From: Podarcis erhardii
Lineage: Eukaryota
Length of the DNA: 64,000 nt
NCBI GenBank assembly: GCA_964252035.1
Contig: OZ176213.1
Reading direction: 5' to 3' (one strand)
The notes under the pieces were generated by a model. It was not told the origin of the DNA, did no database searches, and saw nothing but the letters and a program-made list of their open reading frames with translations. The first letter of the stretch is position 1, and each line of letters begins with the position of its first letter. Positions 1 to 64,000 of this stretch are shown piece by piece. Position numbers and translations under genes: made by a program.

Positions 1-515
1 GGACCCCTTCCCATCTCCCCAGAGCCAAAGACAGAGGTGGGAGGAAGGAGCTTCTCCAAGGGCAAAATTGGAGGGTGCAGTGTTTGTGTTTTGTGCCATC
101 TGTTTGAATCTGGGCACTGATCCAGCACCCAAGCCTGCTTAGCTGCACCTTGAGACCGTTATTCTCCTTACGTAACAGGCTGCTTGCTAAATCACCTGCA
201 CTCTTGGCCTGTAGTCTAAATTAGGGGTGGTGAACACTCCAGCCTGCTCTACCTGGCCTTGCTGGTGGGGGAACATGGCATGTGGTCCAATCACGGTGCT
301 TACCTGAGCCAGTAAAAGCCCACCCACCCCACTCCACACCCAAACCTGTGTTGTGATGCTCCCTCTTGCACCTGCACCTGCCCTTGCTCTGAGCCACAGG
401 GCTCTCTGTCTGGGTGGTGAAGATCAGCCTCTTCCTCTGTCCCTCGGGCTTGGGAGTGTTTTGGTCCGGTCCTGGGCTTGTGTGCGGGACCACTGACCAT
501 TGCTTCTGGCCACAG

Positions 516-536
516 CATGTGAGCTGAGAGAAGACG
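516..536 (+). CDS. PPIP5K1: Candidate 21-nt symmetric microexon of PPIP5K1 (A-C-E-L-R-E-D-G)
   Basis: ACTGAC branch-like motif, then ttgcttctggccacag acceptor. Donor ACG|GTGAGG. Phase 1-1 with no stop, matching the phase of the next exon. No homology support recalled. Confidence 0.35.
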
Positions 537-853
537 GTGAGGCTTTGAGAAGCTGGAGCAGGCTGGCTGTGCCCTGGGCCGCAGAGGTCTGTCCCTGCTC
601 CTCTGTTTTGTGTTGCCCTTCAGAGCAGATTTAGGAGCTGCAGACCCCCTCTCTGCTTCTTCCTTTGCCACTTGGGGGGATGGGACGGTGGCAATCGGGG
701 GCTGCGGCACCTTTTTGGGCCTCTTCCTGCAAGGGCTGCTCTGCTGCTTTCTGCCCCACTAACCTGGGTTGCCTGAGCTGCATGTGTGTGTGTGTGTGGG
801 GGGGGTGTTTGTGCACACACGTGTGATACTAACAGCAGGCTGGACCTTTTCAG

Positions 854-976
854 GGTCGCAGTGCACGGGTCTCTTCAGCACCACGGTCCTGGGGGGCTCC
901 TCCAGTGCCCCCAACCTCCAGGATTATGCCCGCAGCCACGGGAAGAAGTTCGCCTCCAGCTTTCTATACAAAGATG
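854..976 (+). CDS. PPIP5K1: PPIP5K1 internal exon ([33 protein letters not shown]...)
   Basis: Translation nearly identical to recalled human PPIP5K1 C-terminal region. TACTAAC branch point, ttttcag acceptor, GATG|gtaggt donor; 123 nt, phase 1-1. Confidence 0.92.
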
Positions 977-2366
977 GTAGGTGCACCCTCTGAAGACATC
1001 CTGAGGCTTGGGGCTGGGCGCTTGGCGGGGAGGCTCCAGGGAAGCTTGGGGGCTGAGCACTCCGAGGAACCCCTTGCCCTCTTGGGTCCTCGGAGAGCAG
1101 GGCTGGGAGGAGGCGTCTCCACATCCTGAGGGCCTCTTGCCTGGAGCTGCCTGGTCTCACCAACACCACAGGTCCTCATAAGGACGGAGAAGCAGACTTA
1201 GTCACGGCATCCATTAGCAGGGGGATGGAGAGCAGGTTTGAAGCTCTCAGGGATCAGCCTCACTAGTATAGTACTCCTTCCCCATCCCAGAGTGCCAGGA
1301 GTTGTTATGGGCGGCAGGGTGGGGCAGGGTGAGCAGCTGGGTTGGCTTTTCAGGTGAAGCAGAACAGGAGACGGGGTTGCCGCTCTGCAAGTCTCTGCCA
1401 AACAGCCTGCAGGGATGATTCTCCTCCTCTTCAGTGGCATTTACTGGGTCTCTCTTGGGGTTTATTCCTCTGGCAGCTGCCTTCAGCCTTCATAACAAGG
1501 TTGTTATAAAGTCCTGGCAGGGTTTTCACACCAAATAACACCTTCCCTGTTTGAGAGGGGCTTGCTTTCTGCCGCTTGCAGCGAAGAATTCTTCTCGGCT
1601 CCAGCCCTGTTGTGACTAGCCTGTCTTGCAAACTGGGCTTGAAGCATGGCTCTCAAATAGTTGGGGAGCTGCTCAAGAACTTTCTGAGCCTCTTCTGGCA
1701 CTTTCTGGTCCTCCTGAGGTATTTTTGGCTTCTTGCATTTGCTTGGTTGTTGAAAGAGAGAGAGAGATTCTGCAGCAGTTGCTGAGGCCTGGGTTGGTGT
1801 GTCAGAGGAAGGGAAAGCCTGTTTTTGTGGGCTACTAAGGTTGGCCTCTTAGGGGCTGCTCCTAGCACCATGCTGGGGTGATTCTCCACAGGGTTGTGTG
1901 GTGGGTGCTTTCTCTTCTTTCCCAACCAGAAGCTTAGGGGTGTCAGTAACACTGCCTGACCCAACTCAGGGATATTGACAGGTGAAGGAGCTGGACTGGT
2001 GCTGGTCCTTGGCCAGTAGAATGTTGTGGAGTATTCCTGCACCCTTCATTGTGGCTCTGGACAGGGAGGTTGAAGAAGCAGGGGCTACTGCCCTCCTCCT
2101 CTGCCTTTCTCTCCCATGGGACCCATCTGGGGAGTGCTTGTCTTCGGTCTCCGCTGTTGCGCCGCTGTCCTGTGGTGCCCATTGCCCCTCTGTGTGTGTG
2201 TGTCGAACCGTCCCTTGTGCATGTTGCTCCTCCCAGCAACCTCCTGGGGGAGGGCAGTCTAGTGTGGGGTGAGGCCCCTTCCTGCGGTGGGCCTGTGCTT
2301 CCAGCAGGGGGCGCCACAAGCAGATGTGCGCCTAACTGACGCGATGCTCTCATCTTGTTTCCTCAG

Positions 2367-2429
2367 AGCTCTTGTCTATGCCAGCTGTAAAGCGGTTTTC
2401 TGTGTCATTTGCAAAGCATCCAACTAACG
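2367..2429 (+). CDS. PPIP5K1: PPIP5K1 63-nt cassette exon (ELLSMPAVKRFSVSFAKHPTNG)
   Basis: Matches recalled PPIP5K1/2 alternative segment AVKRFSVSFAKHPTNG. Acceptor cttgtttcctcag, donor AACG|gtacgt; symmetric phase 1. Confidence 0.85.
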
Positions 2430-4085
2430 GTACGTTTGCTTCTTAATTTGACGCCCCTCCCCGCTCCTCCTGCTCCCTCCACCCTTCCTATGTCTTCCAT
2501 CCCCGCGTGCATGAGTGGGCAGCTGTGTTGTGCTGTGCTGTCCCCCCCCCTGCTCCCGCCACTAACCACCCTCTTGGCTCTCCCTTCTGTGTTCTCACAG
2601 GGATGGGGCGGGAGCAGAGGGACCCCTCAACACATAAACAGCAGCAGCAGGGAGGGCAAGATGATGCACCTGCCCCCCCCCCAGCTGGAGTGACCTGATG
2701 AGAGAGAGCCTATGGGGTACCAGCTGCTCCCCCCTCGCTGTGACCCAGAGTGGGGAGAGAGCCTTGTCCAGTTCCCCCCTCTCTTTAGGCTGCTTGTCTG
2801 CTTGCTTGCTTGCTTGCTTGCCTGCCAGCCCTCCAGTTCTCCCACCCCCAGGCAACAGGTCTTGCTGGGCAGTGCGGGTTCAGAGGCGGGGAGGTGCCAC
2901 TCTCTTCTCATGGGGGTCTTTGCCTCTGCTGGGGTGTCTGGCTCTTGCCCGACTGCAGGAGGTCTTGGCTGGCCCTGGGCAGGCTTGGAGGTGTCTGGTG
3001 GGTGGAAATTGGGGTGGGGAAAGCTGCCCGCAGCCCCTTGGGGAAGGTTTTCTTTCAGAGTAAAACATACTAATTGCATTAGAGAGATTTCCAAGTCTTT
3101 TCACTTCTGGAAAAGACAGGTTCCTTCTGTTTCTGCTTGCTAAAGTAGAGGGCTGCAAACTCTTTCTAAGCCTCAATCATCTCCCTTTCCTTTGTGCTTA
3201 TTGTCACTTTCTTCTTTGCTTCCCTCTTCTGTTATTTGCCAGCTAGCAAAAAGTCTTGCTTAGATCACTGGAGGGATGGAAGACAGGGCTGGTTGTAAAC
3301 TCCGAGCCTCATATCTGGTGCTTCTGTAGTTCTACAATTTATTCATTTAACAATTGGGCTTTTCGGTTTCTAGGAGTTAAAAGCAAGGTTTTGAAAACCA
3401 CTGTCTATGGTGCTTGAGTGCAATTCTCCCCTCAGTAGAGTTGATGAATATCCCTGCCTCCCCTGTGGCTGGCTGCCAGTGGAGGGGCACTCCCACATTT
3501 TGCTCAGTGGAGTCCTTTGCAGCCCATGTGAGGTTTGAGAATGAGTGTTGGAGGGACTCTGAGGAGGAGGGGCAGCCCAGAGCCGCTGGGGGGCGGCGGC
3601 GGGGGGGGGGGAGGGACGAGGAGCGAGAGACTCAAAGGCTGTAGGCTTACATGCCCCTTCCTTGCCTGCCGATCAGCAAGGCCAACTTCTCCTCCTGACT
3701 GGCTATTTCTGCCTGGGGGAGGGTTTCTTCCAAATGGGGGCTTCCCTTAGGCACATCTGGTTGGCCACTGTGGGAAGAGGATGCCAGGCCCTTTGGGTTC
3801 TTCTGATGATTTTATGGAAACTGAATTGGTGCTGACCAGACAATGCTTCTGCCAAATGTCTCAAAGGGTCTTTAGGTGCCCAGAAAGTGTTTGCCTGTGT
3901 TGTCTCTGAAGTGGGAACAGAGTTTGCTCCGTGGCGGGTGGTGCTGGCAGCTGTCCTCCCTCCCCATGCTCTTCCATGATCCGAGCTGGGCTTCCTCCCT
4001 CCCCCTGCCCTTCCCCCCTCTGTTGCCTTGGCTTTGGCTCTGCTGTGCCCCTCCCCCACTCACCCTTTGTGGCCCCTCCCCCCAG

Positions 4086-4268
4086 ATGAGCTGGAAGGCC
4101 CCTGCGGGCGGCTGCTGCTGCGCCACTTTTCCTCTGACTTTGCCGCCAGCCAGCCCGCCTCCCTCCTGGATGCCGCCCTGGCACATCACCTCCGCCAGTG
4201 CTCCTACCACTTCCGCCTCTTCCGGGACTGGCTGGTCTCTGGCCGGGGGGACCTGGAGAGCCTTGACG
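4086..4268 (+). CDS. PPIP5K1: PPIP5K1 183-nt cassette exon (DELEGPCGRLLLRHFSSDFAASQPASLLDAALAHHLRQCSYHFRLFRDWLVSGRGDLESLDG)
   Basis: Long pyrimidine tract with CTCAC branch motif and cccag acceptor; donor GACG|gtacgg. Phase 1-1, open, GC3-rich codon usage; in frame with flanking exons. Confidence 0.7.
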
Positions 4269-7138
4269 GTACGGCATGGCACTGCATGGTGCCTTGGGGG
4301 CCTCCTTGGCTGGGCCCTCCCCGCCTAGGGGGTCCCTGTGGCTCTGCCTCTTCAGGGGCTGCTTCCCTCCCTCCCCTGCCCAGCTGCCCTTTGCCTGGAG
4401 GAGGCCAGCCAGGAAACCTCTTCTCTTGTCCTGCCGATTCTTTCCCTGCTCCTCTTCACTGGGCTACAGCAATGTTAAAACACAACATTTTAAAAAAACA
4501 GCTAAATTCCTGGCTACCTGGAAAGGCTGTGAGCCCTGGTGGGTCTCACTTGCGCCCCCCCCCCCATGGAAGCCGGGCGTCTGAGGAAGGGCTGCCCCTG
4601 CTGCTGCTGTTGCTGCCACTGCTTCTTTGCATGAGGTTTGGTTTGGCTTCTGGGAGCCCCCCAGACCCTGGGCGTTGTCTCCCCAGCCAGCCCAGGCTGT
4701 TCTGCACCTGGTGCCAAAACCCTTGCAGAGTGTGCATGTGTGAGTGTCGGAATTGTGTTGCATGGGCAAAGCAGCTTCCCTGCCCCACAACCTGCCAAGG
4801 GGGAGCAGTGTGGGACTTGAAGGATGGAGGGCTCTTGGGCAGGCCCATAGGCACCCTCCCTTCCTCTTTCCCACCCTGGCACACAGGCCCAGCCACTCTC
4901 TGCATGGCTTTGAGCACTGGGCTGGGCTTTCTTCCCAGGAGGCCAAAGCCTGATTTTAGGGCAAAGCTGCCCAGGTGGCTCTTGACCGGGAACCTGCAGG
5001 TCGGGGAGGTTGGCAGCTGCCTGCAAGATGCCTGGCTTGTCTTCCAGAGGAGTCTACTGCTTGGGTCATTGCAGACCAACACTGCCCAGGAATGGCCTTC
5101 TTCCTTCTGTCTGCCCCTGCGTGATGGCCAGGCTGGTTTGAGTTCCACTATCAGGGCAGCTCAGTGGGAAAGAGGACCAGGCCTCCCCTCCCTTTGGCCT
5201 GCGTCTTCTGGGCGGGAGCTTCTCTTCCACTGGCGCCGTTCCCTTCCCGGGGAGAGGAGGCTCACTTGCAGGCTCCTTTCACAACCCTGCCTTGTTTGCA
5301 GCACAAGTCCCTGCAGTTTAAAAGCCAGCAGCTCTTTTGGACTGGTGCAAAGCGCCCCCCGAGTGGTGCTCAGCGTCCAAGAGAGGAACAGTTTCAGGTT
5401 TGTGTATAATTTGCACAGTGGCTTCCTAAGAGTTTCTTGGGTCATAAATACAGATTTTGCAGCTTCAGAAAATTGGCTCAGCTCTCCTTAAAACGGTCGA
5501 ATGTTGGTTTGTTATGCCAGAATTGGTTAGCAGATGTTCTGCTGGTTTGACCGACGTGAGGCACTGGAGTCCAGGCTTCCTTGCCTGATGCAGCCCTTTC
5601 CCTTCCATGCAGACCCACTGGAGTATTGCTGAGCATTCTGCAGCATCCTCTGCTCAGGTGCTGCAGTGACAAAAGCCACCTCCTGGATGGGGCACCTAAA
5701 CAGCCTGCAGGTGGGAGGCAGCTCCTGAGCAGCTATTTGCAGACTGTATAGCTCTAAGCCATGAGGGCCTTGACTCCGGAGCTCAGTGCATGGTGGGGCT
5801 GGCTGACTGACAAAGGGCGGGGGGCTCTGGACCCCCAACTCCTCTGGGAGTGCAGAGGCCTCTGCCCAGGCTCACTGTTATAAACTGAGAAATGAAAGCT
5901 AGGAGTTAAATGGCACCTTAAACCTAGGTTAAGGGCACAAGAATGTCTAGGACTAGGTGCATTTTTTCAATAACAAGAATGCAAAGCTGAAAAAGTATGA
6001 ACTGCAGCTAAAATATTCTGTTCATTTTTGACATGGTCTAGTCCTTCCCCTGCCCACCCCCCCTAATATTCTTAATAGGGTTTCTTCTCCAGTCTTCAGA
6101 GAGTAGCTGGAAGTGGGGATGCAGTCTGCAGTTTTAATCTGAAATCTTAGGCACAGTACTGCACCCAGAGCTCAGAACTGTTCATGCTAATGAAATTCCC
6201 TGTCACAAAATGCGCCTAGAACAATGGGAGTTTCGAACACTGTTCAGGCCCAACCCCTCTGCCCTTCTTATCCCTTCCTGGCCAAGCTTTGCTCCCAGCT
6301 TGGAGCAGGCTCTGTGTGGGGCACAGGCTGCATAGAAGCACAGGTCCTGTAGGGTGGGGGTAGGGGGCGATACTGGAAAGGGAGCAAGGAACCAAGTGTG
6401 TGTGTCTGTTGTGTGGAGAACAAAGCGGTGATCTGCTCTAAAATTTTCAGAAATGCTTTGTAAGAAAAGAATGAGCAAACTGTTGTTGATGGGACATTTC
6501 AGAAACAGAGTGGCAGGGGCAGGGGCTTCATCCTTCCCTTCCATGGGAACCAGGAGGCAGGAAGCTGAGGTTCCACAGTATATCCCTAACCCTAACGCTC
6601 TCCCTCTCCCATCTGCTGGAATAGCTCCAGGGTTAGAAATGCCAGTTCACCCAGCAGGGGTAACACAGAACTGGAGACTGAGAATGGCTGCCCAAAGTTT
6701 GGGGAGGCTGGGGCTGCCATCCCCAGGACCAGTTATGGTGCACCACTAGAGTCCCTGGGCAAACTGGTTTTGAAGTTTGTCGCATCACCTCTAACAGCCC
6801 CCTAGGCAAGTCGAGAAGAACCTTTGGGGGGTCTGTTCAGGGCTCCAGGTGCCAAGGAAGGGCTTTGCCTTCCCCAGGGACAAGGAGGAGCGGCAGCCAG
6901 GCAGCGGGAAGGTGGGTTAGGAGAGCTCCAGGTTTTCCTCCCAGCCCCTGCGTGCTTTTGCTTCTGAGATGCTGGGCTGGGTCTGGCCTGCTCTTTGGTG
7001 TGTTTTGGGGGCTCCATGCCTGTGGCTCGAGGGGGACGTTGGGCTTATTGTGGGCGTCTGGTGGGGAGGCAGCTGCCACTGGGTTTTCTCCTCTGCAGAG
7101 GTCCTTGACGCTGGGTGGGGGGTCTGCTCTGCCTACAG

Positions 7139-7282
7139 GCTTTGAAGGCTGCTCCATGGTGCCCAGCATCTACCCCTTGGAGACCCTGCACAACTCGCTC
7201 TCCCTGCGCCAGGTCAACAGCTTCCTGACGGCCGTCTCCAGGACCTGCAGCACCAGCACTCCCCACCCAGGAGCTGCCCCAG
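7139..7282 (+). CDS. PPIP5K1: PPIP5K1 exon (GFEGCSMVPSIYPLETLHNSLSLRQV...)
   Basis: Matches recalled human GFEGCSMVPTIYPLETLHNALSLRQV. Acceptor cctacag, donor CCAG|gtacca; 144 nt. Confidence 0.92.
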
Positions 7283-7874
7283 GTACCATCACAGGCAGGC
7301 AGGTTGGGCACTGTGCTGGGGTCCCAGGTGGCCACCCCCTCAAACTGAGCCCCCTTCTGCCCCAGGGCTTCCCGCAGGGCAGCACCCATGTTTTCCAAAG
7401 CAGCTTTGCCCAGCTGTGTAGAAGCAACACATTTCACTGCACACGAAAATAGAATACCCATTTTCTGGGGTGCCACCACCGAAAGGGCACCCCATCTCAG
7501 CACAGAGACCCTTTGGTGTCTTGGTATTGCAGCTGCATGAGCTAAGGAGCTGCAGGATATAGGAGAGAAGCCCTTAATCAGCTAAGGAAAGCTTGAGAGT
7601 GAAAAAGACATTTATGTTTACTGCGAAGCATGTGATAGATGAGCAGAATTTGGCTAAAATAGGAGAAGTGTGGGGGCTGGCCTGGGCTGGGGGAATACCT
7701 GGGGGCTTCGGCAGAAGTGCCTTCCTGGTCACCAGGAAAACCCCAGGCCCCTCAAAGGTTAGCTTGAGCAAGGGGCATCTTTGACTCTAAGGTGGGGGTG
7801 GGCAGAAGGGGTGGTGCCTAGAAGCAGGCCCTTGCCAGGGGCTCACAGTGTTGTCCTCCTCCTCTGTCCTGCAG

Positions 7875-7985
7875 CGCTCTTGGAATCCCTGATGGAGAGC
7901 CAGGGGCCAGGCGAGGACTTGACGCCGCAGCAGATTCTCTCCTCTTCTCTGCCTCTACGCCCCCGCTCAGACAAGCCCCCCTGGT
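7875..7985 (+). CDS. PPIP5K1: PPIP5K1 penultimate exon (ALLESL...RSDKPPW)
   Basis: Homologous to recalled ALFDSM...RSEKPPW. Acceptor tcctgcag, donor TGGT|gtaagt; 111 nt, phase 1-1. Confidence 0.85.
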
Positions 7986-8535
7986 GTAAGTAGGCACGGG
8001 GCTTGGGAGGGAGGAGCAGTTTGATGGAATAGACATGGACAAACAGGCAAGGCTGCCCAAGGGGACATTGCAGGTCTTTGGGGTGGGCTTTGTGCCAGCA
8101 GGAGGAATCCCAGCCAATGGGAACAGAAGGAACGGGGGCTGGGGGTGGCATCAGCATCAGCTAGGTAGACTGGGCTGGTTGCAAGGTTGCCAGAGGCCCT
8201 GAGCCCAGACCTTCCTGGCGCTTGGAGTTGGGCAGGGCAGCTCTTCCCTAGTGGGAGGGGGCAAAGCCAGCAGATCTAACCTGCGGGCTGGACAGGATGG
8301 GACCCTCACCCTGACTCTGCTTGGGGTAATATGCACCCCCACCCCACCCAGATTGTGTGGCTACTATTAGACGCTGCCCTGGGATCCTCCTGGCATTCTT
8401 CAGGGTGGGACAGTTGCCAGGCCCTGTGCCCAAAGCTGTGACGGTGCCAAGGAAGGGGTTTACAAGTAGCTTGGGGGGTATTCCTAGCACCTCATTCCCC
8501 CCCCCCATGACCACCTCGTTCTGATTCCCTTGCAG

Positions 8536-9083
8536 ACAGCAGCGGCCCCTCCAGCACCGTCTCCAGTGCAGGCCCTTCGTCGCCCACCTCCTCTGTGGAG
8601 AGCTGCCCCCGCTTCAGCTTCGTCTCGCAGACCAGCAAGGAGCGGCTGGCAGGGCCCATGGAGGGGAGCCAGCCGGGCAACAACGGAGCCTTCAGGGAGA
8701 AGGGAGAAGAGCAGAGCCTTGCCAGGGAAGCCTCAGCGCAGGAGGAGAAGGAGGAGACAGAGCCTGGCGGGCAGGCAGCCACAACCTTACTGCAGAAGGA
8801 ACTGGAGGGAGGGGAGGAGGCTGCCTCACCCCAGGAGGAAGAGAAGGTGGCGGCTGTGGTGGTGGGGGAAGAGAGTGAGCAGCTGCCCGCAGCACTGGAG
8901 CTGCTGGAAGTCGGGAGCAGCAGAGGTGCAAGGGAAGGGCAGGCAAGCGAAGGACGGAGGGAGCTGGACCTGCCAGAGGAGGAGGAGGAAGGGGAGGCGG
9001 CAGCAGCGGAAACTGGCTCAGGAGAGGCCACCTGGGAGGAGGCCCTGCTCAGTCCCTTTCTCCCAGTTGGGGAAAGCACTTAG
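8536..9083 (+). CDS. PPIP5K1: PPIP5K1 terminal coding exon (YSSGPSSTVSSAGPSSPT...; acidic tail; TAG 9081-9083)
   Basis: YSSGPSSTVSSAGPSSPT matches recalled human PPIP5K1. Acceptor cccttgcag; continuous frame to stop. Confidence 0.88.
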
Positions 9084-12036
9084 GCAGGAGAGGCCTGCTG
9101 CCAACTGAGGCTGGCCAAGTGGGAACCTTTCTTGCCCCTCCAGGAGGCTGCCTGCCTGAGCCAGGGGCCCCGTCTTGCCCGGAGTCCACCTGGCGGGGAT
9201 GGGCTCTGTACCAGCAGAGGTTGGGGCCGTCCCCCACGTCTGGGACATGAACCTCACTGGCCCAGCCAGGATGGCCTTCTTTCTCCAAAGTGTCTGGCTG
9301 CAGCTGCGCAGAGTGGGGGGGGGGAACCTGAAGAGACACCCTCCCCCAAGTGGTGTCCCCCTGGCAGTCTGAGTGTGAGAACTGAAGAGGTCTTCCTTGC
9401 TGGCGGCAGCGGTGGGGGTGGGAGGCTCTCGGTGGGGGGGAGGTCCTCCAGTCCTGCTGGCCATTGCCAGGGTACAAAGCTGCTTTGGAAAAATCAGGTT
9501 TTCTTAGAAACACGTGGATGAGATGCCAAATGGTGTACAGTACAGAGTAAATATTTAATATATTATTCGTGCTGGCAGGTAGAGGGGGCTGCTGGGGGTC
9601 CCCACTCCCCCACCCCCGCTCCATGGCCAGGCATGTGTCGTCCGTGGTTCAGATGTGTCTGTGTTTCTCTTGCGAGGGATTGTACAGCCGTCCCCTGGAG
9701 CTGCATTTTGTGCGTGGAGTAAAACGCCGACACTCCTAAGACGGGTGGCTTGTGTGTGTCTCTTTGGAGGGAGCCGCTTGGGGGTCTCTTGGTGTGCCTT
9801 TGTGCGGGGGCAGCTTGGGGGGTCTGGGAGGAGGAGGAGGAGGAGGCCGCACAGAACAGGGCTAAGCTGGCAAGAATTCCTGAAGCACAGCTGTCCTGCA
9901 CATTGAGAGGCCTTCTTGCTGCACAGTATAAAGGGGATTCCATAGGCAGAATTAGCAGCTGCACTAGAAAGGACTTAAAATGCACCTGCTGGCTGAGGCC
10001 AGTGGAAGCCCATCTAGTCCAGCGTCGTCTTCTCACAGTAGCCAACCAAGTGCCCCAGTGGAAAGCTTGCAAGCAGGACCTGAGCACTGTTTCCTCCTCT
10101 GTTTCCAGTAAGGGCTATATAACTGCTAAGAGAAGCTGCAGGACATCAGAGACACAAAGGGAGGGTGTCTGAAAACCCTTGGAGGTCTGTTTGTGTAAGA
10201 AGGAAGCAGTCTTTCCTGAGGCAGGGGCATTTTGCTCAAAGAGGAGGACAGCTTGGCCACCATCGCAACATCTGTTCTGGGTGGTTGGTGGAACATGTTT
10301 TTGAAGTGAAAATTACAAAGCATCATATAGAACAAGGGGAGCTAACACGCTCCCTTACAGATGTTTTTGGACGCCAGTTCCTTTTGGCTCCATGTAGCCT
10401 GCCTGACCGATCTGGGATGTTGGGAGTTCTTCCAGTTGAACAACATGGGGGGGGCACTAAATTGACTACCCCAATATGGACGAACAAATCTGGCCTTGCT
10501 AGACTTTTGGAGTTCTTTTGAGTGTGTCAACAAACATGTGGATCCTGCATACTTGTATTTTCAGTAAGGCTTTAACAGACGCTTGCCAAAGGCTCCTGAG
10601 CAAATTTAGCAGCCTTGGGGTGAGAGGACAGCTCTTCTTTATAGGTCAGGAACTGGTTAAACAACACAAAGCAGAGAGTAGGAATAAACCAGCAATTCTC
10701 AGAGGAGAGGGATTCTCTCCTCCCCCGACTCCTACAAGGCAAGGGCCTGCATTGGTGCTGGTGCTTTTTATCTTCTCCCTCAAGGATCTGGAGGTTGGAA
10801 GGAGAAGCCACCTTAGATGCCATTTTGGTGTGGGTTTTTTTGGGGGTGTGTGTGTGTAAAAAGCAAATTATATTGTGCAGCACCCTAAATGGTTCTCTCC
10901 AGGTTTGGTGAATAGGCAAGAAAATGGCAAATGCTGCCCAATGTAAATGTAAATTGATACGCAAAGAACAGAACAAAAACTATGCATGCTGCCGTGGTTA
11001 TCAAGGAGGTACATATGGAATACTGCGTGCAGTTCTGATTACCCCAGCGAGTTGAAACACCTTCATGCAAGGAAAGACAAATATTGGTGACTGTTTAGTT
11101 TGGAGGGGGAAGGCAATTAGTGGGGGGCAGAATTACGGAGGGTTTCACAGTGTGGAGATAGTTTTTCTGCCTCTCACATAATTTTAGAACTGACAGCTGC
11201 CCAATGAAATGGACTGGACTAGATTCGGGATGAGTGAGAGGAAGAAATTGCACATAATCAGTTGTGATGGGGATACAGAATTTCACAGGTTCAGAGGTGG
11301 GATTCAACAACCACAGTTGCAGGAGGCAGCTCTTTCCCTCACCTTGAGGGTCTCCCAACTGTCTGGCCTGTGTTGGTGGCCCAGCTAGAAGGTTGTCTGC
11401 TCTTGCACTCTTTGTTGGTGTTCCATATCTACAAGGGAAACCAGTTGTTTTCTAGGGTGCCATTCTCTTCTGGATTCTTTTGCTCTGGACTAGGTGACCC
11501 TTGGGCACCTTCCGACTCTTAAGATTCTTTGATTCTATGGCTCATGAGGAACGTTACACAAACAGAGGCCAAATCCTTGTTCCTGTGCTGCAAACAACAA
11601 ACCTGAGCAGTTTTCTGGAAATGCCGTTTTGAACAAAAGGTATGTGGACAACAAAGCAGGTTGTTCTGTTCATTCCCCACCAAGGAAAAAGGAGATAAAC
11701 TTTTTGGCCTGCCCTCCCCTGACCCCTTCAGGCCTCTGCTGTGTGGGGCAAGGGAAGCAGCAGGAGCAAGGCCCAGGCAGGCAGCTGCTCTGGAATGCCC
11801 TCAGAGGGGCTTTGAGGGAACAGAGCAACCCTTCTCCTTCCCTTGACCTATGGAGCTCAATGCCATTGGGCCGGGGAGACACTGGGTTATGGATGCTGGT
11901 GGAGGAGCAGAAGCCCAGCTCCAAAAGGCTGGAAGAGACCTTGGTGGTGGGTGGAGAACCAGGGCTGGGCGCTTTGCCAGTGTATCAGTCAGTGGAAGCA
12001 GGACAGGAGCCCCTTCTGAGTCGCAGTTAATGTGGC

Positions 12037-12042
12037 TTTATT
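12037..12042 (-). promoter_or_regulatory. MAP1A: Probable MAP1A polyadenylation signal (AATAAA)
   Basis: TTTATT on + reads AATAAA on -, about 2.5 kb downstream of the MAP1A stop. Adjacent sequence looks like an AU-rich 3'UTR end. Confidence 0.55.
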
Positions 12043-14504
12043 GGTTAGTGCAGGCCCCTCCATTTACAATCATTAGAATTACAGAGAGTTGCACACAGAA
12101 ATGCAAGGGGAGAGGGGAGAGGAAACTCAGGACCTTGGATTGTACATAACATGGAGGAGAGGAGGATGGCGGGGGGAGCACTGGGCTCTATTTATACAAC
12201 ATTCAGTAGCAACAGGAGCTGGGCTAGAAGTCCTTCTCGCCGCTGCTGCCTTTGAGAAAGGTCCCCATGAGCATGACGCAGCAGAGGAGGAATTGCGTGC
12301 TGGGGCCCCCATGCAGGAACAAGCAGAAGCAGGAGCTCAATGTCTTTCTTGTCATTTCTTTCCTGGGCTACCCAACGGTCCCTCTGGGTGGGTGGTGGTG
12401 GGATTGCTAATGGAGATCAGTCTGGGTTCTTTATAAACAGCAGTTTTTACAAGGTTTGCCGTAGAACGAGAAGAAGGGAGATGCTGAAGCCAGCTTCAAA
12501 ACTACAAATTTTGGGGAAGGACTCAAGCTGGTTGGGTGGGGAAATTGGGGTTGTGGAGAGCAGATCATTGAGTAACCATGGGGCAGGGAGGGATGTGGGG
12601 GAAGATATTCCCCTGAAGTACTTTCTCCTCTGATGGAGCAGTGGGTCTAAATCCCACTGGCCCCTGCTTCAAGTTTTAAGATAGACACATTCATAGGTGG
12701 GTTAGCGCAGCAGCTCGTCTGTCCAGGCCCAGGGACCCACCACCTCTGCTGCTGGGCCTGAGCATACATGGCTTGTAGGCACTGGTCTCTGGCTGCTGCC
12801 TCATCACAAGCCATGAGGGCAAGTCCAAGACCCAAACCACAATGGATAAGCTCAACAGGAAAGCAACAATTGGGCTTGCTGGGCCCCTTCCTGCAGGGCA
12901 GGGAGCTGGAGCATGGAACTGAGCCCCTGGAGGCTGCAGAACCAAATGCCAGGGGGAAGGCAGGGGGCAGGGGCTTGTCTATCATCTGTCAAGCTTACTG
13001 CATTTAGAAATGAGATGTTTACCCTGTGCCCTGAAACCCAGAAGCCTTCAGTGTGGTGATGGCAGCTCACAGTAAAAATATTTTAAATACACACACACTC
13101 GCACACACACACACTCACACAAAATAGCATACACAGTTCCAACAAAAGGTCAGTTCCAATTACAACCCAAAGAAACTCAAAATAAATATATAGACAGTGA
13201 CCAGAAAAAATAGTTCCTATGGGTTTCTCCCCAGCTCCACTTTTCCTTTTTTCCTTTTTTCCTAGTCTGATGGCAGGAACAATTTAGACCAGCTAAGAGG
13301 GCTGAATACATTCTTTCCTAGACCAAGAGCCACACCCAAAGACTCTGTAAGGCTTTTTCAGAGCTTGCCCAAAGCGTCACACCCATGATTTGTGACTTCC
13401 CAAGTGTGCTGTTCCCTCCCTCCCTGTGGCTATAATGTGCTGGGCCATCAGCCCTGGCTTTGCCAGCAGCACAGAGGACGAAAACGGGGGCCCTCACTGT
13501 GGCTGCTGACAGCTTGAAGGGCCTCTAATGCTATCTGCAATAGCTGCGAGGAGAATGGCAGTGCATGCGGGGAGCTGGAGGAAGAGCCTGCAAACACCCC
13601 CTTCACTTGGTTTGGCCCTCAGTTCTAGCAAACAGGAGGAAAGGATGTCCTTGTATGTACAGCAGTGCCAGCTCCATCCCCAGAGGGATCCAGTCCCCAC
13701 CCACCTACCCCAATTTCCCCCCCCTTTAGCCACCGTTTTGCTCACAGGGAAATACTGGGACTTTATGAACATGATCCTCCTCCAAAGGGCAGAGTCACTT
13801 GGCAGGGGCCAGCTTCACCTCTGGCACTGCTGAAGATGCAGTATTTGGCATTTTCTGACTGCAGAGCTGAAGGGCTTCTCTGCAATGTACTCCTTGGTGC
13901 GCCAGGCTGGATTCTTTTTCCAGCACAGCTTTGGCAGAGTGTTGGGGGGCAAGCAAGCCGGTTTCCACTTTTCTGTGTCATCATCTCCTCCTCCTCCTCC
14001 TCCCAGCTCAGTTCTCACTTCACACCTGAGAGGCTGAGGAATGGTGTATCTCCTTCTCTTCCTGCTCTCGTCCTCCTTTTCACTGGTCTCTTGTGCTGCT
14101 TCTATCTGAAGCTACCCCGTGGGCTAAGTCAGACAAAGTTCTGGAGGTCAGAAGAGCCCTCAGGCAAGGAAGCAGGGAGGGAGGGGGCAGCGCTTTCGCA
14201 AGCAGCATCAAAGCAGCTGAATTATTCTACAGCAATGACGGAGGCAGCAAAATAAATCTGGAAAAGTGAAGCAGCTCCCAAGAGGGTCCCTCCACTCCAC
14301 ACACATCCAGGCATGCTGGACACGTCCTGGGCATGGTGGCAAACAAGAGCCATGTGCAGGCAGCATGTGCCCAGCAGATCCAGACCACATTTGGGACAGG
14401 AAGGAGACTTGCGCTGTGAGTAGATGGATCTCCCAGTGCTGCATGGTGGGGGGGTGGGGAAGGCGGATGGACGTATGAGATGCGCTGCTGCAGCCAGGGG
14501 GGCC

Positions 14505-14660
14505 TCAGAACTCGATCTTGCATGCAGGAAAGGACTCATCCTGCATCACCACTGTGCTGCTGCTGGCCAGGACCATGATGCTTAACTCCTGCTGCTTCTC
14601 GTGGGTCTGTTGGTACCATTCCCGGGTCACTTCCGTGTCGTGTGTTGGGATGAGAGTCAC
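14505..14660 (-). CDS. MAP1A: MAP1A exon 7, terminal (VTLIPTHDTEVTREWYQQTHE...FPACKIEF*; light chain LC2 C-terminus)
   Basis: Near-identical to the recalled MAP1A C-terminus. Acceptor cttcctcag; TGA at 14507-14505. Confidence 0.97.
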   Translation of the reverse strand: MTLIPTHDTEVTREWYQQTHEKQQELSIMVLASSSTVVMQDESFPACKIEF

Positions 14661-15183
14661 CTGAGGAAGCACAAGAGACAGGCTGGGAAGGGGTTTCCCT
14701 GGTGCTCTGGCCAATCACAGCAGGGCCAGGAAACAAGGTAGCTACCTCTAGCTAATAGAGCATCCCTTGCAGAGGCAGAAGGAGGTTTGCTGCAGGGTTG
14801 GGTCAAAGGAGCAGGTTGGAGCTAATTTTTCCAGAAGCTAGAGCAGATCTGGTGGAGGTAAGTGGGCCTCCCTCTTTGGACTTGGCTCAGAATTATTCTA
14901 GGCCAAGGAGAGGTGGCTGGGTGGGCCAATGGAGACAATGCTTTCCTGGCCAGATGAGACCAAGCAGTAACTGAGCACTGGCTTGCCTGGTGGGCATAGG
15001 GCCAGGACTGACTTAGGCAGTTTCCCTTCAAGTGAACAGTTCTTGTTGCACTGAGAAGTCATACTTTGCAGAGAAAGCAAGCTCTCCATGAGCCATGCTC
15101 TGCTGTAGCCCTTAGGTATGCTTGCAAACTCTCGCCCTCTCCTCCCCCCACTGGCTCCACAGAGAAGCCAGCCCAGCCCGTAC

Positions 15184-15416
15184 CTGCAGGTTCTCCCCCC
15201 ACTGGGCCTTCCCTTCCAGGAGGGCGTCCAACACTGCGCGACTGGGCTCCCCGCTGCCTGGGTCGTTGCCGCTCATGACGTAGTAGGAGGCCCGGACCCT
15301 CTTGAAGAATTCCTGGTCCGTGTTCTTCCCACTGCAGTGATTGGGGATGTAAGCCAGGTCCACATAGATGGGGGGCCCAGGGGGCACAGAGGAGCTGCTT
15401 TTGGGGTTGCTGGAGA
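15184..15416 (-). CDS. MAP1A: MAP1A exon 6 (PIYVDLAYIPNHCSGK...GKAQWGENLQ; LC2)
   Basis: Conserved MAP1 light-chain sequence. Acceptor ctctccctaag, donor CAG|gtacgg; 233 nt, phase 1 to 0. Confidence 0.95.
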
Positions 15417-15544
15417 CTTAGGGAGAGAGAAGAGGGAGGGGATATTAAGCCAGCTGGTGGCAACTGGGCAGGGTGGTTGCTAGCCCATCAGCTCTTTGTG
15501 AAAATGCCCCAACTAGGGATCTCTCGCATAACATTGTTCTTATT

Positions 15545-15905
15545 TTAAAAAATAGTAAATTTTATTAATATTTTCCACACAACAAGAAACAGAAAACAAA
15601 AAATAACAATAGACAAAACACAAAAACAAACATATGAAAAACAAATCCAAAACTTACAAATTAATAGTATAAACACTAAAAAGGAAAACAAACGTTGACT
15701 TCCACCAATCCCACAGCACCTCCTTTACCTCTCATTGTATCTTCCTGTTTTCCGTATCACCTCAATCCTAGCATCTGGCTAGGATCACCTGGATGGTGAT
15801 CCCTTTGCATCTCTTCCTGAGATCCCTCCAGAGAGATTCCCCCTCATAATAATGTATTTGGTAATAGCCACACCACAGTGCCGAGTTTCAGAACTGGAGA
15901 TAGTG
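15545..15905 (-). mobile_element. L1-like LINE 3' fragment in MAP1A intron 5
   Basis: AT-rich, strand-asymmetric 3'UTR-like sequence with a degenerate A tail at the left end; same architecture as the other L1 3' ends here. Boundaries approximate. Confidence 0.5.
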
Positions 15906-16143
15906 TATTTTCCACCAGCAAATCAGGTAGGCCTGATTTATCATCCATGCCCAAGATTAAATCCACAGGAAGTGCTTCTGGCAATCTTTGACCCTAAACC
16001 AGGGAGCAGAAACAGCACATTCTGGTTCTGGGAAAGTCTCCCCAACTTTGAGCAGAAGACAAACGGCTGGACACAACCAGAGGTGAGAGCACAGATGCCC
16101 CCACAATTCCCACCAAGAGGGCCAGGCCTCTGCTCAGTCTTAC

Positions 16144-19100
16144 CTGGGCTGGTTTTGACGCCATTGACGAGGTTCTTGCCAGGGTTGGGGGGACCCGTCT
16201 CTTCTCCATGGGCCTTCAGGGGCTTCTCTCTCTTGGCCAGTGCTGGCTTTGGAGGCCGGTCTGGTGGCTGTTGCTTCAAGGGGGTCGGGGACCATTTCTC
16301 AGGCTTCCGGGCAGGGGAAGAGGACTTGGGCTTGCCCAGCGGCTTCCTCACCCCTTTGTTTTTCTCCTTCAGATCCTTCTTGGATATTTTGTCAGGCCTG
16401 CTCATGTTCTGATCATTGAGCAGCACCTCGGGGTCCATCATGCAGACATCTGGGTGTGGAGGGTGAGGATGGGGGTCCACCAGGGTGATGGGTGGGGGGT
16501 CATGACCAGCTCTTGTGCTGCTGCTGCTGCTGCTGTGATGGGAGCTGCCCACAGCTTTGTCCACTGGGAGGAAATCAGCGTCTTCATCGGAGTCCATGAC
16601 CGCGTCGGCTGTGATGGAGGGGCATTCCTCTGTTTCTGGAGGGACATCCGAGTCAGACTGGGAGGTGCCAGAGTCACTTGCAGAGGTGGGGGGAGTTTCT
16701 TCTGCTGTGGCAGGGGGTTGCCTATGGCCACCAGGGATGGAGTGTGGCCTTCCTTTCACAGAAGGGTGACCTTCAGCCTGGGAACATTCACTCTCCTCTG
16801 ATGAATCCTGAGGACTGGGGTTGATGAACGATGGGGACAGCTCTCCCTTCCTTTGCTTATACTCACACGAGAACCTCTGCCCGTACTCTGAGGTGGCTCC
16901 CAGAGATGGCTCCAACTCATGGGAGGCGTCACCATGATCCTCTGCTTGGCTGCCATGCTGGGCATCTGGAAAGAAGGGCGGGAAAGCTGGCTCACAGCTC
17001 AGCAAGGAAGAGGGACGGCTTTGTCTCTCACAGTCCTCCTTCTCGTCATCCTCCTTCTCATCGTTGTCTTCCTCCTCGTCGTCCTCCTCACTCCTTGTTG
17101 CCCCTGTGAGATGTGGCCCACCATGGAAAGCAAGGGGGCTGAGGCTCACCTCTGTGGGCCCATTGGCAGTGGCAGCTGCCTCCTGCTGGCATTGGGGGGA
17201 AACAGCCAGGATGTCAGGGAGGGGAGTGGCTGCTGGCCACTCTCCAGGGCTTGGGGGCTGCTGTGTGCAGCTAACTGTGCAGCTGGACTCAGACTGCTGA
17301 GTGGGCAGAGAGGGCAGGTCCAAGCTGGCAGAGGCATCTCCTCCCATTTCACCTGAAAACATCTTTGCAGAACCTGCTGGAAGCTGTGGGGATGTGGGTT
17401 GCTGTGCTCTCTGGGCATCTGGCCCAGCAGCTGTTCCTCGATAGGGGGGGAACAAGTGGCTCTCACTGACTGCTGGATGTGTTGAGATGGAGGCCCTCAA
17501 GAAGGTTTCCTCAGGAGAGCTAGATGACTCCCTGTGCAGCTGCTGCTCTTGGGGTGCCCCAGAGAGAAGCTTCCCTCCTCCTGCTGCGAATGATGAATCC
17601 TCATGAGAAACCTTTTTGGATACCTCCAAGTATTCATCTCTCTTGCCCTTTTCAAAGGGGTCAGAATCAGGGATGCCAAAAGCAAGGGATTTGTCCCGTA
17701 AGTGGGATGAGAAATGTGCTTCGTGTCGGAACAGGATGGATGGCTGGTGCATGCCCAGGGAAGAGAGTTCAAAGCCCGAGGAAGAGCAATCCAGCCCTTT
17801 CGTCAGCAGCGCTGGGCCCTTTGGAGGGTCCTTCTCTTTAGCAGCAGAACCAAAGCAGAAGCCTTTGGAGTCGGTATCACCAAAGCCTTTCCCTATGGAG
17901 GCCTCTTCCTCCTCCTCTTCTTCTTCTTCCTCCTCCTCCTCCTCCTCTTCTTCCTCCTCCTCCTCCTTTTTGGAGCATGGCTTGCTTGAGGCCCACTCCT
18001 GCCTTTCTTGACCTGCAAGGCTGCCATAGGCAGCAACATCCTCAGCCTTCAAGGCTGTTCTCTCTTTCTGACTCTCCTCTCCCAACAATGCACCATAGGA
18101 TGCTCCTTGCCATGTCGCTGACAGACAGTCCTCCTTCTCCAGTCCTGAAATGTCTGCATAGGGTTCCTCTTCCCTCTCGCTGGCTGGCTTCAGAGCTGAA
18201 GGGGGCTCCCCTGGGTGCTTGGATTCCTTTTCGGACTTCTCCTTGGCCCCCTTCTCCAGCTCTGAGTCGCTGGCGCTCTCTTCTCCCCTTCTGGCTTGCT
18301 CATAGTACATATCCTTGGGCAGGGAGTGCTTGGGAGAAGGAGACCTTTGCTCCTGGCTGATGTTTGCATCTGGAGGGTGGGCACCTTCAATGTAAAGAGT
18401 TGTCTCCTCCTGCTTCAGCATGCCTGCCACATCAGTGTGGGAGCTAAAGCCTTTGTCCCCCAGAGAGGCTGCAGGCAGGGAGCTCACCAGACTTCCTGGC
18501 AGAAGAGGTGAAGAGTCTGCAAGGCTCTCATCAGGCTGTGGGTTGTCCTGGGCTGTCAAGCTCTGTGGTACACTGGGCTTCTCTGCTATCTGAAGAGGAT
18601 GGCCCTGGGCATGAACCTCTGCATACTCAAAGGAGGGCTCTGCTTTGTCCTTTGGGGAAACTGGAGACGAGAGCTCTTTCTCAGTAGGAGTGTAGAGGCA
18701 AGACTCTTCTTCCTTGGAGGAGATGGGGTAAAGGGTTGTCCCTATCTTGAGACCCACATCTTTTCCAAGGTGGCCAATGCTAGACATGACAACATTCTCA
18801 TAGATATCTGCATAATGGAAAGTCTTCTCATGAGGGTAAGGAGTTGCTTCTCTCTCTTCCCCTTTCCCAAGAGTGTCAACTTTGGGTTCACAGAGCCCAG
18901 ACTGACTGGGAGAGTCTGTGGTGCTGAACCAGGAGTGATGCTCTGCTTGGTCAATGGAGATTGTGTCCTGCAAAGGGGTTGCAAGGTCTCCACTTCCTCC
19001 AAGGTGGGTGGACTCACTCTTCCCTGGCTCCACAACTGCAGGGGCCCTGTCTTCCTGGGATCCTACTGGACTCAGCAGAGCTGCCCTCACAACCTGCTCC

Positions 19101-22100
19101 TTTTGGCTTTCCTCTGAGCAAGTGTGAGATTCCATCTCAGCCTCCTGCTCTCTGTCCTGCATCTCTTTGGGATCCCACTTGCTTTTGTAGACATCATCAC
19201 TCTCTGATCTCCTCTCTGTGGTTCCTGATTGGAGTGTGGGCACACTTTGGTCTACTGCAGGGGACTTTTGCTGCTCTGGTGCAGATGCTTCTCTCTCCTC
19301 TTCCAAAGCAGGAGGCTCCACCACAGAGCTGGACCATGGCTCTGTGGCCACTTCCTCCTCAGCTTGCTCAGGGGGGGACTCCTCCCTCCACCCTGTTGTA
19401 GGCGGAATCTTGACCTGGTGTGGAGGGGACAGTATGGCCCATTCCAGGCCGGATGTTGACACACTTTCTAGCCCAGGAGATGGGGGGCTTTTGGAGCCAG
19501 GCATCTTAGATTCCTTTATGTCCAGGGCACTGTGTTCAGCAGCTGCTTGTGGAAATGCCTGTGTTTGGTCAGATGATGTTTCTGGCACCTGCTGGGCCAC
19601 AACCTTGTCACTCGCATGGGGAAAGTGGTTCTCAGGAGGTGTCTCTTGCTTCAAAGTGGCAAAGTCTTCATGGAAGTGCCTGTATCCTGAGTCCCAAATG
19701 TCTTTCCTGGCCAGTCCAGAAATGTCATCTTCAGACTCTGCCGCAGAGTGAGAAATCACTCCCTCTTCAGTCATGGGAGGAGGAGGAGGAGGAGCCTTTG
19801 TTTCATGTTTTTCTGCTTCCTCATCCAAGAAGGTACATTCCCCTCTTTCTTTCCCATACTTTGGCTTTTGCTCTTTGCATGGCACTTCCTTCATCTCCTC
19901 TGGAAACCACACTTTCTTCTCAGAGTTTGTGTCTTTCAGATAAATATCTTCCATTTCTGGAGATTCCTCCTCCTCCTCCTCCTCCTCCTCTTCAGTATCC
20001 TGCTCCTCTTCCAGCAACTGACGAGGCCCCATCTCCTCAGAGGAGACTTGCGAGGGCTCCTTCTCTAAAACTGGGCTTGGTTCTGTGAAGCTTGAAGACT
20101 TTGAACCTGGACTTTCTTTGGGGGAAGGTCTTGGAGATGGTTCTTTGATAGGCTCTTTTTCAGCTAAGGATACGGCTCTGGCATCTTCCATAATAGTGTC
20201 TGCAGAAGACATCGTGAGGGTGGCATGACTGTCTTGGAATGGATCCTTCCCATGGAATGAAAGGGAACTAAGCGAATTGCCTTTGACCAAAGCTTCAGAT
20301 GTTTTGCTTCCAAAAGGGCTCTGCTCTGTGTAAGACTGGTAGCTCATTTCAGGAGAGAATTGTTCTGTGAACACGTCTGATGAGGACTTCTGAGCAGGGA
20401 CCTCTTTTGTAGACAGAGACTGAGCATCAGGTTGAGAACCCTCTCCTGTGAACAAGTGCAAAGAGGTTTCTTCACTAAGGCTCACAGAAATGTCACTGCC
20501 TTCTGGGGAAGAGTATTTGATAGCAACTGAGGGGGGTCCCTCTTGGCCTAAGTTGCGCTCTGTGAAATGTAGAGCATTCCCATCTTCTGGCAATTTTTCC
20601 ATGGCAATATCATCTGAATATTTTGCTTTCCCAGGAGTGTCTTCAATAAATGGGAACACCTTTGCTTCCTCTGGTGAAAGCGGTTTTGTGGGCGCTTGTG
20701 AAGAACTCTCACCAAAAGCTCTATCGGAAAGTTCCTCCCACCCTTCTGGAGGAGGAATTTCAGCCGCAGAGAAGAGCACCTCATGGGCAGGACACTTCAT
20801 GCTTTCCTGGGAGGCTTGCTCGGTAATGTCTGCTCCCTTCAATGGAGAGCCCTCTTTGGGCTCTAGAAGTGTGTCTTTGGTGAGAGGATAAAGGTCAGAA
20901 ATGTCCAGGGTCTCTTGCTTGTGGTAGAAGCTGATGGCCAGCTCCTCTTTCTCAAGAAGCAGTCTCCGATCCTCACTCTGGACAGGTGCGGATTCTGATG
21001 CAGTCACACTTTCTGGGACAGGCTTGTCCTGAAGGACAGGTGATGCCTCTTTCCCCCCAGAAAAGAGCCCCTCAGTAGCAGCGACCTCTCCTTCAAAAGC
21101 CCTGGAGATCTCAGTGGCTTTGCTGGGACTTCTTTCTTCATCCCATTTCACAGGGGCCTCAGAAGACTTGTCAAACAGCTCAGCCTCCACAGTGTCCGAT
21201 TTCTCCTCTACAGGGGACTGGTGGAAAGGTGTGTGCCCAGCGCTGGTGGGGCCCGACTGGGTGGGAGATGCCATCTTGACTGTGCTGTCATCAGGGCTCA
21301 TGCACCGCTCTTCAGCCTCACCAGAGCCTGCAACTACCTGCAGCAACTGGGCTTCTCCGTCGAGTATCAGCATGGCCTCTTGGGATCCTTCCACTGGCAC
21401 TCCTGTTAAATCATCTCCCAGGGGCCCTTGCTGAGAAAACAAAGGTGCATCATAATGACCCTGCGCTCTCCAAGGCTTCTCAATATTTGGTGTCTCATCT
21501 TCTTCTTCCTCCTCCTCTTCCTCCTCCTCCTGTTCTGGTTCCTGTTGCTGCTGCAGGCCCTTTTTACAGGCCTCAAGCCTCCTCTCACCTTCTGCTTGTA
21601 TACGGAAGTCTTCTGGAGGTGGAGACTTGAAGCCTTTGTCCTCCTCTAGTGAAGATGTGGGAGAAATGGTGCCAGCGGAGGGAACATAGTCCAGACCTTG
21701 GGTAGCCTCTGTTCTAGAGGAAGGAATGCTGTTCACTGTATCCAGCAGCAAGGAGCTTTTGCCAGTATCCTCTGTCTGCGGTGCTGTTATCGAGGCAACA
21801 GACTGGTCCTCTGCAACAGAGGTGGCAAAAGAGGAGAGCTTGTCACACTCTGTGATGGATGTTGCTGAAGAAACATGCTCCTCTTCTGCCAAGGGGGCAG
21901 CCACAATGTTGGTGGGGTAGGCAAGGACTGCAGGGTCTTGGCCAGCAGCTGCCATGGCCTGGATCCCGTGGATAGCTTCAAAGGAGCCAGTCTGGTCTGG
22001 CACCGCAATGTCAGAGGAGCTAATATCTGTCTTGAGCTGGGGCAGCCTCTCCTCCTGCTCATCGTGAATCTCTTCATCGGAGATGGTTTGCTCTGTCTCT

Positions 22101-24496
22101 GAGTAGCCAGGGATGGTCTCATCCTGGATGTAGGAGATGTGTTCTCCAAGTGGGGCTGGAGCGCTGCCCAGGCAGGATTCCTCTTCCTCCCCCTTGCCCA
22201 TTCTTTGCTTCCCAGGCAGTCTGCTTTCCTCCTTGGCCTCTTTTTCCTTCCCTCTGGAGGGAAAGAGGGGACCTTCTGGCTGCTGGAAGAGAGAAGGCTC
22301 ACTTTTCTCTGCCTCTTCCCTTTTGGCCTCTGCAAGGGGCTGTTCAGTCCCTTCCAGCTCTGCCTGTTCCAATCCCTTGTCTCTCCTGTCCATTTGCCTC
22401 TCTGCCTGTGTCTCCATCCACTTCATTTCCAAAGCAGAATATTTGTCTTCCGAGTAATCACCGGAAGCCTGCATTATATCTCTCTCTCCTGCTTCTTTTC
22501 CGGAGACTTCTGCTGTTCTCTCAAGGGGCTCCCCCAAGGTGGCTGCTCTCTCATCAGGTCTTTTGGGCATTTCCCCTCCCCCCTCCTTGCCCGTTTCCTC
22601 CTCTGTTGCACCTTGGGACCAGGAGTCTGGGCCACTGACTCCTTCTGGGATCAGGTCTGTCTCCTGAGCAGCCACATCACTAAGCCCCTGCTTTTCTGCC
22701 TCTCCTTCTGCAGGACCAGGTGCCTCTGGAAGCCCGGCCTGCTTTTCAGCCTTAAGCTCCTCAAAGTCCTTGGTGAGGTCCTCTGGGGAAGACAAGACCA
22801 GCCTGTGCTCAGCCACGCCTGCTGGTTCTGGGGGCTGGCTTGGTGGCTTCCTGGGCACAGGCAAGGCCTTCTTTGGCTCTCCATGGGCAGCGTCCTTCTC
22901 AGCTTTGCTGCGAGCTTTCTCCGCTTTGATCCGACCAGGAGCTTTTGCCTTGTACAAAGTCTTCCTCACTTCAGGGGTGAATGACTTCAAGTCTGGCTTT
23001 GAAATCTTTTTCAGCTCTGGCTTGGCTTCCTTCTTTTTCTCTTCTTTCTTTGACTCCTTCCTTTCCTCTTTCTTCCCATCGTCTTTCTTAATCTCCTTCC
23101 TCTCTTTCTTGATCTCTTTCTTCTCCTTGTCCCTTTTCTCCTCCAACTTAGACACTTTCTCCTTGAGGTGCTTCTTGCCCATTTTGTCCTTGCTGTGTTT
23201 CCTTTTCTCTGCTTTGAGGGCATCGCTGGAGTCCATTCTTACTTTCTCTGCCTTGGGGGGCTTTTCCAGTGGCTCCTTGGCCTTCTTCTCTGTCTTGGCC
23301 TCTTTGAGGACCTCGGACTTCGCCTCCTTTGCTCCCTCCTCACCACTTGCCTTGGCAGCTGCCGGCTTAGAAGACTTGAGGCTTTCCTTGCTGTCTGTCC
23401 TCTGCTTGATCTTGGTCTGCTTGAGTGCCAGGGTGGGAAGGCCAGAGGCAATTTCCTTTTGCGTAGCAACAGGATACTTCAGGAAATCCAAGTGCCTGAG
23501 TTTCTCAAGCCCTTCCAAAATCTTGTTTTGTGGTGCATTCCCAGGGAACAAAACTCGCACTATTTTTTCTGTTGGACTTGCTGGGAGCCACACAACCAAG
23601 GCGGTGATGGAGGTCAGGTAGGGTACAGAGATCTCCCCTTCCTTCCCATTGGCCAGAATGATGCCCGTCTTGGCCTTGCTGTTCCCAGCCCACTTCTGCA
23701 TGAGGAACTGCATCTCCTTGCTCTCCTTGACTGGGTTCAAGACATACATGTCCAGTTTCCCAACACCCATTTTGTGGAACAAGGTGATGGGCTCAATTGT
23801 GTTGCTGACAACCCTGTAAAGGGGCTCTGGCTTCACGCCCAGCCTGTTGAGGTACTGCAGGGTCAGGCTAGCCTCCTCAATGCTTCTCTTGACCTTCATG
23901 GAAGACTCGGGCATTTTGAGCTTCTCAGGGACATTGAAGAAAACCACCCCAAGTTCAGGGGAGATGAGATTCTTCATCCAGTCACTGTAGTTGGTGGAGC
24001 CCTGAGACTGCTCCTCGTCCTGCTCAGCGATCTTCCTCTGCAAGAGACCATTGATGCCAGGGAGGTTATCAGCCCCAATGTGGGTAAGGAGAACAGAGTC
24101 AATTCTGTCCAGGTGCCGCACCAGCTTCCAGAAACAGGACTTCCTCTCTGAACCGCCATCCACCAGGATGTTGAACCCATTGACAGCAAAGAGCGCTGAA
24201 TCCCCCCTCCCTCCAGGGAAGATGTAGCAGCAGGGCTTGGACAGCTTGAGGAAGCCCCCTGAGGTTGGGGGTTCCAAGAGGTCAAAGGGAGATGGGACAT
24301 CCACTGTCTCAGAGACATACTCGGCAAACTCAGAGATCCCATCCATCTCTGGCAGAATTGGGTCAGGGTTCAGTCTCAGACTGAGAAGGTCCTGGAATCG
24401 GGGGTGTCCTAGGTTGCTCCAATCTCCCTCTCCCAAGCACGACACAGTCAGGGAGGCCTTGGAAGCTGGATCTGTGTTGCTGAGAAGCTGGGCAAC
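16144..24496 (-). CDS. MAP1A: MAP1A giant exon 5 (8353 nt; MDGISEF start of short isoform at 24346; KKE basic repeats; acidic/proline-rich middle)
   Basis: 2834-aa ORF with VSETVDVPSPFDLLEPPTSGGFLKLSKPCCYIFPGGRGDSALFAVNGFNILVDGGS matching recalled MAP1A. Acceptor ctcttgtag, donor CCAG|gtaaga. Confidence 0.98.
17903..17965 (-). repeat. MAP1A: Coding GAG/GAA repeat, 21 consecutive Glu in MAP1A
   Basis: 21 CTC/TTC triplets on +, inside exon 5. Confidence 0.95.
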
Positions 24497-25074
24497 CTAC
24501 AAGAGTCAGAAGCAGGCAATAGTCAGAAGCACCACAAAAGGTCCTTGACACCCCCCCCCCCAAATGTCTTTTTTAGTCAAATCCATGCAAGCTCAACTGT
24601 TAACTAGAACTGGAAACCTACCAGTCAACCTATGTAACTAACTATTGTTCTTGGGTGGCCAGAGGTGTCCACCAGATGTATCAATAATAGCATCCTGGAA
24701 ATATGCTACTCTGGAGACTAATAATCTGAAAGGGGCCTCTGCAGGAAATCAAGTGTTTCCCAAGCCTACAATAAGCCAGGAGTTGGAATGCATGGTGAAT
24801 AAAGTTCTGGTAACACATCCTGAATGCCTGGGAAGATTTGTAACGTGTACAACAGTAGTAGCAGCAATCCTCATTTAAGGTGGTCCCAAACTCAGTACCC
24901 CATGACACTGCGGGGTGTTAATCTTAGGCAAAGGATTTTCCAAGACAAGCTGTGAAATAAGACTTAACCTAGGACTAAAAAGAAGACAACAGCCTGAGGA
25001 TGGCCTCCAAAGCCACCTATGTCAGCCAGATTCTTACACATACAAATCCCAGATTCCCCACCCACCCAATTTAC

Positions 25075-25215
25075 CTCTGGATCTGCAAGGATCTCAGCAA
25101 ATTTCTGGTAGGTGAAGGTCCCAGCCTGCAGGATCAAATCTCCTTCTTGGTCTGTGCTCTGTCCACAGAGCACTAGCAGCTTGTAGGCAGAAGGGTCACA
25201 TATCAAGGAACGAAC
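25075..25215 (-). CDS. MAP1A: MAP1A exon 4 (VRSLICDPSAYKLLVLCGQ...ILADPE)
   Basis: 141 nt, the size recalled for the MAP1-family equivalent exon. Canonical AG/GT; homology to SAYKLLILSGQ. Confidence 0.93.
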
Positions 25216-25795
25216 CTGTTTGCAGCAGGAGAGACAGTTTCAGCTCCTGAGTTTTGGACTTGCAGAAATGCTGCCCTCATTCGGATAATGCAGACGGCCA
25301 TGTCTGATGAATGAGCTTGGAGAGGCAGCCCCATTGAGAGGCAGCTTTGCATCTTGCCTAAACATGCTTGAGTCTGGGCTCTAGACACAGCCCCATAATA
25401 TCCCAGTCCTGCCCCAGGCAAGGTCACAGGAGGGGTGGCAGGGAACCCAAATATCCCCACACCTGGTCAGGATAATCTGTGCAGTCAAATTTAGCTGCAG
25501 GCAGAGAGGAAAAGAGGGAAGGCAGCCAGGTCCCTAGAAGTGGGGGAGGGAACTGGGTGCAGTCCTGAACACAGGGCTTTGCGGGAGGGTCTTTGTTTTA
25601 AGGCCTTTATCTACTCCCCTTCATAAATATTTATCCTGACGGGGCAGGAAGATGGTTTCACAAGGGATTTGTAGCTGGTTTGCCCCCAAAGTCAAGAAGC
25701 GGGCAACTTTTGCACCATGCCACTGTAGCAACTCTTAGAGATGTAATTCCATTGGTTACATTGACCCCAGGTAGGCAGGAACCCCAGAGCTTTAC

Positions 25796-25878
25796 CTCTG
25801 ACACAGTGCTCTGTTCATCAGGGTTTACTAGGATGACTGTGTCCAGGTCCTCGCTCTGGTGGTGGAGGGTCCTCTGAC
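25796..25878 (-). CDS. MAP1A: MAP1A exon 3 (GQRTLHHQSEDLDTVILVNPDEQSTVSE)
   Basis: 83 nt. Acceptor ctgtctccctag, donor GAG|gtaaag; homologous to GQRTLCHQSEILETIILVNP. Confidence 0.93.
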
Positions 25879-26645
25879 CTAGGGAGACAGTAGAAAAGGC
25901 TATGTTCAAAACAAGTGCTCATAGTCAGAGCCCAAGGGCAATGCCTTCAGAACCAGGCCATTGTGGCTATCCAGGAGAAGCTGGAAGGGCTGGCAGTTTC
26001 CAAGCTGGCTTCAGGTTTCCCTGCCCTGTTCCCGAGGAAAGTGACCTCCAGTAGAGCAGCCCAGACCAGCTACTTTTGAACTCCCAGCCCAGGGAAGCTG
26101 CAGGAAGATTCCTCGGTGAGTGGCTTCAAACAACAAATGAAAACCAAACTAGACCAATACATTTTGGCACAGGAAGTATTGCTCTGCACAGTTTATGCTA
26201 GCCATTTGGGGGGCTGACTTCAGCTTTCATTGGGACAGAAAGTGATTTGCTTTAGGGCTGAAAAACTGCTCTGGAGTCCTGCAAATTTGAGATGTGTGCT
26301 GATGAGGAAGCTTCTTCCGGCACTGCTGGATATGCAGATGTCTTTGGATGTTCAATGAGCAAGACATAAACATGCCCATAGCATGGATCTTGCAAATGCT
26401 CTCGCTTCGGGCAGCCCCTCCCCGCTCCTCAGAATTGTGCAGGCAGTTGTGAGTTTGGGAAATGAGCAGTGTGTGTGTGTGTGTGTGGTGAGGGTTCCTC
26501 ATGAGCCTGCAGTGATCCTTGCAAAAGAGATGAGCTGCCCAACCCAATACTTTCCCTGGGAGTCTGGGCTCCTGCTGCCGAGTTGTAAAACACTCCATGG
26601 GTTGAGCTCTGTGGCCAATTTAAAATGCATCCATTAAAACACACA

Positions 26646-26646
<1 letters not shown>

Positions 26647-26682
<36 letters not shown>
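26647..26682. repeat. (TG)n microsatellite
   Basis: Directly visible pure TG run. Confidence 0.95.
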
Positions 26683-26685
<3 letters not shown>

Positions 26686-28039
26686 CCCCCCCCCAGGATT
26701 TTGCACTACAGCAGCTGTTCCTGCTTGGCATCCATCGTACAGCAGCTGCTCTGGGCTCCAAGGACTGAGCTGAAGCCATGAGCTGCTCAATTCCCCTCCC
26801 CTCCCTGGCCCTTCCAGCTCTCCGTATTTCTCTATAGATGAAGATGGACAGAGGATTTTGAAAGGAGGGAGGGTGTTCTGGAAATGCTTAAAAGGAGGGA
26901 GGGTGTTCATAATATGATTTTATGACAAAAATCAAGCACACCTTTCATTCTCTAGGGTCAAGCTCTGGAAAAAATGAGTCATGCTCATTGGAAGCATGAG
27001 GCTGCTTTGCCCAGGACTGTGTGACTAGCAACCCAGGTACTCATTAAGAAGTGAATGGATATAAAAACAAATATTCCTCTGAGTCACTAAACAAGGAGGT
27101 TGAGCCAGGCCAAAGCCGAGGACCACTTCTCTCCAAAGGCCTCTGCTTAGGAAACCATCTCCTTCTCTCCCTCTGCTGCATCCCCTTCCTCTTTCCTTTC
27201 AAGGTCTCTTGGGAATGCCCCCTCACTTGCCTTGCAAAGAGGATGCAAAACCTCTTGTCAATATACATTTGCTGAGCAACGGTTCCCCCCACCCCCACTT
27301 AACTTTCTTCTGTTCCCAATTTCAAGGGACCCAGAAAGCGGTGGGAGGGGTGTGGGTGTCTTGCCACTGAACCTGCAGCATTTCATGGATTGCAGGCACC
27401 GCAGAGGAGGATGCTCACCACACTGCCACTGGTCCTCTCCCACTGAAGCCCAGCAGGGAGCATTTCTGGTTGGCCTTGGCCTCTGTGCCTGGTCACCTGC
27501 ACCAACTTCAGACTAAGCCTTCAAGGACATAGCTGGCCACCAGAGAGCACCCTGCCTGCCTCCAACCCTCTGTGGGCCTGCCCAGCTGCTGGCTGCTGCT
27601 GCAGCAATTCATGTCAGTAATCTCTCCCAGGAAAACAAAGCTTGGCTGCTTAGTATTCTGCTTGCATCAGAGGATTTCCTCTGTTCACAGTTGATACTGC
27701 AAGAAGTGGGCAGGGGAAGGAGGCAGGCCAGGCAGGGGCGTGGAGAAGCCACTGGGTCAAGGACAGGTCTCCAGGAGATGGCAGCCTCTTGTTTGCTGGC
27801 CTTCCCACCCACCCACCCCATCTCCCCTCCCCAGCAGATTCCAGAGGCCTCTGCAGAACTCCTGGCTGCTTTCATCATCTCCTGGTACCTGCAGCTTGCA
27901 GCCCATCTCTCCATCTGACAAATGCAAATGAGTTGGCCTGCTTACAAATATGGACCAAACGAGGTTCTCCAATGCCCCAGTAGGCAGAGGAAGCTGTAAA
28001 TGCCTCACAACCTGGTTTCAAGGCTGTCTGTGTAAAGCT

Positions 28040-28830
28040 CCCCTGCAACACCTTTCAGGCCAAAGCTCTTCCAGGCAGCTTGCAAAAGATCTTTAAACCA
28101 TAAAGCAGTTTTTAAAATATAAAGGAAAGAATCCAGTTACAAAAACTAAAAACAGCAGCAGGGTAAAACCCACCTCACCACACTTCTAACAGAATGCAAT
28201 CTGAAACAAGTAAGTTTTAAAGTCTCTTTTTAAAATGAACAAAGATGTGGCCATGCAGACTTCTTTTGAGCAAGAATTCCAAAGATCCGGAGCCACTCCT
28301 AAAAAGGCCTCATCTCTAATGCCTGTTAGCCTGCTGTATCTGGCCACGAGCCTGCAAGGAAGGCTTCTGGGGCCCAGGCAGCTTCATATGCAGGTGGTCC
28401 ATCAAATAAAACCAACATTCAAACCATTTAGGGATGGAAAGGTCCAGATTAGCATTTTAAATTGAGCCCAGAAGCAAATCAGAGCTAAAGGCATCTGGTA
28501 TGTAGTAGTGGTGACTTATTTATTTATATTTTTAAAAAAGTAATTCTAAACTACTTAATATTTCAAAAATCTATAAATAATGTACGTTATATACAATATA
28601 AAAACTAAAATACAGCCAATAAGACAATCTAAACACCTATAAAAGTAAATCAAGCAGAAACTTAGGGGGTTCATACCCATAAAACAGGGTCCAAACCTAT
28701 TGATCAAGGAAAGCCTAGGCTGCTTCTATGCTTTTTTATGCTCTCCTCCACATGCATTCCGTTTCACGTGAAGTCTCTCTAGGCAGCCCCACATGGAGTG
28801 CATTACAGCAGTCTAGTCATCTACTATAAC
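28040..28830 (-). mobile_element. Decayed L2 3' region
   Basis: Reverse complement includes a LDYCNALxVGLP-type motif (gcagccccacatggagtgcattacagcagtctag) and an L2-like 3'UTR. Confidence 0.55.
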
Positions 28831-29989
28831 ATATTCTGCACTGGGGTCCCTTGGAAGAGTTTGATCAACCAATCTAAAGAAATCTAAGGGAACTGGAAAT
28901 CTGACATCTCCTCAATACCCTGCCTGGCCCTTGAGACATGGTCACCAGATCAAGACGTTAGATGGCGCTAGAGCTCTGGACTAAGCTATGCATACTGTGG
29001 CTGGGAGTTCTTTGCATCCTCCCTGCCCATAGTTAAATTTATTGCAAGAAAACCCCAGCCCCACCTCTACTTCTGCCTTCAAACACCCATGCAAATGGGG
29101 GAGGGTTCCACTCTTGCCCTTTGGAGAGGGGGCAGACTAGAAGCTGGGCAAGGAGAAAACCCTTGGCCCTGCAAGTGGGCAGGAACTCCTCTCCTTGTGG
29201 CTGACAATGTGTGCCAGGCCAATGGCTCCAGCAGGGCCAGACAAAGCACAAAGCCATCATCTGTTCTGGATTCCTGCATACCATTCTGATGGCTGCTGGG
29301 ATTTGGCTCTGTGGCCGACCATGTGAAAAAAAAGAGAGTGTTTGACCCTGGAGGGGGGCAGTTTTGCCATCATCCATTCACTTCTTGGCACTGCCCAGAA
29401 ACCTGTGGGGCTCAACTGATGAGCCCCCACTCTTTTTCCAGGAAGATGTCCACTCCTTTTCTGATTCTGCTGGTGGTGGCCTGCTTTTGCAGCAGTTCAC
29501 AGCAACTAGACCTACCTGTAGGATGACCTGTCAGTAGCTGATGGGTCAAAGAGAACTAGAAAAACAAGAGTCACCCACCCCCAAATGCCTAGGAATCTCT
29601 GACTGTGATGGGTGCAGTGATGTCAGCTTTGCAAGGCGGATGGGTGGCACCCACACAGAGGAGGGAGCGCAGACGCAAGGTGGGTGACCTAGTGAGCCTT
29701 CAGGTAATGTTTTGTAGATGGAGCCACTCAACTCCTGCAGTCCCCATCTGACTCATCTCCTTGCATTTGAACAATTCTGATCCTAAAGGAGGGGCTGCAT
29801 CTGGACTAGATTTTTTTAACTTGTTCATTAATAAACTGCTCAGAGAAGTCATGCAAGCTTTGGGGATTTGATGCTACTGAGATGCGGGTGACCCCCAACT
29901 CTATATTTCCTTCCCATCTAAATCCATTCTCCCCCCCAACTCCTACATTAGCATTTGCAGTTAGCATTGGATCAGAAAAGGGCTAACAA

Positions 29990-30180
29990 AATGATGCTTA
30001 ATCCCAGCAAGACAGATGTTTTCCTAGTCACAGAATGGCAGCTCAGGGAATGGGGATTCAGTCTGCCTTGGCTGAAGCTGCATCCCCCTTGAAAGCTCAG
30101 GTTTGCAGCTTGGAATGCTCCTGGATCCAGCCTTGGACACAGATGTCCAGGTCCTGGTGATGTCCAGGAGCAGCTCTGCT
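29990..30180 (+). mobile_element. L2 LINE RT fragment
   Basis: LNPSKT...LPLKAQVCSLGMLLDP-like, resembling the squamate L2 ORF2. Confidence 0.6.
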
Positions 30181-30234
30181 CAGGTGAGATCAGTGGGCCA
30201 ATTGCATATGGTGAATTCCTTTTGATGGATCTTT

Positions 30235-30551
30235 AGGAAAGTGGGGGGGGGATCTCCCTATATTGTAATGACTTGGTGCAACCACACTTGGAATATTGTG
30301 TACTGTTCTGGTTTATGTACCTCAAAAAGGCTATTGTAGAGCTGGAAAAGGTGCAGAAATGGGCAACCCAAACGAAGGAGGGAAGGGGTTGGCACAACTC
30401 CCCTATACAGAAAGGTGACATAGTTTATGGGGTGTTCTGCCCAAGTGATCCATTGAAATGAATAAACCTAAGGTAGTCATGTTTAATAATGTCAACCTTC
30501 TAAGTCTTTTTAGTTTAAGAAAAGGGTAAGCAGTGTGTGTGTTGGGGTGGG

Positions 30552-30599
<48 letters not shown>

Positions 30600-30830
30600 T
30601 GCTAAACAGATATAAAATTCAGCATGGTATGGGCAAAATTAGATACACAGAAGTTTTTCTCCCTTTCTCATGATAGTAGAAACCAGTGGGGTCATTCAAT
30701 AAGGCTGAATGTTGGATGATTCAGGACAGACAAAAGGAAGGACTTTCCCCCAAAATATATAGTGGAGCCATGGAATTTGATGTCCCAAGATGTTCACCAA
30801 TGTAGATGGCACTGAAGGAGAATTATTAAA
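30235..30830 (+). mobile_element. CR1 LINE fragments (RT C-terminus and 3' region, split by a (GA)n microsatellite)
   Basis: VQPHLEYCVLFW...KKAIVELEKVQKWAT resembles CR1 RPHLEYCVQFW...LEKVQKRAT. Confidence 0.75.
30554..30597. repeat. (GA)n microsatellite
   Basis: Directly visible pure GA run. Confidence 0.95.
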
Positions 30831-32949
30831 CAAATCCATGAATGCTCTTTATGGCTACCAGTCAGGCTAGCTGTACACAAACCTTCATGATCAAAAGATT
30901 TTGAATACCTGGGGCTGGACCTCTGAGAAACAAGATGCTGGCCTAGACATCTTATGTGCTTGTAACTCCATTTAAAGTTTTAAAATTTTAATTCTCCTCA
31001 GTTGGCGGCAAAATACAAAACTATTTTTTGGCTTTAGGAACAAAACCCAGTTCTAGTACTTTATCATATACTTAGGGAAAGTCTCCCTTTCTTTCTTTTC
31101 CGCGCAGTCTTTCAAGGTAGCTACGAGCATTTTAAGAGGGTACATCTTCTTGGAGGGCATTTGGAGGAGAGGCCCGATTGCTGCTATTAAATGTTGCTTA
31201 GTGATTTGTTGTTCTTTTAATGGACTGTGTTTTTTATGGATTCTTATTTACTTGTTCTATTGGGAATTACTCTCTAGCTTAGGGAAATAATACAAAGTTT
31301 TTAAAAATACCATGAAGAAAGCAGCCTTAAAATGATCAAGTACAGGAAATGAGTCTCTCCTCCAGAACTCCATGAGGTGTGCCTTTGGGAATGCAAAATT
31401 ATTTGCATCTGGAGTGCAAAATCCACTCCAAAATTTGCATAGCAGGTTGGCCTCCTACACTGGGTCTACTCTGGCTACTTTGGAACTGCAGTGGAAGCAG
31501 TTGCCTTATACAGAACCAGACCAATGGGGTCCATCAAACTCAGTTTTTTATACACTGACTGGCAGCAATGAGACTCCAGGATGTCAGGGGACATTCCCAG
31601 GTCTGACTGGAGGTGTCATCAAGGACTAAGCCTGGGACCTTTTGCAGACAAAGGAGGTGATCTAAGGACTGAGACACTACCACCCTTCACCCTTCAGAGC
31701 TGGAGAAGCAGGCAAGTGTTTCTGGATGCAAACTCTGGCTGTATCCTTCTGCATAACTAACCTAGTCCTTACCCTCAGAGGTAATTTTACTGTACCTTGG
31801 CCTTTATGTCTGAAGGAAGATTTAAGAATTCAGTCCTACACACACTTACCTGGAAGTAAGTTCCAGATAACTCAATGTGGCTTACTTCTGAGTAGCCAAG
31901 CCTAGGGTTGCAACCAGGCCTCCCGGCTCCCTGTAATGCCCTGCAGCCTTTGGCAATCAAATTGATTTTCGTCTCTAGTGTTGAAGCGTTTGCAATGGAT
32001 GGCCACAGGATGCCACTGGAAGCTTCTGCATGAGGAAGCAGCATCCCCACCCCAAGATCTGGCTTCCATTCCACTGTGCCTGATAAAGAGGGTTGTATGA
32101 CTCAAAAGCCTGTATCTCCTCCATACCAGCCAGCTGATCCAATAAAGATAATGCCTTGCTTAGGGCACAATCCAGTCAAAGCTAAGCACCTTTAAGCCCC
32201 ACTGATTTGTTCTTAGACAGATGTTCCAGTAGCTTCAGATAGTGACTTTCACAGATTGTCCACATGCAGGAAGAAAAGCCTTCCATCAGCAGGAGGCTTC
32301 TGGGGCCTCCTTTCTTTGGCTCAGCCAGGATGGTCCAGGCCAGACAAAAGGAAGGACTCCTTCACACAGCAGCACAGAGTTAAACCCTGAAATTCACTCC
32401 TAGGGGAGGCAGTGATGGTGGCCACAAATGGGGAAAACTTGAAAAGAGGAGTGGACAACTTCATGGAGGGGGATAAGGTTACCAATTAGTGCAAGCAAAA
32501 TGGCTGTGTTCCCCCTCCAGGGTCAGGATGCTGAGGAAATGTGGAGGAGCACTGTGCTCTTGTCCTGCTTTTGAGCTTCCCCTTGAGGCATCTGCTTGGC
32601 CACTGTGAGAACAGAGTACAGTACCAGCTGAGCCCCCTTAGGCCTGATCTTGCAGCTGCAGGGCTCCTCTAAAGTGCTTAGGACCCTTGATGTGGGAAGG
32701 GGCTTCCAAGAGGCAGTGGGACTGGGGTGGGTCAGAGAGAGAGAGAGAGCTTGACCTGACTGGCAGACAAGATGATGCTTGGCACTCAGTCCGGCCTCAG
32801 CCCCAGCAGCACCCTGCTGCTGGCATCCTCACTGGCACCAGACGGTGGGGCACCCATGTTGGAAGAAGAGGGGGAACTCCACAGGACTAAGCTGAGACAT
32901 CTAAGCAACAACGCAGGGAACGACGGGGGCTGGGCAAGCAGGCCAGAAG

Positions 32950-33960
32950 AAAGCATGTGCGGGGGGGGGGCAGCCCATCCCCTCGGGCAGTGCTTTTTTC
33001 CAATCCATCGAGGGCATCTCCGGCAGCGTTCAAGAGCTCTTGGAGAACATCCCCCCTCCCGCACCGCTTCTGGAAGCATCGGTGTCTGAGAAGGCGGGGG
33101 CTGGTCCCGGAGGAGGCGTGCTCCCAAGGGGTCCCGCAGGCCGGAGGCCGCCAAGCTGACTCCCTGCGCCCCCCCACCCCCACCCCACGCGGCACTTGGA
33201 GCAGGCGGGCGCCAGCTGCAAAATTTGCCGCAGTGTGCGCGCCTCGCGTGCGCGCTCAAGAGCCTCCGCCACCGCGTCCCCCCTCCCCGGCAAAGGCGAA
33301 AGGGGGCGCTGGCCGGACCCTTTCCCGGAGGCCTTGGTGGGCAGGCTAGCCAACCAGCCTGCGAGCTGCCCCCTCCGTAGCAAAAGTACCAGCGCCTCCG
33401 CCTTCCAGTCCCAGGAGGGCTAGCTGGCCCATCTGCCCAAGACCAGTCCCCCCCCCCGGGCAGGGATACCCCTCGGGGCACGTCCCCGCGGGGGGAAGCA
33501 ATGAAGCCGGGGTGGGGGGGAAGCGGGCAGCAGCTGCGGACGAGGATGCTGCTGCGCCCCCTCCCTCCTCTCCTCCCTCCGCTCCCTTCCGGAGGTCGGG
33601 CATGCGGGGTGCAGCCCCCCTTCCGTCCCCCGACGGGCCTCCTCTCGGCCCGTGCGATGCGCGGAGGGCTCTGGCCACCCTCGTCCTCCCAGGATCCCAC
33701 CCCTCTGGCCGGCCGCGGCCGGTCCCATCCCCGCTCCCCCCACCCCATGCACGTACCCGGTGAGGTGGCGACGCGTCCCTCCGCCCTCGGCTGCCCTCCA
33801 CGACGATGCCGGCTGGGCCTGGGCTGCGCCAGGCAGCTGCTGTCAGTGCAAAGCGGCGGCGGCGAAGTGGGGGGGGGGAGGAGGAGGGGGCGGAGCTGCT
33901 CCCCCCCCCCGCTCCGGCAGCCTTAACCCCTCGTGAGCCGCGGCAAGGCCCAAGGCCTCC
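32950..33960 (-). promoter_or_regulatory. MAP1A: Internal CpG island in MAP1A intron 2; probable alternative promoter/first exon
   Basis: Isolated CpG-rich island between exons 2 and 3. Candidate donor CCGG|gtacgt at 33757/33756; NRF1-like GCGC repeats at 33234-33257. Confidence 0.6.
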
Positions 33961-36900
33961 GAACTGCCCAAGCGCACGACTGAGCAGGAAAGGGGCAAGA
34001 GAGGGCTGGAAGTGGGGGGCGTTGCACGGCTCTTCCCCAGGACGGGAGCTCGCTCAGGTTGTGGATGCAAAAGGAGCCACTCCACTTCCCTCCTGCAAGA
34101 CCTGGGGAAGGGGAGCCCGCAAGTGCTGTTCTAGAGGATGCATCAAGTCGTCTCCAAATTAAGTCCCGTTGTTTCCAATGGGGCTTCCTCCCAAGTCACC
34201 GAAACGGGCTGCTGTGAAAATGGAAGAGAAGCCAGATTCCCTGGAAAATGTGGGGAGCTGTTTCCACACAAGAAAATGATGTCCATCTGCGGAGAGAATT
34301 ATTTTTTTGTGCGGAGCAGGATTTGGCATGCCTGAGTTGAGCCCCCATTTGGATGTGCTTTAGCATACATCCAGTGTCACCATTTGGTGCCCAAAGGGAA
34401 CCACAACAGGAGGCATCCTCCCATCATTAAACCATGCTTGGTCGGCATCTTGGGCCTGGAAATGAACATACAGATCCCATATGATTAAGAGAACCGAAAT
34501 GAATTACAGGTCCTCTTAACTCCAGTTGCTGCCCGGAGGGTCTGCTAAGCTCTGCCAGGATGGTCATAAATAAAAAGACAAGAGAGATGGGAGGAGTTCG
34601 GGGGCTTGAAGCAAGAAGTTCCACTTCCGTGGCTAGGAAGTCACTCTGGCCTGGGAGTGCTGTTCATGGCTGTTGGAAGGATTTGCTGGCCTGGAAGGAA
34701 GCGGAGGGGTTGCCACATTCAGAGCAATTGGCAACAGGAAGCCTTTCAATTGGCCAGGCCTAGTATGTGCTTGGCCACTCCTGGTATAGCTTCTGCCTGT
34801 CAAGCCCAACTCAAACCTGGTCTAAATTAAGGTATCTAGGGAGATGTCCAACCTGGTCCAGGCAAGGGATGCATTTAGTGGACTAGTTCTGCTAAGGTTA
34901 ACAAGAACAGGAAAGCAGTTAAAATGTTGCTGTTCTTACTGATTAATTAATTTACATGTAGCACCACCATTAAGAAATCACCATTAAAAAACACTAATTC
35001 TTAATGCTGCCATTTCTGAGGTCTTATTCTTCTTTTGTGTAGAGGCTGGCCTGCTCATCTTACTCAAGATGTGGAAGATCAGATATTGTCCCAGAATATC
35101 TCTAGCAGTGGCAAACACACTTGAGTTGTGCTTCTCTGTCCAGCACTGAGAAAGCTGAACAGGGAGACTGGGACATCATCTCCATCAGTATAATGTATTC
35201 CAGCAAATGCAGCAAAACTCCAGGAAATTAAGACATCTACAGAACAGGATATCCAGCTGATTCCTGACAGATGACCAGCACATAAAAACTTGGTGCCTGT
35301 GAGGGTAGAGGTGTGATTTTCAGCTTGGGAAATACAATTGTGTCTTAGAAGGGCTTTGTATATAATGGAATTCCAGCCTCTTCATGCAAGAGAGTAATAG
35401 GGAAAATTTCATGCCTCACCTACAGGAGTTGACAGGTGCCTATAACTGACTTGGAAGTGCATGTACTGAGCTGCAATGAGTACACAATCCAGGGAGGTTC
35501 TATATGGAAGCGTGTGATACTGGCTTATCTCATAAGAAACAACAATTGCAAAAAATATTACTACTCCCCAATAAACATTGTATAGGTGTGTCATCCTCCT
35601 TCCCTCTCTTTGCAAAGATCAGGGGTGAGTACAGATCTGCATGAAGGCAAAACAGCACCATCCACTAGGGATGGGTGGGTATCATTATTTCAGTTTATTA
35701 GTTTTCCAGTCTTAAATTCAGATTTCAGATTGCTTCATATCCACGGAACCTGTGGTCACGGAACCTGTGGTCAGTTGGCAAATAAGGCATAAGGAGAGTA
35801 GGAGGTGGGCAGCTTGGCCTCTGTGCTGCTGTCTCCTCCTCCAGTCTCTCTTGATCCATTTCACTCCACTTTTTCCAGCAAAAGAGAGACACCCAGATAC
35901 AGAAAAGAAAGAGATGACCATTGTGTTGATAGGCTAAATTGCTCGAGGGATGTAAGTAAGAGTGACCTATAGAAATTAATGGAGAAGTCCAATATTTTAA
36001 TATAGATAGATTTGGGCAGCAGTGTGTCCATCCACCCTCCAAAAAAATGTTAGAGCAGAAACTCTTTCCTTTATTGCAAATTCATTTCTTATTTAGTGTG
36101 AAACATTTTTAAATTATCCCTGCTAATACAAACTCCAAAGCAAATATTGTTCATTAACCCCTTGGCAGGGGTTGTGGCTAGCAGGGAGTGGCAGCGCAGC
36201 TCACACTGAATCCTACGGTTTCCAAAAATAGGGGTCTAATACTTGTCCACAGCTGTTAGGCCCCTGTTGCAGGTTGGGTGGAAGCTGAGAGTGCAGCTTA
36301 CACTTTTGCCATGATATCCATCATTTTATGCTTGCATTGCAGATTGAGCTGGGAAGCATTAAAACAAGGAGCAGCTCACTGTTATACCCCTATTGCTGAC
36401 TGGAAGACTGTGGCAGGACAGAGTAGTGTATGGCAGACCTTCAATGCTCTTAATATTTCAGGTCACCAGCAGGGCTGAGACAGATTTGGATTCTCATATT
36501 TGTCAGGTTGCAGCAAATCTGTGATACACTCAGCTCTCCATCGTGGCCTAGCCAAGCACTCGGCTGCATGGAGAAGATGTGGGACATTAGCAGCCAAACC
36601 TTAGAAATACATATTCTTGTTAGTTAGCATGAGAAGGGGCTAACACCACAGAGCTGTATTGTTGACAGGCAGATGCTCAGACCATAGAAATACAATTGGT
36701 AGACATTTCCCCCTCCTCTGCTGTAGAAGGCGCATGTAGCATTTCCTGCTTCTTCCTCCCTCCCTTTCTTTCTTTGACAAGCGTTGGATACATACAAAGC
36801 TTTGGGCACATGGCTGAGGCTGGTTATACTGTAGATATGAATACATGTTTTACCTGCATAGTTTTTACTGCTGCCTTTACTGTGAACCAGTGGAAGGTTA

Positions 36901-37064
36901 TAAAGTAAGTAAATCTTGTTTTAAACTTACTTTACAAGTTGTTTCTTGATTCTTTGTTAAGTGGGGTAAGAAACAGAAAACCAGGTTATTTCATAGCTGA
37001 ACTTGCTCAAAAGTAGGCTTTACTGTGGACTTTAAAAGTAGGCATTAAAGTAGACCCTCCTTCT

Positions 37065-37150
37065 ATGGAGCTTTTTAAGCAGAGGTTGGATGACCATCTG
37101 TCATGGATGACCCTTGGGATTCCTTCCAACTCTACAATTCTATGATTCTA
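37065..37150 (+). mobile_element. CR1 3' terminus
   Basis: ccttccaactctacaattctatgattct, the CR1 (ATTCTRTG)n tail. Confidence 0.75.
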
Positions 37151-38395
37151 CAGCCTAATTCTTATGCTTTAAATTTTTGCTGCCAAGGATGGGATTTTAA
37201 AACTCTGTTCAACCTACACACGTGGGAGCCAGAAGGGATAAATTGCAGTTAATATATACTCTCCTACCCATAAAACTCATCCTACAGAAGCCTCCTGTTC
37301 CATTGACTTGCATGGAGACTTTGAAATGTTAAAGAGGTGATGACACATGAGCTGAAATCTCCAGGGATCTTGCAGCCCAGAACCTTAGAAGCAAGATTGA
37401 GCTCTGTGTAGATCTAGCCATGAACCAAAGGCCAGGATACCATGGGTAATGAGCTGCACACAAACTCCTGACTCTCTTGCTATCCTTCCATGAAGGGAAA
37501 GCACCAGGAGACAGGCCTGTTTACATCTTTTCCTGCATCTCTGACTTCTTGCATTCTTCAGGGTTGTCCCGCCTTGCTTTAAACAAGCTGCTTCCCCAAT
37601 TCTTTCGTCATCACTGACCATGGTTGCATGTAAAGAAGTGGATGTCAGTCACCAGAGCTTAGAAAAATAAATGAGACGTCAACAAAGAGTGTTGTGGCAG
37701 TGCACACTCTTGGAAGTGCAACACTCTTTGTTGACATCTCTTTCTTTCTTAGTTCAGGTTGCTCTTTGAGATGTAGTAACAGCCTTCCATGAATTAACTC
37801 CTGTGGTTTTGAAGTCTCTTTTCCATGGCTACCTCTTCTCAGGTTTCTCCTTCCGTTTGGAGACCTGATAGTTCTCTGTTCTCAGCCTCCTCCCTTTTGA
37901 TTCTTCTAGGCTACCTCTATGGTGTTATGCTGATGATATCTAAATTGATCTTTCCACCCTTCTCTCTTTATTCCTACAAGGCCAAAGGCCTTTTGGCACC
38001 ATCCTGAAGGATGCCCAATTTCAGGCTGCATCTTGGGGCAGGGAGAGCACTGACCAGGGCAGCAGCTTCAGCTTTATTTAAAAAAAGAAAAAGAAAAAGA
38101 AAAAAAGAATAGTTGTAGGCAGTGCTATTTTTCTAGAAAAAGAGGTGCTGGAACTCACCAGGAACACCTCCCCTTGTTCTCTTATAATGGCAATGGGCCC
38201 ACCTGAGAGGTGCCAGAACTGAGCACTAGTTGTAGGAGATGTTGGCTCAGAAGAAGCTGCCAACACCCTGCTTCCGTCTCCTCAGGATGCCTACCATGAC
38301 CCTGAACCCAAGCCGTTACCAGGAATCTTGAAGCAGAAGTGGAGAAGCCTGCTGCACCAGGCATAGCAGGAATACAAACAGAAAAGGGGCTTAAC

Positions 38396-38966
38396 TTTTT
38401 ATTTCCTCAGACTTTTAAAGAAGAACAATCTGAGTGAGAGACTGCTGGTGTCCTTCTACCGAGGCTCCATAGAGAGCATTCTCACATACTGTATTTGTGC
38501 CTGGTTCTCCAGCTGTACAGCTAGGAAGAGGAAGGTGCTCCAGAAGGTCATAACCACAGCCCAAAGGATTATTGGTCATCCCCTCCCATCTTTGGAAGAA
38601 CTGTACGGTTCCCGTTGTCTTAGGAAAGCAAACAATATCCTGCAGGATGCATCTCACCCGGGACACAGTCTGTTTGTACTACTGCCTTCTGGCAGGAGAT
38701 ACAGAAACATCAAGTCAAGGACAAATAGACTGAAAAATAGTTTCTATCCAAGAGCTGTGGCCTTCTTAAATGCAGTAACTCGATAGTGTGACCTGGGAGT
38801 TTGATGGGTGTGGGTGTGGGTGTGGCTGGAATGTGGTTTGTTTGGTTGTTGTTGTTGTTTTGCTTTTGTTGTTTTTAAGGGATGGCATCCAATTTCGTTG
38901 CACTTGTGCAATGTTGCACTTGTGTAATGACAATAAAGAATCTATCTATCTATCTATCTATCTATC
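38396..38966 (+). mobile_element. 5'-truncated Rex1/Babar LINE
   Basis: Open frame YFLRLLKKNNLSERLLVSFYRGSIESILTYCI...HPGHSLFVLLPSGRRYR...NSFYPRA, typical of the Rex1 RT C-terminus. AATAAA followed by a (TATC)n tail. Confidence 0.9.
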
Positions 38967-39308
38967 TAACTTCAATTCCCAACAATGAGCCTTAGTCTGT
39001 ATCTGACCGCCCTGTCACAGACAACTCCACAAAGATGGCACTTCCGGAGCCTAATTCTCACAAGGAACCCTTGACACCCCACTCCTACCCCACTCTCAAT
39101 CATGGGCGATACAGAAAGCGGGAGATGATGATGATGATGATGATGATAATTTATTTATATGCCACTCATCTGGATTCGGTTACCCCAGCCACTCTCAAGG
39201 TAACAGGGGTGATAGGTGGGATCCAGGCCAAAGGACTGGCTTCAGGGAGTCTCCACTCTTGAGGATCTGGGGGAGAGACTGAAGGAGTGGGGAGATCTGG
39301 CCCAAGAC

Positions 39309-40258
39309 CAGGGGTCCTCAAACTACGGTCCATGGGTCAGATCCGGCCCGCCAGGGTCCTAAATACAACTTGCCCAGCCATTGCAGAACCCAAAAGAGAA
39401 GAGGAAGCAGTGGAGGGGAGGGAAGGAAAGGAGGGTGTTTATGAGGCACCTGCTGCCTGCCTTAGCCCTCCCACTCCTCCTCAGCTGGGCTGCCCTCCTC
39501 CTGCGAACGGTGGTGGGGGCGTAGTGGGGCCGGACCATGCAGTGGCAGTGGAGCCTCCTTCCTGTGAGGAGAAGCAGGGGGGCTCACCTCCTCATCCCCC
39601 CTCACTTGAATGGGCAGGTGTTTTATTTTTGGGGGGTGGGGGAGGAAAGGTGAGGAGGGTTCTCCCCCCTTCCACAACCACTTCCCTCCTAACGGTCAGG
39701 AAAGGGGAGGGGGCGAGCCGGATGTTTAGGGGGGTGCTGTTGGGTGGGAGGTTGTGTGGAGCAAACACCCCCCTTCCCCAATGCTGCTCAGGCCCCCTGC
39801 TGACAAGCTGCGTGGTCTCCACTGTCAGCCCTTGACTGCCATAGCCTTGGGGTGGGATAGCAGGCATCTCTTTCCCTCCCTCTTGCTCCCACAGGAATAT
39901 CTCGCCCTTTCCCCTTCAAAGGTGTGTGTATTGAAATGGGAGTTTGTGTGTAACAGCACATTTTCGTAGCCTTCGGTGGCCTAACCCCAAAATATTATAT
40001 GCAAATGCAGGAACTTCGAGAGGGGATCCCTCTACCCCACCTCACCCCCAGCTTGGGCCTGGCTTGTTTATGTTGATTAAAATTGTTCTTCATTTTAAAT
40101 ATTGTATTGTTTTTTCCTGCTTTTTGTGCAGTACAAATAAAATACTTGCAGTGTGCATAGGAATTCGTTCGTGTTTTTTTCCAAACTATAGTCCGGCCCC
40201 CAACAGTGCCTGAGGGACAGTGAACTGGCCCCCTGTTTAAAAAGTTTGAAGACCCCAG
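39309..40258. mobile_element. Non-autonomous hAT (Charlie-group) element, about 950 bp
   Basis: TIRs CAGGGGTCCTCAAACT / AGTTTGAAGACCCCAG; degenerate 8-bp TSD CCCAAGAC / CCCTATAC. Confidence 0.8.
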
Positions 40259-40616
40259 CCCTATACAAACATAAAATGTCAGTGGAGTGCAGCATCTCCA
40301 AGCTGCCAGTTTGGAGCTGTCCCTGGTGCTGCGACTGCAGCCTGAGGCTGCTTCCTAGCCCTCAACTTGGATTCCCTCCCCCAACTTGGAGGAGCCCATT
40401 GTGCCCCATAGACTCTCCCTTGGAGCTGGGTCAGATGCCACTAGCATCCCAGTGCACTCTAGGAAAGAGTAAGGCTGGCAGCAGGCAGAGCTCTGCTCCT
40501 ATTTCTGAAGCCACCAGGAGACAGCACATCACCCCAGAAGCCTCCCTCAAGGCTGACAGTAGCTCTGGGCACAAATGCAAATCTCAAAAATTAAGATAAA
40601 CAAGGTGGGCACTGAC

Positions 40617-40718
40617 CTTTGACCTCTGATGAAAAATGTGCAAGATGACGTGTAACAAACAGTCTCAGTTGCTGATTAAGGTCACAGGAAGAGAGGTCAA
40701 TGTCCCATGAGCGAAGAC
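40617..40718 (-). CDS. MAP1A: MAP1A exon 2 (GLRSWDIDLSSCDLNQQLRLFVTRHLAHFSSEVKG)
   Basis: 102 nt, found by manual translation. Long pyrimidine tract plus caacag acceptor, donor AAAG|gtcagt; matches recalled long-isoform MAP1A N-terminus. Confidence 0.93.
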
Positions 40719-41619
40719 CTGTTGAGAGAAAGGGAGAGAGGAATGAGTTCATATGCTCTCCTGGAAGAGACCAAAGGTGTACACTATGATTCTGAGGAAC
40801 ACAGGCCTGACTTGTACCTTGGGTGAGGAAGTGGGTTCAACCACCCAGTAGGAACAAGAGTCCTTTTCTGTGCATTGGATGCTTTGCTCCTTGGATGAGA
40901 GTCCAACTCTAGTCCAAGCTTCTACTGCCTAATCACTTTCCCAAAGCCCCTGAGCATCCTGATAGCCTCAGAGTTCGCTCTTTAATCCACGTAATCTATG
41001 AGGGCTAATCACCTTCCTATCCCAGCAGGGTGCTCAGTCTGTCCTTCCAAACAGAAGTTTAGCCTCTCCAGGTAATCCATGTGGCTTCCCCATCGTGCGG
41101 TGGGAGTCACCTTCAGGTCCATGAGGTGAGTTTCTTCCACACTGTCCAGAGAATATTCCTTCATAGGGACTGTTTGCCTCAGCCAAATGGCACTATGGAA
41201 AGCTGAAGAATGGGCTTGTGTATGTCCTATTTCATTTAGCACAGATTTATACTACACTGCAGTGATGTACACTGCACTGACCAGCTTCATCAATGCTGAT
41301 CAGCTTCATCGATGTTGCCTTGCTGACCAAAGCAGTTTTAGTCCTAAAAGTAGGCCAGAAGTGAGATGAAAGAAGTCCATAACATCAGCACCATTTAGAA
41401 ATATTTGGAGCCGGGTCCTTACCACCAATTCAAGCACCTGTATCAATGAGTAAGGCTGGACACACAAAGAACTGGAAGGTACTCCAGCTCAGCCCCACTT
41501 GTCAGTCTACTGCTAAAGCATTTATGATGGGTGACCATACAACTTGCACTAAAAAATCAAGGAGAGCCTTCCAAGGCAGTCTCTTCCACCACTGAAAGCT
41601 CTTTCTAACGGTTAGTAGA

Positions 41620-42040
41620 AATCCTGTTTCCTATAATTTTAACCTATTAGTTCAGATCCTATTCTCTGGAGAAATAAATTGCTCCATTATCTATGTGACA
41701 CTCTTTAAGTATATGAACATGGTTTTGTCTCATCTCACCTCTTAATTGTCTCTTCTCCTGGCTAAACATACCCACCTCCTTCATCTTTTCCTCATAGGAT
41801 GTGGTTCCCAGGGGCCTCACCATCTTTGTTGCCCATTTCTGGGCACATTCCAGTTGGGCACTCCTTCAGCTGCTGTGCCCACCACAGCTGGACACAGGTA
41901 GGTCTAGATGAGGTCTGACCAAAGCAGAATAGGGTGCCATCATTAGTTTTGTGGTGTGGACATTTTATACATTAGTTAATGCAGTCTAGAACTGTATTGG
42001 CTTTTTTAGTTACTGCATTGGATTGCTGATTTATATTTAG
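41620..42040 (-). mobile_element. Decayed CR1 fragment
   Basis: Reverse complement resembles the CR1 ORF2 end (cttctcctggctaaacatacc...ctggacacag...ggtctgacca). Confidence 0.55.
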
Positions 42041-42729
42041 CTCATGGTGATGGTCCAAGGAAGGTTTATTTGGCAGCAGCTTCCAACAGAGCACAGAAGT
42101 GGGAAACTTTGTCTCTCCATGCATCTGTCTTGACCCTCTGGCTGCAACAACTGAAACTCATCCAAGCAAGTGCTACCAGATGCAGCCAAGGCAGCAGCCC
42201 ATATTTTTACAGTATTCAAAGCAGAACCCAATTTGAAGTTATTTGCAAGTAAATTACAGTGGACTACTGAAGATTTATGACCACAAGCTCCCTGGAGTAC
42301 CAGGGGACTGACCTGGAGCTAAAGTATTTATTTTTTCTAACGCTATTGGGCTTAATTTGTTTGAATAGACCGGGGGGGGGGGAGGGGAGAGAACACCTTT
42401 CAGTGCAATGGGGCACCCTGAATGAAATGCATTTCTTCTACCCTGGGCTATCCAGCCTCAGGTTCTGGTCAAAATTGTACACAAAATATTCCAATTTCAA
42501 TAAAGACTAAATGAACTGGGATAATAAAGAATGAAACTGGGACCACCCAAGTCAGGCTCTCTAGTGGATTGTAGTTTTTAAGGTTATTTAAAATGTACAA
42601 GACATACACACAAGAAGCAAGCATGTTCAATTTGATAATGACAGAACAATTTAAGACCAAACAATATGCACTAATTTCAGTTGCATACATTGTAATCTAC
42701 ACTCCATACAAAACAGATTTCCTCATTAT

Positions 42730-42990
42730 GGTTTTTTTAAAGTAATATTTATTACTTTTCCAACAATTTAAACACTACAGAAAAAGAAAAAGAAAAAGAA
42801 CAATACAATACAATACAATACAAAAACACTACATAACACTAACACATTAAACTAACAAAACAAAACAAAAACAGTTTAAAACACATCAAATAATTTCAGT
42901 ATCTTATCTTTCATTCACTTATTTCCACGACCTCCTCACACCTCCCTTTTTGTATTCCACTTCTGTTAATTGTTTCAGCAATTCCTTTCC
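42730..42990 (-). mobile_element. L1-like LINE 3' end fragment
   Basis: T-run tail plus TTTATT signal, followed by an (AATAC)n/A-rich 3'UTR-like sequence. Confidence 0.5.
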
Positions 42991-43149
42991 ATCTTCCTCT
43001 ATTTTCTATCCTATAATTACAGATTTCCTCATTATGTTCCCTAACATTCAGTTTATCATGGTGCTGCTGGAATGAATGAAGTGAAATAGTGGGAATCAGG
43101 AAAACGTCCCTCAAGGACCTTAAAGTCTTCCTTGAATTTAGGAGAGGAG

Positions 43150-43620
43150 CTAAAAGTTTTTTTTTTAAAAGCTATTTTTATTAAAGCTTGAAAAACAAAC
43201 AAGGAATAAACAATATAAAGAATTCAACATTAAATTTCCAGCATTTTTAAACATAAAAGCTAAAATAAATAAGTTACAGAAAAAGAAGGAAAAAAGAAAA
43301 GACTTCCAATTCTCCATCTACAGTATTAGTTTTAAAAGCTTGTGCAAAAACTTACTCCATAATAACATCCAACTCTTCTACTTTACATAAACCAACTTTT
43401 TTCAGTCTTCAAAATGTCAACAATGATTTTTCCCTAACATGTCAACTTTGCAATCTCAGCCAAATCCATTAATTTCAATAACCATTCTTTCATAGTAGGT
43501 AATAGTAAGTTCTTCTGTCTTTGTTGTGCTTATTAAAATCTCACTGCTGTGATCATATATTGTATTCCATATTCTTTTTCTAGTTGTACAGCCATTAGTC
43601 CCAGCAGGAAGAGTTCTGGT
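43150..43620 (-). mobile_element. L1-like LINE 3' fragment (decayed ORF2 C-terminus)
   Basis: Minus strand reads ...LPTMKEWLLKLMDLAEIAKLT, homologous to the 62 kb copy; T-run tail at 43157. Confidence 0.65.
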
Positions 43621-43752
43621 TTCAGGTGAACAAGAGGAGCAAATACTGTAGTTCTGAATAGGTGTCAGAGGTCAGTAATGGATTGGATGGGGGCTTATAT
43701 ACTATGTGAGTCCAGGCAAGGCAGAACTGCTGTGGAGAGGAATTTCATCTAA

Positions 43753-44328
43753 GCCAGAATGGTATAGACGTTAGAGTGTCAGAGTAGGACCTGGAAGACC
43801 AGGGTTCAAATCCCCAATTGGCCATGATGCTCACTGGGTAACCAGGGGTCATCACTGCTTCTCAACTTAACCTATCTCACAAGGCTGTTGTGGGAATTAA
43901 ATGAAGAAGGAGGGGTATGATTTAAAAGGTAACGGTAAAGGTACCCCTGCCCGTACGGGCCAGTCGTGACCGACTCTGGGGTTGCGTGCTCATCTCGCTT
44001 AAGAGGCTGGGAGCCAGCGCTGTCCGAAGACACTTCTGGGTCACGTGGCCAGCGTGACGAAGCTGCTCTGGCGAGCCAGCACCAGCGCAGCGCACGGAAA
44101 CGCCGTTTACCTTCCCTCTATAAAGCGGTACCTATTTATCTACTTCCACTTAGGGGTGCTTTCGAACTGCTAGGTGGGCAGGAGCTGGGACCGAACGATC
44201 GGCAAGTCCTAGGCACTGAGGTTTTACCCACAGCGCCACCTGCGTCCCTGGGGTATGATGTACACCCCTCAAACTCCATGGAGGAAATGGAGAGTTATAA
44301 ATGCAATAAATTAATAAACAAATAAAAA
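43753..44328 (+). mobile_element. Squam3-type tRNA-derived SINE, interrupted by a Sauria SINE
   Basis: A-box-like GGTATAGACGTTAG, B-box GGTTCAAATCC 43803-43813, recalled body ACCTATCTCACAAGGCTGTTGTG. Resumes after 44250 and ends in a TAAA-rich tail. Confidence 0.75.
43925..44248 (-). mobile_element. Sauria SINE (lacertid subfamily) with internal deletion; TSD GGGGTATGAT
   Basis: Head GGGACGCAGGTGGCGCTGTGGGTAAAACC, (ACCTTT)-type tail. TSD at 43912-43921 and 44250-44259. Confidence 0.92.
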
Positions 44329-46479
44329 ATCCTTCTAATAGTTTGGATATCCTGGGGCATCTGCATCATCAGACTAGTCAGGTTCACTAGCTGTGACCCC
44401 TTGCCACTATTGCCCATCTATCTTTAGATTATATTTGAAGACAATGCAGAAATGTAAAATGCTGCAGTTTAGGTTACTGCTTGGTACTAGTAATGAGGAA
44501 CACACCATTATGTTCAAAAATAGCTCCAGATTTTCTATTTCCCCAGGTAAACTGCTAGTCTTAACCTTTAAAATCATTTATGCCTTAGAGCCTTGGTGTC
44601 TGGAAGACCACCCACTCCTATGCAAACCTTCCTCTGCCTATAGAAGCAAGGCAGGTGGTAGCTGGAGAGATTATGTCCCATCACTGCAATGCCCTCCATA
44701 TACAGCTGCTCCACACGTTTGCTAAGTTTTCAGTGCCAGATAAAGACTGTTTCATTTGTAGGAGCTTTTCATGAGCAACATTTTAATTTTATTTGCTGAA
44801 TTGTGTACAGCCTGTTTTATCTTCCTTGTTATGCTGTCCAACTTATTTTATTTCCACTGATCTTTTGAGTTAAAAAATAATAATAATGTGTTATTCCATT
44901 TACAGTACATTGTGCTCTGTTTTACCAGCATTGTGCATTGCTTTAGAAATTATTTAAATTTAAAAACAAGAGATATGCATTTTTGAAATTAAATAAGAAT
45001 AAAGCAATGCCCTTCCAGACTTACAAAGACAGCCCCTCTCCAAAAACCCTGCAGTGTAAGACTGCTTTAAAAGGATTCAGCCAACCACAGGGGAGGAAAA
45101 TAAAAGAAAAGGAGGTGATTTCCATGTGTCCAAAGGAGGAGTCAACCACAGTGGCAATTCCTCTTTCATTCCCTTGAAATGACCCATTCACATTGTCAAG
45201 GTGCTACAAATATCACCCTAAGGAGAGACGAGAGGGCTGCCTTTACTCCATTCCTGGAGAATGCCAGGTAAGAAAAGAGCCCTCACCTACTTCCTGCTCA
45301 CTAAAGAGGCACTTTCATGCTGCTCCTGCTTCACACTCACTGCAGAGAGAAAGTCCAGGAACTAGCAGGAAAGAAAGCTGCACTGCAGCACCAACTACAC
45401 ACCACAGCAGCAGCAGCCGCAGCAGCAACAGCAGCAGCCACTACCTGCCTCTTGCCAGTTTGCTTCCATCTGCTCCCCTTACGTGCAGCAAGAAAGATGT
45501 GGGTTTCCCATAAGTTGCTGAAAATCAGAGCTGCAACTAGGAGGTCCTTGAATAGCACTGCAGTGTCAATCCCATGACACTGATTTGCATTCTTGGGGGA
45601 GGGCCAATATGGGACATTTTGCTGGCAGCAGCTGGGCAAGCACCAGCCACACCCTCCAGGCTGCAGAGAAGGGGAACCTTCCTCACTTACCTGGATACAT
45701 GGTCAGTGGGTTTGCATGCCTTTCCGCCCTGCCAGGCTGGAGTTCCTGAGGAGAGAGGGCATTAAGGGTTCCACCCCATCTGTAAAGCCTTATTGGGAGT
45801 GCACTTATTGTCTCATTCCTTATGCCCTTTGCAGGAATGATTACAGTATATGCTTTGTATTTGTTTACTCCTAGCTTTATACTCCATCATTCCCACCAGT
45901 TCAAGCAGCAGCAGCATTGTGCCAGATAAAAATACAACTACAAGTCAGTTTTCTTAAGAAAAAGTCATACCAGACGAACTTCATCTACCTCCCTGTTTTT
46001 ACAGCTAACTTGATAGAACAGGGGGGTGGTACAAGATGTAGTTTAGCTTGTTTTCAGCAAGGCTTCCAACAAGCTCCTCCACAATATTCTTGTTGACAAG
46101 CTGCTAAAATGTGTGATAGACTAAGCTTGGGGACTCTCAGATTCAGGGACAGAATAGAGACTTCCAGAACTCCTTATCCAACTCTTTAGACTTTCCCCAA
46201 GCCAAAACCCTCAAGAGCTCTGGATCCAGTTCCTCCTATAGGGCTTTTGCCTGGCTGAAATGTGCCCTTGAATTGTGTCAGTGGATGGAGAAGGGTGTGT
46301 GGGGAAATCATTGGCTTGATTGTGGCAGGGCTGTAGTCTATTGTACTAAGAAGAGTCACATCTGTTGCTCATTTTGCTTCTAGTCCTGCCCACCTTTGGC
46401 AAACAGTTCCCAGAATGCTGCCTATGAAGGTTCCCCACCCCCACATGAAAGACACTGCTACTGTTAGGCAGATGTGTAG

Positions 46480-46880
46480 CTAGTGGCTCAACAACTTTGT
46501 ATAAAAGACTTGGACACAAAAAGTAGAGAAAATGTTCATCAAATCAGTAGATAACACCAAACCAACAAAATTCAAGGTGAGTCTAGCACGATGAAGAACT
46601 GGACCAAAGTAACAAATTTAATTTCAACACAGATAAAGGCAACATTATGCATTTAGGTAGGAAAATCAAGACACACAAGTGCAGGATGGAAAGCACCTGG
46701 CTTGACAGTAGAGCCAGGTTTCTTAGCACACCATGAGCTAAAAATGAGACAGCAATGTGATGCCGCTACTAAAAAGGCTAATACAATTCTAGGCTACAAC
46801 GGAAACATAGTGTCTTGATCACGAGAAGCTATGGGACCGCTAAATTCTGCTTTGGTCAGTCCTGTACTACTGTGCACTGC
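46480..46880 (+). mobile_element. Decayed CR1 RT fragment
   Basis: Degenerate MFIKxxDxT...FNxDKxxxMHLGRKN...MSQQCDAAxKKANxILG motifs. Confidence 0.7.
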
Positions 46881-46949
46881 AGCAGTTTAAGAAGAAAGGA
46901 CTAATAGACGAAAACGATGACAGTTCCCGGGCTCTCCCATAGATGACAG

Positions 46950-48100
46950 AGCAAATTTGTCTTCAGTTACTCCCGAACCGGCAAGATCAAAATAGCAAGA
47001 AGACTGACCGCCAGGTGGATCTTCCAGGGAGCGGCGCTTCGGGGGCTCCTGCCCAGGCGGCAGCGGACAAGGAGAAGGGTCTGGCCAGAAGAAGCCGCCC
47101 CGCTCTGGGCAGGTCCAGCGGCGGCGGCTGGGCCTGGCGACCCGCTTATCCTTCCTCCTCTTGGCGGCCAGTGTCCCGCCCCCTCCCCGCCACGGACTCT
47201 CCCAACGGCGGCGACACGGCAGGCCCTCTCCAGGGTGCTGAACGCGCAGGCGGCGGCGGCTTCCGGCAGGCCTCCCCATCTCCCTCCCTCCTCCCTCCGC
47301 CCGTCCTTACCGCGCTCGAGGCTCCGGCGCAGCGTTTCCCGCTCTTGCTCGGTGCCGACCTCGCCGATCACGGCAAGCACCGCGTGGCCCCGCCGCTGCC
47401 TCCCCCGCCTCCCGCTGCCGGGCGCCGCCGGCGTCTCCATGGTGACAGGCCCGGCCGCCGGCGTCCCCATAGCAACTGGTTCCCAACTCCGCAGATGCCG
47501 CAGCAGCCTCCTGCGCGCGCCTCTTAAGGGGAGAGCCGGCCGCGCGCGGATTGGCTCCTCAGAACGCACGTGCCCCACGAGGCGCTGGGGCGGGGATTCC
47601 CGTGGCCCCGCCCCCGAGGGCGTCCCCGCCCACCTACCTAGGCGTGCTTATAATAAGCAGGGCGTGGGCGGAGTCACAGAAGGGGCGGGGCTCTTTCCAC
47701 TCCCCGCGTCGAACGGGCTGGGAGGGGCGGGGCGGAATTTCATCTTCCTTCTCCTCTCCTGGAGAGATATACACGCTTCTTCCAGGACCCGAGGCGATCC
47801 CAGCCGCTGTCCTGCAGCCCAACAGGCGCTTATCTCTGTTAGTGGAGCCACCTCCCCTACGCGCCAGGGTTTGATCCAGCTTTTGCTCCTGCTGCTGGGC
47901 TCCGGTGATGTACCCCCAGCCGGCACCGAGGAATGAGGGCGACCCTTCCCTCTTTTATTAGGTGGGGCAAGGGAGAGCGAACCCCTTTGCCTGCCGCGAG
48001 AAGGCGATCCCTCCCCGCCGGCCCGAGGTCTGCCCCCCCCCCCAGTCAGGCCAGCGGCCTCCAAACGAGCGGAGGTGGGGAAGTTGCCTTGGCCCCCAGC
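46950..48100 (-). promoter_or_regulatory. MAP1A: MAP1A major promoter / CpG island
   Basis: High CpG density. CCAAT box (ATTGG 47550-47554), E-box CACGTG 47567-47572, GC boxes 47587-47595, 47606-47614 and 47682-47690; TTAAGA TATA-like near 47525. Confidence 0.8.
47311..47470 (-). CDS. MAP1A: MAP1A exon 1 coding part, long isoform (MGTPAAGPVTMETPAAP...HAVLAVIGEVGTEQERETLRRSLER)
   Basis: Homologous to recalled VAMET...LLIVIGDIGTESQLRAVRAHLEQG. Donor CGCG|gtaagg, phase 1. Second in-frame ATG at 47440. Confidence 0.88.
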
Positions 48101-48915
48101 TGCAGCGCCTGTCTACAATGCAGAGTGAGGGGCAGGGCCCCTGCAATGCTGGTGACCCTATAGCCCTCCTCCCTCAGAAGGGCAGCCCTGCCAGCCAGTT
48201 CCCCGACCTTCCTCTTTTACCTCCACGCTGGCAGCTGGTGTCCATCCCCAAGGGGCTGCAGGTTCTTGGCAGGGCAGAAGGTGGTGCTGAGCATTGAGGG
48301 CTTCTTAGCTTAGAAAGAAGAAAGGCAGCAGATGAGTGACAGATAATTATACATGGTATGGAGAAAGGGAACAGCTGCCCTTTGCCTTCTTTCAAAATAC
48401 TAGATCCTAGGGACATACAGTGAAGCTGAGCATTGGAAGATTAAGGTCAGACAAAAGGAAGAATTTTTCACATGGCACATAGTTAAATGATGGAATTCAT
48501 TTCCACAACAATAATTTAATTTAAAAAATATTATTTATATGCCACCCATCTGACTGGGTTGCCCCAGCCACTCTGGGCAGTTTCTAGAAAATTATAAAAC
48601 CACAGTAAAACATCGCACACTATAGGTGTGGCGATGGACCAGAACTCAGATGCCTTTGAAAGGAAATAAGAAAATAAGAAAATATGGAAGACAATCACCT
48701 TGTGTTTTGCCTGTTGTCGGACACTCCTTGGGGCACCTGATGGGCCACTGTGGGAAATCAGATGCTGGACCAAACGAGACCTCAACAGGGCACTTCCTAG
48801 CTCTTTTTCTTCAAAGAACCTGAAGTGGGCTGCTAATTTAAGCAGGGAAACAGCACTGAGGGGAAAGCTTTTAATTCTCTCCCCCTGGCCTTTCCTCAAT
48901 TGTAAGAATATTCCT

Positions 48916-49058
48916 AATAATAATAATAATAATAATTTATTATTTGTACCCCGCCCATCCGGCTGGGTTTCCCCAGCCACTTTGGGCAGCTTCCAACAAA
49001 GATTAAAAATACATTAAAATGTCACACATTAAAAACTTCCCTGAACAGGGCTGCCTTA
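48916..49058 (-). mobile_element. L2-type LINE 3' end with (TTA)n tail (related copies near 48530-48700 and 39145-39210)
   Basis: accccgcccatccggctgggtttccccagccact...aaacttccctgaacagggctgcctt, a recalled common lacertid element, with an (AAT)n tail. Confidence 0.7.
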
Positions 49059-50639
49059 TGCTGGCATATACACCACTAGAGAGGAGGGTAAATACAAGCA
49101 CCTGTTGCCCCACACCTTTTGCCAGAGGGAGACGACTTGGGACAGGTACAAATAGCATATGTCCGCCAGTGCAATTTCAGTCAATGTGGCAACTATTATG
49201 AAGAAAATAAAAGACACCAGGTGATCAGATTTTACACCTCCCACTTCCCATCTTTGTTGTAAAACAAGGAAGCAAAGGAAGGGACAGCAATAGAACTTGC
49301 AGGACCAAGGACAGTTCCCAACAGCAAAGAACTTGCTCCAAATGGTTTCAAGAGCTAAGTACTCCTGATTTTCCATCTCCCAATCTTATTGCCTTTCTCA
49401 GTCTTTTAGACAGTCCATATCTATATAGTATCTTTACTGCTATATCCTAGTTTGTTATTAACCAATAAATTATGTTCTGTATCAGGGCACCCAGCTCCTC
49501 TGGATGGATGACCATGGGGCCTCTGGTGTTCCCTTGTGATCAGTGTCTGATCAATGCATCAGACCAAAGACAAGACAGGGGCCTCCAGTTATAGATTATC
49601 TATCTGGTATTGATCCAGGATTAAATCCCTTTTCAGGGAGCTGGAGTACAGCATCATATGAAGGGGCAGAGGTTGTCCACCTCTGGTGGTATGAGGAGTC
49701 TCAAACTTGGCCTGAGCTCCTTAGAGAAAAAGAGGAGAGGAAGGAAATAATGTGAAATAAGTAAAAATCCACAAATGTCCATATATCTCTATCTCTCTCT
49801 ATCTATTTGACAGTCACAGTTCAAGAATCTCCATTCCTGCAGTGTGTAAGTTACTAACTGGAATACACTGAGGCTAGACCAATTAAGGCTGTGCTCATGT
49901 GGACATTTACCTGCACGCAGGTTCCACTGATTTTAGTGGGTTTCAAAGTAAACATGCCTTTTATCAGGCTGTATTTATTCAACAAATCTCTTTCTCTTAC
50001 CCAACAAAACTCCTTAGTGAGCAAACAAAATGTGATTGAACTGGAATTCAGCAGCAATTGAATAGGAGCCTAACTATATTTCTTCCAAAATCTAACTGCT
50101 TCAATTTTAATTGGAAAAACAAATGCTTTTTCTTCAAAGTAATTATTTATGGCAAAGTAATTATTTATGGCAATGTACAAAGACCAGTATTTCCTGTTAT
50201 ACCTATCATGCAGGACCTGGTTCCAGAGCCATCTCTTTCTCTTCCAGGAGTAAATGGCATCATAGAGAATTGATGCTTAGAAGGAAGGCAGTTCCTGCCC
50301 AGCTCTGCCTCTTTTAGTTTTGGAATACCAGCATTTATTGCAGGAGAAACCAACTATAGAACAAAAATGTCATCTCTTAACAGGTAAAGAACATTCTGTT
50401 TATTTTAAGAAACAGACTAACTTTTCTTCTTTCTCCTTCAGGTGTTTTGTTTAAAGGGAACAGGCTGCAAACTGGTCTCCGGAGCAGGGTGGGCAAGGCT
50501 TCTTCCTAGGATGCAAAACACATCTCTGATGACAAAACCAGACATAGCCCTTTTCCTCCCCGTGTAGCACCTCAGCACTTTAAAATGTGACACAGTAGGG
50601 AGGGGCAATCATCTGGTCCCTCTGGCTCAGAAACAGGCA

Positions 50640-50800
50640 ATTACGTAGGAAGAGCCTTGCTGCTGGATGAGGCCAAAGGCCCACCTAATCCAACATCCTG
50701 TTTTCACAATAACCGATCAGTTGCCCCAATGGGAAGCCCACAAGCAGAACTTGAGGGAAACAGGATTCTCCCCACTTGTAATTCCCAGCAATTGGTATCA
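50640..50800 (+). mobile_element. CR1-associated squamate repeat (related copies about 9985-10110 and 32540-32670)
   Basis: Shared aagagcc-tgctggat-aggcca-tggcccatctagtccagcatc...cacag motif in several copies. Confidence 0.55.
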
Positions 50801-50849
50801 AAAATCATATAGAAGAGCATTACAAAGCATAAAAAATAATCAGCATGGC

Positions 50850-50965
50850 TTCTCCATGCACACGAAAGCTTATACCCAGAACAAACTTAGTTGGTCTCTA
50901 ATTTTTTTATTATATATATATATTTTGACTGCGTCAGACCAACATGGCTACCTACCTGAATCATT
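50850..50965. mobile_element. Penelope-like element fragment
   Basis: cacacgaaagcttatacc...aacaaacttagttggtctcta...gaccaacatggctacctacctg, recalled from lacertid Penelope-type repeats. Confidence 0.45.
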
Positions 50966-51039
50966 AACCTTTTAGAGTGTCAATAACTACATTATTGTTT
51001 ATGTTATTGACACTCTAACAGTGTTATCTGGTAGACATT

Positions 51040-51310
51040 GTGTACTTGGAAGAAATGGGATTTCCCAGATATCTGTACTGGGACCTGTGCTATTTAACTG
51101 GTTCATAAGTGATACGGAGTCAGGATGAACATTGAGGAAGTCAAGTATGCTGAGGACACCTAGTTATTCAAGATGTTAAAAACAAAACGGAATTGTAAAG
51201 AGCTCCAAATGGATATTTTCAATCTGGGGAAAGGGGCATTAAATTTGCAACACTGGTTCAGTGTAATCAAATGTAAAATGATGCACATGGGTAAAAAATC
51301 CTATCTTTAC
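51040..51310 (+). mobile_element. Decayed CR1 RT fragment
   Basis: LGPVLFN...KYAEDT-LFKMLKTKRNCKELQMD...KCKMMHMGKK, CR1 RT motifs. Confidence 0.7.
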
Positions 51311-51786
51311 ATCTATATATCTTGGAAACTTGACTGTTTGCTGTGCGTTTGGACACCTCTTAAGATATCATGACCAAATTGTTTGTTCCTGAGATGGAGG
51401 TTTTTGTCTATGTTTGGATACAACTGGATCCCATTTGGAATCAAGATTTAAATAGCACCAATTTGATGGGCATGGCTTGAGGAAAAAGGCCTTGTGACCA
51501 AAAGTAGAATCCCAGCCAGGTCTAATTTGGCCTGGAGGATCAGAGGCTCCCCTGCCAGCTCTGTCATGTCCCATCTTACCAAACTAAAACGTCCCAAATG
51601 TTGTAACCTTCTTCTTGCAGGGGAGTTGCTTCTGCCCCCCAAATTGTTGCTTGCCCCGTTGTGATCCTGTACCAGATCTACACCATCCTGTTCCAAATAT
51701 CCCATGTATGGAATTATGACCCCATAGAGAAGGGCTGGAAGGAAACATGAAAGACTCAGCTCCACCTTTGTGGCAGGGGCATCCCT

Positions 51787-51942
51787 CATGGGTGTAGCCA
51801 GGGGGGTGCACCTGCCCTTCCCCAAATCAAGTAAATAAATAAAAATACTTAACTAACTGACCAACAGCATCACAGATAACTCAGTTCTGCTCCCCCCAAT
51901 AATGCCTGCCTCCGTCCAAAATAAATCCTGGCTACGCCCGTG
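51787..51942. mobile_element. 156-bp hAT-type MITE
   Basis: TIRs CATGGGTGTAGCCAGG / CCTGGCTACGCCCGTG; 8-bp TSD GCATCCCT / GCACCCCT. Confidence 0.8.
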
Positions 51943-52646
51943 GCACCCCTCCTTCCTCTGTGGGTGCTGCTATGCCCTTGCACAAAGACAGTTCTAGGAG
52001 TGTGCCCTTGGTATCTCAGGTGTGCGGCCAGCCGGATAATGCCAAGCGTCTTTCCATCAAAATCCCCCTTCGTCATCTGTGCCATCTTTGACAATCCACC
52101 TGGTGGAGCTGCATCTATTATATTATTATCGTTCCCTGTTCTAAAGGTGACCGGGCACACGTGACCCCCGCTTTGGGGAGCTTGAGCACTGCTGCCTCCT
52201 GGCGTGCGCTGCTGGCGACCGGGCCTTCAGAGCCAGCTTGGACTCCCATCAGCGTCACCACCCGCGACCATAGACCATTCTCTTGCTTATTTATATTCAG
52301 GCCTGGCATTGGAAGCGGGGAGGTGGAGCTTTCCGCGAGCCCCGCCCCCTCTCTGGCCTTGGCCGGGGCATGTGGCGCCGCGTTGTCACGGCAACCCCCG
52401 CGCAGCGCGGAACGCGTGGGGGCGGGGCCTGCAGCGTGGCCGGCCGGAGCCGCCGCGCGAACGCCCGAGGGGGCGGGGCAAGGCGTTCTTCTCGCGCGTG
52501 CGCTCGCTCCCCGCCTTTTTTTTTTTTTTTTTTGCCTGTGCGCGCGCGCTCGCTCGCTCGCCTCTGTGTCTGTTGGGGGAGGATTCGCAGCTCACGCGAC
52601 CCCCCGTCCTCCCCTCCGAGAGGCCTCCTTCTCCGCCTGGCGCAGG

Positions 52647-53035
52647 ATGGACCCCGCGGGGAGCCCGCTGGACTTGGGCTTCTGCCCGTCGGCGCCCTGC
52701 CTGCTGGTGGAGGACTCGCAGCCGGAGCCGGACTCCGCCCAGGACGACGGCGAGGAGCCGCAGGCCCTGCCCGGCCTGAAGAGGAGGTGGCGGGGACCAG
52801 GGGCGGAGGACGAGACGGATGGGCCGCGGGTCGTTCCGGGAGCGAAGGCGGCGGGAGGAGGCCCGGAGGAGGAGCAGCAGGAGGAGGGCCGGGGCGCTGA
52901 GGGGGCTGAGCGGGGTCCCGCAGGGGGCTCTGGGCCCGCTCCCTTGCCGCCTTCGCTCCCGGCCTCCGACTCGCCGCGCGCCCTCCTCAGCCAGGTCTTG
53001 GAGCAGCTGCCGCCGCCGCTCGCCAGGAACACCAG
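52647..53035 (+). CDS. TP53BP1: TP53BP1 first coding exon (MDPAGSPLDLGFCPSAPCLLVEDSQP...LSQVLEQLP)
   Basis: Matches recalled 53BP1 MDPTGSQLD...PCLIIEDSQP and SQVIEQLP. Donor CCAG|gtgggc, phase 2. Confidence 0.85.
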
Positions 53036-53115
53036 GTGGGCACCGCCATTCCTTCTCCGCGGGCGGGCTTTCGGCCTGCTTGACCCCTCTGAGACGTTGC
53101 TTGTCTCCCTTGCAG

Positions 53116-53183
53116 GGCGGCGGACGACCCCCGCGGCGGCGGCGCTGCTGCTGCTGCTGCACCGGGCTCGCTTTGCGCGGAAG
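53116..53183 (+). CDS. TP53BP1: TP53BP1 coding exon 2 (RAADDPRGGGAAAAAAPGSLCAE)
   Basis: Acceptor tctcccttgcag, donor AAG|gtaagt; phase 2 to 1 bridges its neighbours. Confidence 0.75.
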
Positions 53184-53500
53184 GTAAGTGGCCTCCTCCG
53201 CCTGCTGCTGCTGGGGACGGCCCTTGGGGGCTGCCCCTTCGCCATTGCTGAGAATCCAGCCCCGTGGTTGGGGGGGGGGGAGGCTGCTGCACAGGCCGTC
53301 GTCTGTTCTCGCTGGAGGCTGTCCTTGAACGGGGGGGGGGGGGTCGGGGTCCCCTCCTGACTGTTCTGCAGCCCTCTTGGTTTCACATGTAACCTTGGCG
53401 GGGTGGGAGAGGGAGGGGTTGTTTGCCGGGCCCATTTCCTCCCTTTGGATGCTGGAGCCCTTCCACATGTGCTGAGGAAGTTCTTATCTTCTGATGCTAG

Positions 53501-53656
53501 AATCAGGCATGTCGCAGCTGGGCTTCGGTGTTTTGGAGCTCTCCCAGAGCCAGAACCTTGAAGACGACTCCACAGCTAGTGTGGTTAGTGATAAGGAGCA
53601 GCTGCAACCCAAAGTGGCCTTGGAAGAAGAGGAGCAGGAGGAGGATTCCAAAGGCG
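53501..53656 (+). CDS. TP53BP1: TP53BP1 exon (SQLGFGVLELSQSQ...DKEQLQ)
   Basis: SQLGFGVLELSQSQ identical to recalled human. Acceptor gatgctag, donor GGCG|gtaggt; 156 nt. Confidence 0.92.
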
Positions 53657-54380
53657 GTAGGTGAAGTGGGGGCGGCGTCCTGAGTCTTTAGCTGAGCAGC
53701 CCTTTCCTCTGGGATAGGAAAACTTCACTCCAACTCTTCTGTTAAACTACTCACACTGCCTCAAAAGGACTTCGGGCCCAAACAGAACCTTCTTTCTTTT
53801 AAACCATCCTTACTTGTTCATTCATTCGTTTGAAGAACATTTTACCCAGTTTACAATGTAGATGGCAAAAGCTTCCAGAATGGCTTACAAAGTAAGCGGT
53901 CCCTTCCCTTGGGCATACAGTCTAAAATACATGCATTGGGCAGTGGGGTGAGTGGGGGAAAGCAAGCTCAGGCACCAGGTTTTAAACATATTATTCTTTT
54001 CTCCTAGAACTTACCAATAAACTGAGTCTCTGGAGTAACAGTACTTTTGTATACAGTATCCCTGCAAGGTACTTGAGGGACTGTAGCTGCCAGTGGTAGA
54101 GTATGTAGTTTGCAAGCAGAAACAAGGGAGCCTGACTGAGCTTGAGCCCTGGGAAGCTGCTCTCAGAATAGACTGTCCCAGACTAGGGGGGCAAATAATC
54201 TGATCACATATCAGGCAGCTTCTTATGTTCCTAAATCTTTTGAAGATAGTAATGCTGCTTGGATTGTGGTTGGATGTGATGTTATAAGTATCTTTTGGGT
54301 TGGCACTCACTGCTATCCTGTTGTCTTCTCCATTAGAGATTGTCTTCTAAACTAACATTGAGTTGTATCCATTGTTAGTA

Positions 54381-54672
54381 CAGTGGTACCTCGCAAGACG
54401 AAAAACGCGCAAGACGAAAAACGCGCAAGACGAAAGAGTTTTCCGTTTTTTGAGTCGTTCCGCAAGACAAATTTCCCTATGGGCTTGCTTCGCAAGACGA
54501 AACGTTTTGCGAGTTCTTGCGAGTTTGTTTCCTTTTTCTTAAAGCCGCTAAGCCGTTAATAGCTGCTAAGCCGCTAATAGCTGCTAAGCCGCCAAGTGCT
54601 TCGCAAGACGAAAAAACCGCAAGACAAAGAGACTCACGGAACGGATTAATTTCGTCTTGCGAGGCACCACTG
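54381..54672. mobile_element. Tc1/mariner (pogo/Tigger-like) MITE, 292 bp
   Basis: 22-bp TIRs CAGTGGTACCTCGCAAGACGAA / TTCGTCTTGCGAGGCACCACTG (1 mismatch); TA duplications at 54379-54380 and 54673-54674. Confidence 0.9.
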
Positions 54673-54985
54673 TACTACTCTGAATAGACCCATTGAAATT
54701 AGTAGACATGAGTGATCTAGGTTCATTAATTTAAGTTAGGTGCAATCTTAGCAGTGTACATAATAGAATTACCAATAAAATACATATAAAACTAGCAAAA
54801 AATCCAAAGCCCACAATAGATAATAGGTCATACAGGGAATCCAAGCAGATTTTGACTTAGCACCTAGATCAAAATCAGATTTAGTAATTCTCTGGAAAAG
54901 CCCTTAGAATGCAACATAGTGCAGTTGTGCTCTGGTATTTCAAGTGAAGCACCAATTCCTGATGCCTTTTCTGCTCTGCATGCAG

Positions 54986-55028
54986 ATCCAGATGAAGTGA
55001 CAAAGTCTGGGAGTGACTCTCCTGATAG
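54986..55028 (+). CDS. TP53BP1: TP53BP1 small exon (DPDEVTKSGSDSPD)
   Basis: Acceptor ctgcatgcag, donor TAG|gtaaat; phase 1 to 2 is required to join the flanking exons. Weak homology. Confidence 0.55.
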
Positions 55029-55728
55029 GTAAATATCTGCTTTCACCTCTCATACTTGTTGGCTAACTTGTTGCATGGTTGAACTTTCAGGAAAGGGGGC
55101 ATGGAGAGCTTGCCCTCTCTGTAGGGGTTGCAGTTTCTTTGCCCATTAAACCAGCTGTGAAGCACATGTGGTTCCATGAAGTCCTCCTTGCTGTCACACA
55201 TGTGCCGAACATTCCTGCTGCTGGTAGGAGAGAAGCTGCTACTACTTTTCTGCCTTGTTCTTTGTGAAGGAAATATATTTTCATTCCTGTTAGTTGGGAT
55301 TCGGCTAAAAGTATTGGAGGAGCCTTGCTGTTGCCTCCTGGCCAAGAAGGAAAGAAAGAAGGGACAGACCTTCCCATTGGGATTTTGCAGGAGGGGGTTG
55401 CACCAAGGTGCTGCTGGCACTCTTACTAAACCTCATTTGAATGAGAGAAAAAAGTTCCCTGACTCTTTTCTCTTTTGCATTACCTAAAGAAATGGTGGAG
55501 TAGCTTATAGCCATTCCCACTGGGATTTTTCAGGCCCAGCAGCAAAGTTCTGTTTGCACCTTTGGCAAAGCTCAGCACAAAAGCAAACATTCCTCCACTC
55601 CCCAAGTTCTGTGCATGCTTTGTGTCCTGTTTTTAATCCCCAGGGAAGCTATCAGCTTATTTGTGTGGCATTCTTTCAGTTTGTTGTATTGTTTTTCTCA
55701 AGATGTAGTCCACCCTGGGGCCTCACAG

Positions 55729-55964
55729 TGAAGAGCAGGCAACAAATATAAACAATGATACCCTGGGGAATATTGATTACACTTATGTTCCCAGCAGCAC
55801 CCCAAAAATTCTGCAGTTCCATAAAGAACCTGCAAGGAGTCCAACTTCTGCCAGCCTTCCACTTGACAGAAGGCCACAAGGGACGGATCCCTCTGGGTGG
55901 CATACACAGGATGCTGATGTCTTATCTACTCAGGAGGACATGTTTGGCCAGAGCAGCAAAACAG
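55729..55964 (+). CDS. TP53BP1: TP53BP1 exon ending VLSTQEDMFGQSSKT (5' boundary uncertain)
   Basis: VLSTQEDMF matches recalled VLSTQEDLF. Donor ACAG|gtgaaa. Acceptor ctcacag chosen for phase 2; frame open back to a TAG at 55706. Confidence 0.7.
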
Positions 55965-56889
55965 GTGAAAACAGACTGCATGCCTGTGCCGTGGCCCCTG
56001 CGACCCATGAGGGGGAAGCAGGTGCAGTTTGCTGAAGCTCTGCCTATCCTGATAGCAAAGGAAGGTTTCCTACTTGATTACTATATAGATAGTGCTACAT
56101 AGGTTCATGGGACCACATAGACAGATTAGGGTATGTCTCCTATGCACGGCACACAGTTGCTGTGGGAGGAATGGTAGGCAGTTGCTTTCTGGATGATGGG
56201 AATTCTAGTGGCACTGATAAAGTTGCCTTTTCAACGGATGTGTTTCTCTGTCACCCTTTGCTGTTGCTGCATTTTGAAAATGCCTCAGTGTTTTGAATTC
56301 TTCAAATTTTGCCTCTTTTGTTTGTGCAGATGGCTTTGAATATGTAGTGGCACAGATAACCAATGCTGAACAAGTTGTACAGGGTTGTCAGATTCTAGCA
56401 TGGGCTGCTCAAAATGTAGCTCATCAGTTGCATTGCTGACTTGCGTGCAGCACCCTGAGAGTTCCAGTTTTCAGGCAAATATGCAAAATCATTCTTTGGT
56501 GACAGCATTAAAACCTGCCAGCTGCCACTGTGGCTGAAGGACATACCATTTGCCCTTCCAACAGTGGCCAATCAGGTGCTCAGGAATAAATTTCTCTAGA
56601 TTTAGAGATAGCAGCTCTCTGGGAAAATCTCAACCGATCATCAATATTTGATGGTGTTGCTGAGGAATGTAAATCATTTTCCATCCGTGTTGGGTTTACT
56701 TATTTTTGCACACCACAAATTGTGGGTGGTCTTCTCCAATTTTGAGTAGTTGCAACAAGGTATTAAAATTGACTCTGATATAGGGAAAAGATCAGTGCAG
56801 CTGGGAGACAGATTTTCAAGGCAGTTTCCATTGGGTTGCTTGACAAAACTGCTAAATGGTTTTGTTAATTTTAATTGCCCTTGTTCCAG

Positions 56890-56995
56890 ATGGTGACAGT
56901 GCTGTGTCCAGAGTGGAAGCAGCAAATTCTCCAGTGTGCACTCCTGCCGATTCTCTGCATGTCCTTCATCTCTCTGGACAGGGACCTCTTTCCAT
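56890..56995 (+). CDS. TP53BP1: TP53BP1 exon (CTPADSLHVLHLSGQ)
   Basis: Homologous to STPATTLHLLQLSGQ. Acceptor ttgttccag, donor CAT|gtaagt; phase 1 to 2. Confidence 0.85.
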
Positions 56996-57049
56996 GTAAG
57001 TAACAAGCCTGCTCAGGTTGTTTTTGTTACCTGTTTCCCTGAATAATTG

Positions 57050-57250
57050 CTTCTAGGAAGCTGCCTTACACTGAGTCAGGTCCCTTACACTGAGTCAGGT
57101 CCATCTAGCTCAGTATTGCTCACATTGACTGGCAGAAGCTTTCCAGGATTTCAGATGGGGGGCATTCCCAGCCGTGCTTGGAAATGCAACCCGGAATTGA
57201 ACCTTGGGCCTTCCTCATATGAAGAAGGTGCTCTTCCACTATGACCTTTT
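57050..57250 (-). mobile_element. tRNA-derived squamate SINE (related copies about 31490-31690 and 61180-61385)
   Basis: Shared body ctgactggcagcagct... and reverse-complement B-box (ggattgaacctgggacc) across the three copies. Confidence 0.65.
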
Positions 57251-57662
57251 TCCTTCTCGGCTAATTGATGATCCACTTATTACTTCCTTGCCTCCTGAAT
57301 TCACTAATTGAGTCAGTTGTGCAGTTGGTTATCCCTATATTGATTGGCACTTATGCTTTCATTGATAGTGTCGTAATTGTGTCCACCTTTCAAAGTAACT
57401 GAGCTTTCTTTGCCTCTACTCCTTCTGTGATCGTTGGTCTTTGTTGCCTTCCTTTTTTTCCTTTCTGTTCCCTGATGAGGCACACAACTGAGCGCTGCTT
57501 GTGTTTCATGTTCAGTGGGAGGTACAAATGTGGTCTGTGCCTGTGAGCTGAGCCTTGGCTTTGGCCTTCAGATCTCTGGAATAGATTAGCTCATTTGCTT
57601 TTTTCTTGTGACCTTGCATATGCAGACAGTGAGGCAACCGAGTGTTCTCTTTTTCTCTGTAG

Positions 57663-57754
57663 TTGTGCTTCAGGCCTTCCTACACCATCTCCTGGCATCT
57701 CACATTCTGTACCCCTCATCATTCCAAGAAGCCCAACAGAACAGGGAACAGAAG
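57663..57754 (+). CDS. TP53BP1: TP53BP1 exon (PSPGISHSVPLIIPRSPTEQ)
   Basis: Homologous to PSPDAFRSTPFIVPSSPTEQ. Strong acceptor, donor AAG|gtatgt. Confidence 0.87.
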
Positions 57755-58029
57755 GTATGTCAACTCTTTCTGCTGGAGGCCTTGGTAGCCCTTGGCCCAA
57801 GCTATGGTGTTCAAAAAGACAACTTAGTAATGGTGACCCAGGTTTCTTTTCTTTCATTTCTGAATGTGGAGGCCCCTCCTCTTTTTGAGCACTGAAAGAG
57901 GGGTGCAGAGGGCCCGTTGGTGCCCTTCAGCTTTTTTGGCAATGAGGTGTTCTGCTCCAGCAGCAGGAACAAGGCTGTCCTCCTCTGCTTAGGCAATAAC
58001 GTTAATTTATCCACCATCTTCTGTTGCAG

Positions 58030-58187
58030 CAGCAGCAACAGGAGGAGGAGGAGGAGGGAAGCAAGAAGAAGAGCCAAAGGAGACTCAGACTCCAGGTCTT
58101 CCTCAGTCCTCTACACCTGTCGCTCAAGATGCGCCAACTTTTACTCCAGTATTCACTCCCATACCATCACAACCAGAGTTCTCCCAT
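58030..58187 (+). CDS. TP53BP1: TP53BP1 exon (QSSTPVAQ...PIPSQPEFSH)
   Basis: Matches PIPSQPQFSH. Donor CAT|gtgagt; tandem CAG acceptors (NAGNAG) possible. Confidence 0.88.
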
Positions 58188-58573
58188 GTGAGTGGTCAGA
58201 AGGTGCCCAGCACTGAGACTGGTCTTCTCTGTGCTGTGTTCATCCTTGGTAGAAGTAAGGAGGCCCCCACGCCTCTTGCCCTACAGTTTGACAATCCTTT
58301 CCTTCACTTGTGCTTTTTTGTCATAGGATTTTCGAGACGTTCACAAAGCGTTAGCCTGGCTTTGTGTATAGAAGGGCAACCTGGCCACCATGTTGGTTGT
58401 GGAAAACAGGAAGCAATACTTTATGAAGCATCTTGCTTTGTGATTGCCCTGCTGGTGTGTCTTGGTTGCAGTGTCAAGAATTACTTCTGGTTCTGTTGAG
58501 AGCTGGCCTGGTTGCAGAATCTCAGGTGTGGAGCTGTCATATTCCAATCTATTTGTGTTTCCCCCTGTTTTAG

Positions 58574-59729
58574 GACACTTTCCTCCCAACTCCAAGCTTA
58601 GAGAAAGGGCCTGAGGCACAGACAGAGAAAGGAGATGATTGTGGTATCAGTTTGCCAGCAGACAGCTCTGAAGTCCCTGAGGCACCTGCATCTGTTGTGG
58701 AGGGCCCCTTGTCATGGCCCTCGGGTGAGGCCTGCCTATTGGCGCTGTCTGCTAGTGAGTGCAGCCAGTCCACTGAGGCTGTGCAGCCTGAGGAAACAGC
58801 CATGGAAGCTCATGGTCCTCCAGTGGAGAAGCTTGGCTTGGATGGTAGATGTAGCGAGCAGCAGCGGTTTAATGAGGACAGCCATGCCTCAACTGGGCAG
58901 CCTGCAGGAAGAGGTTCCACTGCCCAAGTTGGAGTTGGAGATGACCTTGCAAGTCAGGGCCATCTCTTGTGCCAGGGGTCTCAGGAGCCAGAATGTGAAG
59001 CTGTCCCAGAAACGCCTGGTGAAGCGCAAGGAGAAGCTGAGCTGCTGAGGGATGGAAGTTCTTGCCTTCACTCGACTCACTCTCAGGAAGAAAAGGTGGA
59101 CCAGCATGTGGAACCTGCTGCAGCCAGAGAAGACTCTGAGAATGTGCTCCAGGCAGCTGGAGAGCCTGCACACCCAGATCCAGGAAACTTAAAAGAAGAC
59201 CCCTTGGAAGACTCCAAGGAGGAGGCTTCCCTGAGGATCGGCTCTGGGGTGACACTGAAGCTCTCTGACTCCCAACCAGAGCTGGAGGGAAGCAGGTCCC
59301 AGGGGAGGTCCAATGTTGCCCCTGGAGTGGGGCTGCCTGCTGCCATCTCTCCAGGCAGAAGCAACTTGGGAAGTGTGCTGGAGGAGGAGGAGAGCTTGCC
59401 ACTGCTGCCACCCCAGGGGGAAGGGAGCGGAGTGCCAACAACAGCCAAGGAGGATGAAACTGCAGAGAGCCAAGCAGCAGCAGCACCTCCAGAGCAAGGC
59501 AGGAGGAAGTCTGCTGCCCTTCCAGGGAGCCCATCAGTTACTGCAAGGGAAGATTCAGAGCTGGGACCCTTGCCTGGGAAGGAGAAAGCACCAGCAGTGA
59601 CTTTGGAAGAGGGATCCCATCCTGGGAGTGCAGAGGACCAGAGGGAGATCCAGCAGAAGCCATGTGGGCTGGAGAGAGAGGTGCAGCTGTGCCAGAGGGG
59701 TCCTGAGCCACCTGCTAGCCTGCCCAGCG
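58574..59729 (+). CDS. TP53BP1: TP53BP1 large exon (DTFLPTPSLE...VPETP...; 1156 nt)
   Basis: Starts like DIFIPSPSLE; contains LALSASECSQS and AVPETPGE motifs. Acceptor ttttag, donor AGCG|gtaagt. Confidence 0.92.
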
Positions 59730-60838
59730 GTAAGTGGTTCTGGAGAGTAAGAGCAGCAGTAGAATTGCATCATTGGAAAGCATCCCTGTGGAGTGACCCA
59801 GGCTGCCTAGGCTTGAGCCAATGTGGCTGAGAGAGAAAGGAGAGTAGCCTTTTGCAGCTTAAGAAGATAATTTCTCTTGCCCCCTCCTCTCCCTATCCCT
59901 CTGCTCTATTGTGTGAGGTCTTTCCTTGAAATACTCTCTAGTGGTTGCCAAAGGGCATGATACACATAGACTGAGATGGAGGCTGTTCCCTTCCTGCCTC
60001 TGTGCCTGTCTGGTGTGTGAAGGGTGCATTGCATCTGTTCTCACAGAGGCTGCATTGGCCTGTTGGCTTTTAAATGCCACCTTATTTATTGCTTATTAAG
60101 TACATATGTGGACTGCCTAATAGCCAGAGCTCTCTGGGCAGTTCACAGAAGAGAAATGGAAGTACAGGCATAATTCAAATCAGCTCAGACTCCTTTGCAG
60201 CTGCAGTGAGAGCCTTCCAGGCTGTTGGAACAGCATTCTAGTGCTCTCTGTGGCTTGATGACTGGCAAGGTCTCACCCTCCACCCTGCTATCTTTCAGCA
60301 GTTACTGTTATCTATTTTCGGTGATTACATTGTTAGAGAAGCACAGCGTGTTCTGTAAGTGCCTGTCTAGAGTACAATATGTTTAGCGTAGGTGGGAGGA
60401 GCTGGGATGTTTGTGCACTGGGGACTTGGGCTTTGCTCTGCCCATGGTTTCAACCTTCTGGACTAGAAGCTAACCCCCCCCCCAAAAAAAACCCCACAAC
60501 AACATAAAACAGACTTCTCCAGTATCTGTGCCTTGTACCAGCCTCTATGCAGCACATGGCAGGAAGTAAGAGGCCTGGGCACAGGATTTGCAAAGGAATC
60601 TTCTTGCCTAGTCTCACTCTCTGGAATTATTGTTAAAACAGTGTTTATGGAAGACAATCTTACTCGGCTACGAGTGATCACCAAAGAAGATGATCTTGCC
60701 TGGTAGTGTGATGCCATGCTGTTTTCTTCCAGTTGGGGCCCTTGGCTGACCATTTAGCTGCCGAGAATTTGTGGCAAGGAGGGTGCCTAGTAGCAGAATG
60801 TGAGCTTACCACCTGTCTGTTGTAATACCTTGTTCCAG

Positions 60839-60958
60839 GAACCCCCTTTCATCTCGCCCTGCTGAAGGAGAAGCATGTGATTGAGCCTCTGACAGGCATC
60901 ACACCACCTCACATTGGCCAGCTGAAGAAAGGCCCCAGGCGACACAGCACTCCTATTG
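60839..60958 (+). CDS. TP53BP1: TP53BP1 exon (TPFHLALLKE...TPPHIGQLKKGPRRHSTPI)
   Basis: Matches TPFHFTLPKE...KRHSTPIG; 120 nt; canonical sites. Confidence 0.92.
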
Positions 60959-61795
60959 GTGAGTAGGAGACGTGGGGTGGGGTTTCTGTGAGTGATAGAG
61001 ATGGGCACCAGCTGCCTTCCAGCCTTCCCAAAGTGGCCATCTTTCGTCCTTCTCTTTGCCTTCAGAAGGTGTGTGTGCTGGTGGAGAGCAAGGAGGGGAC
61101 TGATCCAAGAAGCCATCAGTATAGCAAAACCCCAGTGGGAGGGAGGCCCCGTGGTAGCTGTTTACATATTGCCAGAATGGTGTGAGCCTGGAAGATATGA
61201 CCTTACATTGTGCCATATTGCCTGTTCATTTTGCTCTATTGTCATATCTGACTGGCAGCAGCTGGGGCTTCAAGTGTGAAGAGGATCTCACAGCACCAGC
61301 TGACTGATCCCTCTAACTGGAGGGACTGCTAGGGATTGAACCTGGGACCTTGTGCATACAAAGCAAGTGCTCTGCCACTTCCTCTGCCATTTGGAAGCAG
61401 CTACAGACCACAAAGGGAATGACAGACTCTGCCCTTGGAGCAGCTGAGAAGTGTGGACAGTTGCTGTCTACACTGTTATAATCTGAAGCAAATCTGGATG
61501 CAGCTCCAACTGCTGCTGTGGCTTCCTCCACAGAATTCCAGAAGGTGCAAGGTTTCAAGGGCCCAAATTCTTCTTGGCTCCCTTGCAGAAGTACAATCCA
61601 CATAGCTTGGATTGGGAGCCCAGCTCATTCAGTCTCTTTCTGATATTAGAGCAGTTGGCCCAAGGGCTAAGGCATATTCTGGTGCTGCAGAGCTGCGATC
61701 TGCTTGGGGGTGGCCAAGAGGCTTTCTGTGCTGGTTCTTTCCAGTAAGCCTGGGTGGCTGTTGGTGAACCTGCCATCTTGCTTTGCTTGTTTCAG

Positions 61796-62020
61796 AGGCT
61801 GGAAACTGCCCAGACAATACCATAGCAACCAGCGATGTCACAGCTGAGGGCACCAACAATGTGACAGTGGAGAGTGCTCTGACCTCTGTTGAGATGGAGG
61901 AGAGTGGCAAAGGGAGCGCTGAGGCCGCCTGTGAGGAGCAGGGGAAGCTGTCCTTGCGCATGAACCTTGTGACCCCTGTGACGGAAGAGAGTGACGAGTC
62001 CCTGCCCTTCAGCCTGGACA
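61796..62020 (+). CDS. TP53BP1: TP53BP1 exon (NCPDNTIATSDV...KLSLRMNLVTP...ESLPFSLD)
   Basis: Matches STIATSDV and KLCLRMKLVSP...ESLQFNLE. Donor GACA|gtaaga. Confidence 0.92.
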
Positions 62021-62031
62021 GTAAGAGATTC

Positions 62032-62555
62032 CTTTATGCCACTACAGCCGCAAGAATTATGTTGGCACAAAACTGGAAAACGGAAACTATACCTAGCATA
62101 AGCGATTGGCAGGTTAAAATGGTAAATTATGCCAAGCTTGCTAGACTAACAGGTAGAATACAAGACCAAGATGAACAGAAATTTCATAAAAATTGGAATA
62201 AATATTGGAAGTATATTGGAAACAATTTGTAGAGGGCACTGGCGGTGTTGGAATAACTCTAACAATGAGTGGCTAATATTTAAGATCAAAAATAAAATAC
62301 GTGACTGTAGAATTTATTTGATACTTACCAAAAGGGTGGAGGGGAGTCCAAGGCTCGGTAGAGCCCAAATATTGTGATTTTTAGATTTTTTGGTCTTTTC
62401 TTTTTGTATAATTGGGGGAGGGAATATGATAAACTATGTAAATGAACTATACTTATATTTATATGTATACTGATATGTTTATTTGTGTATTTTATATCTA
62501 CATTGATATGTTTAGTTGCATAGCTTGAATAAAAATGTATTGGATAAAAAAAAAA
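62032..62555 (+). mobile_element. 5'-truncated L1-clade LINE (ORF2 C-terminus + 3'UTR + polyA), TSD AGAGATTC
   Basis: Encodes FLYATTAARIMLAQNWK...DWQVKMVNYAKLARLT, recalled as the squamate L1 ORF2 end. AATAAA 62528-62533, A10 62546-62555; AGAGATTC at 62024-62031 and 62557-62564. Confidence 0.85.
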
Positions 62556-62866
62556 GAGAGATTCAGTGCAAGAGCAGTTGCGGAGCGATGGTCCCCTGCC
62601 CTGGACTAGTGACTCCAAACAGTACTGACTACTTGACTAGCAGTCTTTATAGTTCTCATGATTCCATCTCTTCCTGGGAAGGGCTGATTTGGCAGTGCTG
62701 TTGGAAACACTTGCAGAAACCTGGCCCTTTAGGCAAGGAAGAGGTGGTCCTTGTCCTGGGCAAGTTGTGAAGAAAATGGCAAGGCTTTCTAACTGGGTGG
62801 TGACTTTTGATCCAAAGTGTTTGGGAGGGGGTGGAATGCTTCTAATGCCTTCCTCTTTGCCCCCAG

Positions 62867-62918
62867 AGCCCACATCCAGTGAAAAGAAGAACGGGTCTGT
62901 CACAGGAGTTGTTTCCAG
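62867..62918 (+). CDS. TP53BP1: TP53BP1 small exon (PTSSEKKNGSVTGVVS)
   Basis: Homologous to PATGERKNGSTAV; phase 1 to 2; donor CAG|gtaata. Confidence 0.85.
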
Positions 62919-63406
62919 GTAATAGGCAGGTACTGGTACTTAAGCCCTTTGTGACAGAGCTGAATGGCATCTGCTGGGAAAGGGGGGGGGGTGTGCTTAT
63001 GTGCCATCCTCCTGCCATCCAGTTTAGGCCCAACTGGGCCAGACTGACAGTATCTCTAGGGCTGCTTTCATCAGTTTTCCCCATGCGTGGGTGAACTGCC
63101 CATGTCAGAGAGGGCTGAGCCCCAGAAAGGTATTTGGAGGGGCAGGAAAACGTGTCTTGCTCCCTCTATCCTTCCAGATACTCGTAGCTGCTGCTAGGGA
63201 GGTGAAGGATGTTGGTATTTAATGGCATCTGAGGGGTTTTCTGAACTAGAGGTCCTTGTGGGTGCTTGAGGCCCCAGCATTCTGGAGCAGTTTCTGGGGC
63301 CACCAAATACTGGCCAGGTTGCCTCACTGCTAGCAGCTCATAGGCCTTAGCTATTTCTTTGGCAGGATTGAAACTTTCTGAGCCTGTCTCTCTCTTCTGC
63401 CTATAG

Positions 63407-63502
63407 CTCCCGGAAGGTGCCATCCGTCTTCACTCGAGTCTGTGAAGTACAGCGTGAAGAAGACAAGGCTCAACGCCCTGAGCTGCCTTGTCCACTATTC
63501 AG
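63407..63502 (+). CDS. TP53BP1: TP53BP1 exon (SRKVPSVFTRVCEVQREE...) with GC donor
   Basis: Homologous to SVLSCICEARQE. Donor CAG|gcaagt; phase fits the next exon. Confidence 0.8.
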
Positions 63503-63880
63503 GCAAGTCCATGGAAGGCTTCCCTGGTGCTGTCTCTAGGGCTGTCTCTGCACAACTTCCCTTCCACATGAACTAATAACTCATCCCAGTGTGGGAATGT
63601 TCAGGGATGCAGGAGAGGATATATTGTGTGATTATATCCTTATCCAACTTGTGTTAACAAGTTCCCAATATCAGCAGAGTAAAAACATTCCCCTTTATCT
63701 TAAGTTTGCAACGGTAGCGTCTGCTCAGGTTCTAGCGAAGGGAGAACTTTGCCTTTGTATCTGCTTCTGGGTTCCCTAGGAACATCTGACTTGCCCCTGC
63801 TGGTAACAGAAGACGAGATTTGGATACACATTCATTGTGATCTGGCAGAGCTCCTCTCATGCTTTTCTGATTGCTTTCAG

Positions 63881-64000
63881 GGGTGACCTGTTCAATTTCC
63901 CAAGTTCCCAGGAGGAGCAGGAGCCACCTGCAACCTGGCAAAGCCAGCGAAGGCTTGTGCCCCTGGGTTGTGGACCAGTCCAGGACTCTGGCTTGAGTGC
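63881..64000 (+). CDS. TP53BP1: TP53BP1 exon (GDLFNFPSSQEE...), truncated by window end
   Basis: Homologous to GNLLHFPSSQGEEE. Acceptor ttgctttcag. Confidence 0.85.

What the first reader, a model, noticed from the sequence alone, without database searches (positions are those of the whole stretch)
61796..62564. L1 inserted into a TP53BP1 5' splice site, in frame with the exon and carrying its own poly(A) signal
Seen: a 5'-truncated L1 with 8-bp TSD AGAGATTC (62024-62031 / 62557-62564) sits only a few bases into the intron after donor GACA|gtaaga. Reading through the donor, the 53BP1 frame continues without a stop into the L1 ORF2 C-terminal peptide (SLD-SKR-FLYATTAARIMLAQNWK...GNNL*, stop ending 62232). 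AATAAA (62528) and A10 follow. Inference: if this donor, which is weak on the exonic side, is skipped, an intronically polyadenylated chimeric 53BP1-L1 transcript results. With a terminal exon and no downstream junction it would be expected to escape NMD. Established: 53BP1 oligomerisation, Tudor, UDR and BRCT domains are C-terminal, while the S/T-Q docking motifs for PTIP/RIF1 are N-terminal. The product would keep the effector-binding region but lack break targeting, a possible TE-made truncated isoform or a young polymorphic allele affecting NHEJ/HR balance.
Basis: partly seen in the sequence, partly recalled or inferred. Interest (0 to 1): 0.75.

Follow-up and report, generated by a model that had tools for sequence, protein, structure and literature searches.

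The report
Young L1 beside a 53BP1 splice donor
One lizard lineage carries a recent 525-base LINE-1 fragment 11 bases past a splice donor of the DNA-repair gene TP53BP1; it is real and absent from two sister taxa, but whether it makes a shortened 53BP1 could not be tested because no RNA from the carrier was available.

Summary
The sequence observation holds. A 225-nt TP53BP1 exon (61796-62020) ends in the donor ACA|GTAAGA. A sense-oriented, 5'-truncated L1 3' end follows from intron position +12 (62032-62545), then an A10 tail and a perfect 8-bp target-site duplication. Reading through the donor gives an open frame into the last 66 codons of L1 ORF2, with the stop at 62230-62232. AATAAA lies at 62528.

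New here: contigs from two other organisms, about 1% diverged, cross a precise empty site (533 nt absent, 8 nt ambiguous). The insertion is therefore young and lineage-specific. Only one sample, of the carrier organism, holds it.

Two corrections. The L1 is beside the 5' splice site, not in it: positions -3 to +11 are unchanged.

The functional claim is untested. No RNA run of the carrier was found. RNA-like contigs from a relative that probably lacks the insertion show normal splicing. The poly(A) site has a good upstream context but a U-poor downstream region and sits in a short intron.

Most likely this is a near-neutral or mildly harmful intronic insertion with, at most, minor aberrant transcripts. 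It is a known kind of event, and interest is modest.

The parts
60839..60958 (+). Upstream TP53BP1 exon (120 nt)
   Evidence: RNA-like contig X15 record 9 joins 60957/8 to 61795/6 across a GT..AG intron. Sequence read.
61796..62020 (+). TP53BP1 exon, 225 nt, phase 1 at both ends (75 codons); skipping it would stay in frame
   Evidence: Orthologous exon fragments P0005-P0019. Orthologous contig L001 has 53-BP1_Tudor exons about 7 kb downstream. Spliced on both sides in X15. Phases computed.
62018..62028 (+). 5' splice site ACA|GTAAGAGA, unchanged by the insertion; weak U1 complementarity
   Evidence: U1 duplex -4.5 kcal/mol against -7.4 to -10.3 for three RNA-supported neighbouring donors. The A|GTAAGAG core is kept in L001 and in the read-through fragments P0005-P0019.
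62024..62031 (+). Left copy of the 8-bp target-site duplication AGAGATTC; its last 4 nt (62028-62031) are microhomology with the L1
   Evidence: family D8. joint 62023>62557 with 'both' = 8. table 7: X4 loose ends of other L1 copies start matching at 62028.
62032..62232 (+). Last 66 codons of L1 ORF2 plus the stop codon, in frame with the exon
   Evidence: 73-77% identity to ORF2 C-terminal fragments P0001-P0004. Aligns to residues 1201-1264 of the 1265-aa P0170. P0170 matches human LINE-1 ORF2p at E 3e-170.
62233..62545 (+). L1 3' UTR, AT-rich, with AATAAA at 62291 and 62528
   Evidence: 78.5% nucleotide identity over 332 bp to the L1 3' end in L003.
62122..62127 (+). Cryptic donor ATG|GTAAAT inside the L1; its use would add 101 nt to the exon and shift the frame
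   Evidence: (U1 duplex -5.3 kcal/mol, slightly better than the native donor). Use not shown.
62528..62533 (+). L1 poly(A) signal AATAAA, ending 12 nt before the tail starts
   Evidence: Context: three UGUA motifs and 47% T in the 100 nt upstream, but only 18% T in the 50 nt after the tail.
62546..62556 (+). A10 tail plus one extra G
62557..62564 (+). Right copy of the target-site duplication AGAGATTC
   Evidence: family D8. table 5.
62867..62918 (+). Next TP53BP1 exon (52 nt)
   Evidence: X15 joints 62020>62867 and 62916/8>63405/7. The junction codon A+AG encodes K.

Best explanation
This is a recent retrotransposition event. A 5'-truncated L1 copy was inserted in sense orientation by target-primed reverse transcription. 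It comprises the last 66 ORF2 codons, the 3' UTR and an A10 tail. It sits 11 nt downstream of an old, weakly U1-complementary but constitutively used TP53BP1 donor, in one lizard lineage only. The insertion made an 8-bp duplication and used 4 nt of microhomology at its 5' end. It lengthened a 313-nt intron to 846 nt and left donor positions -3 to +11 unchanged.

Inferred, not shown: the intron is still removed from most transcripts, so the gene works normally. The L1 adds at most minor by-products: read-through ending at the L1 poly(A) site, use of the cryptic donor at 62122, or some skipping of the exon. The in-frame continuation into ORF2 is a coincidence. The insertion is nearly neutral or mildly deleterious.
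For: Structure:
- Searches show the exon, donor, duplication, tail, poly(A) signal and GC break.

L1 identity:
- ORF2 C-terminal relatives at 73-77% identity, one with a Cys/His knuckle.
- 1645 relatives. A long one (P0161, 1268 aa) has Exo_endo_phos plus RVT_1, and the match lies at its C-terminus.
- the tail aligns to the end of an Anolis protein that matches human ORF2p structures at E 3e-170.

TP53BP1 identity:
- 53-BP1_Tudor exons lie downstream on the orthologous contig.

Recency:
- X4 and X5 each have a single contig crossing a precise empty site. Their flanks differ from the window by 21/2235 and 26/2294 letters.
- only three runs, all from one sample of organism A, hold more than 0.7 of the words. 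Seven other genome-size organism labels hold 0.35-0.51, which is about the non-L1 share of 0.47.

Insert present in reads:
- X1 contigs cross both junctions with 0 mismatches, and X1 shows no empty-site joint.

For mostly normal splicing:
- The core donor is untouched.
- The same weak donor is conserved in distant relatives and is spliced in X15 RNA-like contigs.
- The intron is still short, and the region after the tail is U-poor.
- Predicted donor accessibility does not change consistently between the filled and empty alleles.
- Splicing competes with and represses intronic poly(A) sites (PMC13322065). Introns that switch to intronic polyadenylation tend to be long and GC-poor (PMC8501991).
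Against: No RNA from the carrier was available, so 'mostly spliced' is an inference.

- The donor pairs with U1 through only 5 bp (-4.5 kcal/mol), and 22% of all GT sites in the gene region do as well or better. It must therefore depend on auxiliary context, and that context is replaced by AT-rich L1 sequence from +12 onward.
- The L1 brings three AATAAA hexamers and a UGUA/U-rich upstream context.
- It also brings a cryptic donor slightly stronger than the native one.
- In mammals, LINEs within 50-100 bp of exons are depleted, and known mutagenic intronic L1s are mostly sense-oriented (PMC3088655).
- An L1 195 nt downstream of an NF1 exon caused exon skipping (PMC3219598).
Confidence: 0.6

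Rival explanations
1. In carriers a substantial fraction of transcripts fail to use the weak donor and are cleaved and polyadenylated at the L1 signal (62528). The result is an NMD-immune mRNA for the N-terminal part of 53BP1 plus a 70-residue SKRF-ORF2 tail. It would lack the oligomerisation, Tudor, UDR and BRCT regions, so the allele would be a hypomorph or a modifier of repair-pathway choice.
For: - The frame is open to 62232.
- The donor is weak.
- A canonical AATAAA has UGUA and U-rich sequence upstream, and it evidently worked in the source element, since the tail starts 12 nt after it.
- The Tudor exons lie downstream of this exon.
- L1-derived poly(A) sites and L1-induced intron retention or cryptic polyadenylation are documented in human genes (PMC2553571, PMC3192792).
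- Weakened donors do activate intronic poly(A) sites (PMC8501991).
Against: - There is no RNA evidence at all.
- The donor core is unchanged.
- The downstream element is U-poor (18% T).
- The intron is short, with its acceptor only about 310 nt past the site.
- The product would lack the 53BP1 nuclear localisation signal, which lies between the UDR and the BRCT repeats in human 53BP1 (established knowledge, not tested here). Nuclear competition for RIF1/PTIP is therefore doubtful.
- The carrier sample appears homozygous.
Confidence: 0.2
2. The insertion mainly disturbs exon definition. This could be partial skipping of the 225-nt exon, which is in frame and removes 75 residues of the disordered N-terminal region. 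It could also be use of the cryptic L1 donor at 62122, which adds 101 nt and shifts the frame, so the transcript would probably be degraded. Either way the dose of full-length 53BP1 would fall.
For: - The exon is symmetric, and the skip junction G+AG stays in frame.
- The cryptic donor ATG|GTAAAT has a U1 duplex of -5.3 against -4.5 kcal/mol for the native one.
- An intronic L1 195 nt downstream of an NF1 exon caused skipping plus a cryptic exon (PMC3219598).
- The insert lies inside the mammalian LINE under-representation zone (PMC3088655).
Against: - No RNA from a carrier.
- The native donor comes first and sits next to the exon's own enhancers.
- GTAAAT lacks the +5 G.
Confidence: 0.15
3. 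The insert is an assembly artefact, or a somatic or single-read event, and not a germline allele.
For: All the runs that hold it (X1-X3) come from one sample, which may be the sample the genome was assembled from.
Against: Short-read contigs cross both junctions without mismatch, at the same depth as the flanks (13.9 and 15.2). The insert has the full signature of retrotransposition: tail, 8-bp duplication and microhomology. It also matches the empty site in X4/X5 to the base.
Confidence: 0.02

Closest known systems
Intronic sense-oriented L1 insertions that cause intron retention, exonization or cryptic/premature polyadenylation of the host gene (Kaer et al. 2011, PMC3192792; TE-derived poly(A) sites, Lee et al. 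2008, PMC2553571)
   Same: A sense L1 3' end carrying its own AATAAA lies inside an intron of an expressed gene, close to the upstream exon. The proposed outcome (read-through ending at the L1 signal) is the one described there.
   Different: Those cases rest on transcripts. Here no transcript from a carrier was seen. The element is a 525-bp fragment without a promoter, so interference from L1-driven transcription does not apply. The host is a lizard, not a mammal.
Disease-causing or polymorphic L1/Alu insertions near splice sites (NF1 series, PMC3219598; 'hazardous zones', PMC3088655)
   Same: The insertion lies within the 50-100 bp LINE under-representation zone next to an exon, is sense-oriented, and is very young.
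   Different: Most known mutagenic cases lie near acceptors or inside exons. This one is 11 nt past a donor and leaves the consensus intact. No phenotype or splicing defect is shown.
Intronic polyadenylation isoforms of DNA-repair and tumour-suppressor genes (cited in PMC13322065; PMC8501991; PMC6465371)
   Same: The concept is the same: a truncated, NMD-immune protein made from an intronic poly(A) site in a long repair gene.
   Different: Those sites are usually in long, GC-poor introns or are unmasked by donor mutation or CDK12/U1 inhibition. Here the intron is 846 nt and the donor is unchanged. A paper search for TP53BP1 with intronic polyadenylation gave only two papers, each naming TP53BP1 once and not opened.
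   Same: Same genome, and a young L1 fragment landing at an exon-intron boundary of a conserved gene without destroying it.
   Different: In that case the duplication rebuilt the acceptor. Here the donor was simply missed by 11 nt. I did not re-test that note.

Membership tests
LINE-1 (L1 clade non-LTR retrotransposon), 5'-truncated copy | Coding sequence homologous to the L1 ORF2p C-terminus | tested here: met
   The 66-aa tail is 73-77% identical to ORF2-tail fragments, one of which has the Cys/His knuckle. It aligns to residues 1201-1264 of the 1265-aa P0170 (E 5e-7). P0170 matches human LINE-1 ORF2p chains 8sxt/8uw3 over residues 24-1236 at E 3e-170, far better than it matches R2 proteins (1e-26).
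LINE-1 (L1 clade non-LTR retrotransposon), 5'-truncated copy | Relatives encode an APE-type endonuclease plus reverse transcriptase in one ORF of about 1270 aa | tested here: met
   P0161 (1268 aa) has Exo_endo_phos at 7-230 and RVT_1 at 524-779, and the tail match lies at 1125-1263. The copy in the window is truncated and has neither domain.
LINE-1 (L1 clade non-LTR retrotransposon), 5'-truncated copy | Signature of target-primed reverse transcription: 3' poly(A) tail, flanking target-site duplication, precise empty site | tested here: met
   A10 tail, an 8-bp perfect duplication, and an empty site in X4 and X5 with 8 ambiguous letters.
LINE-1 (L1 clade non-LTR retrotransposon), 5'-truncated copy | Endonuclease nick at a TTTT/AA-like site | tested here: inconclusive
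   The inferred bottom-strand nick is 5'-TCTCT/TAC-3', read. It is pyrimidine-rich but only loosely like the consensus. The extra G at 62556 blurs the exact position.
TP53BP1 (53BP1) gene | The exon lies in one transcription unit with 53BP1 Tudor-domain exons | tested here: met
   The orthologous exon (P0006, 56% identity) sits on contig L001, where called products 7.3-7.8 kb downstream hit PF09038 53-BP1_Tudor. The Tudor exons of this genome lie beyond the window's end, according to earlier scan notes that I did not re-test.
TP53BP1 (53BP1) gene | The exon is expressed and spliced at the stated boundaries | tested here: met
   X15 contig record 9 (2180 nt) joins 60958>61796 and 62020>62867. 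This is in a relative (organism I), not in the carrier.
TE-derived intronic polyadenylation isoform | Transcripts that read from the exon into the TE and end at its poly(A) site | not testable with these tools
   No RNA run of organism A was listed, and the run search and the read-laying run are each capped at one. No protein in the 5.8-billion collection covers both halves of the chimera (best query cover 64%), but lacertid contigs seem absent from that collection, so this says little.
TE-derived intronic polyadenylation isoform | Functional poly(A) signal context: hexamer, upstream UGUA/U-rich sequence, downstream GU/U-rich sequence | tested here: inconclusive
   The hexamer and upstream elements are present. 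The downstream 50 nt are only 18% T, with 8 GT/TG dinucleotides. No trained predictor was available.

The most novel reading that the evidence does not exclude
In the carrier lineage the L1 poly(A) site captures a large share of TP53BP1 transcripts. Animals homozygous for the insertion would then make mostly an N-terminal 53BP1 fragment with an L1 ORF2-derived tail, lacking the oligomerisation, Tudor, UDR, NLS and BRCT regions. That would be a natural, TE-made strong hypomorph or a separation-of-function allele of a central DNA double-strand-break repair factor, segregating or fixed in a wild vertebrate.
Probability: 0.06. Interest if true: 0.65.

Novelty: new member of a known kind. Interest (0 to 1): 0.3.

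Why it matters
If the insertion changed TP53BP1 output, it would be a natural allele of a key regulator of the choice between end joining and homologous recombination. It could then be studied by comparing very close relatives with and without it.

As the evidence stands, it is mainly three things:
- a clean, datable example of a young L1 landing inside the zone next to an exon that selection normally keeps free of LINEs;
- a presence/absence marker that separates organism A from at least two sister taxa;
- a ready-made test of how much a weak but intact donor protects against an L1 poly(A) signal about 500 nt downstream.

Tried and rejected
- **Pfam on the tail and the exon peptide.** Nothing meaningful: only MCM_bind at E 0.008, below its cut-off.
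- **Pfam on the 213-aa upstream product of L003 and on P0004.** No family.
- **Source names of the long relatives.** Unhelpful or wrong (host-gene names, or 'reverse transcriptase domain-containing'). L1 membership was therefore settled through the solved human ORF2p structures instead.
- **Other copies of the element in the window.** None.
- **Run search for RNA.** It returned no RNA run of the carrier. The RNA-like runs belong to organisms I and J, and the one that was laid probably lacks the insert.
- **Donor accessibility by partition-function folding of the filled and empty alleles.** The sign changed with the flank length, so I rejected this as evidence either way.
- **Strong cryptic acceptor inside the L1.** A scan for an AG after at least 15/20 pyrimidines found none, so an alternative-last-exon route is not supported.
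- **ARAGORN on the high-copy repeat at 61314-61407.** No tRNA found.
- **Findings search by five words.** Nothing returned.
- **First paper searches.** Two failed on term format.
- I built no joined exon model of the chimeric protein and no L1 family consensus (see referred steps).

Full report
**What is in the sequence**

- A 225-nt exon runs from 61796 (after tttcag) to 62020 and is followed by gtaagagattc.
- From 62032 the composition changes sharply: GC is 31-35% against about 53% in the flanks.
- The AT-rich block ends in AATAAA (62528), A10 (62546-62555), one G, and then AGAGATTC (62557-62564). That octamer repeats 62024-62031 (family D8).
- Translating from the exon through the donor gives an open frame of 70 further codons, SKRF plus 66 codons, ending at the stop 62230-62232.
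- The other two frames close after 26 and 0 codons.
- The allele without the insert would read 18 codons into the intron before a stop.

**The exon belongs to TP53BP1**

A word search with the 144-aa read-through peptide found 15 short products from other species that match the exon half at 51-66% identity. One of them (P0006) lies on a 12-kb contig (L001). On that contig, called products 7.3-7.8 kb downstream hit Pfam 53-BP1_Tudor.

RNA-like contigs of run X15 join 60958 to 61796, 62020 to 62867 and 62918 to 63407 across GT..AG introns. This fixes the exon boundaries. It also corrects the next exon's start to 62867, so the intron is 846 nt.

Earlier notes of this scan place the UDR and BRCT parts of 53BP1 5-8 kb beyond the window's end. 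I did not re-test them.

**The insert is an L1**

- The tail half of the query matched four fragments at 73-77% identity. One of them (P0004) extends upstream into a Cys/His knuckle.
- A full HMMER scan with P0004 found 1645 relatives.
- The long relatives carry RVT_1. One of 1268 aa (P0161) also has Exo_endo_phos at its N-terminus and the match at its very C-terminus.
- The window's 66 residues align to residues 1201-1264 of a 1265-aa Anolis protein, P0170.
- That protein matches the solved human LINE-1 ORF2p structures over almost its whole length at E 3e-170. R2 proteins reach only about 1e-26.
- With the poly(A) tail and the duplication, this meets the L1 definition.
- The copy is 5'-truncated to 525 bp and has no enzymatic domain.
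- Loose ends of other L1 copies begin to match at 62028 (table 7). The last four letters of the duplication (ATTC) are therefore shared with the L1, which is the microhomology typical of 5'-truncated insertions.
- Summed contig depth over the L1 body is 10-200 times that of the flanks in three genomes, mostly at 90-95% likeness. The family is abundant.

**The insert is young and lineage-specific**

This is the main new result.
- Of 14 genome-size runs, only X1-X3 hold 0.71-0.83 of the sampled words. All three come from one sample of organism A.
- Runs of seven other organism labels hold 0.35-0.51, close to the 0.47 that the non-L1 part makes up.
- When contigs were laid, X4 (organism B) and X5 (organism C) each gave one contig of about 1.7 kb. 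It runs to 62023, resumes at 62557, skips 533 nt, and has 8 letters that fit either side. This is a precise empty site (tables 5 and 8).
- Their flanks differ from the window by 21/2235 and 26/2294 letters, about 1%.
- In X1, contigs cross both junctions without a mismatch (60750-62057 and 62504-63550), and there is no empty-site joint. The sample looks homozygous, but it may be the assembly's own source and is not independent.
- A perfect duplication, a pure A10 tail and an uninterrupted 66-codon ORF2 remnant fit a recent event.
- Whether it is fixed or polymorphic in organism A is unknown.

**The donor**

The L1 did not insert into the splice site. Positions -3 to +11 are identical in the filled and empty alleles.

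- Only GUAAG pairs with the 5' end of U1: -4.5 kcal/mol, against -7.4 to -10.3 for three RNA-supported neighbouring donors.
- 22% of all GT dinucleotides in the gene region do as well or better.
- The same A|GTAAGAG donor is present in L001 and in the read-through fragments from about 15 other sources. It is an old, constitutively used site that must rely on its context.
- From +12 onward that context is now L1 sequence.
- Folding gave no consistent change in donor accessibility.

**What the L1 brings**

- Three AATAAA hexamers, at 62197, 62291 and 62528.
- The last one has three UGUA motifs and 47% T in the 100 nt upstream. The 50 nt after the tail are only 18% T. The site has a good upstream half and a poor downstream half.
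- A cryptic donor, ATG|GTAAAT, at 62122. Its U1 duplex (-5.3 kcal/mol) is slightly better than the native one. Using it would add 101 nt and shift the frame.
- No convincing cryptic acceptor.
- The exon is symmetric, so skipping it would delete 75 residues in frame.

**The functional claim**

The chimeric, intronically polyadenylated transcript could not be tested.
- No RNA run of the carrier was listed.
- The laid RNA-like run comes from organism I. Its low-depth unspliced contig stops matching exactly at 62557, with 5 letters to spare, so that animal probably has the empty site.
- That run shows that the donor is normally used. It says nothing about carriers.

Literature supports the possibility:
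- L1 is the transposable-element family most often associated with human poly(A) sites (PMC2553571).
- LINEs are depleted within 50-100 bp of exons (PMC3088655).
- An L1 195 nt past an NF1 exon caused skipping (PMC3219598).

Literature also limits it:
- Splicing and 3' processing compete, and intact splicing represses intronic sites (PMC13322065).
- Introns that switch to polyadenylation after donor damage are longer and GC-poorer than those that are merely retained (PMC8501991).
- Here the donor core is intact, and the acceptor lies about 310 nt beyond the poly(A) site.

It would also lack the nuclear localisation signal, which argues against a nuclear dominant-negative role. The in-frame junction is a 1-in-3 coincidence with no shown consequence.

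**Verdict**

The insertion is real, it is L1, it is in TP53BP1, and it is absent from two taxa about 1% diverged.

My weights for the consequences are:
- about 0.6 for a near-neutral or mildly harmful insertion that is spliced out of most transcripts;
- about 0.2 for a substantial polyadenylated chimera;
- about 0.15 for exon skipping or cryptic-donor use as the main effect;
- about 0.02 for an artefact.

This is a new instance of a well-known kind of event, and interest is modest until carrier RNA is examined.

Noticed in passing
window 61314-61407: Very high-copy repeat. Summed contig depth is 18,000-29,000 against about 14-24 in the flanks, in three genomes. A tRNA-like T-arm motif is visible on the minus strand, but ARAGORN calls no tRNA. 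It is probably a SINE fragment in the upstream intron. X4 and X5 show a 69-nt skip at 61263-61333 next to it.
   Followed up: partly
window 63503-63880: This TP53BP1 intron appears to be a GC-AG intron. The RNA-like contig X15 record 14 ends at 63503 and continues with letters found at 63881, giving the donor CAG|GCAAGT.
   Followed up: partly
window 62982-62992: All three DNA runs, including the likely source sample X1, have 2 fewer letters in the intronic G10 run (table 4). The homopolymer length in the assembly may be off by two.
   Followed up: no
window 62734-62791: Organism B (X4) replaces 58 nt of this intron with 8 other letters (tables 5 and 5c). This is a second structural difference between the close taxa.
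   Followed up: no
window 15941-24445 (minus strand): An uninterrupted 2834-aa ORF, rich in KE/EE repeats, that looks like MAP1A by eye. It lies upstream of TP53BP1 on the opposite strand. Not tested.
   Followed up: no
window about 52600-52800 and 58652-59830: The likely first coding exon of TP53BP1 (begins MDPAGSPLD, contains LLVEDSQPE) and a large exon inside a 392-aa ORF. The gene is compact here: about 9.4 kb from the start codon to the exon of the finding.
   Followed up: no
L003 (Logan contig of ERR13998647): A related L1 3' end in another organism, with 78.5% nucleotide identity over 332 bp that include part of the 3' UTR. Its ORF2 is split into two called products (3-644 and 663-1118).
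   Followed up: partly
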